A stretch of DNA of 64,000 nt from Pristiophorus japonicus. Lineage: Eukaryota. Numbering within the stretch: the first letter of the stretch is position 1; every line of letters begins with the position of its first letter. The stretch is taken from the NCBI RefSeq assembly GCF_044704955.1, contig NC_091977.1, positions 12,400,001 to 12,464,000 on the forward strand, written 5' to 3'. Shown here piece after piece: positions 1 through 64,000 of this stretch. The notes beneath the pieces are model-generated. The model was not told where the DNA came from. It saw only the letters and a list, made by a program, of their open reading frames with translations, and made no database searches. The position numbers and the translations under genes are program-made.

Positions 1-423
1 CAATAATCATTTACTTTAATTCCTCTTGCTCACTAGACCCTTGGTTCCCTTGTATTTCTGGGAGGTTATTTATATCCTCTTCCGTGAAGATAAAACCGAA
101 GTATTTATTTAATTGTTCTGCCATTTCCTTGTTCCCCATTACAAATTCACCCATTTCTGTCTGTAAAGGACCTATATTAGTCTTCACTAATCTTTTTCTT
201 TTTACGTACTTGTAGAAACTTTTGCAGTCGAAGGTTGGGCCCAAATGGTCTCCTTCTGCGCCGTAAATTTCTATGTTACACAATGCCTTAGTAGGCTCCT
301 CAACATGCTGGTCTAAAAAACCATCTCGTACACACGCCAAGAATTCATCTGCCACAGATTATTACTAATTTGGTTTGGCCAGGTTATATGTAGATTAAAG
401 TCACCTACAATTACTGTGGTACT

Positions 424-634
424 TGTTGTGTATCTGTAAAGCATGCACTCCCATGTTCCGCCACCAGGGAGCGCATCCCCTGAAGTCCCAAGGGATCCCA
501 GCATCCCTTGGGAGCACTGTATATAAGCCGGCCCGTAAGGCCTGTTACTCACTCTGGAGTGTCTCAATAAAGTCTGAGGTCACTGTTACTTTAACCTCCC
601 TGTGTGCAGTCTCATTTGTGTTAGGAACACAACA
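424..634 (+). repeat. 5' LTR, Gypsy family A
   Basis: TGTTG...CAACA termini, TATATAA at 520, AATAAA; direct repeat of 4825-5035. Confidence 0.97.
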
Positions 635-666
635 ACTAGCGATGAGTATACGAATCCAACACAAAG

Positions 667-3600
667 ATGCAGAAAACTGTGGGCATCCTGGAGAAGTTCT
701 CGGCGGGTGAGGACTGGGAAGCCTATGTCGAACGGTTAGACCAATACTTTGTAGCCAACGAGCTGGACGGAGAAGGAAGTGCTGCAAAAAGGAGAGTGGT
801 CCTCCTCACGGTCTGCGGGGCACCGACCTACAGCCTCATGAAGAATTTTCTGGCTCCGGTGAAACCCACAGATAAGTCGTATGAGGAGCTGTCGACACTG
901 GTTCGGAAGCATCTTAACCCGAGGGAGAGCATGCTGATGGCGAGGTATCGGTTCTACACGTACCAGCGATCTGAAGGTCAGGAAGTGGCGAGCTACGTCG
1001 CCGAGCTAAGGCGACTTGCAGGACAATGTGAGTTTGATGGCTACCTGGAGCAAATATTCAGTGACTTTTTTGTACTGGGCATTGGCCACGAGACCATCCT
1101 ACGAAAACTTTTGACTGTAGAGACACTGACCCTAAGTAAGGCCATTGCGATAGCACAGACGTTTATGTCCACCAGTGATTACACCAAAATAAATCTCAGC
1201 ACACAAGTGCTAGCAATGTTCATAAATTAACTGGAACTGCGTTTGCGAGCAGAAATGTACAGGGCAGAAACCACGAGTCTGCAACTGCCAGCTGGCCTCA
1301 GGTGACCCAGATGGCTCAGAGTTTGCAACAAAGGATAAATGCAAGGCAATTCACACCTTGTTAGTGTTGTGGAGGCTTCCATTCAGCCTATTCATGCCGC
1401 TTCAAAGGGTATGTTTGCAAAAGCAGTGGAACAATGGGGCACCTCCAACGAACTTGCAGACGAGCTGCAAGCTCTGCAAAACCTGCTAACCATCACGTGG
1501 CAGAGGAAGATGGGTCCATGGTGGACCAAAGCAATTTCGAGCCTCAGAGAGAGGAGGCAGATGCTGAAGTACATGGGGTGCACACATTTTCGACGAAATG
1601 TCCATCTATAATGCTAAACGTAAAATTGAATGGCTTACCCGTAGCCATGGAACTGGACACTGGTGCTAGCCAATCCATCATGAGTAAAAAGATGTTTGAG
1701 AGATTGTGGTGCAACAAGGCACTCAGCCCAGCCCTGAGCCCCATCCAAACGAAACTGAGAACGTACACCAAAGAGCTTATCACTGTCCTGGGCAGCACCA
1801 TGGTCAAGGTCACCTACGAGAGCACGGTGCATGAACTGCCACTCTGGATTGTCCCGGGCAATGGCCCCACGCTGCTTGGAAGGAGCTGGCTGGGCAAAAT
1901 CCGCTGGAACTGGGATGACATCCGAGCGCTATCACATGTCGATGAGGCCCCATGTACCCAGGTTCTTAACAAATTTCCTTCCCTTTTTGAGCCAGGCATT
2001 GGAAACTTTTCGGGGGCGAAGGTGCGGATCCACTTGGTCCCAGAGGCACGACTCATTCACCACAAGGCACGAGCGGTACCTCACATGATGAGGAAGAGAG
2101 TGGAAATTGAGCTGGACAGGCTGCAACGCGAGGGCATCATCTCCCCAGTGGAATTCAGAGAGTGGGCCAGCCCGATTGTTCCAGTACTCAAAAGTGATGG
2201 CACGGTCAGGATTTGCAGCGATTATAAAGTAACTATTAATCATTTCTTGCTACAGGACCAATACCCACTACCTAAGGTAGACGACCTATTTGTGACGCTG
2301 GCAGGAGGCAAGATGTTCACCAAGCTCGACCTGACTTCGGCCTACATGACGCAGGAGCTGGAGGAGTCTTCGAAGGGCCTCACCTGTATCAACACGCACA
2401 AGGGACTGTTCATCTACAACAGATGCCTGTTTGGAATTCGGTCGACTGCAGCGATCTTCCAGAGAAACATGGAGAGCCTACTCAAGTCAGTACCATGCAC
2501 GGTGGTTTTTCAGGACGACATATTGGTCACGGGTCGGGACACCGTCGAGCACCTACAAAACCTGGAGGAGGTTCTCCAGCAACTGGATCGCGTAGGGCTG
2601 CGGCTGAAGAGGTCGAAATGAGTCTTCATGGCAACAGAAGTGGAGTTTTTGGGGAGAAAGATCGCAGATGATGGCATTCGGCCCACAGACGCCAAGACAG
2701 AGGCTGTCAGTAACGCGCCCAGGCCACAGAACGTCACGGAGCTACAGTCGTTCCTGGGAATCGTCAACTATTTTGGTAACTTCTTACCAGGGTTAAGCAC
2801 CCTTTTAGAACCCCTACATATGTTATTGTGTAAAGGTGAGAACTGGGTATGGGAAAAAAAACATGTAATTGCTTTTGAGAAAGCCAGCAACATTTTATGC
2901 TCCAACAAGCTGCTTGTATTGTATAACCTGTGTAAAAGACTCATGCTAGCATGTGATGCATCATCGTACGGAGTCGGGTGTGTATTATAGCAAGCTAACG
3001 TTGCGGGGAAGTTGCAACGTGTCGCCTATGCTTCCAAGAGCTTGTCTAAGGCCGAGAGGGCCTACAGCATGATTGAGAAAGAGGCATTAGCGTGTGTGTT
3101 TGGGGTAAAGAAAATGCATCAGTACCGTGACAGATGATTTATCATTTTCAAATGGCCTCAAATTTGAGCTGGAAACCGATCACAAGCCCCTCATATCCCT
3201 ATTCGCTGAAAACAAGGGGATAAATACTAATGCCGCAGCCCGCATACAAAGTTGGGCACTCGCGCTATCAGCGTATAACTATACCATCCACCACAGGCCA
3301 GGCACCGAGAACTGTGCAGATGCTCTCAGTCGGCTACCATTGACCACCATGAAGGTGAAAATGGCGCAGCCTGCAAACTTGTTGATAGTGGCGCAGCCCG
3401 CAGACTTGCTGATGGTCATGGAAGCGTTTGAAAATGATAAATCACCTGTCACGGCCCGTCAGATTAGGACTTGGACCAGCCAAGATCCTCTGATGTCCCT
3501 AGTAAAAAACTGTGTACTGCATGGGAGCTGGGCCAGCATCCCCGTTGAAATGCAAGAGCCAATCAAGCCATTCTAGCGGCGAAAGGGCGAGCTGTCCATT

Positions 3601-4793
3601 CAGGCAGACTGCCTGTTGTGGGGTAACCGTGTAGTGCTACCAAAAAAGGCCATGGAGACGTTCATCTCGGATCTCCACAGCACACACCTGTGGATAGTAA
3701 TGATGAAAGCGATAGCCAGATCCCACGTATGGTGGCCCGGTATCGACTCTGACTTAGAGTCCTGTGTACGGCAATGCAGCGTGTGTGCTCAGTTGAGCAA
3801 AGCGTCCAGAGAGGAACCACTAAGTTTGTGGTCCTGGACCTCCAGACCATGGTCGAGGATCCATGTCAACTATGCGGGCCCGTTTCTTGGTAAAATATTC
3901 CTCGTGGTGGTGGGTGCTTTTTCAAAATGGATTGAATGTGAAATAATGTCGGGAAGCACCGCCACCGCCACCATTGAAAGCCTGAGGGCCATTTTTGTCA
4001 CCCACGGCCTGCCTGACATACTGGTCAGTGACAACGGGCCATGTTTCACCAGTGCTGAATTTAAAGAATTCATGACCCGTAATGGGATCAAACATGTCAC
4101 CTCGGCCCTGTTTAAACCAGCCTCCAATGGGCAGGCAGAATGAGCAGTACAAACAATCAAACAGAGCCTCAAATAAGTCACAGGAAGCTCACTCCAAACC
4201 CGCCTATCCCGAGTACTGCTCAGCTACCGCACGAGACCCCACTCGCTCACAGAGGTGCCCCTGGCTGAGCTACTCATGAAAAGGAGACTTAAAACCAACT
4301 CTCGCTGGTTCACCCCAACCTGCATGATCAGGTAGAGAGCAGGCGGCAGCAACAAAATGTAAACGATGGTCGCGCCACTGTGTCACGGGAAATTGATCTG
4401 AATGACCCTGTGTATGTGCTAAACTATGGACATGGCCCCATGTGGATCGCGAACACGGTGATAGCTAAAGAAGGGAGTAGGGTGTTTGTAGTCAAATTAG
4501 ACAATGGACAAATTTGCAGAAAGCACCTGGACCAAACGAGGCTGCAGTTCACAGACTGTCCTGAACAACCCACAGCAGGCACCATCTTTTTCGAGCCCCC
4601 AACACACACCCAAAGGATCAGGAAATTGAACCCATCACACCCAAACAGCCCAGCAAGGCCAGACTCACCCAGCAGCCCTGCAGGGCCAACAACACGCCAG
4701 CCCAGCGAGGGCACAGCCAACACACCAGAACAGACATTTGTACCGAGGCGGTCCACCAGGGAAAGAAAGGCTCCCGACCGCCTCACCTTGTAA
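667..4793 (+). pseudogene. Gypsy gag-pol polyprotein pseudogene
   Basis: Consecutive ORF pieces 667-1230, 1434-2621, 2628-2990, 3127-3576, 3616-4143, 4380-4793 with gag, zinc knuckle, protease, RT, RNase H and integrase motifs, broken by stops and frameshifts. Confidence 0.95.
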
Positions 4794-4824
4794 ATAGTTT
4801 TCACTTTGACTTTGGGGTGAGTGA

Positions 4825-5035
4825 TGTTGTGTATCTGTAAAGCATGCACTCCCATGTTCCGCCACCAGGGAGCGCATCCCCTGAAGTCCCAAGGGATCCC
4901 AGCAGCCCTTGGGAGCACTGTATATAAGCCGGCCCCTAAAGCCTGTTACTCACTCTGGAGTGTCTTAATAAAGACTGAGGTCACTGTTACTTTAATCTCC
5001 CTGTGCGTAGTCTCATCTGTGTTAGGAACACAACA
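4825..5035 (+). repeat. 3' LTR, Gypsy family A
   Basis: Direct repeat of 424-634, preceded by a PPT. Confidence 0.97.
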
Positions 5036-5889
5036 GTACCCTTGCTACACGCATCTCTAATTTCCTGTTTCATGCCATCCCCTACACTACTGCCACTGTT
5101 TGGAGGCCTATAGACAACTCCCACCAATGTTTTCTGCCCCTTGGTGCTCTTTAGCTCCACCCAGACTGATTCTACATCTTGATTTTCTGAGCCAATATCC
5201 TTTCTCACTATTGCTCTGATTTCATCCTTTACTAACAACGCCACACCACCCCCTCTTTCTTTTTGCCTGTCCTTCCTAAATATCGAATGTCCTTGGATAT
5301 TCAGCTCCCAACCCTGGTCACCCTGCAACCATGTCTCCGTAATTGCAACTATATCGTATCCGTTTACATCTATTTGCGCTGTTAATTTGTCTACTTTATT
5401 CCAGATGCTTCGTGCATTCAGATACAATGCTTTTAAATTTGTCTTTTTAACATTATTAAACATCTTAACATCATTTTGTACTATAGCCCGATTTGTCTTA
5501 TCACTATTTTTTCTTACTTGGACCCTATTTGTTAGTGCACCCGTGTGTTTGTATGCTCTGTCCCTTCCTGACATAATCTGGTTATCCTTACCACTTTCCT
5601 GCATTGCTTCTTTTTCTTTTCTCTCTAGCATTCTAGATTGCTCTCTACTGCGACCATCTTCCCCCCATTCCCCCCTTATTTAGTTGAAAGCCCTGTCTAC
5701 CTCCCTAGTTATTCAGTTCACTAGAACTCTGGTCCCAGCATAGCTCAGGTGTAGTCCATCCCCACGGAACAGCTCTCTCTTTCCCGAGTATTGGTGCCCG
5801 TGCCCCACGAATCGCAACCCACTTCTCCCACGCCAATCTCCGAGCCAAGCATTCATTTGCCTGATTCTTTCGACCCTCTGACATTCCCT

Positions 5890-6033
5890 CAAATGTGACT
5901 ACGTGTTGGTCGGGCTCCTTTGTCATTCATGTAATAGTGGTCAGGTTGGTGTAGTCGCTGGGTGTGAACATACAGGGCAATGTAACCAAAGCTCCCTCGG
6001 TCCCTCTCACCACTGAGTCATTTCCACTAGCAG
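5890..6033 (-). pseudogene. Truncated Ig V-set exon (Siglec-like), not in the ORF track as such
   Basis: Acceptor tcctttcctcAG (6035-6034), phase 1. Translates ASGNDSVVRGTEGALVTLPCMFTPSDYTNLTTIT*MTKEPDQHVVTF: B-strand Cys (TLPC) and C-strand Trp mutated to TGA (5929-5927). Cut off by CR1 at ~5885. Confidence 0.75.
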
Positions 6034-6254
6034 CTGAGGAAAGGACAGACATCACAATATATCAGCGTCTTGATGATGAGAACTTTAATTTGTTTCAGTT
6101 CAGAGCTCTCCCTGTGGTCCATGGGTAGAGGCATTGCCCAGTGTAGTACTCAGCCAGTAAGGATCCCAGAGAATGTGGGGTCAGGGGGCCAGGTAGCAGA
6201 ACGGCTTGAGAGATGGCTACAAAACAGAAAATAGAGGATAGAAGGTAAGGGAAG

Positions 6255-6510
6255 TTTCTCAGACTAGCAGAAAGTGGGAGGTGGTGTCCTTTGACTTACA
6301 TTGAATGGTTCTATTAGTACAACCCAATACCCTGTCTGCTTTGGCAATGGCTTTTCTGCATTGTTCCTGTACCTTGAGTGATCTGTGCACAATAACACCT
6401 GGATCCCTTTCTTTCTGAACTACTTTCAGTGTTTTTCCCTGTAAATGGTAAGTGCATTTTGTGTTGATCCTACCTACCTGCTTCACATTGCATTTATCGA
6501 GGTTAAATGC
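6255..6510 (-). mobile_element. Old CR1 ORF2 C-terminal fragment
   Basis: ORF 6259..6486 ERDPGVIVHRSLKV..KADRVLGC matches the CR1 RT C-terminus seen in other copies here. Confidence 0.7.
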
Positions 6511-6550
6511 CGTATCAAATTGCTCATATTGTGTATTTCAGAATAGTATT

Positions 6551-8086
6551 TATCATGTATGTACATTCTATTTGTAGCCACCAGATGGCGTCATTGTTGG
6601 AGGCCACTGAGCAGCACGCACATGGTGCTGCTCAGGTATAAAAGGCCAGCCATTTTGAGAGTCAGGCACTTTGGGCCTAAATAAAGCAGAGCCAAGGTTG
6701 TACCTTGTTTAGTTAAACAGTACTCAGTTTGAAACTTTATTGCATACTTAACATTTGGCGACGAGAATACAAGAAACTTTCTTTGCAAAATGGGCACGGT
6801 TGGATTTTTAGAGCGATTTGTGGAGGGAAAAGATTGGGCAGACTTTGTGAGCCGTTTGAACCAGTATTTCGTGGCCAACAAAATGGAGGGGGTCGATGAT
6901 GCAGATCGGCGCGGGGCCGTGTTCCTCACTGTGTGCGGTTCGAAGATCTACGGTCTGATAAAGAATCTACTCATGCCCAGTGATCCAACAGAGAAAACGT
7001 ACGAGGAGTTGTGTACATTGGTACGGGAGCACCTCAAGCCAGACGACGGCATCATCGTCTCGAGATACAGGTTTTATACACACGTTCGATCGGAGGGCCA
7101 GAGCGCGGCGGAATTCGTTGGCGACCCGAGACGTCTAGCGGGACCGTGCAAGTTGGGGACGGTGTTGGCAGACATGCTGCGGGACTTCTTGCACAAGTTG
7201 ATCTTGCGCAAACTTCTGACGGTGGAGGAGTTGGATTTAAAAAGGGCCATCCAGATCACTCAATCATGTATGACGATGGACAGGAGTCTAAAGCAAATAT
7301 CGGTGAAGAACCAAACCTCGGCAAGTACTGTAAATGTGATTGATTCGGCATTTAGCAGAGCAGCACATGGCTGCCCAAAGTCTGCCAGCGGGAACGTATC
7401 TGACTTCTCCGTGTTGGCGTTGTGGGGGAGATCATTGGCACCAGCAGTGCCAATTTAAGCAATATAGTTGCAAAGGCTGTCTGAGGGTGGGGCATCTCCA
7501 GCGCAAGTGTCCGCAGATGAGCAAGCGAGTTGCGACAAACCACGTGGCGGATGAGTCAGACTAGCGCGGATCCGGATACGCAATCCGAGATGCCAGAGGA
7601 GGAAGTGTATGGGCTGTACTCTTTTATAACCAAGAGTAAACCAATTTTGATTAATGTGAAGTTTAACGGGATACCGGTATCGCTGGAACTGGACACAGGA
7701 CCGAGTCAATCGATCATGAACGAGAGAGCATTTATTAAGCTGTGGAATACTACGACTGTGAGGTCCAGGCTGAGCCCTGTTAACACCAAGCTGCGCACGT
7801 ACACCAAACTGATAAAGGTGATTGACAGTGCACAAATTAATGTGTCATATAACATTGCGGTTCACGAGTTACCACTGTGGATTGTTCCAGGCAATGCTGC
7901 TCGGCAGGAGCTGGTTGGAGAAAATCAGATGCGACTGGAATGACATAAAGGCGTTGTCATTGGAGTAAGATACATGTGCCCAAGTATTGAACAAGTTCCC
8001 CTCGTTGTTCGAACCAGGCATCGGCAGCTTCACGGGAGCCAAGGTGCAGATCCGCGTGGACTCAGATGCAAGACCCATCCATCATA
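6551..8086 (+). mobile_element. Gypsy (Mag-like) family B: 5' LTR, gag and protease; 3'-truncated
   Basis: LTR ~6551-6753 ending TAACA, TATAAAA at 6637, AATAAA. PBS TGGCGACGAG at 6756-6765. Gag 6790-7458, two CCHC-like knuckles (7340-7564), protease ELDTG. Ends at a CR1 tail. Confidence 0.9.
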
Positions 8087-9157
8087 AACATTGGAACATA
8101 GAAACATAGAAAATAGGTGCAGGAGTAGGCCATTCGGCACTTCGCGCCTGCACCGCCATTCAATAAGATCATAGCTGATCATGCACTTCAGTACTCCATT
8201 CCTGCTTTCTCTCCATACCCCTTGATTCCTTTAGCCATAAGGGCCACATCTAACTCCCTTTTGAATATATCTAACGATCTGGCCTCAACAACTTTCTGTG
8301 GCAGAGAATTCCACATGCTCACAACTCTCTGAGTGAAGAAGTTTCTCCTCATCTCGTTCCTAAATGGCTTACCCCTTATCTTTAGACTGTGTCCCCTGGT
8401 TCTGGACTTCCCCAACATCGGGAACATTCTTCCTGCATCTAACCTGTCCAATCCCGTCAGAATTTTATATGTTTCTATGAGATCCCCTCTCATTCTTCTG
8501 TATTGAATATGAGCCTAGTCGATCCAGTCTTTCTTCATATGTCAGTCCTATTATCCCGGGAATCAGTCTGGTGAACCTTCGCTGCACTCCCTCAATAGCA
8601 AGAATGTCCTTCCTCAGATTAGGAGACCAAAACTGTACACAATATTCAAAGTGTGGCCTCACCAAGGCCCTGTATAACTGTAGTAAGACTGCCCTGCTCC
8701 TATACTCAAATCCTCTCGCTATGAAGGCCAACATGCCATTTGCCTTCTTCACTGCCTGCTGTACCTGCATGCCAACTTTCAATGACTGATGTACCATGAC
8801 ACCCAGGTCTCGTTGCACCTCCACTTTTACTAATCTGTCACCATTCAGATAATAATCTGCCTTCCTGTTTTTGCCACCAAAGTGGATAACCTCACGTTTA
8901 TCTACATTATAAATCTTCTCATCTTTTATCATTAACAAACTTGGCTACGTTACACTCAATCCCTTCTTCCAAGTCGTTAATATAGATTGTAAACAGTTGG
9001 GGTTCCAGCACTGATCCCTGCGACACCTCACTAGTTACTGGTTGCTGGTTGCCAACCAGAGCATTAACCATTTATCCCGATTCTCTGTTTTCTGTTAGTT
9101 AGCTAATCCTCTCTCCATGCTAATATATTACCCCCGACCCCGTGAACTTTTATCTGG
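8087..9157 (-). mobile_element. CR1 LINE 3' fragment
   Basis: (TTTCTATG)n tail, GGTGCAGG...CCTGCACC 3' stem-loop, ORF2 C-terminus (RGDLIE, TRGH, RVV..WNSLP). Confidence 0.92.
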
Positions 9158-9561
9158 CACAAGACTCCCAAAGCAAGTGCTCTACTCGGATCTCCTACAC
9201 GGCAAGCGAGCCCCAGGTGCGCAGAGGAAATGTTTCAAGGACACTCTCAAAGCCTCCTTGATAAAATGCAACATCCCTACCAACGCCTGAGATTCCCTGG
9301 TCAAAGACCGCGCTAAGTGGAAGAAGAGCATCCAGGAGGGCACCTCGTGTCTCGTCGCCGAGAGCATGCAGAAAGCAAGTGCAGGCAGCGGAAGGAGCAT
9401 GCAGCAAACCAGACTCCCCACCCACCCTTTCCTTTTACGACTGTCTGTCCCACCTGTGACAGAGACTGTAATTCCCTTATTGGACTGTTCAGTCACCTAA
9501 GAACTCACTTTTAGAGTGTTAGCAAGTCTTCCTCGATTTCGAGGGAATGCCTATGATGATG
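9158..9561 (+). mobile_element. RTE-clade LINE 3' fragment
   Basis: RLPKQ.LY..L..G.R...FKDTLK and C-terminal CPTC..C.S.IGL.SH.RTH; (ATG)n tail; highly similar to 15448-16120 and 52810-53203. Confidence 0.88.
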
Positions 9562-11250
9562 TATTGTGGTGACCAGAACTGCACACAGTACTCCAGCTGC
9601 GGCCTAACCAGTGTTTTATACAGTTCAGGCTTAACCTCCTTGCTCTGGTGTTCCATGCCTCGACTAATAAAGCCAAGTATTCCATATGCCTTCTTAATTA
9701 TCTTATCTATCTGACATTCTACCTTCAGGAATCTATGGACCACTTTGTTCATCTACACTTTTCAGTGTCACACCATTTAACGTGTATTCCCTTTCCTTGA
9801 TAGAACTCCCCAGATGCATTACCTCACATTTATCTGGATTAAATTCCATTTGCCACTCTCTTGCCCACCTTACTAGTACATTGATATCTTCCTGCAGTCC
9901 GCAGCTTTCTTCTTCATTATCAACCACACACCCTATTTTAGTGTCATCTGCAAACTTCTTAATCATAACCCCAGTAATTAAGTCCAAGTCGTTGATATAT
10001 ACCGCAAAAAGCAAGGGACCCAGCACTGAGCCCTGCGGAGCCCCACTGGATACACCCTTCCAGTCACAAAAACACCCATCAACCATTACCCTTTGCTTTC
10101 TGCCTCCGAGCCAATTTTGGATCCAACTTGCCACTTTTCCCTGCATCCCATGAGCTATTACTTTCATGACCAGTCTGCTATGTGGGGCCTTATCAAAAGA
10201 TTTGCTAAAATCCATATACACCACATCATACACACTGCCCTCATCAACCCTCTTCGGAAAATTCAATCAAGTTAGTCAGACACGACCTTCCCTTAACAAA
10301 TCCATGCTGACTGTCCTTGATTAATCCATGTCTTTCCATGTCCCTCAGGAATTTTTCCAATAATTTTCCCACCTCCAAGCTGACTGGCTTGCAATTACTC
10401 AGTTTATCCCTTTCTCCCTTTTTAAACAACATTAGCAGTCCTCCAGTCCTCTGACACCACACCTGTTGCCAGAGAGGATTGGAAAATGATTGGCAGAAAC
10501 TGCTATTTCCTCTTTTGCTTCGTTCATTAGCCTGAGATACATTTTGTCCGGGCCTGGGGATTTATCCATTTTCAAAGCCCTTAATACTTCCTCTCTAACT
10601 ATGCTTATTTCATATAATATTTCAAACTCCTCCTCCCTGATTGCAATGTCTGCATCACCCCTTTAGATTTGAAAACAGAAGCGAAGTATTCATTAAGAAC
10701 CATACCCACATCTTCTGCCTCCATGCACAGATTACCTTTATGGTCTCTAATAAACCCCACTCTTTCTCTAGTTATCCTCTTGCTCTTAATGTATTTATAA
10801 AAAAATCTTTAGGTTTTCTTTGATTTTACTTGTTCTCTCTTTGCTTCCTAATATCTTTTTTAATTGTACCCTTGCAAATACTCCTCTAGGGTTTCTGCAG
10901 TAATGAGCCCTTGGTATCTGTCATAAGCCTCCCTTTTCTCTTTAACCTACCTTGTATGTCCTTTGACATCCAGCGGCTGTAGGTTTATTAATCTCACCCT
11001 TTTTCTTTAAGGAACATACTTGTTCTGAACCCTCAGGATCTCCTCCTTGAATGCCTCCCACTGCTCTGACACTGATTTACCTTCAAGTAGCCATTTTCAG
11101 TCCACTTTGACCATCTCAGCTGAGCAAAATTGGCTTTTCCACAATTGAGTACTTTTACTCCTGGTCTATCTTTGTCCTTTTCCATAACTACCCTAAATCC
11201 AACTGAATTATGATCTCTTGCGCCAAAATGCTCTCCCACTGATACCCCTT
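9562..11250 (-). mobile_element. CR1 LINE ORF2 fragment (second subfamily)
   Basis: ORF 9733..10266 RT motifs [20 protein letters not shown]. Confidence 0.9.
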
Positions 11251-11254
11251 CTTT

Positions 11255-14200
11255 ATGCCCAGCTTCATTGTCCCAGCTTCCAGTGTCCTTGTGTGCAGGA
11301 AATATTGTCAGCTGGAGGAGGTGGAGCTCCAGGTTTCGGAGATTGAGCAGCAGCTGGATTCACTGCGGTGCATCCGCGAGGCTGAGAGCTACGAGGTGGC
11401 ATGTTTCAGGAGGTGGTCACTCCACAGCGTAAGGGTGTTCAGGCAGAGTGGGAATGGGTGACCGCCAGACAGACAAGGAGGACCAGGCAGGTAATGCAGG
11501 AGCCCCCTGAGTGCATCTCGCTCTCCAACCAGTATTCAGTACCGAATACTGGTGAGGGCAATGGTTCCTTTGGGGAGTACAGCCAGAGCCAAGTCCAGAG
11601 CACCACCTACGGCTCAGCTGTGCAGCGGGGAAAGAGGAAGATCAAGAAAGTAATAGTGGTAACGGATTCGATAGTTAGGGGAACAGACAGGCGTTTCTGC
11701 GGTCGCAGAGGTGATTCCAGGATGGTATGTTGCATCACTTGGGTCAGGGGCAAGGATGTCACTGAGCGGCTGCAGGACATTCTAAAGGGGGGAGGGTGAA
11801 CTGCCAAAGGTTGTGATCCATATCGGTATCAATGACATAGCTAGAAAGAGAAACATAGAAAATAGGTGCAGGAGCAGACCATTCGGCCCTTCAAGCCTGC
11901 ACCACCATTCAATAAGATCATGGCTAATCATTCACCTCAGTACCCCTTTCCTGCTTTCTCTCCATATCCCTTGATCCCTTTAGCCGTAAGGGCCATATCT
12001 AACTCCCTCTTGAATATATCCAATGAACTGGCATCAACAACTCTCTGCGGTAGGGAATTCCACAGGTTAACTACTCTCTGAGTGAAGAAGTTTCTCCTCA
12101 TCTCAGTCCTAAATGGCTTACCCCTTATCCTTAGACGAATGTCCCCTGGTTCTGGATTTCCACAACAACAGGAACATTCTTCCTGCATCTAACCTGTCCA
12201 GTCTCGTCAGAATTTTATATGTTTCTATGAGATCCCCTTTCATCCTTCTAAACTCCAGTGAATACAGGCCCAGTTGATCCAATCTCTCCTCATATGTCAG
12301 TCTTGCCATCCCGGAAATCAGTCTGGTGCACCTTCGCTGTACTCCCTCAATAGCAAGAACATCCTTCCTCAGATTCGGAGACCAAAACTGAACACAATAT
12401 TCCAGGTGAGGCCTCACTAAGGCCCTGTACAATTGCAGTAAGACCTCCCTGCTCCTATACTCGAATCCCCTAGCTATGAAGGCCAACATACCATTTGCCT
12501 TCTTCACCGCCTGCTGTACCTGCATGCCAACTTTCAATGACTGATATACCATGACACCCAGGTCTTGTTGCACCTCCCCTTTTCCTAATCTGCCGCCATT
12601 CAGATAAAGAGAGATGGGGTCCCTTAGACAGATTTTAGGGAGCTAGGAAAGAGATTAAAAAGCAGGACCTCAAAGATAGTAATCTCCCAATTACTCCCGG
12701 TGCAACGAGCTAGTGAGTATAAAAGGAAGTGGAGCAACTTGATTAATGCGTGGCTGGAAAGATGGGACAGGAGGGAGGGCTTCAGATTCCTGGGGCATTG
12801 GGACTGGTTCTGGCGGAGGTGGGACGGGTTGCACCTCAACAGAGCTGGTACCAATGTCCTCATGGGGGGTTTGCTCGTGCTGTTGGGGAGGGTTTAAACT
12901 AATTTGGCAGGTGGATGGGCACCAGGATGTAGCATTAGAAAAGAGAAACAAGGTGCACAAAGGATGGGGCGAGACAGATGGCACTAGAATAAGAAATAGT
13001 AAGGTATTAGGTGGGGTCAGACTAAGAGAGATTACAACAAGGTCTAAGATAGGTTTACACTGTGTGTATGTAAACACACAAAGTATGGTGAATAAGGCTG
13101 GTGATCTTCAGGTGCAAATAGCCACATGGGAATATGATGTTGTGGCAATAACGGACACCTGGCTCAATAAAGGGCAGGATCAGGCTTTAAATATTCTTGG
13201 ATAGAAGCTGTTCAGGAAAGATCGGGAAGGAAAGAAAGGGGGTGGGGTAGCAGTATTGGTTAAGGAGAATGTCACAGTGCTGGAGAGAGGATGTCCTGGG
13301 GGGGTCAAGAACAGAAACTATTTGGTTAGAGTTACGAAACAATAGAGGTGCCATTACACAATTAGCTGTATTCTTTGGCCACCAACTAGTGGGAAAGATA
13401 TGCAGGAGCAAATTTTCAAAGAAATTACAGAGAGGTGCAAGAACTATAGAGTAGAAATAATGGAGGACTCCAACTATCCTAATAGAGACTGGGATTGTAA
13501 TAGTGTAAAGAGCAAAGAGAGGAAAGAATTTCTGACAGGCATTCAGGAAAATTTTCTTGATCAATATGTTTCTGGCCCAACGAGGAAGGAGGTATTGATG
13601 GATCAGGTTCTGTGGATGAGATAGGACTAGTAGATGGGAACATTTAGAGAACAGTGATCATAGTATCGTAAGGCTTAGGCTAGCTATGGAAAAGGATAGG
13701 GAGAAATTTAGAGTAAAAATATTTAATTGGAGGAAGACAAACTTCAGTGGGTTGAGAATGGATCTGGCCCGGGTAAATTGGAATTAAAGATTGGCAGGCA
13801 AAACTGTAATTGAACAATAGGCTGCCTTTAAAGAGGAGATGGTTTGGGTACAGTTCAGGTACATTCCCACGAGGGGGAAAGGTAGGGCAACTAAAGTCAG
13901 ACCTCCCTGGATAATGAAAAAGAGAGAGTAAGATGAAGAAGAAAAAGAGCGGGTATGACAGATGTCAGGTTGAGAATACAAGTGAAAATCAGGCTGAATA
14001 TAGAAAGTTCTGAGGGGAAGTGAAAAAGAAAATAAGAGGGGCAAAGAGAGCATATGAGAATAGATTGGTAGCTAACATAAAATGGAATTCAAAAGTCTTC
14101 TATAGACATATAAATAGTAAACGGATAGTGGGTGGGGCTGATTAGGGAGCAAAATGGAGACCTATGCATAGAGGGAGAGGGAATGGCTGAGGGACTAAAT

Positions 14201-14846
14201 GGGTACTTTGCGTCTGTCTTTACCAAGGAAGAAGATGCTGCCAAAGTCACAGTGAAAAAGGAGGCAGTTGAGCTACTGGATGGGATAAAAATTGATAAAG
14301 AGGAGGTGCTAGAAAGGTTGCCGGTACTTAAAGTTGATAAGTCACCAGGGCCAGATGGGATGCATCCTAGGATGCTGAGGGAAGTTAAGGAGGAAATCGG
14401 TGAGGTACTGGCCATAATCTTCCAATCCTACTTAGATACAGGGTAGTGCCAGAGGACTGGAGAATTGAAAATGTTACCCCTTGTTTAAAAAAGGGTGACA
14501 CAGGCCAGTCAGTTTCACCTCGGTAGTTGGGAAGCTTTTAGAAATGATAATCAGGGACAAAGTTAACAGTCACTTGGACAAGTGTGGATTAATTAAAGAA
14601 AGCCAGCATGGATTTGTTAATCATGTTTAACTAACTTAATTGAGTTTTTTGATGAGGTAACAGGGAGGATTGATGAGGTTTACATGGACTTCCAAAAGGT
14701 GTTTGATAAAGTGCCACATAATAGTCTTGCCAGCAAAGTTGAAGCCAATGGAGTGGGACTTGCTGAATTGCTGTTGCAGAGAGCCAACACGGACTCGATG
14801 GGCCAACTGGCCTCCTTCTGTGCTGTAACCATTCTATGATTCTATG
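11255..14846 (+). mobile_element. CR1 LINE (ORF1, partial ORF2, 3' tail), degenerate, interrupted by another CR1
   Basis: ORF1 pieces 11255-11830 and 12620-12897 (zipper, esterase); ORF2 APE and RT start to ~14750; jumps to an (ATTCTATG)2 tail. Confidence 0.85.
11852..12605 (-). mobile_element. CR1 LINE 3' fragment inserted in the ORF1 of another CR1
   Basis: Tail at ~11852; flanked by an AAAGAGA duplication (11845-11851 / 12606-12612). Confidence 0.9.
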
Positions 14847-16325
14847 AAAGAAGTACAAGTACATCACTGTTTCTCCTGGAAGGAGATTTTGGGGCCCTGG
14901 ATTGTGGGAAGGGAGGAGATAAAAGGGCAGGTACTGCATCTCCTGCGCTTGCATGGGAATTTGTTTTGGATAGGGGTGGGGCTATTGGGGGTGAATGAGG
15001 AGTGACCCGGGTGTCGTGGAGGGAATGGTCCCTTCAGAATGCTGAAAGGGGACGGGAGGGAAAGATGTGTTTGGTGGTGGGATCACGCTGGAGGTGGTGG
15101 AAATGGCGAAGGATGATCCGTTGATCGTGAAGGCCTGTGGGGTGGAAGGTGAGGACAGAAGGATGAGATGATAGGGAATCCTATCATGGTGCTGGGAGGC
15201 AGCAGAAGGGATGAGAGCAGAAGTGCGGAAATGGAACAGGCACGGTCGAGGGCCATGTCAACATGGGTGGAGGGAATCCTTAGTTGAGGAAAAAGGAAGA
15301 CGTGTCGGAGCACTGTATGTGGCATCGTCAGAACAGATGCGATGGAGACGGAGAAACTGGGAGAATGGAATAGAGTTCTTACAGGAAGTGGGGTGGAAGG
15401 AACTGCAGCTGTGGGAGGCATTATAGTGGATATTTGTCGATAGCCTACCTCAAAACTGCCACGAAGCTCATGGTCTACAGGGCTGTAGTAATACCCGCCC
15501 TCCTGTATGGCTCTGAGATATGGGCCATGTACAGTAGACACCTCAAGTCGTTGGAGAAATACCACCAACAATGCCTCCGCAAGATCCTACAAATCCTCTG
15601 GGAGGACAGATGCACCAACATTAGCATCCTCGACCAGGCCAACATCCCCAGCATTGAAGCACTGACCACACTCGATCAGCTCCGCTAGGCAGGCCACATT
15701 GTTCGCATGCCAGACACGAGACTCCCAAAGCAAGCACTCTACTCGAACTCCTTCACGGCAAACGAGCCAAAGGTGGGCAGAGGAAGCGTTACCCTCAAAG
15801 CCTCCCTGAAAAAGTGCAATAGCCCCACTGACACCTGGGAGTCCCTGGCCAAAGACCACCCTAAGTGGAGGAAGTGCATCCGGGAGGGCACTGAGCACCT
15901 TGAGTCTCATCGCCGAGAGCATGCAGAAATCAAGCGCAGGCAGCGGAAAGAGCTTGCGGCAAACCTGTCCCACCCACCCTTCCCTTCAACCACTGTCTGT
16001 CCCACCTGTGACAGGGTCTGTGGTTCTCGTATTGGACTGTTCAGCCACCTAAGGACTCATTTTAAGAGTGGAAGCAAGTCTTCCTCGATTCCGAGGGACT
16101 GCCTATGATGATGATGATGATCCCCGGAAATGGAGACAGAGAAGTCGAGAAAGGAAAGGGAAGAGCTGAAGATGGATCATGTAAAGGCGAGAGAAGGTGG
16201 AAGTTGGAAGCAAAGTTTATGACATTTTCCAGTTCAGTGCCAGAGCAGGAAACGGTACTGATACATTCATTAGTGTACCGCTGGAAAAAGAGGTGAGGGA
16301 GACCAGAGTAGGACCGGAACAAAGA
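14847..16325 (-). mobile_element. Penelope-like retroelement fragment, interrupted by RTE
   Basis: Minus strand encodes LPFLDFSVSISGDRLSTNIHY...HPTSCKNSIPFSQFLRLHRICSDD, the RT C-terminal/thumb signature of Penelope-like elements. Confidence 0.8.
15448..16120 (+). mobile_element. RTE-clade LINE 3' fragment
   Basis: TKLMVYRAVV..LLYGSE, RLPKQ, terminal zinc-finger-like CPTC..H; (ATG)5 tail. Confidence 0.9.
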
Positions 16326-16387
16326 AAGGAATAATTCAAACTAGAAATATGATTGTGCTGTAAAATAATTCGATCACAACCGTGTGT

Positions 16388-16525
16388 GTTTTTTTTACTC
16401 ATGATGTGGACGTCGCTGACAAGGCCGGCATTTATTGCCCTCCCCTTGTTGCCCTGAGAAGGTGGTGATAAAACTGAGCCTCTTGGGAGGGCAGTTAAGA
16501 GCCAGTCAGGTCGGTATGGGACTCG
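16388..16525 (-). mobile_element. Short non-autonomous derivative of the tRNA-headed LINE (5'UTR end joined to 3' tail)
   Basis: Minus strand reads CTCTTAACTGCCCT (as at ~38473-38486) followed within ~30 bp by the LINE 3' end (ACCTTCTCAGGGCAA..GGGCAATAAATG..CACATC..polyA, as at 59020-59103). Confidence 0.65.
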
Positions 16526-16599
16526 ATTGTAAAAAAGCAAGTGGCTCAATGATTAATGAGTGAGATTTGGCAATCGACAACAATGACTCACACACAAAC

Positions 16600-18324
16600 T
16601 GTAGTGTTTGTAGGCACCTTTGGTAATGACTCCACGAGGCAGGGTATGGTACTTAAAACTGTGTAGACTATAGTCCTTTATTTGCAGCTCCTTCCTCAGG
16701 TTCGGCCATGGGCGTCGGGAATCCACTTCTTTCGACGATGTTCACCTCTTGGGAGTCCTGTCCCGGCCCAGAAGGTGGAGTTTGGGCTTTCGGTCCTGGA
16801 GATTTCATCGCGGTGTTGTGGAGTCGTCGCCGCGCAGTCGAGCTGGATGGTGGGATCTCTGGAGGCAGCGATGGATCCACGTTTGATGTCGATTGCTGGA
16901 GCCCGGAGGCCGTCGTCACTTCGACCGAATTGGACCAGGTTCATCCAATTCCTTCCCAGCAGCGTGTGACCTTCGCCAGCAATGATCCACAGGAGGACTT
17001 TGTTCAACAAGCCACCCTGGGAGACCTGGACGTCCACGCTGCCAACCACTGGAATTTGAACTTTGGTGTAGGTGAGCAGCTTCGCTTGGACAGGATGCAG
17101 TTTTGGTCGATTGGCGGGATTTATCCCAAGTTTTTCAAAAATCGTTTGGCTCATCAGAGACTGGCTCGCCCCTGTCTTGATCTCCATAGAAACTGGGACT
17201 CCGTCGAAGTCTACTTCCATCGTCCATGGAGAACTATCGGTGGAGCAGGTATAAACTCCATACTCTAATTCCAGGGGTTGAGCAGCTTCACCTTTATCTG
17301 TGTCAGAGCCCCGGTGATCAGCCAACTCATCAGAGATGCGATGAGTAGAGCTTTTTCTGCACATTCTTTGAAAGTGCCCTTTCTCTTTGCAGCCTTTGCA
17401 AGTGTAGTCTTTCTAGCGGCACTGGTGGGTCCTGTGGTTTCCCCCACATCGCCAGCTCGGGGCCATCTGGTTGGCCCCATGTGCCGGACTCAGGGTTGCG
17501 GGACTCGGGGCAACATTTCTGCCTTTAGAAGTATCTATGCGGTGCACTGCGTTCGCTGGTTTAGAGTCCTGGGTCAGTATTCGCCTGGAGTCACCGACCG
17601 AAACCATGTGGGCCTGGCTCACTTGAATTGCTTTCTGCATGGTGACTGTGATGTCGGCAGAGAGCAATTTGTGTAGGAGGCCCTCGTGGCCAATTCCGAT
17701 GACAAATATGTCCCTTAGTTCTTCATTAAGGTGGTCTCCAAAATCACACGGTGCAGCTAGTCTTCTTAAATGTGCAGCATACTTAGTAATTTCTTGGCCT
17801 TCGGGTCGCCGCTAAGTGTAGAACTGGTGCCTGGCTGTGAGGATGCTTTCTTTCGGTTTTAGTTGCTCCTGTATAAGTGTTACAAGTTCCTCATAGCTCT
17901 TGGTTATTGCCTTCTCCGGGGCTAGCAAGTCCCTGATGAGACAATGGATGGTGGGCCCACAACTGTTAAGCAGGATGGTCCTGCGCTTGTTCGGTCGTGT
18001 AGCCTGTGTGTCCCCATCCAGGTCGTTGACTATGAAGAAATGTTCCAATCTTTCTACAAAAGCATCCCAATCTTACCCATTGTAAGTTGCTGAGATTCAA
18101 CATGCTGAGTGTGTAGTTCGTGACCTGGTATCCTCGTCGCCAGTTGTAGTGTATGTAGGCACCTTTGGTAATGATTCCACGAGGCAGGATATGGTACTTA
18201 AAACGGTGTGCAGGTAACCCTTAGATCTCCAGCAGCAGGTGGTGTACAGGTAAGGTGTGTACAGTGTAAGGGTACATTCAGTGTTACAGACATCATACAA
18301 CAAAACAAGCATGCATATATAACA
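16600..18324 (-). mobile_element. Gypsy family D: 1.7-kb gag+protease-only LTR element
   Basis: Perfect TSD CAAAC (16595-16599 / 18325-18329). 5' LTR 18145-18324, partial 3' LTR 16600-~16690. PBS TGGCGACGAGGAT. Gag pieces and degenerate protease (MEIKTGAS..LLGRNW); no RT or integrase. Confidence 0.88.
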
Positions 18325-18332
18325 CAAACAAC

Positions 18333-18510
18333 TTTTAAAAGTTCATTTGTAGGATGTGTTGCATCGCTGACAACGCTGACATTTATTGCCCATCCATACT
18401 TACCCTGAGCAGGTGCTAATCCATCTGCTTGAAGCACTGAGTACCAGTTTGATACAACGGGATGGCTTTCTAGGGTACTTCACAGGTCAGTAAAGAGTCA
18501 ATTACTTCGG
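18333..18510 (-). mobile_element. Second degenerate bipartite derivative of the tRNA-headed LINE
   Basis: Same tail (GGGCAATAAATG..CAGCGATG) preceded by a TTGACTCTT.ACTG.CC 5'UTR remnant. Confidence 0.55.
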
Positions 18511-18554
18511 TGTGCGACATGTTGACTCTTAACCAAGATTAAAAAAATATATAT

Positions 18555-19675
18555 TTTTTAAAAATTCATTCATGTGATGTGGGCATCACTGACAAGGCCA
18601 GCAGTTATTGTCCGTCCCTAATAGCCCTCGAGAATGTGGTGGTAAGCTGCCACCTTGAACCGCTGCAGTCCGTGTGGTGAAGGTGCTCCCACAGTGCTGT
18701 TAGGGAGAGATTTACAAGATTTTGACCCAGCGACGATGAAGAAACGGCCGATATACTTCCAAGTCAGGATGGTATGTAACTTGGAGGGGAACGTGGAGGT
18801 GGTGGTGTTCCCATGCTCTTGCTGCCCTTGTCCTAGGTGGTAGAGGTTGTGTATTAGGAGGTACTGCCGAAGAAGCCTTGGCGAGTTGCTACAGTGCATC
18901 TTGTAGATGGTACACACTGCATCTTGCAGATGGTACATACTGCAGCCACGGTGCGCCGGTGGTGGAGGGAGTGAATGTTGAAGGTGGTGAATGGGGTGCC
19001 CATTAAGGTGGCTGCTTTGTCCTGGATGGTGTCGAGCTTCTTGAGTGTTGTTGGAGCCGCACTCATCCAGGCAAGTGGAGAGTATTCCATTACACTCCTG
19101 CCTTGTGCCTTGTAGATGGTGGAACAGCTTTGGGGGGTCAGGAAGTGAGACACTTGCTGCAGAATACCCAGATTCTGACCCGCTCTTGTTGCCACAGCAT
19201 TTATGTGGCTGGTCCAGTTAAGTTTCTGGTCAATGGTGGGGGATTCGGCGAAGGTAATGCCATTGAATGTCATGGGGTGGTGGCTAGACTTTCGCTTGTT
19301 GGAGATAGTCATTGCCTGGCACTTGTGTGGCGCGAATGTTACTTGCCACTTATCAGCCCAAGCCTGAATGTCATCCAGGTCTTGCTGCATGCGGGCATGG
19401 ACTGCTCCATTTTCTGAGGAGTTGCGGATGGTTGACCAATGTGCAGTCATCAGTAAACATCCTCACTTCTGACCTTATGATGGAGGGAAGGTCATTAATG
19501 AAGCAGCTAAAGATGGTTGGGCCTAGGACACTGCCCTGAGGAACTCCTGCAGTGAAGTCCTGGGGCTGTGATGATTGACCTTCAGCCACTACAACCATCT
19601 TCCTTTGTGCTAGGTATGACTCCAGCCGGTGGAGAGGTTTCCCCTTGATTCTCATTGACTTTAGCTTTACTTGGG
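18555..19675 (-). mobile_element. 3' half of a CR1-group (L2/Crack-like; clade uncertain) LINE
   Basis: [25 protein letters not shown]; same family as 38220-59103; poly-A-like tail; internal 23-bp tandem duplication at ~18895-18940. Confidence 0.85.
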
Positions 19676-20935
19676 CCCCTCAAATTCCTGGGACATTGGA
19701 ACTGGTTCTGGGGGAGGTGGGACCAGTACAAACTGCACGGTCTGCACCTGGGCAGGACCGGAGCCAATGTCCTGGGGGGAGTGTTTGCTAGTGCTGTTGG
19801 GGAGGGGTTAAACTAATATGGCAGGGGGATGAGAACCTATGCAGGGAGACGGAGGGAAGTAGAATGGGGACAGAAGCAAAAGATAGAAAGACGAAAAGTA
19901 AAAGTCGAGGGCAGAGAAACCCAAGGCAAAAAGGAAAAAGGGCCAAATTACAGCAAAATTCAAAAGGGGCAAAATGTGTTAAAAGGACATGCCTGAAAGC
20001 TCTGTGCTTCAATGTGAGGAGTATTCGGAATAAGGTGGACAAATTAACTGCACAGATAGCAGTTAACGGATGTGATGTAATTGGCATCACGGAGACATGG
20101 CTCTAGGGTGACCAAGGCTGGGAACTCAACATCCAAGGGTATTCAACATTCAGGAAGGATAGAAAGAAAGGAAAAGGTGGTGTTGCTGGTTAAAGAGGAA
20201 ATTAATGCAATAGTAAGGAAGGACATTAGCTTGGATGATGTGGAATCGGTATGGGTGGAGCTACGGAATACCAAAGGGCAGAAAATGCTAGTGGGAGTAG
20301 TGTACAGACCACCAAACAGTAATAGTGAGGTTGGGGACAACATCAAACAAGAAATTAGGGATGCGTGCTGTGATATCTTCACAGAGCACAGCACAAACAG
20401 CTTCCACCATGGCAGGCAGCTCTCTCGGAAGCCTCCGGAAATCTGCCTGGTTCTGTTTATTATTGACTATGCAGTTGCAGTACACAATACGTCCACATCA
20501 ACAGTGTGGAGCTACAAACATTACAAGCTTACAGACATTACACTTCTCCCTCCTTAATGAAGAAGCCATCATAACAAACATCATACATAACTTTCATGTT
20601 TATACATAACACAGGATATAAACTTATTTTTTTTTCCATATTTACAAATTTAACTTTACCACTTGTTTTCTGTTTCGAAGAGGGTACCTTCGCTCTCGAA
20701 CAGAACCTTCCAAACCTGGTGTTGATTTCACAATCATTCGAGGCTCATCCTGAGGAATGTTTTTTTCCACGGAATTTCCTTGATTTTCATTTGAACTCAC
20801 TCTAACTTCAGGCTCTTTGTTTTCCTGACTCGGACTCAGACTTTCATTCTGATTCTCTCCTGGATTTGTTTCCAGTACATTGGATTTAGGATTTGCTACT
20901 GGTGTATCAAAACTATCTGATGAGTCAGAAATAAT

Positions 20936-23900
20936 TTAATCATTCCCACCTTCAACTCCTTCCATGTCTGTAGGTAAAATATGATCAACATGAACAAACC
21001 TAACCTGTCCATTATCAAACATCTTTACCAAATATGTGCGAGGAACATATATCTTCACCACTCTTCCTGGTAACCACTTTAACCATTTATGGTGATGGTT
21101 CTTCACTCTCACCTTCTGGTTTAATTTCACACTTCTCTCTTTTACTGTACCTCTATCATGATTCTCTTTCTGTCTTAATTGTGTCTCTTCTATGGACTGT
21201 GCCAAATTTGGCTTTAACAACGAGAATCTGGTTCATGGCTGTCGTTTGAGAAACAACTCTGCTGGTGTTCTACCAGTAGTTGTATGAGGAGTATTTCGAT
21301 ATGTAATCAAAAAATTAGCCAATTTGTGATCCAGTGACAACTGTCGTTTCCTTGGATTTGGATCTAACATTTGTTTTATGAGGGCACGTTTTACAATTTG
21401 TGCAGTGCGCTCTGCTGCACCATTCGAAGCAGGATGGTATGGTGGAACCTTGGTATGTTTCACACCATTTTTGCTCGTGAATTGTGAAAATTCTTCTGAA
21501 CGAAATTGTGGTCCATTATCTGAAACAATTTCTTCAGGAAGGCCAAATGAAGAAAATAATTTTCTTAAAATGTCCAATATTTTACTTGTTGTTATTTTCC
21601 ACATTGGAAATACCTCAACCCACTTCGAATGGCTATCAATCACAATGAACAATTGTTCTCCTTCTAACTCAGCAAAATCAATATGTAGCCTTTGCCACAC
21701 CCTGGGAGGCCATTTCCATGGCTGTAATGGTACTGGTGGTGGTTGCTTGCTTACCGATTGACATGTCGTACACTGACTCACGATGTACTCTATATCTTTA
21801 TCAAGACCTGGCCACCATAAATAACTGCGTGCAAAACTCTTGGTCAAGCACATTCCCAGGTGCTGGTCATGGAGGTCTCCTAATAATTTGGACCTGAATT
21901 TATTTGGTAAAACCACTCTTACATCCCACATGATACAATCTTTATCGACTGATAATTCATTCCTACGAATGAAGAATGGATGTGTATCTTTGTCTGTTAC
22001 CTGATTTGGCCATCCATTTGCAATATACTCATACACCTTTGACATCACTGAGTCACGTTTGGTTGCTCTACCAATCTCTTCAGCTGTGACTGGCAGTTCA
22101 TCAATGTATGAAAAATAAAACACTTCTTCCCTATCGGGTGTAACTAGTGATGGGGAAGGCAATCTAGACATTGCATCAACATTACTGTGATCAGCTGATC
22201 GTCTGTATTCAATATCATATGTATATGCTGACAAAATCAAAGCCCATCTCTGCATTCGGGCTGCAGCTAATGTTGGAACTGGGAACTTTGGATGGAGGAT
22301 TGCTGTTAGGGGCTTATGGTCAGTAACGATGGTAAACTTACGACCATACAAGTATTTGTGAAACTTCTTGACCCCAAAAATGAATGCCTAAGCTTCCCTT
22401 TCAATTTGCGCATAATTACTCTCACTGGCACTGAGACTGCATGAAGCAAAAGCAATTGGTCTCTCCTCCCCACTACTTAATACATGAGAGATCACTGCCC
22501 CAACTCCATACGGAGAGGCATCACATGCTAGCTTAATCTCCTTAGATATGTCACAGTAAACTAACATGGTGCTCTCTACCAATTTACTTTTACACTCCTT
22601 GAATGCTGTATTGCATTCTTTTGACCATTTCTAATGGACCTGTTTTTTCAATAGTTCATCAGTGGATGTAATACTGTAGCCAAATTTGGTAGGAACTTCT
22701 CATAATAGTTCAAAAGACCCAAGAATGAACGAAGTTCAGTGACATTCCTGGGAGTGGGTGCATTTCAAATTGCATCCAATTTTTCCATGGTTGGATGTAA
22801 ACCATCCTTGTCTACTCTGTACCCTAAGTACTCCACTGAGTTTTTAAATAACTCACACTTACGAGCAGACACTCGTACTCTGTGCTTCTCTAGCCGTTTG
22901 AGGACTTAATTCAACATGTTATTATGAATTTGCCTATTTGGTGCTGAAATTAGTATGTCATCCAAATAACATACTACCCCTTCAATACCTTGCAAAATCT
23001 GGTTCATCACCCCTTGGAATATAGCAGGGGCGGAAGACACTCCAAACGGTAGCCTATTAAATTGATATTGGCCGAGATGAGTATTTATAGTCAAACATGA
23101 CTTGGACTCCTCATCTAGTTCAAGCTGTAAGTAGGCATTCGTAAGATCCAGTTTTGAGAAGATCTGACCACCTGTCAGTGTTGTGAACAAATCTATGTTC
23201 GGCAATGTATTGGGGACATTACCCTCTAGAATCTGGTTTACGGTTACTTTATAATCACCACACAATCTTACCTTACCATCAGACTTAGGTACAACAACAA
23301 TGGGTGTAGCCCAATTACATTGATCTATCTTACAAATAATGTTCTCAGTCTCTCGTCTTTTGAGTTCTTGCTCAACTTTCTCCTTGAGTGCATATGGTAC
23401 GGAACGTGGCTTGTAGTAAACTGATCTAGCGTCCTTCTGTACCCTGACATTCGCCTTGAAGCCTTGGATCGGACTGCCCGTTTCGCAGAACACCTTCGGA
23501 TATTTCTTGATAACCTCATCCGTTGATGAAAATCTCGCTTCCACACAGAAAATCTTACTCCAATCCAGCTTCAGTGAGCTCAACCAATTTCTTCCTAGTA
23601 AGGCAGACTTGTCTCCCTTCACTAATATTGGAGGCAAGTTCTGAAATTGATCTTTACATTTCACCAGTATGGTGATACGACCTACCACAGGAATTTTCTC
23701 TCCCGAGTAGCCTCGTAGCTCTATCTTGGGTTTCTCCAGTTGAAAATCACGCAATTTGTCGCGATATAGTGACTCCGGTACTACACTCACGGATGCACCC
23801 GTGTCGATTTCCATTGGTATCTTGAATCCCGCAACATCTATGTAGATTTTGATGATTTCCGAATCGCTGTCTGTTAACCTCGTGCTCCTGATGACGTGTA

Positions 23901-23937
23901 ACTCTAACATCTCCTCGTCCTGTTGTTGTTCTTCCAT
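20936..23937 (-). pseudogene. Gypsy pol pseudogene (PR-RT-RNaseH-IN)
   Basis: ORFs 22906-23937 (IDTGAS, YLDD), 22388-22582 (CDAS), 21233-22351 (HHCC, D,D35E), 20936-21220. Confidence 0.93.
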
Positions 23938-24093
23938 GCTATAAGAAGTAGAAAGGAATCAAAAGGTGATGTCACAGCCAATGGGGTAAGTGATTGGCTG
24001 GTGATTGGTGAGTAGCTTTTCTTTTTCTTTTTATATCAGTAAGTAAACTGTAGCATTGTTATTACCAATTTAAGGGTATCTAAGGGTTAAGGT

Positions 24094-25041
24094 ATGGCAG
24101 GAGAGATCGGTCACGTGATATGCTCCTCCTGTGCCATGTGGGAACTCAGGGACGCTTCCGGTGTCCCTTACGACTACATGTGTAAGAAGTGTATCCGCCT
24201 CCATCTCCTGATGGACCGTGTTGCGGAATTGGAGCTGAGGGTGGATTCACTCTGGAGCATCCACGATGCTGAGAATGACATAAGTGGCACGTGTAGTGAG
24301 TTGGTCTTACCGCATGAGAAGGATCCACAGCCAGCTAGGGAATGGAAGACCAGCAGGAAGAGTAGTACAAAGAAGGTAGTGCAGGGGTCCCATCTGGTCA
24401 TCCCCCTGCAAAACAGATACACTGTTTTGAGTGCTGTTGAGGGAGATGACTCATTAGGGGAGAGCAACAGCAGCCAAGTTCATGGCACCATGGCTGGCTC
24501 TGTTGTACAGGAGGGCATAAAAAAGAGTGGGAGAGCGATAGTGATAGGGGATTCAATCATAAGGGAAATAAATAGGCGTTTCTGCGGCCGCAATCGAGAG
24601 TCCAGGATGGTATGTTGCCTCCCTGGTGCAAGGGTCAAGGATGTCTCCGAGCGAGTGCAGGACATTCTGAAAAGGGAGGGAGAACAGCCAGTTGTCGTGG
24701 TGCACATTGGTACCAACGACATAGGTAAAAAAAGGGATAAGGTCCTACGAGACGAATTTAAGGAGCTAGGAGTTAAATTAAAAAGTAGGTCCTCAAAAGT
24801 AGTAATCTCGGGATTGCTACCAGTGCCATGTGCTAGTCAGAGTAGGAATCACAGGATAGCGCAGATGAATACATGGCTTGAGCAGTGGTGCAGCAGGGAG
24901 GGATTCAAATTCGTGGGGCATTGGAACAGGTTCTGGGGGAGGTGGGACCAGTACAAACCGGACGGTCTGCACTTGGGCAGGAACGGAACCAATGTCCTAG
25001 GGGGAGTGTTTGCTCGTGCTGTTGGTGAGGAGTTAAACTAA
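24094..25041 (+). CDS. CR1 ORF1p, intact 315 aa: zinc finger, leucine zipper, SGNH/GDSL esterase
   Basis: CSSC..CKKC, heptad leucines, then IGDS, PGA, HIGTND and DGLH blocks. Confidence 0.9.
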   Translation: MAGEIGHVICSSCAMWELRDASGVPYDYMCKKCIRLHLLMDRVAELELRVDSLWSIHDAENDISGTCSELVLPHEKDPQPAREWKTSRKSSTKKVVQGSHLVIPLQNRYTVLSAVEGDDSLGESNSSQVHGTMAGSVVQEGIKKSGRAIVIGDSIIREINRRFCGRNRESRMVCCLPGARVKDVSERVQDILKREGEQPVVVVHIGTNDIGKKRDKVLRDEFKELGVKLKSRSSKVVISGLLPVPCASQSRNHRIAQMNTWLEQWCSREGFKFVGHWNRFWGRWDQYKPDGLHLGRNGTNVLGGVFARAVGEELN

Positions 25042-25196
25042 TATGGCACGGGGATGGGAACCAATACAGGGAGACAGAGGGAAACAAAAAGGAGACAAAA
25101 ACAAAAGACAGAAAAGAGACGAGTAAAACTGGAGGGCAGAGAAACCAAAGGCAAGAAACAAAAAGGACCTCTGAATATAAAAGGGCTGCAGAAGGG

Positions 25197-27964
25197 GTGA
25201 AAACTAAAAATCATGGTTTAAAAACTAGGATGAAAACACTCTACCTAAATGCACGCAGCATTAGAAATAAAGTAAATGAGTTGACGGCACAAATCATTAC
25301 AAATGGGTATGATTTGGTGACCATTACAGAGACATGGTTGCAAGGTGGCCAGGACTGGGAATTAAACATACACGGGTATCTGACAATTCGGAAAGATAGG
25401 CAGGAAGGGAAGGGAGGTGGGGTAGCTCTGTTAATAAGGGATGATATCAGGGCAGTTGTGAGGGATGATATTGGCTCCAATGAACAAAATGTTGAATCAT
25501 TGTGGGCGGAGATTAGAGATAGTAAGGGGAAAAAGTCACTGGTCGGCGTAGTTTATAGGCCCCCAAATAATAACTTCATGATGGTGCGGGCAATAATCAA
25601 GGGAATAAAGGAGGCATGTGAAAAAGGAACGGCAGTAGTTATGGGGGATTTTAACCGACATATCGATTGGTCAAATCAAATCGCAGGGGGTAGCCTGGAG
25701 GAGGAATTCATAGAATGCATACGGGATTGTTTCTTAGAACAGTATGTAACAGAGCGTACAAGAGAGCAAACCATTTTGGATCTGGTCCTGTGTAACGAGA
25801 CAGGAAAAATAAACGATCTCCTCGTAAAAGATCCTCTCGGAATGAGTGATCACAATATGGTTGAATTTGTAATACAGATTGAGGGTGAGGAAATTGTGCC
25901 AGAAACGAGAGTACTATGCTTAAACAAAGGGGCCTACAGTGGGATGAGGGCAGAGTTGGCTAAAGTAGACTGGAAACAAGGACTAAACGGTGGCACAATT
26001 GAGGAACAGTGGAGGACTTTTAAGGAGCTCTTTCATAATGCGCAACAAAAATATATTCCAGTGAAAAAGAAGGGCGGCAAGAGAAGAGATAACCAGCCGT
26101 GGATAACCAAAGAAATAAAGCAAAGTATCAAATCAAAGACCAATGCGTATAAGGTGGCCAAGGTTAGTGGGAAACTAGAGGATTGGGAAGATTTTAAGCA
26201 ACAGCAAAGAATGACTAAAAAAGCAATAAAGAAAGGGAAGATAGATTACGAAGGTAAACTTGCGCAAAACATAAAAACAGATAGTAAAAGCTTTTACAGA
26301 TACATAAAATGGAAAAGAGTGACTAAAGTAAATGTTGGTCCCTTAGAAGATGAAAAGGGGGATTTAATAATGGGAAATGGCTGAGACCTTAAACAATTAT
26401 TTTGCTTCGGTCTTCACAGTGGAAGACACAAAAACCATGCCAAAAATTGCTGGTCATAGGAATGTGGGAAGGGAGGACCTTGAGATGATCACTATCACTA
26501 GGGAGGTAGTGCTGGACAGACTAATGGGATTGAAGGTAGACAAGTCCCCTGGTCCTGATGAAATGCATCCCAGGGTATTAAAAGAGATGGCGGAAGTTAT
26601 AGCAGATGCATTTGTTATAATCTACCAAAATTCTCTGGACTCTGGGGAGGTACCAGCGGATTGGAGAGCAGCTAATGTAACGCCTCTGTTTAAAAAAGGG
26701 GGCAGGCAAAAGGCAGGTAACTATAGGCCGGTTAGTTTAACATCTATACTGGGGAAAATGCTTGAAACTATCATTAAGGAAGAAATAGCGGGATATCTAG
26801 ATAGGAATAGTGCAATCAAGCAGACGCAGCATGGATTCATGAAAGGGAAATCATGTTTAACTAACTTACTGGAATTCTTTGAGGATATAACGAGCATGGT
26901 GGATAGAGATGTACCGATGGATGTGGTGTATTTATATTTCCAAAAGGCATTCGATAAGGTGCCACACAAAAGGTTACTGCAGAAGATAAAGGTACGCGGA
27001 GTCAGAGGAAATGTATTAGCATGGATCGAGAATTGGCTGGCGAACAGAAAGCAGAGAGTCGGGATAAATGGGTCCTTTTCTGGTTGGAAATCAGTGGTTA
27101 GTGGTTGCCACAGGGATCAGTGCTGGGACCACAACTGTTTACAATATACATAGATGACCTAGAGGAGGGGACAGAGTGTAGTGCAACAAAATTTGCAGAT
27201 GACACTAAGATTAGTGGGAAAGCGGGTTGTGTAGAGGACTCAGAGAGGCTGCAAGGAGATTTGGATAGGTTAAGCGAATGGGCTAAGGTTTGGCAGATGG
27301 AATACAATGTCGGAAAGTGTGAGGTCATCCACCTTGGGAAAAAAAACAGTAAAAGGGAATATTATTTGAATGGGGAGAAATTACAACATGCTGTGGTGCA
27401 GAGGGACCTGGGGGTCCTTGTGCATGAATCCCAAAAGGTTAGTTTGCAGGTGCAGCAGGTAATCAGGAAGGCAAATGGAATGTTGGCCTTCATTGCGAAA
27501 GGGATGGAGTACAAAAGCAGGGAGGTCTTGCTGCAACTGTATAAGGTATTGGTGAAGTCGCACCTGGAGTACTGCGTGCAGTTTTGGTCACCTTACTTAA
27601 GGAAGGATATACTAGCTTTGGAGGAGGTACAGAGACGATTCACTAGGCTGATTCGAGAAATGAGGGGGTTAACTTATGATGATAGATTGAGTAGACTGGG
27701 TCTTTATTCCTTGGAGTTCAGAGGATGAGGGGTGATCTTATAGAAACATTTAAAATAATGAAAGGGATAGACAAGATAGAGGCAGAGAGGTTGTTTCCAC
27801 TGGTCGGGGAGATTAGAACTAGGGGACACAGCCTCAAAATACGGGGGAGCCAATTTAAAACCGAGTTGAGAAAGAATTTCTTCTCCCAGAGGGTTGTGAA
27901 TCTGTGGAATTCTCTGCCCAAGGAAGCAGTTGAGGCTGGCTCAATGTTTTCAAGTCAAAGATAA
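25197..27964 (+). pseudogene. CR1 ORF2 (APE endonuclease and RT), frameshifted
   Basis: ORFs 25197-26384, 26377-27153, 27105-27728, 27725-27964 with APE and RT (KFADD) motifs; at least three small indels. Confidence 0.93.
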
Positions 27965-29522
27965 ATAGATTTTTAAGCAATAAGGGAATTAAGGATTACG
28001 GGGAGAGGGCGGGTAAGTGGAGCTGAGTCCACGACCAGATCAGCCATGATCTTATTGAATGGCGGAGCAGGCTCGAGGGGCTAGATGGCCTACTCCTGTT
28101 CCTAATTCTTATGTTCTTATGTTCTTATGCTATGTCGTCTCTTGGGATTTCTACTGATAGCTTCGACCGCTGGACTCATAGCTTTAAAACGTTCCCGGTC
28201 GTGTCTATATTCCCCCAAATGTCCGATTACACCTGCCATATTAATCTCTAGCTGTTCACACCGTGTGCTGAATTTTACCTCAGATTTTGTAGCTTTTTTC
28301 TAAAGACAGAAACGTCCAAAGTCTCTCTGTTGGCTGGCTGAATCCTTCACCAACAAAATTTAAGCTTTAAATCATCCTAAACATCCCATCTCAATCGACA
28401 AATGTGATATGTTCACAGAGCACAGCATACACAGCTTCCAACATGGCAGGCAGCTCTCTCGAAAGCCTCCGGAAATGTGTCTGGTTCTGTTTATTATTAA
28501 CTATGCAGTTGCAGTACACAATACGTCCACATCCACAGTGTGGCGCTACAAACATTGCAAGCTTACAGACATTACACATGCAATAAAGGTACAGCAGTTA
28601 TCATGGGCGACTTTAATCTACATATTGATTGGTCTAACCAAACTGGTAGCAATGTGGTGGAGGAGGATTTCCTGGAGTGTAATAGGGATGGTTTTTTAGA
28701 CCAATATGTCGAGGAACCAATGAGAGGGCTGGCCATCATAGACTGGGTGATGTGTAAAGAGAAAGGACTAATTAGCAATCTTGCTCTGCGAGGCCCCTTG
28801 GGGAAGAGTGACCATAATATAGTAGAATTCTTTATTAAGATGGAGAGTGACACAGTTAATTCAGAGACTAGGGTCCTGAACTTAAGGAAAGATAACTTTG
28901 ATGGTATGAGATGTGAATTGGCTAGAATAGACTGGCAAGTGATAGTTAAAGGGTTAGGATAGTGTTAAATCAAAGGAAAAGGCATATAAATTCACCAGAA
29001 AAAGCAGCAAACCTGAGGACTGGGAGAATTTTGTAATACAGCAGAGGAGGACAAAGGGTTTAATTAGGAGGGGGAAAATAGAGTATGAGAGGAAGGTTGC
29101 TGGGAACATAAAAACTGACACAAAAGCTTCTATAGATATGTGAAAAGAAAAAGATTTGTGAAAACAAACGTAGGTCCCTTGCAGTCAGATTCAGGTGCAT
29201 TTATAATGGAGAACAAAGAAATGGCGGACCAGTTAAACAAGTACTTTGGTTCTGTCTTCATGAAGGAAGACACAAATAACCTTCCGGAAATACTAGGGGA
29301 CCGAGTGTCTAGTGAGAAGAAGGAAGTGAAGGAAATCCTTATTAGTCAGGAAATGGTGTTCGGAAAATTGATGGGATTGAAGGCCAATAAATCCCTGGGG
29401 CCTGATAGTCTGCATCCCAGAGTACTTAAAGTAGCCCTAGAAATAGTGGATGCATTGGTGATCATTTTCTAACAGTCTATTGACTCTGGATCAGTTCCTA
29501 TCAGTTTCTATGAGATCCCCTC

Positions 29523-29584
29523 GCACACGATGTCTCCAGTTATATTATCGGACACAACCAACAGCTCCAGGATGGTGGCTGGAG
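29523..29584 (-). pseudogene. 5' part of an Ig C2-set exon (Siglec-like), truncated
   Basis: Strong acceptor tctctttcctcccccAG (29586-29585), phase 1. Translates (A)PATILELLVVSDNITGDIVC, then runs into CR1 sequence. Confidence 0.65.
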
Positions 29585-29970
29585 CTGGGGGAGGAAAGAG
29601 ACATTGAGTTAACTCAATTAAATTCATCTTTATTAAACGGTCCATGGTGACAAAACCCATTACGTGGCACTGAGAAACATGTGAGCACAAAGAGGTGACA
29701 GCCACCAGAAGTAGATTGGATTGAAATACTCAGAGAGGAAATGGACTGGCTCCTGATTGTAAAGGGACGTGGGATTGATGTTAATGGAGGAGGCAGATGG
29801 AATTATCCTCAGTGTGTCTGTGGATCTGAACAACATATCAGCCTCGAAATTGGGCTGCCTAAACAGTCTCCAAAGCTGTTAGACGTTTCTCAGGCCTCAG
29901 CTCCTCACTGGGAGTGAATTTGCTCTTGTCTTTGTTCAACATTTTTTTATCACTTTCACCATATCATTCC

Positions 29971-30339
29971 TGACAACCTGTAGTCTCATCACATCCTGAG
30001 TCACCTTTTCTCCTCTCCCATTCTCGACATGTACGTGACAGAAGTAGTCGCTGGTGTCGTTCAGCCCCAGGTCCCTCATCCTTATGGCGGCGTCTCCTTG
30101 GGTTAGGTTTCCGATCAGCTCATAACGATCTCCTTGATTTACAGTAAGTGAGTCAGTATAGTGAGAACCAGCGGCGAGGGAACGTGTGAGAGTAAAAACA
30201 GCAGACTCTTCGCATGGAATCTCCTTCATCCAGAGGACAGTGATGGAGCTCGGATACCGGCCAGGAGCATTGAATGTGCAGGGCAGTGTGGCAAAATCTC
30301 CCTTCTTCCCAGTCACTGGCTGTGTATTGTTCTCATCAG
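29971..30339 (-). pseudogene. Ig V-set domain exon, Siglec-15-like (probably pseudogenised)
   Basis: Acceptor ttctctatctcAG (30341-30340), phase 1. Open frame with TLPCTF, VLW, RYELIGN..GDAAIRMRDLGLNDTSDYFC. The expected phase-1 donor position reads A|GG instead of G|GT. Confidence 0.85.
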
Positions 30340-30499
30340 CTGAGATAGAGAAGGGTTTTAAAGAATGTATATTATATAGTAGCACAGTACATTAAATACA
30401 GTTCATCCAACATTTATGTCCCCTGTGCACTGTGAGGTTACCTCTGTCGGAAGTGCAGGCAGACAACAACAACTTTCATTTTTATGCCGACTTTAATGC

Positions 30500-30760
30500 A
30501 CTAAACCCCTTTTTCCTATTTATTCTATCAAAACCCTTCAGAATTTTGAACACTTCTACTAATTCTCCCAATAACATTCTCTGCTCTAAGGAGAACAATC
30601 TCAGCTTCTCTAGTTTCACCACGTAACTGAAGTCCCTCATCCCTGGTACCATTTTCGTAACTCTCCTCTGCACCATATCCAAGGCCTTGACATCCTTCCA
30701 AACGTCTCCGCAATTGGACTCCATACTCCAGCTGGGCCTAAACTGTGTTTTATAAAGGTG
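30500..30760 (-). mobile_element. Old CR1 3' fragment
   Basis: KDVKALDMVQRRVTKMVPG..GELVEVFKILKG. Confidence 0.75.
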
Positions 30761-30956
30761 ACACCCACATCCACAGAATGAATAAAAAAAAACACAAGTG
30801 GTTGTGATGGAATTGTTGTATCAAACTCAGGGCAATGAGGGATGACATGAATTAGAAGAGAGAAAATATAGGAATTGCTTGATGAAAAAAGACCACAATC
30901 CATTGTGTCCTGTGCCGTCGTTGATATCAAGCCATTTTTTGAGCGAGTGTGGCATC

Positions 30957-33900
30957 AAACATAGAAACATAGAAAATAGGTGCAGAAGTAGGCCATTCGG
31001 CCCTTTGAGCCTGCACCACCATTCAGTAAGATCATGGCTGATCATTCACCTCAGTACCCTTTTCCTGCTTTCTCTCCATACTCTTTGATCCCTCTAGCCC
31101 TAAGGGCCTTATCTAACTCTCCCTTGAATATATCCAATGAACTGGCATCAACAAATCTCTGCGGTAGGGAATTCCACAGGTTAACAACTCTCTGAGTGAA
31201 GAAGTTTCTCCTCATCTCAGGTCCTAAATGGCTTAGTCCTTACCTTCGACTATGTCCCCTGTTTCTGGACTTCCCCAACATCAGGAACATTCTTCCTGCA
31301 TCGAACCTGTCCAGTCCTGTCAGAATTTTACATGTTTCTATGAGATCCCCTCTCATCCTTCTAAACTCCAGTGAATACCAGCCCAGTCGATCCAGTCTCT
31401 CCTCATATGTCAGCCCTGCCATCCCGGAAATCAGTCTGGTGAACTTTCGCTGCACTCCCTCAATAGCAAGAACGTCCTTCCTTAGATTAGGAGACCTAAA
31501 CTGAACACAATATTCCAGGTGAGGCCTCACTAAGGCCCTGTATAACTGCAGTAAGACCTCCCTGCTCTTATACTCAAATCCCCTAGCTATGAAGGCCAAC
31601 ATACCATTTGTCTTCTACACCGCCTGCCGAAACTGCATGCCAACTTTCAATGACTGATGTACCATGACACCCAGGTCTCACTGCACCTACCCTTTTCTTA
31701 ATCTGCCTCCATTCAGATAATATTCTGCCTTCGTGTTTTTGCCATCAAAGTGGATAACCTCACATTTATCCACATTATACTGCATCTGCCACGTGTTTGC
31801 CCACCCACCTAACCTGAGTAAGGGGTCCTGAGGTGAATGATCAGCCATGATTTTATTGAATGGTGGTGCAGGCTCAAAGGGCTGAATGGCCTACTCCTGC
31901 ACCTATTTTTTGTGTTTCTATGTTTCTATGTCCAAGTCACCCTGCAGCCTTTTTATGTCCTCCTCATAGCTCACACTGCCACCCAGCTTAGTGTCATCTG
32001 CAAACTTGGAGATATTGCACTCAATTCCCTCATCCAAATCATTAATGTATATTGTAAATAGCTGGGGTCCCAGCACTGAGCCCTGTGGCACCACACGAGT
32101 TACTGCCTGCCATTCTGAAAAGGACCCATTTATCCCGACTCTCTGCTTCCTGTCTGCCAACCAGTTCTCCACCCACGTCAGGACATTACCCCCAATACCA
32201 TGTTCTTTAATTTTGCATACCAATCTCTTGTATGGGACCTTGTCAAAAGCCTTTTGAAAGTCTAAATACACCACATCCACTGGTTCTCCCTTGTCCACTC
32301 TACCAGTTACATCCTCAAAAAATTCTAGAAGATTTGTCAAGCATGATTTCCCTTTCATAAATCCGTGCTGACTTGGACCGATCCTGTCACTGCTTTCCAA
32401 ATGCGCTGCAATTTCATCTTTAATAATTGATTCCAACATTTTTCCCACTACTAATGTCAGGCTAACTGGTCTATAATTACCTGTTTTCTCTCTCCCTCCT
32501 TTCTTAAAAAGTGGTGTTACATTAGCTACCCTCCAGTCCATAGGAACTGATCCAGAGTCGATAGACTGTTGGAAAATGATCACCAATGCATCCACTATTT
32601 CTAGGGCCACATCCTTAATATTCTGGGATGCAGATTATCGGGTCCCGGGGATTTATCGGCCTTCAATCCCATCAATTTCCCTAACACAATTTCCCATCTA
32701 ATAAGGTTTTCCTTCAGTTCCTCCTTCTCACTAGACCCTCGGTCCCCTAGTCTTTCCGGAAGTATTTGTGTCTTCCTTCGTGAAGACAGAACCAAAGTAT
32801 TTGTTTAACTGGTCCGCCATTTTTTTTGTTCTTCATTATAAATTCACCTGAACCTGACTGCAAGGGACCTACGTTTGTTTCACTAATCTTTTTCTCTTCA
32901 TATATCTATAGAAGCTTTTGCAGTCAGTTTTTATGTTCCCTGCAAGCTTCCTCTCATACTCTATTTCCCCCCTCCTAATTAAACCCTTTGTCCTCTGCTG
33001 AATTATAAAATTCTCCCAGTCCTCAGGCTTGCTTCTTTTTCTGGCCAATTTATATACCTCTTCCTTGGATTTAACACTATCCTTAATTTCCTTTGTTAGC
33101 CACGGTTGAGCCACCTTCCCCGTTATATTTTTACCCCAGACAGGGATGTACAATTGTTGCAGTTCATCCATGTGATCTTTAAATGTTTGCCATTGCCTAT
33201 CCATTGTCAAACCTTTAAGTAACACTCGCCAGTCTATTCTAGGCAATTCACTTCTCATACCATCGAAATTACCTTTCCTTAAGTTCAGGACCCTAGTCTC
33301 TGAATGTCACTCTCCATCTAAATGAAGAATTCTACAATATTATGGTCACTCTTCCCCAAGGGGGCCTTGCACAACAAGATTGCTAATTAGTCATTTCTCA
33401 TTACACATCACCCAGTCTAGGATGGCCAGCCCTCGGCATATTGGTCTAGAAAACCATTCCTAATACACTCCAGGAAATCCTTCTCCACCGCATTGCTACC
33501 AGTTTGGTTAGCCCAATCAATATGTAGATTAAAGTCGCCCATGATAACTGCTGTACCTTTATTGCACGCATCCCTGATTTCTTGTTTGATGTTGTCCCCA
33601 ACCTCACTACTACTGGTTGGTGGTCTGTACACAACTCCCACTAGCGTTTTCTGCCCTTTGGTGTTCCGTAGCTCCACCCAAACTGATTCCACATCATCCA
33701 AGCTAATGTCCTTCCTTACTATTGCGTTAATTTCCTCATTAACCAGCAATGCCACCCCACCTCCTTTTCCTTTCTGTCTATCCTTCCTGAATGTTGAAAA
33801 CCACTGGATGTTGAGTTCCCAGCCTTAGTCCCCCTGGAGCCATGTCTCCGTGATGCCAATTACATCATATCTGTTAACTGCTATCTGCGCAGTTAATTCG

Positions 33901-34372
33901 TCCACCTTATTACGAATACTCCTCGCATTGAGGCACAGAGCCTTCAGGCTTGTCTTTTTAACACACTTAGCTCCTTTAGAATTTTGCTGTAATGTGGCCC
34001 TTTTTGCTTTTTGCCTTGGGTTTCTCTGCCCTCCACTTTTACTTTTCTTCTTTCTATCTTTTGCTTCTGCCCCCATTCTACTTCCCTCCGTCTCCCTGCA
34101 TAGGTTCCCATCCTCTTGCCATTATTAGTTTAACCCCTCCCCAACAGCACTAGCAAACACTCCACCTAGGACATTGGTTCCGGTCCTGCCTAGGTGCAGA
34201 CCGTCTGGTTTGTACTGGTCCCATCTCCTCCAGAACCGGTTCCAATGTCCCAGGAATTTGAATCCCTCTCTTCTGCACCACTCCTCAAGCCACGTGTTCA
34301 TCTGAGCTATCCTGCGATTCCTACTCTGACTAGCATGTGGCACTGGTAGAAATCCTGAGATTACTACTTTTG
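30957..34372 (-). mobile_element. CR1 LINE (end of ORF1 to 3' tail), with a ~110-bp oppositely oriented CR1 tail inserted at ~31817-31930
   Basis: ORFs 34125-34343 (esterase C-terminus) through 31240-31602; TTTCTATG tail at ~30957. Confidence 0.92.
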
Positions 34373-34377
34373 ACGTT

Positions 34378-34432
34378 TGGGATAACTCCCCTGCTCTTCT
34401 TTGAATAGCACCATGGGATCTTTTGCATCCAC
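34378..34432 (-). mobile_element. Possible DeuSINE core fragment
   Basis: Minus strand AAAGATCCCATGG..CT..AAGAGCAGGGG resembles the Deu domain as I recall it; short. Confidence 0.45.
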
Positions 34433-36486
34433 CAGATTAAATCAACACTAAACTGGAAATTTATTGGCAAAGGCCAGGAGACTGGCAGGGGCTGGAATGT
34501 CTTCTTAAGGCTGGGTTTCAAAGATGCAATCTTTGGCCAACATGGCTCCGGTTGGGGTGGAGTGTAGAATGTTGCGGTGCAGGAGGTGTTGCAGTTGTAT
34601 GGGGGGTGGGGGGGGGGGGACTGGTTAGGCCAGATGCTCTTTACCTTTCCACCGTTGTTCATTGTTCAGAGGTGTATATGTAACCTTCAGGGCTGCTGAC
34701 TGAGGGGCTGTGTGGCTCTTTGTCGGCCGGTGTGACACGATGGGCCGAAATGGCCTCCTTCTGCGCGGTAGATTTCTATGTTTCTATTAGGGGCACTTTA
34801 ATTTGCATGTGACCTTTACTGTAACTGTTCAAACCGAGCCCAATACTAAGATAGAATTCAAAATATATTTAAATTTCTGTTCTTAAAATTAAAAACTCCT
34901 GAAGATTTATCGGATGACCAATGAGGAACAGTGCCCATCTTTTTCTAGATTGGTGTATCGTGAATCTAATCAGACAGGCCAGCTCAAGAGCTCAATCTAT
35001 TATCTGAGGGAATCGCCAGGTGGTAAAGAAGTGTAATCCGTGGATTGTTTATTTATGAATTGTTAACCAACGATTGAAGTGTGTAAACAGCACGGCCGTT
35101 TGTAACTGGTTCCGCCCGCCATGTAGTCAGAAGGGGATCACTCTAAACACCATCCTTGCGTTGTATTGTTGTGAGTTATTTTCTTGTACCTGGGGAATGA
35201 ATAATGTGCTGAGAGTGTGCTACAAGGGCAGGAACTGATTCTGGTCTTTCTTTGTGTCAACATCTGATTCATTGACTTGTGTCAAGCATCGACGCAGTAA
35301 GCCATCACGATGGCTGCAATATTTTACTGGAGATCCAGTGGTGGATGTGAGACAAAGGGTCAGATACTGCTTACAAAAGGTTTAAATTATAACAGTTTAT
35401 TAAACCGTTATGTGCACAATATAATATCGTGTGAATAATATAGAAACACTGATTCCACACTAAGGTGTTGGCTTGTGAAGAGAAGCTCAGCTTTGTGCGC
35501 TGGTTGGTGAGGTAAGACCTTCAATCGTTGAATAAACCCTAAAATTGTGATTAATTTTCCCCGATGAAGACCTTCAAGAAAATAAATAAATAGCCTGAAG
35601 CTTCTTTCAGCTGAAACATCAAATACAAATCAGGGATATTGGAAATATATTGTCCATCAGTACGCTGGCCGCGAGGGGAGACTGATTATATGAGCGTCCT
35701 TTATTTGGGAGCACACTGGATACTATGATGGAGGAGGGTGTGCAATGCTACACACCCCACTCCCAACTTGGAAAGAACACAGAGAGTTGAAGTATGGACC
35801 AACCACGATCTGATTGAACAACGGAACAGGCTCGAGGGGCTGGACGGCCTACTCCTGTTCCTAGAATGCACATCCCTGGTGTGACATGCATTCCAAAGTA
35901 CCTTATCCAAGGGGGAGCTGGGGAGCAGAACCATTCACCAGTGTGTGAGGTCTTTACATTTCACTGACGTAACCTCAGCGGGTATGAATTTGGGAGCAGT
36001 GGAATCATAGCAACAGGAGGAAGCCATTCAACCCCTCGAGCCTGCTCCGTCATTCAGGCAGATCATGGTTTACATTACCTCAACTCTATTTCCCCACCTT
36101 TACTCCATATCCCGCGACACACTTACCCAACAAGAATAGACACCGCCCCATTAGTGTAATTGTGTACCTTACATTGTTAGCTATTTTCTTTCGCGGGAAC
36201 TAATCAGGTTTTATTTAGAGCTGCTTTGGCTCCCAGATGACCTTTCTGGTGACGAGAGACTGCAGCCGAGTCAACACTGCAGCAAATTCCTTAATCCAGT
36301 AGGTTCACAGCTCTCCGATGATATTTAACCAGTCAGCCGAGTTAGGACTTGGCAGCGGGAGCTGGGATTTATCCCACTCGGCTCTGGATTAAGTTGCTAA
36401 CTCTCGCACCAACATGTTGGCTGGTCCCAGCTGATCAAATGGTGGGCTGCTTCTCAATACTCTACGCTGGTAAACTCAGAGGTTTG

Positions 36487-36725
36487 GGTACGGTGGTGCA
36501 GTGGTTATGTGACTGGGCCAATAATGAAGAGAGCGTGAGTTCAAATCCCAGTATTTGAATTCAGTTCAATCTGGAAATAAAAAGCTGGCATCAGTAAAAG
36601 TGACCATGAAGCTGTCGGATTGTCAGAAAAACCCAACTGGTTCAGGAATGTCCTTTAGGGAAAGAAACCTGTGATCCTAACTCTAGTCCTACATCAACGT
36701 GTTGAATCCTCGCTGCCCTCTAAAG
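36487..36725 (+). mobile_element. tRNA-derived SINE-like element sharing its body with the LINE 5'UTR at 38220
   Basis: A box TGGTGCAGTGG at 36494-36504, B box GAGTTCAAATCCC at 36537-36549; body similar to 38290-38490. Confidence 0.75.
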
Positions 36726-36729
36726 TCCT

Positions 36730-38215
36730 GAGATAGAATTGCATCATCCGGCTGTGTATTTAGCGTTGGCTCATCCACAGTCTGGTTCTGCTCTGTTCTT
36801 TCCTCCTGTGAAGGCACCTGTGTTGCTGTCCTGAGGGAGAGCAGCCTCATCTGTGGGCACTGTCTGGGACTCTCCGGCTGTTAATTCACTGAGTGATTGA
36901 TGTGTGGGATGGACATGGAGAAGGAGTTTTACTCTTTATTTAACCTGTGCTGTATCTACACTGTTCATTCAATCTTTAATAATGGCTCGGTGTGATATTT
37001 TTGTTTGATAATGCATCTGTGAAGGCCCTTTTAACAGTGGCACCCTGGAAGCAGTCTCAGCCTCCAAGGAAACAGTTTGTGCTGTGATAGAAGCTGCCAG
37101 ATTGGTCTTCAGATGCTCCACAATGGTGCATTCTACAGCCGTGCTGATCAGGCTGACCCCCTTTCCCATGTTGGAAAGGATGGGCTCCAAGCTCTGTGTA
37201 AAGCACTGCACCAACTCCTCCATGTTTTTGACATTGTGCTCAGGCCTCACAGTGCAACAAGCATTTTGTTGTGCACACCCATCAGTCTTCCTCTGCAGCC
37301 TGTCCCATCGACGTACCCATCTGAGTCCTCTACAGCAGAACTAGTGTACGACCTTACCCTCCAGTGAGCACCACCTGTGGTGTCCTTTCCCCTCCTCCAG
37401 CCCTGGCTCCTTTGCACATTTCCCCAGTGACCATGTGCAGATCTCTCCTCTAAAGCCTCTGAGGTCCGCAGAGGTCAGTCTCTGAGCTGGCAGAGTGAAA
37501 TCAAGGCACGGTGCATCTGCATCATCATTCTCTTCTTCCTCCGCCACTGGCTGAGAGCTTCCACTTCTTGGGAGCTGAAATTAAAAAGGGACAAGGGTTA
37601 ATGCTGTGGTGAGAGGAGAGAGGAAGAAGTGTGTGCTGACATCATCTGTAACCTCTCATTCAGTGTGTGTGGGGTGAGGGGGGAGTGAGGAGAGGAAGAC
37701 TAGATTGGTAGAACCCATGATCATCGACCCCTCCTGTGTCACCAGTGACCACGACCTCAGCGACACCCCCTCCCATTGCCATTATTGCAAGGACTCCAGT
37801 TTCTTGCTGCTGCCTCCTATTGTGTGTCACCCACCACAAGAAAGAGGGAAGTGTGCAACTTGTCTGGGTGATGTCACTGACTGAATAGCTGACAGTGTGT
37901 GTGTCAGTGTGTGAGAAGCGAATAGTTGGTGTGAGATTTTTTTACAGTACTGCATGTGAGAGGGTGATATCTAGCATGTTGATTGAAGTGTTCAGTAATG
38001 ATTAATAGAGATTGTAGGCGGTGGGGAATGGGGATGGTGTTAATTCAGCAGTGATGAGGCTAGCGGAGCAGCTGTTATGAGAAACCATTTGAAGATTGAT
38101 CGTACCTTGACAACTCTTATCAGATAATTGAACTTGTTCCGACTGCATCCAGATACGTGGCCCACATTGCTTGCATTCACCTCCTGTGATCTTCTCCCAC
38201 TGCGTCCTCAGCATG
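36730..38215 (-). pseudogene. Decayed PIF/Harbinger Myb/SANT-like gene remnant
   Basis: Minus strand with frameshifts reads LRTQWEKI..EVNA..PRIWMQ.RNKFN.L.RVVK|gt, then HNRRQQQETG, then an acidic exon. This matches the multi-exon Harbinger Myb-protein pattern. Confidence 0.6.
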
Positions 38216-39246
38216 TGGTATGAGGGCTAGTAATCCAGAGGCCTGGACTATTGATCCAGAGACATGAGTTCAAATCCCACCACAGCAGCTGGGGAATTTA
38301 AATTCAGTGAATTAAATAAATAAATCTGGCATTAAAAAGCTAGCATCAGTAATAATCCAGCAAATTGTCGCAAAAACCCATCTGTTTCACGAATGTCCTT
38401 TCCGGAAGGAAATCTGCCGTCCTTACCCGGTCTGGTGTAGATGTGACTCCAGACCCACTGCAATGTGGTTGACTCTTAACTGCCCTAGCAAGCCACGCAG
38501 TTGTACACAACCGCTACGTAAAATTAGAAAAAACAGTGGGACCACCCAGCATCGACCTCGGCACTGGCTACGGACACGACAACAGTACACCCAGCCCAAT
38601 CAACCCTGCAAAGTCCTTCTCACCAACATCTGGGGACTTGTGCCAAAATTGGGAGAGCTGTCCCACAGACCAATCAAGCATCAGTCTGACGTAGTCATAC
38701 TCACACAACCATACCTTTCAGCCAATGTCCCAGACTCCTCCATCACCATCACTGGATAGGTCCTGTCCCACCGGCAGGACAGACCCACCGGGGGTGATGG
38801 CACAGTGGTATACAGTCGGGAGGGGGTGACCTTGGGAGTCCTCAACATTTGAATATGGACCCGATGAAGTCTCATGGGCACGGATGGGCATGGGCAAGGA
38901 AACCTTCTGGTGATTACCACCTTCCACCCTCCCTCAGCTAATAAATCAGTACTCCTCCATATTGATCACCCTTGGAAGAAGCACTGAAATTAGCAAGGAC
39001 ACAGAATGTACTCTGGGTGGGGGACTTCAATGTCTATCACCAAGAGTGGCTTGGTAGCACCACTTCTGACCGAACAGGTTGAGTCCTGAAGGACATAGCT
39101 GCCAGACTGGGCCTGCGATAGATGGTAACAGAACCAACATGAGGGAAAAATCTACTTGACCTCATTCTCACCAATCTACCTGTCGCAGATGCATCTGTCC
39201 ATGACAGCATTGGTTGCAGTGACCACCGCACAGTCATTATGGAGAC

Positions 39247-39612
39247 TGTTATATATGCAGACTATAGTTATACTCTCTGTGTAGTCACTGTATAGTTGCA
39301 TAAGATGGAGACTTGTTTCCTGATGTACTATCAATAAGGGTTACACTGTGCATATACTACGCTGGCACCACTAGAGGGTGCAACTGGTGGAGACCGGGGT
39401 CTTCTACCCCTGTAGCAGAGGCTGTCCACCAGAGGGCAAAGCGGTGGGAGACCTGAGGGTCACCTGCATAGGTGTGCAGGGCCCAGTATAAAAGGCTGCC
39501 CACCATGCTTGTGCCTCACTCTGGAGTTACAAATAAAGGACCAAGGTCACTACAGTTTGAGTACAACACATTGCCTCGTGGAGTCATTCATAAGTACATT
39601 ACAGACATAACA
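39247..39612 (+). mobile_element. Solo LTR (366 bp, Gypsy-type)
   Basis: TGTTAT...ATAACA termini, TSD GAGAC/GGGAC, TATAAAA at 39487, AATAAA at 39532. Confidence 0.9.
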
Positions 39613-40113
39613 GGGACGAAGTCCCATCTCCACACTGAGGACACAATCCATCATGTTGTGTCGCATGCTAAATGGGATAGATTCAGAACAAATCTAGCAG
39701 TTCAAAACTGGGCATTCATGAGGCTCTGTGGGCCATCAGCAGCAGCAGAATTCTATTCCACCACAATCTGTAACCTCATGGCCCAGTATATCCCTTACTC
39801 TACCATTACCATCAAGCCAGGGGACCAACTCTGGTTCGATGAAGAGTGTAGGAAAGCATGTCAGGAGCAGCACCAGGCATAACTGGGGAAGCTGCAACAC
39901 AGGACTACTTACATGCTGTAGACAAGGCTAAGCAATCCCACAACCAACAGATCAGATTAAAGCTCTGCAGTCCTGCTACATCCAGTCATGAAGGGTGGTG
40001 GACCATGAAACAACTAATGGGAGGAGGAGGCTCTATGAATATCCCTATCCTCCATGATGACGGAGCCCAGCACATGAGTGCAAAAGACACGGCTGAAGCA
40101 TTTACAACCATCT

Positions 40114-40441
40114 TGATAGAGTATTCAAACAGGCTCATTTAGACAGACTGTGAAAATTCACAGACCCCCAAGTCAAGGCTGCTACATGCAGTTCGGCATG
40201 TTGCATTAACTCATCAATCAACTTGACATTTTCGGACCTTGGGTAGTGAGCCAATAAGGTCAAAGAAGGCGAGTTATTTTCTGTAAATTGATCCAGGTAT
40301 AAAATACAGCCATTTTGACCATGTGTCTCAGTAAGACAAAGAAACTGCCAATCAGCCAGCAGCTTGTTACTCTCTGACAAGATTAAAAAGTTAAAACTAC
40401 CATCGGAGTTCGTATTTCATTGGAAATTAAGAGATCTAACA
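40114..40441 (+). repeat. ERV 5' LTR
   Basis: TG...CA termini, CCAAT, TATAAAA, ATTAAA; direct repeat of 46820-47147. Confidence 0.97.
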
Positions 40442-40445
40442 ATTT

Positions 40446-40463
40446 TGGCGCTGCGAACAGGAT
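40446..40463 (+). promoter_or_regulatory. Primer binding site, best fit tRNA-Ser(CGA)-like
   Basis: TGGCGCTGCGAACAGGAT versus the recalled vertebrate Ser(CGA) complement TGGCGCTGTGAGCAGGAT (16/18). Confidence 0.65.
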
Positions 40464-40732
40464 CGCTGAGGAAAGAAACTGAATTTTCGACATCGGACCT
40501 ACATATTGAGGTAAGGACTCCTCTTTTTAAAAAAAGTACTCGGTCAAAAGTCTAAATTCGCCTCTCCTTCTACGCGATTCCGAAAGCCTCCAGTTTGCGA
40601 ACCCTCCGGTTGGTAGTCGGCTCAAGGTCCCATAGACATCTAAACTTCGGCGGTGTGTTAGTTAATTAATCACCGACCTATTGATTGGCTAGCAAGCCTA
40701 CGACTCGAGACCCCAGTAAAGAACTCAGTATA

Positions 40733-42296
40733 ATGGCAGCAGGAGATAAGAGCAAAGAATTGCCTACAACTGTTAAAGGTGGGCAAGCACCACCTGAGGT
40801 TTCGCTAGATTTAATTCTCGAATAGTTGAAAGAATACAAAGAGCAACAATTCAACTTATCTAAAACCTGTATTAAGATCGAACAAAAGTACGGAACCTCC
40901 AAAGGACAATGGTCCTTGGACGAGATTAAAAGCGTCTGGGGAAAAACGACCCATATAAAACATAAAGAGCGAACTAGATGGTCCCTAGCGGTTATGGGAC
41001 AGATCTGAAACCGGAATGAAATTATAATGCGTTCCCAACATGATCGAGAACTGACCAGTACAAAGGATCAATTGCAAGCTGTTTGTGCACAGCTGCGACA
41101 GAAACAGCTTGAATTTGAAAAGCTGGAAGCGGAAGTTAAAGATCTTAAAGGTGAAATTAAAGAATGGAAAAAATCATTAGGTCAAGAGACAGTAATAGGA
41201 AAAGGAAAATGTATCGGTCAATTCCCAGGGTACCCATGTTTGGATAAATTAAAAGCGCAAACCCGAAGACACGACCGAGGAATAGATACGAATTCTGAAT
41301 CCTCTGACGATACAGTGACGGAGGATGAAGAATTAGGGGTGCGCTTTGCCCCATTTAAAAAAAGACGAGTTGTAGTCAAATCAGAAAAGACTGCGGATGA
41401 GGGCGGAACCAAAAAAACAAAGAGAAGGGTGTACGAAGAATACTTATTTCATGATCCGGCAGACCCAGAGAAAATTGATAAATGGTCCAAGGAATTGCCC
41501 AATCCAAAGAAAGGGGGAGTAAAAACGTGGGACCAATTGGGACCACTTAAGAAATATATATCAACTTCATCCCTGGGATGGAGTGCAAATTTTGACCATA
41601 ATGGTGCCAAAAACACAGGGAAGAAAATTGCACGACAAGGTAGATGAAGCTTTGGGGCAGAATGAGCAAGAATTAGACGCAGGATGGGAGGCGATTAAAC
41701 ACTGGCTGCAAGCCTTCAGTACAGCTAAGACAGACTGGGGAAAAATTGCAGCTTGCCAACAGAAAGGAACAGAGGAGGTCCTGGAGTATGACGAGCGGTT
41801 TAGATGCACGTGGCTAGAACATTCGGGTATGAATAATACGGATGAGGAAATGGATGAACAAGTGTTTGGACCCCTGAAAGCAGCTTTCGTGGCAGGTCTA
41901 AAGCCAGAACTGTCCAAAATACTTAAGGTAGTGTTACCGGACTGGGAAGGTAGAGGAACTACCTTTGCAGCATTGGTGGATCGATGTAACCAATTAGACT
42001 GGGATATGGGAGCTAAAGTTCGAGCTGTACAGGCTATGGGATGGAAATCCCAGGATTCCGATAAACAGTTATTAGGAAAATTACCCGGAAAATGTCATTA
42101 TTGTGGGAAAGAAGTTCACTGGGCCAAGACATGCAGGGCAAAACAGCAAGGTCGTGGCTGGGGAAGAGGACGCAGCCAGGGATACAATTCAGCCAACAAA
42201 CCAGGCTTGTCACAAGATAACGATCTCATAGAAGCATTTAAGCGACTGACAATACAACAACAGAAGGAGTTACTTGGGATAGCAAAAAACGATTAG
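40733..42296 (+). pseudogene. gag: ERV gag (2 stops, 1 frameshift)
   Basis: ATG 40733 is in frame with ORFs 40826 and 41027. Coiled coil, YPCL late-domain-like motif, MHR-like QKGTEEVLEYDERF, single CX2CX4HX4C. Confidence 0.9.
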
Positions 42297-42357
42297 AGCC
42301 CACCCTGGCCCCCTCCTCGCACTAATACAACAAAGGGGAGATGGGCTATATACAACT

Positions 42358-45167
42358 GTGAGGGTGGGCGATAAGGATGTGGACTGTCTTTTCGACACAG
42401 GGGCGGAATTAACATGCTTACCCCTACAATATGGAGACTTTTTGCCGTTGGATGGTAGGGCACGTACAGCCTATGGAGTTGGGGGCCATAAAATGGAAAT
42501 TAAAAGGACAACACCGGTACTTATAGGGCTGGGTCCACATGAACTAACCACGCCGGTCTGGATAGGCCCAGTAGATCAACCCCTTTTGGGAATGGACGTT
42601 CTAATCCAAGTAGATTCATCGTTGCATTTCGAGGATGGTCGGGTGACATGGTCAATTAGAACTTTGAAGAAAGAAGAATTGAAGGAACACCCGATATGGG
42701 CTAAAGATAAGAACGATTGTGGCCTACTCCAGATGGAGCCTGCGTCATTTACAGGGACCAAGCCTCCATGCACTAAACAGTATCCCATCAGTCCAACTGC
42801 CATCGCGGGAATCTTACCGGTTATTCAGCAATTGGAGAAACAAGGGGTGCTTATTAAAACGCATAGCTCCTCCAATAGCCCCGTGTGGCTGGTACAGAAA
42901 TCTAATGAGACTTGGCGTTTGACTGTCGATTATCGGAAAGCTAACCAGTGTATTGATCAAAAAGCTCCTTTGGTCGCAGATCCCTCCACCATTTTTAATG
43001 CCCTCAAACCGGAACATAAATATTTCTCGGTTATAGATATGGCCAACGGATTTTGGTCGGTGCCTCTGGCACCGGAGGTTCGACAGTGGTTTGCTTTCAC
43101 TGTCCAAGGACAACAGTATACTTGGACCCGGTTACTGCAGGGTTTCCACAACAGCCCTACGGTATTCCACATGGCTTTACAAAGCCATTTGCGAGAATTA
43201 CCTCCCCTGTCGTCCACAGTCATCCAATATGTAGACAATATCCTGCTAGCTTCAAACACGGAAGACCAGCATGAACAAGATTTACGAGCTTTGCTGGATC
43301 ACCTTCGGCTGAAAGGACATAAAGCCAGCATCGACAAAGCATAAATATCCCAAGAAGAGGTTGTATACCTGGGACAAAAGATTTCACAAGGAAAGAGAGA
43401 ACTTACCCAGGTTAGAACTGCAGCCATTCGGGCTGCTAAAAAACCCACCACTATTCAGGAACTAAGATCTTTTTTGGGATTGTGTAACTTTAACAGAAAT
43501 TGGATTGACTCCTTCACACAGCTTGCTCAGCCATTGAATGATATTTTAAAGGGGAAACATGCCTCTAAAGAAGCATCACCCTCACTAAAGAACAGCAAGA
43601 GGCCTTCCTGAGTTTGAAAAAGGCTTTGTATTCGGCACCGGCTCTGGGAATCCCCGACAGTGGTATGCCCATTTACCCCGTTTGTTCATGAGAAAGAAGG
43701 ATATATGACAGCTAATGTTTACACAGATTCGCGTTATGCTTTTGGAGTCGCTCACAACTTTGGTATGTTATGGCGGAAAAGAGGATTCTTCACTGCAGCT
43801 GGTACACCTATCCGAAATGGAAAAGAAGTCCGAGACTTACTGGAGGCCATATAATTACCTCAGGAAGTGTCCATCCTGAAGTGTAAGGCCCATACCAAGG
43901 AAAATACCACAGAAGCACAGGGAAATGCCCTAGCCGACCAGGCAGCTAAAGATGCCGCCTCACAGGGCGTTCCTCCAGAAGAACCAACACAGATGTGCAG
44001 ATTGAAAGCACTCAGGACTCTGACACGAGACCTTCAAACAATGCAAGGCGAGTGCTCCCAAGAGGAAAAATGGACATGGATTGAGGCAGGAATTAAGCTA
44101 TGCGAAGATGGTGTCTGGAGACAAAGAGTTACCGACAAGCCAGTCGCGCCACAAGCGCTTATGCCTTTTTTAGCCCAACAGATCCCAACAGATCCACTCG
44201 TGGGGACACTTGGCCTCACAACAGTTGACGGCACGGTTCCAGAAAAGCTGGTGGGGTCAGGGATTTAAAAAACATGCCCAGCTGGTAACAGACCGCTGTG
44301 TGGTCTGGCAGAAAAATAATTCTGGACCCATCACGGTAATGCCCCAACTGAGGCCCCCTGCCCCTGTCGGACCATTCCAGCATCTGCAGGTTGATTATAT
44401 ATCTCTTCCTTCATGCCAAGGATACACTAACATTCTTGTCATGGTCGACAGATTCTCTAGATAGGTAGAAGCTGTCCCAACTAAAAGAGCCACAGCCAAT
44501 CACACTGCAAAGGTCTTGTGTAAGGATTAAATTCCCCGATGGGGAGTCCTGAGTAGCATTGACTCAGATCAGGGAACACACTTCACAGGTGCTGTCTGCC
44601 AAGAAGTCTGTAGGTTACTGAACATTACGTGGGATTTACACTGTCCTTATCATCCACAATCATCAGGACAAGTAGAGCGAATGAATCGAACTCTGAAACA
44701 ACGGCTTGCCAAATATCACCAAGAAGGAACACCATGGCCCCAGGCACTACCAATAGTGCTATGTAGCATTAGGGCAACCCCGAACAGAACTACAGGTCTA
44801 AGCCCATTTGAAATTATAACAGGAAGACCCATGTCGCTGCCAGGAACTAGCGATTTACGGAAAGCTGATGTTCACTTAATGAGTTGACACTTTGTTATCA
44901 TACTGTCAGAACTTAACCAATGCTATTAGTTCTGTTTCCCGACAGGTATCGGCAGCTTGGGGTAATCCACCCGAAGGAGGACACGACATCATCCCGGGAG
45001 TCTGGGTCTATGTGAAAAAGTTGCATAAAGAACCTTTGGGTGCCAAGTGGGAGGGACCTTATCAAGTGTTATTGACCACCCAGGCAGCTGTTAAAGTCCA
45101 AGGAAAGAAAGCCTGGATCCACGCTTCACACGTTAAACAAGCACCCGTAACTGAAGCTGAAATCTAA
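42358..45167 (+). pseudogene. pol: ERV pro-pol (PR, RT, partial RNase H, IN), disabled
   Basis: FDTGA, LLGMD; RT QYTWTRLLQGFHNSP, YVDN; RNase H YTDSRYAF..GNALAD; integrase LQVDY..DSDQGTHF..GQVERMN; GPY module. Confidence 0.93.
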
Positions 45168-45191
45168 TAAGGACAATTACTTTTTGCGAAA

Positions 45192-46544
45192 ATGTATAAG
45201 TGTACTGTATTATTGATTGTAGGTATTTTAGACATAGGCCTACTTCTTACTAGCCGACCCTCTGCACCAAAGGGGAATAGTAGGGTAGCAAGGGAATTAC
45301 ATGTAAATACCTTTTTATATATGTCATACATTTATGCCAAACAAGGTAACATTTCTAGTTGTTGGGTGTGTGCGCATATTCCTATTCACGCAAAGGGAGG
45401 GATTCCCTTGAGGCCAGTTCCCTTGAATATCTTGGAAATGGCTGAGTGGATAATTAATCAAAATAAAACAGGCAATGCGTTTCAGGATACGGAAAACTGG
45501 GCACGTAAATGGAAGTCAGCAGGTTACAATCTGACTACCTTTGAAGGGGGATACCAACCGTGCTACAATAATTCCAAACGTCCCCCATTTTTTGTTATCA
45601 CTAATACAACGGGAATAGGAAGACCGGGGGAATCGGTCTGTCTGATTAGAAACATCAAAGGAGGCCAAAATATGGGGTATAGTAACTGCTCCCGGAATTA
45701 TAACATAATCAAGCCACGGAACCGTCCAAACTGGGCTGATGTGGGAATTTTTAACGTAACGGGGATTCTGAATAAAACAGATGGAAAAGCCTGGACAGGC
45801 CCCAGAGTGTTGCTGACAAAGAAACAGCTAACCTTCATTGCCTATAATGGCACCTATTGAGTGTGTGGCCACAAGGCCTACCCTTGGCTGCCCCAGAATT
45901 GGATGGGATCCTGCTATTTAGCCTACATTGTGCCTTATATGTATCATATAAAGTCACTGTCGGAACATTTACACCGTCCTAAGAGAGCTATCACAGAAAC
46001 AGAGAGGTTCTTTGCCATTCTGATTCCCAGGTATGGGACCGCCAGACTGGCAAGGGAATCCATTAACATGGCATCCGCTGTGGAACGGGTAGCCAATGAT
46101 ACCTCAGAGGCCCTAGTTAAAATCAATGCAGAAATGGTAGCAATCCGCACAGTAGCCCTACAGAATAGACTGGTCCTTAATTACATCCTGGCTGAAAAGG
46201 GAGGTACTTGCACCCTACTCGGAACTGAGTGTTGCACATATATCCCAGATAGCTCCAAAGAAATTACCCACTTAGCGGAGCATATCCAAAAGGATGTAGA
46301 AAAACTTAAGCAACCCCCATCATTCACTTTGTGGAGCGGAGCCACTGAATGGCTAGGTTCAGTAGGAACTTCATTGGTGGAAGGTTTAATTCTATTTGTT
46401 GTAATTATTTTACTTTTATATTGTTTGTTTATGTTGATTAAATGTTGTTGCGACCAGGCGGCTGTAGCTGCTGTCCCGCAGGTGAGACACCTTGCAGGTC
46501 CCAGCAGACCGTCTGTACGTGGCACAGGGGTATGTTATGCTTAA
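45192..46544 (+). pseudogene. env: ERV env, gamma-type, 450 codons with a single in-frame stop at 45858-45860
   Basis: Signal peptide, CWVC, furin site RPKR, fusion peptide, ISD LQNRLVLNYIL, CX6CC, transmembrane helix. ORFs 45192-45860 and 45861-46544 are contiguous and in frame. Confidence 0.95.
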
Positions 46545-46819
46545 GGGAAGGTTGTTTACTGGTTGAATTAAGATATTGATTTGGATTAAATTGGAATAAG
46601 GTTAATTAACCTACTAAAACCAGACTTCCATTGTGGCCACGATGGAACTCGGGTTGGTGTAAATTTGTGTGGAAGCTACTAGTCCGGACATGTGGCGAAA
46701 CACATCAACAAATTTTAGAAGGAAACTCTATTAACATGTATGAAATTATTTTGTAGAATGTTTAATCAGTGATACCTGAAGTTTTATGATTCAGTTTGTG
46801 AAAGAATCAAAGGGGGGAT

Positions 46820-47147
46820 TGATAGAGTATTCAAACAGGCTCATTTAAACAGACTGTGAAAATTCACAGACCCCCAAGTCAAGGCTGCTACATGCAGTTC
46901 GGCATGTTGCATTAACTCATCAATCAACTTGACATTTTCGGACCTTGGGTAGTGAGCCAATAAGGTCAAAGAAGGCGAGTTATTTTCTGTAAATTGATCC
47001 AGGTATAAAATACAGCCATTTTGACCACGTGTTTCAGTAAGACAAAGAACCTGGCAATCAGCCAGCAGCTTGTTACTCTCTGCCAAGATTAAAAAGTTAA
47101 AACTACCATCGGAGTTCGTATTTCATTGGAAATTAAGAGATCTAACA
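46820..47147 (+). repeat. ERV 3' LTR
   Basis: Direct repeat of 40114-40441. Confidence 0.97.
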
Positions 47148-50100
47148 ATCTTCAGCCAGAACTGCTGAGTGGATGATCCGTATCGGCCTCATCCCAAGGT
47201 CCCCACCAGCATACAAGCCACTCTTCAGCCAATTCGATTCACTCCAGGTGAGATCAAGAGATGGCTGAGTGCACTGGGTAGAGCAAAGGCTATGGGCCCC
47301 AACAACATCCCAGCTGTTGTGCTGAAGACTTGTGCTTCAAAACTAGCCATGCTCTAGCCAAGCTGTTCCAGTACAGCTACAACACTGGCATCTAACCGAC
47401 AATGTGGAGAACTGCCCAGGTATGTCCGATCCAAATCCAGACTGGACAATTACTGCTCCTTCAGTCTACTGTCAATCATCAGCAAAGTGATTGAAGGTAT
47501 CGTCGACAGTGCTATCAAGTGACACTTACCAATAATCTGCTCACCGATGCCCAGTTCCACCATGACCACTCGGCTACAGACCTCAGAACAGCTGTGGTCC
47601 AAACATGGACAAGAGAACTGAATTCCAGAGATGATATGAGAGTGATTGCCCTTGGTATCAAGGCAGCATTTGACCGAGTGTGGCATCATGGAGCCCTAGT
47701 AAAAGTGAAGTCAATGGGAATCAGGGGTAAACTCTCCACTGGCTAGAGTCAGACCTAGCACAAAGGAAACTGGTTGTGGTGGTTGGAGATCAATCATCAC
47801 AGCCCCAGGACAACACTGCAGGAGTTCCTCAGGGCAGTGTCCTGGGCCCAACCATCTTCAGCTGCTTCATCAATGATCTTCCCTCCATCATAAGGTCAGA
47901 AGTGGGGATGTTCACTGATGACTGCACAGTGTTCAGTACAATTCATAACTCCTCAAATAATGAAGCAGTCCATGCCCCATGCAGCAGGACCTGGACAACA
48001 TTCAGGCTTGGGCTGATAAGTGGCAAGTAATATTCGAGTCACACAAATGGCAGGCAATAACAATCTCCAACAATCAAGAGTCTAACCATCACCACTTGAC
48101 ATTCAACGGCCTTTCCCTCGCCAAATCCCCCACCATCAACATCCTGGGGGTCAGCATATCCCAGAAACTTAACTGGACCAGCCACAAAAATACAGTGGCA
48201 ACAAGAGCAGGTCAGAGGCTGGGTAATCTGTGGCGAGTGTCTCACCTCCTGACTCGCCAAGGTCCATCGTGTCTGCGCCTGCCGACCAAGAGCTATCTAG
48301 TCTAATCCCACTTTCCAGCTTTTGGTCCGTAGTCCTGTAGGTTACGTCACTTTCAGTGCACATCCAAGTATTTTTTAAATGTGGTGAGGCAATGAGTTCC
48401 AGACCCACACTACCCTCTGGGTGAAAAAATTTCCCCTCATATCTCCTCTAACCCTCTCCGCAATTACTTTAAATCTATTTCCCCTGGTTGTTGACCCCTC
48501 TGCCAATGGAAACATATCCTTCCTATCCACTCTATCTGTTGTGTTCCTAACACAGATGAGACTGCACACAGGGAGGTTAAAGTAACAGTGACCTCAGTCT
48601 TTATTAAGACACTCCAGAGTGAGGAACAGGCCTTAGGGGCTGGCTTATATACAGTGCTCCAAAGGGACGCTGGGATCCCTTGGGACTTCAGGGGATGAGC
48701 TCCCTGGTGGCGGAACATGGTGGTGGGAGTGCATGCTTTACAAATACACAACATCACTCCCCCCCAAAGTCAAAGTGAAAACTATTTACAAGGTGAGGCA
48801 GTCGGGAGCTTTTCTTTCCCTGGTGGACCGCCTCGGTACAAATGTCTGTTCTGGTGTGTTGGCTGTGCCCTCGCTGGGCTGGCGTGTTGTTGGCCCTGCA
48901 GGGCTGCTGGGTGAGCCTGGTCTTGCTGGGCTGTTGGGCGTGTTGGGTTCGATTTCCTGGTCTGGCGTGGTGTCGTTTGGTGTGTGTTGTGGGCTTGAAA
49001 AAGGTGGTGTCTGCTGTGGGTTGTTCAGGGCAGTCTGTGAACCGCAGCCTCGTTTGGTAAAGGGGCTTTCTGCAAATTTATTCATTGTCTAGTTTGACTA
49101 CAAACATCTTACTCCCTTCTTTAGCTATCACTGTGCCCGCGATCCACTTGGGACCATGTCCTTAGTTTAGCACATACAGATGGTCATTCAGATCAATTTC
49201 CCGTGACACAGTGGCGCGACCATTGTTTACATTTTGTTGCTGCCGCCTGCTCTCTACCTGATCATGCAGGTTGGGGTGAACCAGCGAGAGTTGGTTGGAA
49301 GTCTCCTTTTCATGAGTAGCTCAGCCAGGGGCACCTCTGTGAGCGAGTGGAGTCTCGTGCGGTAGCTGAGCAGTAGTCGGGACAGGCGGGTTTGGAGTGA
49401 GCCTTCTGTGACTCGTTTAAGGCTCTGTTTGATTGTTTGTACTGCCCGCTCTGCCTGCTCATTGGAGGCTGGTTTAAATGGGGCTGAGGTGACATGTTTG
49501 ATCCCATTGCGGGTCATGAATTCTTTAAATTCGGCACTGGTGAAACATGGCCCGTTGTCATTGACCAGTATGTCAGGCAGATCGTGGGTGACAATCATGG
49601 CCCTCAGGCTTTCAATGGTGGCGGTGGCGGTGCTTCCCGACATTATTTCACATTCAATCCATTTTGAAAAAGCATCCACCACCACGAGGAAGATTTTACC
49701 AAGAAACGGGCCCGCATAGTCGACCATGGATCCTCGACCATGGTCTGAAGGGCCAGGACCACAAACTTAGTGGTGCCTCTCTGGGCGCATTGCTCAACTG
49801 AGCACACACGTTGCATCGCCGTACACAGAACTCTAAGTCAGAGTCGATACCGGGCCACCACACATGGGATCTGGCTATCGCTTTCATCATTACTATCCAC
49901 AGGTGTGTGCTGTGGAGATCCGAGATGAACGTCTCTGTGCCCTTTTTGGGTAGCACTACACGGTTACCCCACAACAGGCAGTCTGCCTGAATGGACAGCT
50001 CGTCCTTTCGCCGCTGGAACGGCTTGATTAGCTTTTGCATTTCAATGGGGATGCTGGCCCAGCTCCCATGCAGTTCACAGTCTTTTACTAGGGACAGCTG

Positions 50101-50691
50101 AGGATCTTGGCTGGTCCAAGTCCTAATCTGGCAGGCCGAGACAGGTGATTTATCATTTTCAAACGCTTCCAGGACCATCAGCAAGTCTGCGGGCTGCGCC
50201 ACCATCAACAAGTTTGCAAGCTGCGCCATTTCCACCCCCGTGGTGGGCAATGAGAGCATCCGCACAGTTCTCAGTGCCTGGCCTGTGGTGGCTGGTATAG
50301 TTATACGCTGATAGTGCGAGTGCCCACCTTTGTATGTGGGCTGAGGCATTAGTATTTATCCCCTTGTTTTCAGCAAACAGGGATATGAGGGGCTTGTGAT
50401 CGGCTTCCAGCTCAAATTTGAGGCCAAACAGGTACTGATGCATTTTCTTTACCCCGAACACACACGCTAATGCCTCTTTCTCAATCATTCTATAGGCCCT
50501 CTCGGCCTTAGACAAGCTTCTGGAAGCATAGGCGACAGGTTGCAACTTCCCCGCAACGTTAGCTTGTTGTAATACACACCCAACTCTGTACGATGATGCA
50601 TCACATGCTAGCACGAGTATTTTACACTGGTTATACAATACAAGCAGCTTGTTGGAGCATAAAATGTTTCTAGCGTTCTCAAAAGCAATTA

Positions 50692-51336
50692 CCGTATATA
50701 CTCGCGTATCATGCGACTTTTGAAGACCTAAATTGTAACCTAAATTTGGGGGGGTCGCATGATACGTGAGATACAAAATTTGCGGGTGTGAAGTGCTAGC
50801 CAAGATTAGGCTGTTAGGCTGTTAAGCAGACCGTATCCACGCTGAATCTCGGCAGGTATCTCCTGGGCTGGATTGCAGCCTCTATTGTCACTTGTACTGT
50901 ATCTTTGCTGTGGTCTAGAGATCGCCACCCACAACTCCCTCTGAAGTTTGCTGCATTATTAGAGGCTCCATCTATCTCAGCCCATGCTTCTTTTACCCGC
51001 AAACACAGTAGAGGCTGTGGCTGAACGACGCTAGTCAAGCCAGCTGGAATGATTGCTGTATCGGTGTTCGATTCGCGAACAGCTTTCACAACAGAATCCA
51101 CTCGATGTTTCATGATTCGGTTGTTAAGGTCTGTATTCGATCGTTGTTATGTGTTAGGGTACTTGTTACGTGTTGGGTACTTGTTAAACTTGTTTGAAAG
51201 CCTAGCCTAGTGGCATCTGGTATCTCAAAAAAGTGACTCGCATGATACATGAGATACATGATAAAATCATGTTTTGGGTACGAAAATTTAGGGGTCGCAT
51301 GATACGTGAGATCGTAGGATACGCGAGTATATACGG
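50692..51336 (-). mobile_element. Non-autonomous pogo/Tc2-type DNA transposon (645 bp)
   Basis: TIR CCGTATATACTCGCGTATC perfect for 19 bp, TA duplication (50690-50691 / 51337-51338), subterminal repeats, DDE remnant IIPAGLTSVVQP..VKEAW. Confidence 0.92.
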
Positions 51337-52400
51337 TACTTGACTTTTTTTCCCCATACCCAGTTCTCACCTTTACGCAATAACAGATGTAGGGGCTCTA
51401 AGAGGGTGCTTAACCCCAGTAGGAAGTTACCAAAATAGTTGAGGAGTCCCAGGAATGACTGCAGTTCCATGACGTTCTGTGGCCTGGGCGCATTCCTGAT
51501 AGCCTCTGTCTTGGCGTCTGTGGGCCGAATGCCATCCGCCGCGATCTTTCTCCCCAAAAACTCCACTTCTGTTGCCCTGAAGACGCATTTCGACCTCTTC
51601 AGCCGCAGCCCTACGCGATCCAGTCGCTGGAGGACCTCCTCCAGGTTTTGTAGGTGCTCGACGGTGTCCCGACCCGTGACCAATATGTCGTCCTGAAAAA
51701 CCACCGTGCGTGGTACCGACTTGAGTCGTCTCTCCATGTTTCTCTGGAAGATCGCTTCAGCCGACCGAATTCCAAACGGCCATCTGTTGTAGATGAACAG
51801 TCCCTTGTGCATGTTGATGCAGGTGAGGCCCTTCGAAGACTCCTCCAGCTCCTGCGTCATGTAGGCTGAAGTCAGGTCGAGCTTGGTGAATGTCTTGCCT
51901 CCTGCCAGCGTCGCAAATAGGTCGTCTGCCTTAGGTAGTGGGTATTGGTCCTGTAGCGAGAAATGATTAATCGTTACTTTATAATCGCCGCAAATCCTGA
52001 CCGTGCCATCACTTTTGAGTACTGGAACAATCGGGCTGGCCCACTCGCTGAATTCCACTGGGGAGATGATGCCCTCGCGTTGCAGCCTGTCCAGCTCGAT
52101 TTCCACTCTCTCCCTCATCATGTGAGGTACCGCTCGCGCCTTGTGGTGAATGGGTCATGCCTCTGGGACCAAGTGGATCCGCACCTTCACCCCGGAAAAG
52201 TTTCCAACGCCTGGCTCAAAAAGGGAAGGAAATTTGTTTAGAACCTAAGTACATGAGGCCTCATCGACATGTGATCGCGCTCGGATGTCATCCCAGTTCC
52301 AGCAGAATTTGCCCAGCCAACTCCTTCCAAGCAGTGTGGGGCCATCGCCCGGGACAATCCAAAGTGGCAGCTCATGCACCGTGCCCTCATAGGTGACCTT

Positions 52401-53685
52401 AAAACATAGAAACATAGAAAATAGGTGCAGGAGTAGGCCATTCGGCCCTTTGAGCCTGCACCACTATTCAATAAGATCATGGCTGATCATTCCTTCAGTA
52501 CCCCTTTCCTGCTTTTTCTCCATACCCCTTGATCCCCTTAGCCGTAAGGGCCATATCTAACTCCCTCTTAAATATATCCAATGAACTGGCATCAACAACT
52601 CTCTGCGGCAGGAAATTCCGCAGGTTAACAACCCTCTGAGTGAAGAAGTTTCCCATCATCTCAGTCCTAAATGGCCTACCCCTTATCCTAAGGCTACGTC
52701 CCCTGGTTCTGGACTTCCCCAACATCGGGAACATTCTTCCCGCATCTAACCTGTCCAGTCCCGTCAGAATCTTATACGTTTCTATGAGATCCCCTCTCAT
52801 CCTTCTAAAACGCTCTACTTGGAACTCCTTCATGTCATACAAGCCAAAGGTGTAGCAGCGGAAATGTTACAAGGACACCCTCAAAGCCTCCCTGATAAAG
52901 TGCAACATCCCCATTGACACCTGGGAGTCCCTGGCCAAAGACCGCCCTAAGTAGAGGAAGTGCATCCGGGAGGGCGCTGAGCACCTCAAGTCTCATCGCC
53001 GAGAGCATGCAGAAACCAAGCGCAGGCAGCGGAAAGAGCATGCGACAAACCAGTCCCACCCACCACTTCCCTCAACGACTATCTGGCCCACCTGTGACAG
53101 ACTGTGGTTCTCGTATTGGACTGTTGAGCTACCTAAGGACTCATCTTAAGAGTGGAAGCAAGTCTTCCTCGATTCCGAGGGACTGCCTATGATGATAATG
53201 ATGAGTCACCTCTTTCAAAATCCCAGGATGTCGACCATCAGGTTTAGGGGATTTACTGACTTTCAGTTTCAATCATTTCTCCAGTACTATTTTTTTACGA
53301 ATATTAATTTCTTTCAGTTCCTCATTCTCGCTAGACCCTTAGTTCTCCACTATTTCCAAGAGTTTTTTTTGCGCCTTTTTCCGTGAAGACAGACACGAAG
53401 TATTTATTTAATTTTTCTGCCATTTCCTTATTTTCTCCTATCTCAGCCTGTAACAGACCCACATTTACTTTCGCTAATCTTTACCTTTTTACATACCTAT
53501 AGAAGCTTTTACAGTCTGTTTTTATGTCTCATGCGAGTTTACTCTGGTATTCTATTTTCCCTTTATCAATTTTTTGGTCCTCCTTTGATGAATTCTAAAA
53601 TCCTCCCAATCCTCAGGTTTACTGCTCTTTTTGGCAACATTATAAGCCTCTTCCTTTGATCTAATACTATCTTTAACATCTCTTG
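52401..53685 (-). mobile_element. CR1 pieces (3' end 52401-52809; upstream ORF2 53204-53685) inserted in the Gypsy protease
   Basis: Gypsy sequence stops at 52400 and resumes at ~53686; CR1 tail and ORF2 motifs lie between. Confidence 0.85.
52810..53203 (+). mobile_element. RTE-clade LINE 3' fragment
   Basis: Same family as 15448-16120; (ATG)n tail. Confidence 0.88.
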
Positions 53686-54989
53686 TTGACCATGGCGCTG
53701 CCCAGGTCAGTGATGAGCTCTTTGGTGTAAGTTCTCAGTTTCGTGTGGATAGGGCTCAGGGCTGGTCTGAGTACCTTGTTGCACCACAGTCTCTCAAACA
53801 TCTTTTTACTCATGATGGATTGGCTAGCGCCAGTGTCCAGTTCCATGGCTACGGGTAAGCCATTCAATTTTACGTTTAACATTATAGGTGGACATAAACG
53901 CCTGTGCTAGCACAATGGTCTTACTGAGGGTCAGTGTCTCTACAGTCAAAAGTTTTTGTAGGATGGTCTCATGGCCAATGCCCAGTACAAAAAAGTCTCT
54001 GAGCATTTGCTCCAGGTAGCCATCAAACTCACATTGTCCTGCAAGTCACCTTAGCTCGGCGACAAAGCTCGTCACTTCCTGACCTTTAGATCGCTGGTAC
54101 ATATAGAACCGATACCTCGCCATCAGCATGCTCTCCCTCGGGTTAAGATGCTCCCGAACCAGTGTACATAGCTCCTCATATGACTTATCTGTGGGTTTCA
54201 CCGGAGCTAGAAGATTCTTCATGAGGCTGTAGGTCGGTGCCCCGCAGACCGTGAGGAGGACCACTCTTCTTTTTGTAGCGCTTCCTTCTCCGCCCAGCTC
54301 GTTGGCTACAAAGTACTGGTCTAACCATTCGACATAGGCTTCTCAGTCCTCACCCTCCGAGAACTTCTCCAGGATGCCCACAGTTTGCTGCATCTTTGCA
54401 TTGGATTCGTATACTCGTCGCCAGTTGTTGTGTTCCTAACACAGATGAGACTGCACACAGGGAGGTTAAAGTAACAGTGACCTCAGTCTTTATTAAGACA
54501 CTTCAGATTGAGTAACAGGCCTTAGGGGCCGGCTTATATACAGTGCTCCCAAGGGGTGGAACATGGGAGTGCATGCTTTACAGATACACAACACTATCCA
54601 GGTCCCCCATAATTTTATACACCTCAATCAGGTCTCCCTTCAACTTCTTCTGTTCCAAAGAAAGCAGACCCAGCATCTCCAATCTTTCCTCATAGCTAAA
54701 ATTCGCCAGTCCAGGCAACATTCTTGTAAATCTCCTCTGCACCCTTTCCCGTACATCTTTCCTGTAATGTGGTGACCAGAACTATGCACAGTATTCCACC
54801 TATGGCCTAAACAGTGTTCTATACAGTTCAAGCATAATGTCCTTGCTCTTGTATTCCATGCCTCGACTAATAAAGGAAAGTTGGCTCTTTGGCAATGGTA
54901 ACAGATGGCATCCTCAACCAAACTTTGACCCCTGAGTGTCAGTGAGTGAGGGTGTGGGGTGAAATTGCCCCTTTTTTTAAAGAGGCCTG

Positions 54990-55632
54990 TTAGCTCCCCT
55001 GGATGCGCGCACATCTGCGAGGAACATTTGCGGCAGGTCGGGGTTTTAAAAGGAGCGGTGAGCGTGGCGGCTTGGCACCCAGTGTGACCTCCGATCTGCA
55101 AAGACCATCTGCGGCAAGTCGCGGCCACATCGCGAGTTGGTGCAGGAGGGTGACAGCAGTGAAGAGGGTGACTGGATTGGATGTCACCATAATCTAGGTT
55201 GGTGATTGGAATGTGGGCAGGTACAGCAGGAGTGGTAAGACTGGGGCGAGGGAGCGGTGAGAGGTTGCAGAGCGACATGATCGGGGCCCAAGAGAGGTGT
55301 GCGTTCGGGGCCCAGAAGAGGCATGGCCCAGGGGCAGCACGGGCCAGCTCACACTGTGATATGTGTGCACACTAGGGTCCATGCAGGTCTCCAGTCATCC
55401 TGGTTAACCCTTGCCATCGGACCAAGACCTAGCTCTGTCAAGCCCGTGTGGTGGGTGGTGTGCAACAGCAACCACACGTTAAAAATATCCACGCACAGGC
55501 ATCTTCCACCCGTCAACATGTAGTTCAGGACCTGGAATATAAGGTCCTTCATTGAAACACCTGTGAACTCATCTCTTTTTGGCATGGAAGCAAGTCATCC
55601 TCGATACGAGGGACTACCATGAAGAAGAAGAA
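54990..55632 (+). mobile_element. Non-coding element with an RTE-type 3' tail (SINE-like); 5' boundary uncertain
   Basis: Ends TGGAAGCAAGTCATCCTCGATACGAGGGACT plus (GAA)n, matching the RTE 3' ends in this window; the body lacks RTE ORF motifs. Confidence 0.6.
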
Positions 55633-58217
55633 TAAACATAGAAACATAGAAACAAGGAAAATAGGTGCAGGAGTAGGCCATTCGGCCATTTGAGCCTGCA
55701 CCACTATTCAATAAGATCATGGCTGATCATTCACCTCAGTACCCCTTTCCTGCTTTCTCTCCATACCACTTGATCCCTTTAGCCATAAGTGCCATATCTA
55801 GCTCCCTCTTGAATACATCCAATGAACTGGCATCTACAACTTTCTGCGGTAGGGAATTCCACAAGTTAACAACTCTCTTAGTGAAGAAGTTTCTCCTCAT
55901 CTCAGTCCTAAATGACTTACCCCTTGTCCTTCGACTGTGTCCCCTGGTTCTGGACTTCCCCAACATCGGGAACATTCTTCCTGCATCTAACCTGTCCAGT
56001 CCCATCAGAATGTTATATGTTTCTATGAGATACCCTCTCATCCTTCTAAACTCCAGTGAATACAGGCACAGTCGATCCAGTTTCTCCTCATATGTCAGTC
56101 CTGCCGTCCCGGGAATCAGTCTGGTGAACCTTTGCGGCACTCCCTCAATAGCAAGAACGTCCTTCCTCAGATTAGGAGAACAAAACTGAACACAATATTC
56201 CAGGTGAGGCCTCAGTAAGGCCCTGTACAACTGCAGTAAGACCTCCCTACTCCTATACTCAAATCCCCGAGCTATGAAGGCCAATATACCATTTACCTTC
56301 TTCACCTCCTGCTGAACCTGCATCCCAGCTTTCAATGACTGATGTACCATGACACCCAGGTCTCGCTGCACCTCCTCTTTTCCTAATCTGCTGCCATTCA
56401 GATAACATTCTACCTTCGTGTTTTTGCCACCAAAGTGGATAACCTCACATTTATCCACATTATACTGCATCTGCCACGCGTTTGCCCACTCACCTAACCT
56501 GTCCATCCTCCTCACAGCTCACACTGCCACCCAGTTTAGTGTCATCTGCAAACTTGAAGATATTACACTCAATTCCTTCATCCAAATCATTAATGTATAT
56601 TGTAAATAGCTGGGGTCCCAGCACTGAGCTCTGCGGCACCCCACTAGTCACTGCCTGCCATTCTGAAAAGGACCCGTTTATTCCGACTCTCTGCTTCCTG
56701 TCTGCCAACCAGTTCTCTATCCACATCAGTACATTACCCCCAATACCATGTGCTTTCATTTTGCACAACAATCTCTTGTGTGGGACCTTGTCAAAAGCCT
56801 TTTGAAAGTCCAAATACACCACATCCACTGGTTCTCCTTTGTCCACTCTACCAGTTACATCCTCAAAAAATACTTGAAAATTTGTCAAGCAGGATTTCCC
56901 TTTCATAAATCCATGCTGACTTTGACCGATCCCGTCACTGCTTTCCAAATGTGCTGCTATTTCATCTTTAATAATTGATTCCAACATTTTCCCCACTACT
57001 GATGTCAGGCTAACCAGTTTATAATTACCCGTTTTCTCTCTCCCTCCTTTCTTAAAAAGTGGTGTTACATTAGCTACCCTCCAGTCCATAGGAACTGATC
57101 CAGAGTCAATAGACTGTAAGAAAATGATCACCAATGTATGCACTATTTCTCGGGCTACCTCCGTAAGTACTCTGGGATGCAGACTATCAGTCCCCGGGGA
57201 TTTATCGGCCTTCAATCCCATCAATTTTCCTAACACAATTTCCCACCTAATAAGGATTTCCTTCAGTTCCTCCTTCTCACTAGACCCTCGGTTCCCCAGT
57301 ATTTCTGGAAGGTTATTTGTGTCTTTCTTCGTGAAGACAGAACCGAAGTATTTGTTTAACTGGTCCACCATTTATTGGTTCCCCATTATAAATGCACCTG
57401 AATCTGACTGCAAGGGACCTACGTGTGTTTTCACTAATCTTTTTCTCTTAACATATCTATAGAAGTTTTTGCAGCAAGATTTTATGTTCCCAGCAAGCTT
57501 CCTCTCATACTCTATTTTCCCCCTCCTAATTAAATCCTTTGTCCTCCTCTGCTTTTTTACAAAATTCTCCCAGTCCTCAGGCTTGCTACTTTTTCTGGCC
57601 AATTTATATGCCTCTTCCTTGGATTTAACACTATCCTTAATTTCCCTTGTTAGCCACGGTTGAGCCACTTTCCCCGTTTTATTTTTACTCCAGACAGGAT
57701 GTACAATTGTTGAAGTTCATCCATGTGATCTTTAAACGTTTGCCATTGCCAATCCACCATCAACCCTTTAAGTATCACGCGCCAGTCTATTCTAGCCAAT
57801 TCACATCTCATACCATCGAAGTTACCTTTCCTTAAGTTTAGGATCCTAGTCTCTGAATTAACTGTGTCATTCTGCATCTTAATAAAGAATTCTACCATAT
57901 TATGGTCACTCTTCCCCAAGGAGCCTCGCACAACAAGATTGCTAATTAGTCCTTTCTCATCACTCAGTCTAGGATGGCCAGCCCTCTAATTGGTTCCTCG
58001 ACATATTGGTCTAAAAAACCATCCCTAGTACACGCCAGGAAATCCTCCTCCACCGCATTGCTACCAGTTTGGTTAGCCCAATCAATATGTAGATTAAAGT
58101 CGCCCATGATAACTGCTGTCCCTAATTTCTTGTTTGATGCTGTCCCCAACCTCACCACTATTGTTTGGTGGTCTGTACACAACTCCCACTAGCTTTTTCT
58201 GCCCTTTGATATTCCGT
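55633..58217 (-). mobile_element. CR1 LINE, 5'-truncated ORF2 and tail
   Basis: ORFs 56490-57371 and 55736-56515 with RT motifs; TTTCTATG tail. Confidence 0.93.
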
Positions 58218-59854
58218 AGGCAAGTATTCCATATGGTTTCTTAACCAACTTATCTACATGTCCTGCTACCTTCAGGGATCTGTGGACCTGCACTCCAAGG
58301 TCCCTTTGTTCCTCTACACGTTTCAGTGTCGTACCATTTAATGTCTATTCCCTTGCCTTGTTAGGCCTCCCCAAATGCATTACCTCACACTTATCCAGAT
58401 TGATTTCCATTTGCCACTGTTCTTCTCACCTGACCAGTACATTGATATCTTCCTGCAGACTGCAGCTTTCTTCTTCATTATCAACCACACAGCCGATTTT
58501 AGTGTCATCTGTAAACTTCTTAATCATACCCACAACCTTCAAGTCCAAGTCATTGATATATACCACAAAAGCCCCGCCGAACCTCAGAGTGTGATGTAAT
58601 ACTCTCCACTTGCCTGGATGAGTGCAGCTCCAACAACACTCAAGAAGCTTGACACCATTCAGGATGAAGCAGCCCGCTTGATCGGCACCCCATCCACCAC
58701 CTTCAACATTCTCTTCCTCCATCACTGATGTACCGTGGCTGCAGTGTGTACCATCTACAAGATGCACTGCAGCAACTCGCCAAGGCTTCTTCGGCAGCAC
58801 CTCCCAAGATCAACATCTACCACCTAGAAGGACAAGCGCAGCAGGCGCATGGGAGCACCATCACCTCCTCGTTCCCCTGAAAGTAACACACCATCCTGAC
58901 TTGGAAGTATATCGTCTTTCCTTCATCGTCGCTGGGTCAAAATCCTGGAGCTCCCGAACAGCACTGTGGGAGTATCTTCACCACACGGACTGCAGCGGTT
59001 CAAGGCGGCGACTCACCACCATCTTCTCAAGGGCAATTAGGGATGGGCAATAAATGCTGGCCTTGCCAGCAATGCCCACATCCCATGAACGAATTTTAAA
59101 AAAGCTTACTGTCCCATTTTTGTATCGTCAGCAAACATGGATACACTTCTAGAAACTCCAATCCACATCCCCTTTAAGAAGAGCTGGCTGCCTTTAAATG
59201 GCATTGTGAATTCCTGATTTTGATCCCCCTCCTGGTGCCTGCAACTGATCAACAGCACGGGTAGCGCTGGCTGCACACAGCAATGGTGGAAATCAGCAGA
59301 CAGCATGGGTTTTAACTGCTGCATGCAGCGCAATCTATCGGCGTGGGTGGGTTCATCGTGTACAGCCATCCTCAGGCCCGTTATCCCGCTAATCAATTTA
59401 ACCCCCTGGAGCTCAATGGACATTCTGCCAACAATATTGGAAGCTAATGCAGTCTCTCTCATTCTCACTTGATGCTCAACATAAAGACACTTCGTGTTAG
59501 CCTGTTAAATTCAGTGAAATTGATAAGCAGTTTCCACAGGTTGCACAGGAACACTTTGAGCAACTTCTGTATTTCGGTGTCACGAGACAAGAAGCAGCGA
59601 AGGAGAAGGACGAAACACTGGAGAGCTGGCGATGAATTCTCTCTAACGTTTGGCTTCCCACAGTCCTGCTGTCGGTCTCGGTGCAGGGTCACAGTAGGTG
59701 CTTTCCAATAACAACTGTTCACATTCATATTGTTGCATAAACTGCTCCTTTTTACTATTTCACCGCTGGGTCGCAGTGGGTGAAAGTCCAGGGGAGCGAC
59801 GGTCAGTCAGAGAAACAGGGAGGGGTAGAGCGAGTGTCGGGTTTCGAGCGAGAC

Positions 59855-61078
59855 ACAAGGAACATAAGAAGAGGTGTAGGCCATTCAGCCCCTCGAGCCT
59901 GTTCTGACATTTAGTGAGATCCTGGCTGATGTGTACCTTAACTCCATTCACCTGCCTTGGCTCCATATCCCTTACTCCACTTGGCTCGCAAAAATCTAGC
60001 GATCTCAGAGCTAAAATTATTTCTCGCTTTTCCTGACTGCTCTGGTGGAAGGTCTGGCTCTCAATGTGAGGCTATGTTCCCTTATTCTAGACTTCCCACC
60101 AGCAAAATATTTTCAATCTACCCTAACAATTCCTTTCAATATCTTAAAAACCTCACTCAAATCACCCTTTAACCTTCGAGATTCCATGGACTACAAGCCT
60201 ACTTTATGTAATCTCTCCTCAAAATGTAACCCTTGGATCCCTGGTAACATTCTGGTGACACTGCGCTGCACTGTTCCAAGGCTAATATATCCTTCCTTAC
60301 ATGCGGTGCGCAGAGCTGTTCTCAATATGTGGTCCAACCAGAGTTTTTTTTTTATAGCTGTAGCAAAACATCTTCCTTTTCTATTCTAGCCCACTCGATA
60401 TAAAGGCTAATATTCCATCAGCCTTTTTGATTAATGTTTTTACCTGTCCTGTGGCGTGGAACGCCATTGTATGGCTAGGGAATGAAGGGTGGTGGAGATA
60501 TTGGAAGTGGCAGAGGGAGCTGAGAGCTGGTGTCGGCAGCTGTCAGTGTCTGGGAGAAGTGATCATTCTCTCTCTCTTTATCCCTGAAGGTGCCAGCTGG
60601 TCTTTTTTGTCTGCTCGTGTGTATCACCCCCTGACCTTCACTGGCAGCCCATCCCATCAAACATTCAATTTAAATCTCTTGTCCTTGTCTATAAATCCCT
60701 CCATAGCCCTGTAACTCCCTACCTCTGCATAGGGACCGGAGAAGGCCATTCAGCCCCTCGAACCTGTTCTGCAATTCAATTAGATCATGGCTGATCTGTG
60801 TCTGATCTCCATCTACCCGCCTTGGTTCCACAACCTTTAATAGCCTTGCCTAACAGAAACCTATCAATCTCAGTTTTGACATTTTCAACTGATCCCCAGC
60901 ATCACCAGCTTTTTGGCAGAGAGTTTCAGATTTACACGACCCTTTGAGTGAAGAAGTGCTTCCTGACATCACCCCTGAACGGTCTAGCTCTAATTTTAAA
61001 GTTATGCCCCTTGTTCTCCACTACCCCACCAGAGGAAATAGTCAAATCCTTTAATCATCTTAAACACCTCAATTAGAT
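59855..61078 (-). mobile_element. Two old CR1 3' fragments (~59855-60445 and ~60730-61078)
   Basis: Both begin with the AGGCCATTCAGCCCCTCGA 3' stem-loop motif and show degenerate ORF2 C-terminal sequence. Confidence 0.7.
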
Positions 61079-61200
61079 AATTTGTTGTTGCAGATGTAAA
61101 CCAGCTGATCCTGTATTAAATCCCGAGGTCATCAGAGAGCACAGTGTTTAAAGAGCAAGGTCTCACTGGCACTGCATCAGGACCGGATTCTCAATCCCGA

Positions 61201-61403
61201 TATATCAACCACCCGAACACTCGATTAGATTCCAGCCTGTAAATCACTCACGGGTATCCAATATCCTATATATAAACCACCCGAACCTCTCGATTAAATT
61301 CCAGACTGTAACTCACGCACAGGTATCCAATAATCTATATATAAACCACCGGAACACTCGATTAGATTCCAGCCTGTAACTCACTCCCGGGTATTCTGTT
61401 ATT
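61201..61403. repeat. Tandem repeat, ~68-69 bp unit x3
   Basis: TCGATTA(G/A)ATTCCAG recurs at 61221, 61290 and 61358. Confidence 0.9.
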
Positions 61404-62244
61404 AGATTAGACAAGCGTGCAGCAAAGGCAGAGTGGTTTTAATGGAGGTTTTAACTTTCATATCGATTGGGATAAGCAGACTAGCACCTGTCAGAAAGAC
61501 AGTGATTTTCTTGAGTGTGTCCGGGATCATTTTCGACAACGATATGTCCTATAGGCAACAAGGGGACACGCCATATTAGTAATGAGTAACGGGACAGATT
61601 TAACAGCCTAACTGCGTTAACATTTATCCAATAGTGATCATAGCATGATTGTGTTCAACGTAGCGTTTGAATGGGATGAAGACGGAACAGCGCCTGAGGC
61701 TGGAATTTTGCCGGTGCTCAGAGAGTGGGTTTGGAGGTGGGTCCGCTGTCAAAATGTAGAAGATTGACAGCAGGTCGCCAGCTCACTATCAACCCGCCTC
61801 CATGTCAGTTTCCCAAGTGCCGTTCTGCCTGTGGTTTATAGACTCGACACCAAGTGGCGGGGCAGCCACTGACAAAGTTAAAAGCTTGTTAAAAGATTTT
61901 TAAGCAGCATTTTACCGTGTACTTACCATTTTCCAGCTTTTTCACAAGGTTCTCTGCGCTCGGGACCACGTCAGGTAAGTAGGTCGAGGTTTCAGTAACT
62001 CTCCATTCCACTGAATAGTTGACAGCTTCAAAAATGGTTTAAAAGCTGGATACAGTTATTTGCACTGTGAAAATGGTCTGATTGGCTCTCCATTATCACA
62101 TGACCTGATTGATGAATGGTCCCCTTGCAGGATAAGCCGCACCTAGAGGTTTCTGTGGAATGTGTAAATGGAACCACTCAGCCCAAGTTTTGAGTGACTT
62201 TGCAAAGTGTAATTCGAGCCATTCTGACTTCAGAACCCAGAGAG

Positions 62245-62455
62245 TGTCATGTTCAGAATAACTCCACAAGACTATACTGTAAGGTTAAACTGTTGTGACC
62301 TTGGTCTCTTTAATGTAACTCCAGAGTAAGGAAGCAGCTTGGTAGACTGCCTTTTATACTTGCTTGCCCGGGGTGTGCAGGTGACCTTTGGGTCTCCAAC
62401 AGGTGTGCCCCCTGGTGGCAAGTCTTACACACTAGTAAAGTTTACATACATAACA
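62245..62455 (-). mobile_element. Solo LTR (211 bp, Gypsy-type)
   Basis: TGT...ACA termini, perfect TSD GAGAG, TATAAAA on the minus strand at 62358, ATTAAA. Confidence 0.9.
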
Positions 62456-63054
62456 GAGAGGATAGATATCCACCAACCCAGCAAATGTTCCTGACCCCAG
62501 CCCAGCCCAAGAGCACGCCTCCCCCAGCCAAAGTTCCTGACCCCAGCCCAAGTTTAAGATGGAGATAGGCAGATTTTTGAGCGATAATGGAGTGAAGGGT
62601 TATGGGGGGCTGAGCCCATGATCTTATTAAATGGCGGAGCAGGCTCAAGGGGCCAAATTGCTTACTCCTGCTCCTATTTCTTATGTCCTTATGTAATTTC
62701 ATGCCTCCTCCAATCGAAGTTCCTGTCACCCCCAGCCCAAGTTCATCCACGCCCCCCCCCCCGCCAAGCCCAACATCATGCCTCCCCCAGCCTAAGTTCC
62801 TTACCCCCACAGCCCAAGTTCATGTCCACCCCCCAGCAGCACATGTTCCTGTCCTGATCACCCCACAACCCCACCACAGATGGGGCATTTTGTGTTGGTC
62901 ACAGATTGTTAACAGGTTTATTGGTATGAAGTGAATAGTGACAGTGTTGTGACTTCCGGATTTCATCCACTCTTAACGATGTCTCTTCCACTTTCCAAGA
63001 AATTGAGTGTGGATGCAAAGGGGTTTGGAAGAACGTGATACGTCTTCCCTGAAT

Positions 63055-64000
63055 TCCCTCTCTCCCCTCCGATCCCCCCCCCTCCCGCTTCCCCCCTCTC
63101 TCCCCCTCCTTTCTCTTTCCATCCTCCGTGTCTCTCTCTCCCCCCGCCGTGTCTCTCTCTCGCCCCCCACCACCCCATGTCTCTCTCTCTCTCTCTCCCC
63201 CCTGTACATCTTTCCCTCCTCCCATGTCTCTCTCTCTGTTACCCGACCCCCCGCCGTGTCTCTCTCTCATTCACCCAATGTCTCTCTCTGTCTCTCCCCC
63301 CATCGCGCCGTGTCTCTCTCTCTCTCTCCCCCCGTGTCTCTCTGTCTCTCTGCCCCCCCATCTCTCTCTCTCCCCCTGCCCCCCACCTCTCTCTCCCCCC
63401 TGCCTGCCGCCACTTTCTCCCCCTTCGCCTGCTGCCTCTCTCTTCCCCCACCCCCGGCCGCTGCCTGCTCTCTCTCTCTCTCTCCCCCAGTTCTCCCCCG
63501 CACCCCCCACAGCCGTGTGTCTCGCTCTCTCCTCCCCCACCCTCCCCGTGTCTCTCTTTCTGTCTCCTCCCGCCTCGTGTCTCTCTCTCCCTCCCCATGT
63601 TGCTCTTTATCTCCCCTCCCAGCCTCTCTCTCTCTCTCTCTCTCTTCCCAGTCTCCCTCTCTTCCTCTCCTCAGTCTCTCTCTCTCTCTTTCACCCACCG
63701 TGTCTCTCTCTCTCTCTCCCCCGTGTCTCGCTCTCTGCCTACCGCCTCGCCTTTCTCCCCCGGCCCATCGCCTCTCTTCCTCTGCCCACCACCTCTCTCC
63801 CTCCCGCCCGCCTCTCTCTCCTCCCCGCTCGCCACCTCTCTCTCCTCCCCGCCCATCACCTCTCTCTCCTCCCCGCCCATCGCCTCTCTCTCCCCCCCTC
63901 CGCCGCCTCTCTCTACCCTCTGCCTATCACCTCTCTCTCCTCGCCTGCTCACCTCCTCTCTCTCCCCCCCCCCCGCCCACCACCTCTCTATGTCCCCGCC
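63055..64000. repeat. CT-rich low-complexity/microsatellite tract
   Basis: Degenerate (CT)n and C-runs, almost purely pyrimidine on the + strand. Confidence 0.95.

Follow-up and report, generated by a model that had tools for sequence, protein, structure and literature searches.

A putative CTCF site at a fixed distance from the TATA box in the LTRs of one shark Gypsy clade

The LTRs of one clade of Gypsy retrotransposons, found in a 64,000-bp stretch of the Pristiophorus japonicus genome (contig NC_091977.1, positions 12,400,001 to 12,464,000; the window below), carry a candidate binding site for CTCF or its paralog CTCFL at a nearly constant distance from the TATA box. Judged from sequence comparisons, the site appears to have been acquired once and kept, and its most likely role, in which our confidence is about even, is that of a direct activator of the promoter.

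Motif–TATA pairs and the elements that carry them

The 5' LTR of element A, a 211-bp TG...CA sequence at positions 424..634 (+), is a direct repeat of the 3' LTR at 4825..5035 (+), with 9 mismatches in 211 bp and with the 5-bp target duplication GTACT/GTACC as flanks. Its core CCACCAGGGAGCGC (461..474, +) starts 59 bp upstream of a TATA box at 520..526, and the same core at 4862 (+) in the 3' LTR precedes the TATA box at 4921 by 59 bp as well. Upstream of the core, at -17 to -9 from it, lies the motif TGCACTCCC (444..452, and 4845-4853 in the 3' LTR; +), which is of the type read by CTCF fingers 9–11. On the other side the core is followed by a second conserved block, TGAAGTC (481..487, +; positions 21-27 from the core start), and by the poly(A) signal AATAAA (566..571, +). 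None of the nine mismatches of the LTR A pair falls within the first 80 bp (424-503 versus 4825-4904), which hold the upstream and core motifs; this may be due to chance (about 0.014 if mismatches are uniformly distributed). The gag-pro-RT-RH-IN part of element A, without env, extends over 646..4793 (+) with stops and frameshifts, as defined from open reading frames and Pfam matches (RVT_1, Asp_protease, RT_RNaseH, rve, and Integrase_H2C2). Pfam domains of protease, RT, RNase H, and integrase are present in elements A, A', and C, and that of the protease in D. The closest named relative of the protease-RT frame of element A is a P. japonicus protein (69% identity over 60% of the query); other named relatives, at 42-48% identity, come from catfish and sea cucumbers and include one MAG-labelled protein. 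TG...CA LTRs, a target duplication, a primer site, the pro-RT-RH-IN order, and the lack of env identify these elements as Ty3/Gypsy.

Element B is represented by its 5' LTR (6556..6753, +; the 5' end is uncertain) with the core CCACCAGATGGCGT at 6578-6591 (+), 59 bp from the TATA box at 6637, followed by the primer site TGGCGACGAG at 6756 (+) and gag; the element is truncated near 8088. The 366-bp solo LTR E (39247..39612, +; 5-bp target duplication GAGAC/GGGAC) has the core CCACCAGAGGGCAA at 39426 (+), 61 bp from the TATA box at 39487, and a second motif, CCACTAGAGGGTGC, upstream of it at 39368 (+), the two being products of a 58-bp tandem duplication of one segment. Yet another solo LTR, F (62245..62455, -), bordered by a 5-bp target duplication CTCTC, contains the perfect core CCACCAGGGGGCAC at 62418-62405 (-), 60 bp from the TATA box at 62358. 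All these core strings and TATA distances, with the second motif of E, had been listed in an initial annotation of the window and were recovered as stated when rechecked. A search pattern joining motif and TATA, fitted to the observed sites, yielded six pairs, among them one absent from that annotation: CCACCAGGGAGCTC at 48710 (-), with two mismatches and 59 bp from TATA, located in the 3' LTR (48537..48753, -) of a second family-A element, A', whose core bears one extra change and whose upstream motif is shifted out of register by a 6-nt insertion.

In the 5' LTR of A' (54426..54593, -; target duplication GATAG) the TATA box is intact and the core was lost through a deletion of ~43 bp. Element A' also contains an insertion of ~650 bp (50693-51344) with terminal inverted repeats of ~30 bp, probably a non-autonomous DNA transposon. 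Element D, with its primer site at 18142 (-) and its 3' LTR tail at 16691-16600 (-), has a decayed 5' LTR (18144..18324, -), the core of which is cut after CCACC (18242-18238), 9 nt being missing before the TGGAG block that follows. The initial annotation described family D as keeping only CACCACC; the core is indeed cut, but TATA and the poly(A) signal are gone too, so this LTR is a decayed copy that does not show family D to be without the module. The site is thus damaged in three of the eight clade LTR copies spanning it (A' 5', A' 3', and D 5'); the damage in those copies came after insertion, and the window bears no sign of motif retention at the level of the host. Several LTRs have inverted repeats at corresponding places in the motif–TATA spacer, at 486..513 in A (+; 6-nt loop) and 6607-6635 in B (+), both with 11-bp stems, at about 39462-39481 in E, where the repeat is shorter, and weakly in F. 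The hairpin region of LTR A (about 494-511, +) resembles what we take to be the ZNF143/Staf consensus, a likeness not seen in B, E, or F.

Over both strands of the whole window the consensus CCASYAGRKGGCRS has six matches with at most one mismatch, and all six lie inside Gypsy LTRs; the LTRs of the motif-bearing clade make up 1861 of the 64,000 bases. The proposed enrichment over shuffled sequence holds, as matches in 100 dinucleotide shuffles averaged 0.88 and never exceeded four, and the chance of such a match in one shuffled LTR is 0.003-0.014. The uniform orientation reported earlier was likewise found, with CCAC...GGC on the LTR sense strand in six of six motif–TATA pairs, and the core–TATA spacing stays within 59-61 bp despite the diverged spacer sequence. 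The LTRs of family C and of an endogenous retrovirus (ERV), which had been set aside as not fitting, have at least four mismatches in the best match of either.

The window as a whole is repeat-rich vertebrate DNA. It contains a host Ig V-set exon (Pfam V-set) at about 29970-30339 (-), the next exon starting near 29582; the best match of the V-set exon among solved structures is Siglec-15 (E 1.1e-9), and the LTRs lie around this Siglec-like gene. The ERV at 40114-47149 (+) has 330-bp LTRs with 6 mismatches in 330, a 4-bp target duplication ATCT, split gag-pol frames, and an env domain (Pfam), and is without the CTCF motif. LTR B (6637-6657, +) and the unrelated ERV LTR (about 40298-40317, +) both show CAGGTATAAAA and then, closely, CAGCCATTTTG just after TATA, the latter being presumably a YY1-like word. 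A second family-C LTR copy (28404-28576, -), probably solo, is 94% identical to the 3' LTR of C (20370-20542, -), in which no CTCF motif was found. A LINE at 24091-27728 (+), which we take to be CR1-like, is one of many copies and combines a GDSL/SGNH esterase domain in ORF1 with an endonuclease ORF2. A 69-bp tandem repeat (2.9 copies, 61200-61394) and a long CT-rich low-complexity tract (63100-64000) are located near the end of the window.

Origin and conservation of the motif and its likeness to CTCF sites

The initial annotation spoke of four distinct LTR types, a description that does not stand: LTRs A, B, E, and F can be aligned with one another (z 5.1-17 versus shuffles), and a 35-row gag tree unites A, A', B, and D in a single clade (100/96). 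The aligned LTRs also share a TGGAG-like block at 21-27, a CACTCTGGAG-like block after TATA, and an AGGTC-like block after the poly(A) signal. Family C is placed in another lineage by the RT tree. As E and F are solo LTRs, they are joined to the clade through LTR similarity only. LTR homology together with the single gag clade indicates that the module arose once, and convergence in four independent LTR types is ruled out by the same homology and by the gag clade of A, B, and D. The fixed spacing would accordingly reflect one origin and purifying selection rather than convergence; given one origin, the four families do not count as four independent tests. A search for longer relatives of the B gag gave none at E 1e-25 among 1155 candidates, which is weak evidence either way.

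The divergence of the clade is deep. At the protein level the Gags of A, B, and D share 42-51% identity, and at four-fold sites their genes agree at chance level (11 of 41 for A–B, and 12 of 35 and 7 of 24 for the other comparisons; random expectation 0.25-0.27). Between A, B, and E/F, in turn, 9-11 of the 12 bp of the core are identical, on par with the TATA block (8-9 of 9), while only 2-8 of the 20 nt upstream of the core and 2-6 of the 14 nt before TATA agree. The four-way alignment has its two best 12-column windows at the core and at TATA, with nine of 12 columns invariant in each. Compared with an identity of 0.30, the binomial p of the core ranges from 1.7e-3 to 1.5e-5 per pair, the pairs not being independent. 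The motif is thus conserved in excess of general LTR homology, as had been predicted, the core being kept and the flank directly upstream of it standing at chance level, and the earlier proposal of a constrained CTCF–TATA module is borne out by the conserved core and held spacing set against saturated silent sites. These comparisons support constraint on motif and spacing, with selection probably acting on the element itself. The second block at 21-27, TGAAGTC in A and TGGAGAC, TGGAGGC, or GGGAGAC in its relatives, is identical at 4-6 of 7 positions between families.

The five motif variants require at least eight changes, four of which fall on alternatives allowed by the consensus (columns 5, 8, 9, and 13); two of the remaining ones affect fixed columns (10 and 12) and two lead to bases outside those allowed at column 14. 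The G/T transversion at column 9 involves two bases that are both accepted at position 9 (PMC10484683). The distribution of changes over consensus-allowed columns favours a CTCF reading, in a way that is suggestive only.

The core expected for fingers 3–7 fits CCASYAGRKGGCRS with no or one mismatch, and the cores match 8-10 of the 11 fixed positions of CCNNNAGGGGGCGC (PMC10287918). Fingers 9–11 of CTCF are described as reading an optional upstream motif, optimally TGCAATCCC with TGC at -17 to -15 (PMC10287918), by contacts at -16, -15, -12, -10, and -9 (PMC10484683). The upstream motif TGCACTCCC of family A is identical to TGCAATCCC at eight of nine positions, and both LTRs of element A match seven of the seven positions given in the literature at shift 0, spacings of 5 or 6 bp having been considered. 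The chance of such a match is 1.4e-4 per position and ~1e-3 once five motif variants and two spacings are taken into account; TGCACTCCC had been noticed before scoring, and the scored positions come from PMC10287918 and PMC10484683. In B, both motifs of E, and F the upstream match reaches at most 4 of 7 at the two known spacings, and the upstream motif was dismissed as a clade-wide feature, being in register in family A only. A finger-1 GAG at 19-21, an optional feature whose lack does not exclude binding, was not found, the bases there being CCT, GTT, GGT, GTG, and GTT; the TGGAG block was also rejected as this GAG, because its GAG lies at 23-25, off register by 4. The core and upstream CTCF motifs of the lamprey hardly differ from their counterparts in mammals and chicken (PMC5504073), a likeness that supports the use of the mammalian motif for a shark. 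On the core match and the finger 9–11 motif of family A, the earlier assignment to the CTCF family remains credible, and the LTRs may be said to contain a credible putative site for CTCF or CTCFL.

More distant elements were obtained by scanning genome contigs for related RT, which returned 57 loci, all in prokaryotic MAG records. Many of these loci (L001-L057) have paired LTRs and target duplications within bacterial or archaeal species-representative genomes, some on contigs of >1 Mb; they are probably mis-binned animal (host) DNA. After 32 of the 57 loci, which had no usable repeat pair, had been left out, 25 pairs were kept; 22 of them (~18 distinct types, judged by eye) share short LTRs and the TGGCGACGAG primer site, two have another primer site, and one has none. 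The motif occurs in none of these 25 distant repeat pairs with better than three mismatches. Among 32 stretches, each covering the 320 nt before a primer site, none has it with at most one mismatch and one has it with two, on the minus strand and outside the LTR, which is chance level. The 568,105 outgroup bases contain seven matches with at most one mismatch, none inside the LTR stretches scanned. In a locus outside those 32 (L019), CCACCAGGTGCAGT, with a CTCF-like start and three mismatches, lies ~190 nt before the primer site (229); no TATA-like word follows it at the spacing of the shark clade, and the element is near family C in the RT tree. Since distant relatives are without the motif, it does not serve this group of retrotransposons as a general signal for replication. 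Several of the outgroup records belong to what we take to be taxa typical of sponge microbiomes. CTCF is reported to be absent from non-bilaterians (PMC12221973), and a motif-free outgroup would fit with hosts of that kind; as the outgroup LTRs are unalignable and often AT-richer, the absence of the motif is a weak test that does not single out CTCF.

Possible roles of the site

By the established core-promoter spacing, transcription starts ~30 nt after TATA, and by the usual convention the CCAC...GGC strand is the 'forward' CTCF motif. With the start assumed at TATA+30, the motif centre is located at -82.5 to -84.5. We propose that the ancestor of one shark Gypsy clade gained a CTCF/CTCFL site once, in U3, and that selection on the element would have preserved the site's distance from TATA and its direction. 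Bound ~80-85 bp upstream of the start site in the same orientation, CTCF would keep the promoter accessible and help to recruit Pol II, thereby giving a 200-bp LTR a strong, position-independent promoter, and the spread of CTCF sites through solo LTRs would be a by-product. The model for this comes from a class of mouse housekeeping promoters described as activated by CTCF independently of cohesin, in which CTCF lies at a median of ~79 bp upstream of the start, exclusively reverse motifs account for only 2%, motif mutation lowered reporter activity in 6 of 8 cases, BORIS can substitute for CTCF, and accessibility dropped upon CTCF depletion (PMC12695661). Same-strand enrichment of CTCF motifs and transcription start sites (TSSs) within 250 bp is said to begin in chondrichthyans (preprint 10.64898/2026.10.19.760054), and the CTCFL of sharks shows testis-biased expression (PMC7471279), which means that a reader is available in the germline. 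Against the link with orientation, zebrafish ctcf mutants gave no clear orientation bias at TSSs (PMC8438036); against the transfer to an LTR, the mouse class consists of housekeeping genes, and the main text describing it has no mention of TATA or LTR (PMC12695661).

The same motif evidence would serve equally if the bound protein acted architecturally, as a barrier to heterochromatin or methylation or as a cohesin anchor to downstream host enhancers. Oriented CTCF motifs are present at the TAD boundaries of the skate (PMC10115646), and CTCF anchors borne by transposable elements have been described in mammals (PMC7786948). A barrier or loop anchor has, however, no obvious need for TATA spacing kept within 2 bp across saturated divergence, and with only 1-4 CpG per LTR the scope for a methylation shield is limited, so we consider an architectural role unlikely. 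The fixed TATA distance is predicted by a direct activator and unneeded by a barrier, and direct activation was ranked first on this ground. Shielding from silencing, suggested in the initial annotation, does not provide the best fit, since the estimated position and the orientation agree better with the direct promoter-activator mode (PMC12695661). Passive inheritance of a functionless chance match would be in keeping with the descent of all families from one LTR, with the partial conservation of other LTR blocks, and with the fact that the motif was picked for matching. It is at odds with a core still identical at 9-11 of 12 positions where silent sites are saturated and the adjacent upstream flank has decayed to chance, and appears already largely refuted; we regard it as very improbable.

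The site might also be read by something else, either another zinc-finger factor recognising the core plus the TGGAG block, or as a U3 RNA element with the neighbouring hairpin. The position of the conserved block at 21-27, outside the CTCF finger-1 register, would suit such a reader, as would the inverted repeats, of different sequences, that A and B have in the motif–TATA spacer (z -3.3 each; A over 455-530). The hairpin is not significant in E (z -0.4) or F (z -1.1), and a conserved hairpin in all families was rejected, being significant in two of four. An RNA element is further disfavoured by the longest complements of the motif, 7 nt within element A and 6 nt within B, for which reason long-range pairing of the motif in element RNA was discarded too. 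The in-register upstream motif of A is specific to CTCF fingers 9–11, and the motif is missing from relatives that replicate with the same primer site. A reader other than CTCF thus seems quite unlikely to us.

Direct activation by CTCF or CTCFL can also be put in a wider form, which we hold to be doubtful: a Gypsy lineage of cartilaginous fish may have captured the co-oriented, ~80-bp CTCF grammar of jawed vertebrates and use it for core activation, with testis-biased CTCFL as the germline reader and with one family keeping both the core and the finger 9–11 motif; its solo LTRs may then have been, over a long time, one of the main suppliers of CTCF sites to shark genomes. Two solo LTRs of the window (E and F) carry motifs, the orientation of which is fixed relative to each insertion only and not to the chromosome.

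Relation to known systems

The short LTRs described for Mag C Ty3/Gypsy elements have the ends TGTNATRT/AYANAACA (PMC3601003), which A, D, E, and F fit with no or one mismatch and the 3' end of LTR B with one, the 5' end of B being uncertain; this comparison was made by eye with Table 3 of that paper. As our trees are without named Mag reference elements, the clade may be called Mag-like only. The main text of PMC3601003 has no mention of CTCF or CCACC. No report of a fixed CTCF–TATA module in fish or shark Gypsy LTRs was found in the mainly non-subscription literature covered. CTCF sites in transposons are already known; what would be new here is the constraint at the level of the element on a fixed layout relative to TATA. 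In most accounts transposon-borne CTCF sites are passengers that hosts later co-opted. In the shark clade the site is kept as strongly as TATA despite saturated silent sites, which suggests that it is required by the element itself. Should it be an activator site, the presence of CTCF motifs in a transposon would have an explanation, a natural series of intact, duplicated, deleted, and displaced sites would be at hand in which the activator mode of CTCF, with its dependence on position and orientation, could be followed outside mammals, and the clade would be indicated as a source, in the large genomes of sharks, of lineage-specific CTCF sites. CTCF ChIP data from sharks are cited as existing (PMC7471279).

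Among known retrotransposons the Drosophila gypsy element, also Ty3/Gypsy, carries sites for a host insulator protein, Su(Hw), many of them and in the 5' UTR. The shark clade differs from it in having one putative U3 site at a fixed spacing to TATA and for a different protein. In the lamprey, an early-branching vertebrate in which Gypsy-class repeats are tied to CTCF binding, LTR/Gypsy repeats 743 and 697 as well as hAT repeats are enriched in CTCF ChIP peaks (PMC5504073, Table 3), and 96 of 166 and 137 of 359 LTR/Gypsy copies overlap such peaks (PMC5504073); the likeness is one of repeat class. The mouse CTCF-activated promoters (PMC12695661) resemble the shark module in their single co-oriented motif and, if the shark LTRs start transcription at TATA+30, in its distance, ~79 bp (median) there and an estimated ~83 bp here. 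Unlike them, the shark module, known from its sequence, is located in the LTR of a TATA-containing retrotransposon, where the spacing would be held by selection on a mobile element. In mammals, CTCF sites derived from B2 SINEs, HERV/LTR groups, and MER20 were likewise spread by mobile elements, and these are mostly discussed as co-opted by the host for loops (PMC7786948, PMC7778262). The shark clade would differ from them by long-term constraint on the element, across families that are ~50% identical in Gag; if the proposed activator role is true, shark solo LTRs would be the counterpart of mouse B2 SINEs, with a site serving the element's own transcription.

What the first reader, a model, noticed from the sequence alone, without database searches (positions are those of the whole stretch)
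40114..47147. Structurally complete, relatively young ERV with mixed-class hallmarks
Seen, class-I-like: 4-bp TSD, RNase H (YTDSRYAF), integrase with GPY module, gamma-type env. Seen, atypical: RT N-terminal motifs (SPVWLVQKSNETWRLTVDYRKAN, IDMANGFW) look more like class III/SnRV-type RTs; Gag starts MAAG without a myristoylation Gly and has a long coiled coil; the PBS is Ser-like. Inference: a poorly characterised basal fish retrovirus lineage or a recombinant.
Basis: partly seen in the sequence, partly recalled or inferred. Interest (0 to 1): 0.7.

Follow-up and report, generated by a model that had tools for sequence, protein, structure and literature searches.

The report
Deep-branching fish retrovirus family, defective copy
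This is one broken copy of a retrovirus family with over 2,000 copies in what is likely a shark genome; its genes all trace to one unnamed fish lineage that likely branches just below the main retrovirus groups, so it is not a recent hybrid.

Summary
The provirus is real: 40114-47147, 328-bp LTRs differing at 6 sites, inserted in a LINE. It is not complete: pol has lost 612 bp (tether plus half of RNase H), and every gene is interrupted. The family has at least 2,267 LTR-PBS junctions in the 5.9-Gb genome. Its TSD is mostly 5 bp (24 of 31 copies), so the 4-bp 'class I' sign is atypical. The PBS is tRNA-Ser, apparently switching from Ser(CGA) to Ser(UGA) in younger copies. Pro lies in the -1 frame behind A AAA AAC (26 of 30 copies), whereas SnRV, SSSV, WDSV and XtERV-S use stop-codon readthrough. 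In trees, RT, RNase H, IN and TM all fall with the same gar, pike, carp and Astyanax elements. RT and IN each place that lineage as sister to class I plus class II (joint tree 100/99), outside SnRV, class III-like and foamy viruses. The 'mixed' hallmarks are therefore lineage-wide: an old-style RT motif set on a class I-like RNase H, IN and Env. Members already appear, unnamed, in Xu 2018 and Wang & Han 2023. ERV-L and ERV-S were not sampled.

The parts
40110..40113 (+). Left target-site duplication (ATCT); 4 bp here, mostly 5 bp in the family
40114..40441 (+). 5' LTR, 328 bp, TG...CA; CCAAT 40251, TATAAAA 40298, ATTAAA 40382
40446..40463 (+). Primer-binding site for tRNA-Ser: 17/18 to a Ser(UGA) gene, 15/18 to a Ser(CGA) gene
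40508..40516 (+). Candidate splice donor (GAG|GTAAGG) for env mRNA; untested
   Evidence: read from sequence
40733..42296 (+). gag: no myristoylation Gly, coiled coil, MHR motif, one CCHC finger; two stops and one frameshift
42284..42360 (+). gag-pro junction: A AAA AAC heptamer in the gag frame plus a weak downstream hairpin; predicted -1 frameshift site
42284..43715 (+). pro and RT, interrupted by a stop and frameshifts; RT catalytic motif degenerate in this copy
43707..43714 (+). Junction of a 612-bp deletion (tether plus N-half of RNase H) private to this copy among those examined
43715..43950 (+). C-terminal half of an MLV-like RNase H (YTDSRYAF), with one stop
44183..45167 (+). Integrase with C-terminal WEGPY/MLVIN_C domain; two stops and frameshifts
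45192..46544 (+). Gamma-type env: signal peptide, CWVC, RPKR furin site, HR1 N-glycan sequon, ISD, CX6CC, membrane anchor; one stop
46800..46819 (+). Polypurine tract
46820..47147 (+). 3' LTR
47148..47151 (+). Right target-site duplication (ATCT)
47148..48305 (+). Host LINE ORF2 (RT) remnant, continuous with the sequence left of the provirus; the insertion target

Best explanation
[quoted passage not shown] The parent virus likely primed on tRNA-Ser, made Gag-Pro-Pol by a predicted -1 ribosomal frameshift at A AAA AAC, integrated mostly with 5-bp duplications and entered cells with a gamma-type Env. Shown: anatomy, lesions, copy number, TSD and PBS spectra, frame offset, domain congruence. Inferred: the frameshift mechanism; the order of primer use; amplification by both reinfection (SU kept in many copies) and Env-independent copying (SU-deleted copies); the 612-bp deletion arising by template switching between 8-nt repeats. 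The class III-like RT motifs are read as retained ancestral states, not as a swap.
For: Window domains match the same teleost Pol proteins at 44-64% across PR-RT, RNase H, IN and the IN tail, against 31-39% for the main PR-RT, RNase H and IN segments of a class I fish Pol. RT tree (60 rows): lineage 100/99, sister to class I+II 94/91, crown 100/99. IN tree (57 rows): lineage 100/99, same sister position 94/98. Joint RT+IN tree (44 rows, family itself left out): lineage+I+II 100/99, I+II 100/99. RNase H sits in the class I cluster 89/99 and scores 147 bits to XMRV/MLV against 35 to foamy. Forcing the lineage into class III-like+SnRV costs 67 lnL in IN (p 4.5e-6) and 82 in RT+IN; those groups alone cost 17-19. 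TM groups with gar and pike Env 99/97, species that also carry the Pol lineage. Pro is in the -1 frame in 26 of 30 measurable sisters and the heptamer is intact in 34 of 37. There are 2,267 exact LTR-PBS junctions.
Against: RT alone does not reject grouping with class III-like+SnRV (p 0.26; p 0.18), and RT scores slightly higher to foamy than to MLV (179 vs 168 bits). In the text of Xu 2018 S2 Fig the gar, carp and cod relatives are listed in the Huo part of the tree (topology not visible). ERV-L and ERV-S were not sampled. Class II nests inside class I in my trees, probably by long-branch pull, and 'lineage + class I without class II' is not rejected (p 0.15), so sister to I+II versus basal class I is open. 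In RNase H the lineage is not one clade: 6 of 8 rows group, and an epsilon-like row intrudes. The junction hairpin is weak (z -1.3). The frameshift arrangement was not checked in teleost relatives.
Confidence: 0.72

Rival explanations
1. Ancient chimera: a class III (Huo) RT polymerase domain joined long ago to class I tether, RNase H, integrase, Gag and Env, founding the whole fish lineage.
For: RT motifs WRLTVDYR and DMANGFW resemble SnRV and MuERV-L rows. RT cannot reject the class III grouping, while IN and RNase H do. A 5-bp TSD and a Ser PBS are ERV3/XtERV-S traits. RH and IN replacement is documented in retroviruses (PMC7947760).
Against: The best RT tree gives the same position as the IN tree. 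TSD length is set by the integrase (established knowledge), and the integrase is the domain that most strongly rejects class III.
Confidence: 0.18
2. Recent recombinant specific to this genome or this copy.
Against: The same motif set occurs in single Pol proteins from Astyanax, Coilia and others. The 20 sisters align at 92-98% over the long internal segments. TM relatives come from the same host groups.
Confidence: 0.03
3. An ordinary epsilon-like class I ERV with a divergent RT.
For: RNase H groups near WEHV1 in one tree (97/95). Gag resembles Gag_p30 clusters. It has one zinc finger, GPY and a gamma-type Env.
Against: RT and RT+IN exclude it from crown class I(+II) at 100/99. It has a mostly 5-bp TSD and a -1 junction, where class I has 4 bp and readthrough.
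Confidence: 0.07

Closest known systems
Unnamed fish ERVs Le_oc_ERV2, Cy_ca_ERV4, Ga_mo_ERV4 (Xu 2018, PMC6001957) and Mamb.ERVi.1, Eluc.ERVi.2 (Wang & Han 2023, PMC10435555)
   Same: Same RT motif set. Gar protein P0007 is near-identical by eye to le_oc_ERV2 and P0231 matches the Cy_ca_ERV4/Mamb.ERVi.1 motifs. Both sit in one clade with this family.
   Different: 59-66% RT identity for the closest hits, so a separate family. I found no description of their TSD, PBS, frameshift or Gag in what I read. Xu lists them in the Huo part of the tree, while my trees place them next to class I(+II).
Snakehead retrovirus (SnRV; P0094 = L048, identified)
   Same: Gag without N-terminal Gly, coiled coil, one zinc finger, WEGPY integrase tail, similar RT motifs (PMC2717909).
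   Different: SnRV has an in-frame gag-pol stop (readthrough), an 1,100-aa Env with no detectable likeness and accessory ORFs. Gag likeness is limited to the zinc finger. Separate branch in RT, RH and IN. Arg primer (recalled, not checked).
XtERV-S / ERV-L / ERV-S (class III, ERV3; PMC8278194)
   Same: tRNA-Ser PBS, 5-bp TSD, no myristoylation, gamma-type TM with HR1 glycan and N-terminal CXXC.
   Different: XtERV-S has no zinc finger, has dUTPase and uses readthrough. This family has a CCHC finger, a GPY tail, no dUTPase hit and a -1 junction. These viruses were not in my trees.
Class I gamma/epsilonretroviruses (MLV, WEHV1, WDSV; ERV1)
   Same: RNase H, tether, IN tail, zinc finger, MHR, TM with ISD and CX6CC.
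   Different: Outside crown class I in RT and RT+IN; mostly 5-bp TSD; -1 frame instead of readthrough.

Membership tests
Class I / ERV1 | RT groups within gamma+epsilon | tested here: not met
   Sister to, not inside, the crown
Class I / ERV1 | 4-bp TSD (PMC4299795 Table 1) | tested here: not met
   24 of 31 copies 5 bp, 4 of 31 4 bp
Class I / ERV1 | 1-2 Gag zinc fingers and a GPY/F motif | tested here: met
   One CCHC; WEGPY/MLVIN_C
Class I / ERV1 | gag-pol in frame, stop readthrough (PMC13517186, PMC1224870) | tested here: not met
   pro in the -1 frame in 26 of 30 copies
Class III / ERV3 (ERV-L, ERV-S, XtERV-S) | RT groups with ERV-L | tested here: inconclusive
   ERV-L/S not available; best trees place it away from frog, coelacanth and bird class III-like rows; RT AU p 0.26
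Class III / ERV3 (ERV-L, ERV-S, XtERV-S) | 5-bp TSD | tested here: met
Class III / ERV3 (ERV-L, ERV-S, XtERV-S) | No zinc finger, no GPY/F, dUTPase after IN | tested here: not met
   Finger and GPY present; no dUTPase hit; env follows IN directly
SnRV-like clade | Pol groups with SnRV | tested here: not met
   Separate in RT, RH, IN and RT+IN
SnRV-like clade | Non-myristoylated coiled-coil Gag with one finger | tested here: met
   no alignable homology beyond the finger
Le_oc_ERV2 / Cy_ca_ERV4 / ERVi fish lineage (unnamed) | One clade in RT and IN | tested here: met
   100/99 in both
Le_oc_ERV2 / Cy_ca_ERV4 / ERVi fish lineage (unnamed) | Shared TSD, PBS and gag-pro strategy | not testable with these tools
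   No DNA context for the teleost proteins
Lokiretroviruses | RT outside canonical retroviruses; Mononegavirales-like Env (PMC7947760) | tested here: not met
   Gamma-type TM; separate from loki-like rows, labelled by motif

The most novel reading that the evidence does not exclude
[quoted passage not shown] Its -1 frameshift, 5-bp duplication, single zinc finger and gamma-type Env would then inform the ancestral state of crown orthoretroviruses, and this genome holds a >2,000-copy record of it that includes a primer-tRNA switch.
Probability: 0.35. Interest if true: 0.72.

Novelty: new variant of a known kind. Interest (0 to 1): 0.5.

Why it matters
Retrovirus classification has a gap between class I/II and the class III/SnRV/foamy grade, and reviews say the positions there are unstable (PMC8922424, PMC4299795). 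A lineage that RT and IN both place in that gap, with thousands of datable copies, makes it possible to ask whether frameshifting or readthrough, and 4- or 5-bp duplication, came first. It also shows that motif-based class calls mislead for fish ERVs. The single locus in this window is a dead copy and matters little by itself.

Tried and rejected
An exact search for the window PBS as a tRNA 3' end found 0 matches; the nearest gene differs at one site. No lineage members were found in viral contigs, and the metagenome scan gave one weak 25% hit. The search for a foamy protease in the own genome was uninformative because the control was silent too. Sequencing runs: no RNA holder listed; small shares in organism C and gut metagenomes were not used. 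The first trees lacked foamy, class II and gamma rows and suggested 'sister to class I only'; superseded. The idea that the family is largely env-less came from the RT-selected sample (12 of 18 short env). It was weakened by the junction-selected sample (12 of 20 keep SU) and by first-look candidate counts (SU 1,895 vs RT 2,160). Hart 1996 and Hayward 2015 were not held. Earlier scan findings: none. No structure prediction was run.

Full report
Observation. The element spans 40114-47147 with 328-bp TG...CA LTRs that differ at 6 sites (K2P 0.0185), a PBS at 40446, a polypurine tract at 46800 and ATCT on both sides. It interrupts a LINE RT remnant. Pfam finds protease, RVT_1, rve, MLVIN_C and TLV_coat. 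Gag begins MAAG, has a heptad repeat that beat 200 of 200 shuffles, an MHR motif and one CCHC finger; the ESM Atlas look-alikes are Gag_p30 clusters at 0.91. It is not complete. Gag has two stops and a frameshift; pol has four stops, about five frameshifts and a degenerate RT catalytic motif; env has one stop. Pol also lacks 612 bp (tether and first half of RNase H) between 8-nt direct repeats; 18 of 18 measurable sisters keep that segment.

Family. The genome is 5.9 Gb. The nearest TM is a Heterodontus protein at 81% and most Env hits are sharks and rays, so the host is likely a shark. The 40 best RT matches, the window's own included, are 98-100% identical among 2,160 first-look candidates, and an exact LTR-PBS 18-mer occurs 2,267 times, control 0. 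I examined 20 copies chosen by RT likeness and 20 taken from the plus-strand junction list on contig 1. Of 31 with both ends found, 24 have an exact 5-bp TSD, 4 an exact 4-bp and 3 neither. LTR divergence runs from 0.3 to 5.9% (medians 1.7% and 3.2%). This copy would be about 42 My old (15-91) at the rate assumed in PMC4422223, or about 4 My at a tenfold faster rate. SU is largely deleted in 12 of 18 measurable copies of the first sample but kept in 12 of 20 of the second; genome-wide candidates are 1,895 for SU.

Primer. A pattern built from the PBS variants hit 86 places. ARAGORN called tRNA-Ser at 7 of 12 loci tested (2 other calls, 3 none) and at 3 of 3 more. The window PBS matches a Ser(UGA) gene at 17/18 and a Ser(CGA) gene at 15/18. 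Ser(CGA)-type copies have older LTRs than Ser(UGA)-type copies (p 0.008 in the second sample, 8 vs 4), which suggests a primer switch.

Gag-pro junction. A AAA AAC lies in the gag frame one codon before the stop; 34 of 37 sisters with the junction keep it, and the protease motif is in the -1 frame in 26 of 30 measurable ones. The gag frame closes again ten codons after the stop, so readthrough would not reach pro. The window copy has an extra frameshift just downstream. The hairpin behind the site is weak (z -1.3), so the stimulator is unproven. MoMLV, WDSV, SSSV, ZFERV and SnRV are listed as readthrough viruses (PMC13517186, passages); so are XtERV-S (PMC8278194, parts 1-3 of 8) and Ovex1 (PMC2717909, passages). 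The SnRV record shows the in-frame stop directly.

Relatives. The RT search gave 11 proteins; nine at 57-66% come from Astyanax, gar, Coilia and unnamed assemblies, and the six of them that extend through RNase H and the IN tail show YTDSRY and a GPY/F tail or its start. Every window domain is closest to these same proteins. Gar P0007 is near-identical by eye to le_oc_ERV2 in the supplement of Xu 2018 (PMC6001957; passages, section 7, S2 Fig text and parts of supplement 7, whose long lines are cut). Mamb.ERVi.1 and Eluc.ERVi.2 in Wang & Han 2023 (PMC10435555; passages, part of Results, supplement rows) carry the same RT motifs and are reported as currently invading.

Trees. References came from a representative search, a third homolog search, cluster names (WEHV1) and IMG/VR (SnRV, identified by a labelled alignment row and its 10,688-nt record; gamma, foamy and class II rows labelled by motif and length). 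Rows were a chosen subset with high domain cover. RT: lineage 100/99, sister to class I+II 94/91. IN: lineage 100/99, same position 94/98. RNase H, from a sister copy: inside class I 89/99, with 6 of 8 lineage rows together; 147 bits to XMRV/MLV against 35 to foamy. RT+IN without the family: lineage+I+II 100/99, I+II 100/99. AU tests for lineage + class III-like + SnRV: RT p 0.26, RH 0.04, IN 4.5e-6, RT+IN 2e-39. Those groups without the lineage are themselves borderline (p 0.04-0.05, 17-19 lnL), so most but not all of the cost is due to the lineage. Lineage + class I without class II is not rejected (p 0.15). TM groups with gar, pike and ray Env 99/97 and has the HR1 glycan site that exogenous mammalian gamma-type TMs lack (9 rows dropped for no usable TM). 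SnRV Gag and Env do not align beyond the zinc finger.

Mechanism. The parent was a simple retrovirus: tRNA-Ser priming (shown by match), Gag-Pro-Pol by -1 frameshift (inferred), mostly 5-bp duplication (shown), covalent gamma-type Env (motifs shown). It spread to over 2,000 loci over a long period, likely by both reinfection and Env-independent copying (inferred). This copy likely lost the pol segment by template switching and then decayed.

Comparison. By Table 1 of PMC4299795 (passages) it has ERV1's finger and GPY but ERV3's TSD; that paper notes that SnRV- and Ovex1-related ERVs remain unclassified. Class III pol with class I env and a Ser PBS is known from XtERV-S, and RH/IN replacement from PMC7947760 and PMC9040795 (passages). 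Other papers seen: PMC4422223 (part 1 of 2), and passages of PMC1224870, PMC12193657, PMC4977317, PMC11905727, PMC8922424 and PMC8672886. Nine library searches found no description of this lineage's TSD, primer or frameshift; subscription papers, figures, Repbase and Dfam were not visible.

Verdict. A real but defective copy of a large family in a sampled yet undescribed lineage at the base of class I(+II). It is not a recent recombinant; an ancient RT swap remains possible (about 0.18). Interest 0.5; new variant of a known kind.

Noticed in passing
L013-L032, L108-L127 (sister proviruses): PBS type tracks age. Ser(CGA)-type copies have more diverged LTRs than Ser(UGA)-type copies (8 vs 4 copies in the junction-selected sample, p 0.008; 11 vs 19 overall, medians 3.3% vs 1.7%, p 0.003). 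The window's PBS looks like a mosaic of the two types.
   Followed up: partly
window 39700-46800, run X5: A run labelled as a different organism (B) holds the family across gag, pol and env, in contigs with only 2-14 differing letters over 337-907 bp. It may be a close relative or a synonym; a shared insertion site was not shown.
   Followed up: partly
P0231: A Pol of the same lineage has 3,937 member sequences in its 90% cluster and matches the Cy_ca_ERV4/Mamb.ERVi.1 motifs: another large burst, likely in a cyprinid.
   Followed up: no
L048 (SnRV) Pol between RNase H and integrase: An insertion of about 200 residues with two H-x-[ST] motifs, reminiscent of a 2H phosphoesterase (recalled, not tested); absent from this family.
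   Followed up: no
window 24091-27728: CR1-like LINE with an esterase-like ORF1 and an endonuclease-RT ORF2 in pieces (read; labels from recalled motifs).
   Followed up: no
window 1365-2621, 6733-7458, 16696-17412, 21233-23958, 48786-52154: Several Ty3/gypsy-type gag/pol remnants; rve and Integrase_H2C2 Pfam hits at 49254-50355 on the minus strand. The window is largely nested mobile elements.
   Followed up: no
P0013-P0040: Related Env proteins in sharks, rays, sturgeon, gar and pike are auto-annotated 'syncytin-like' or 'PABLB-like'; some may be co-opted genes.
   Followed up: no
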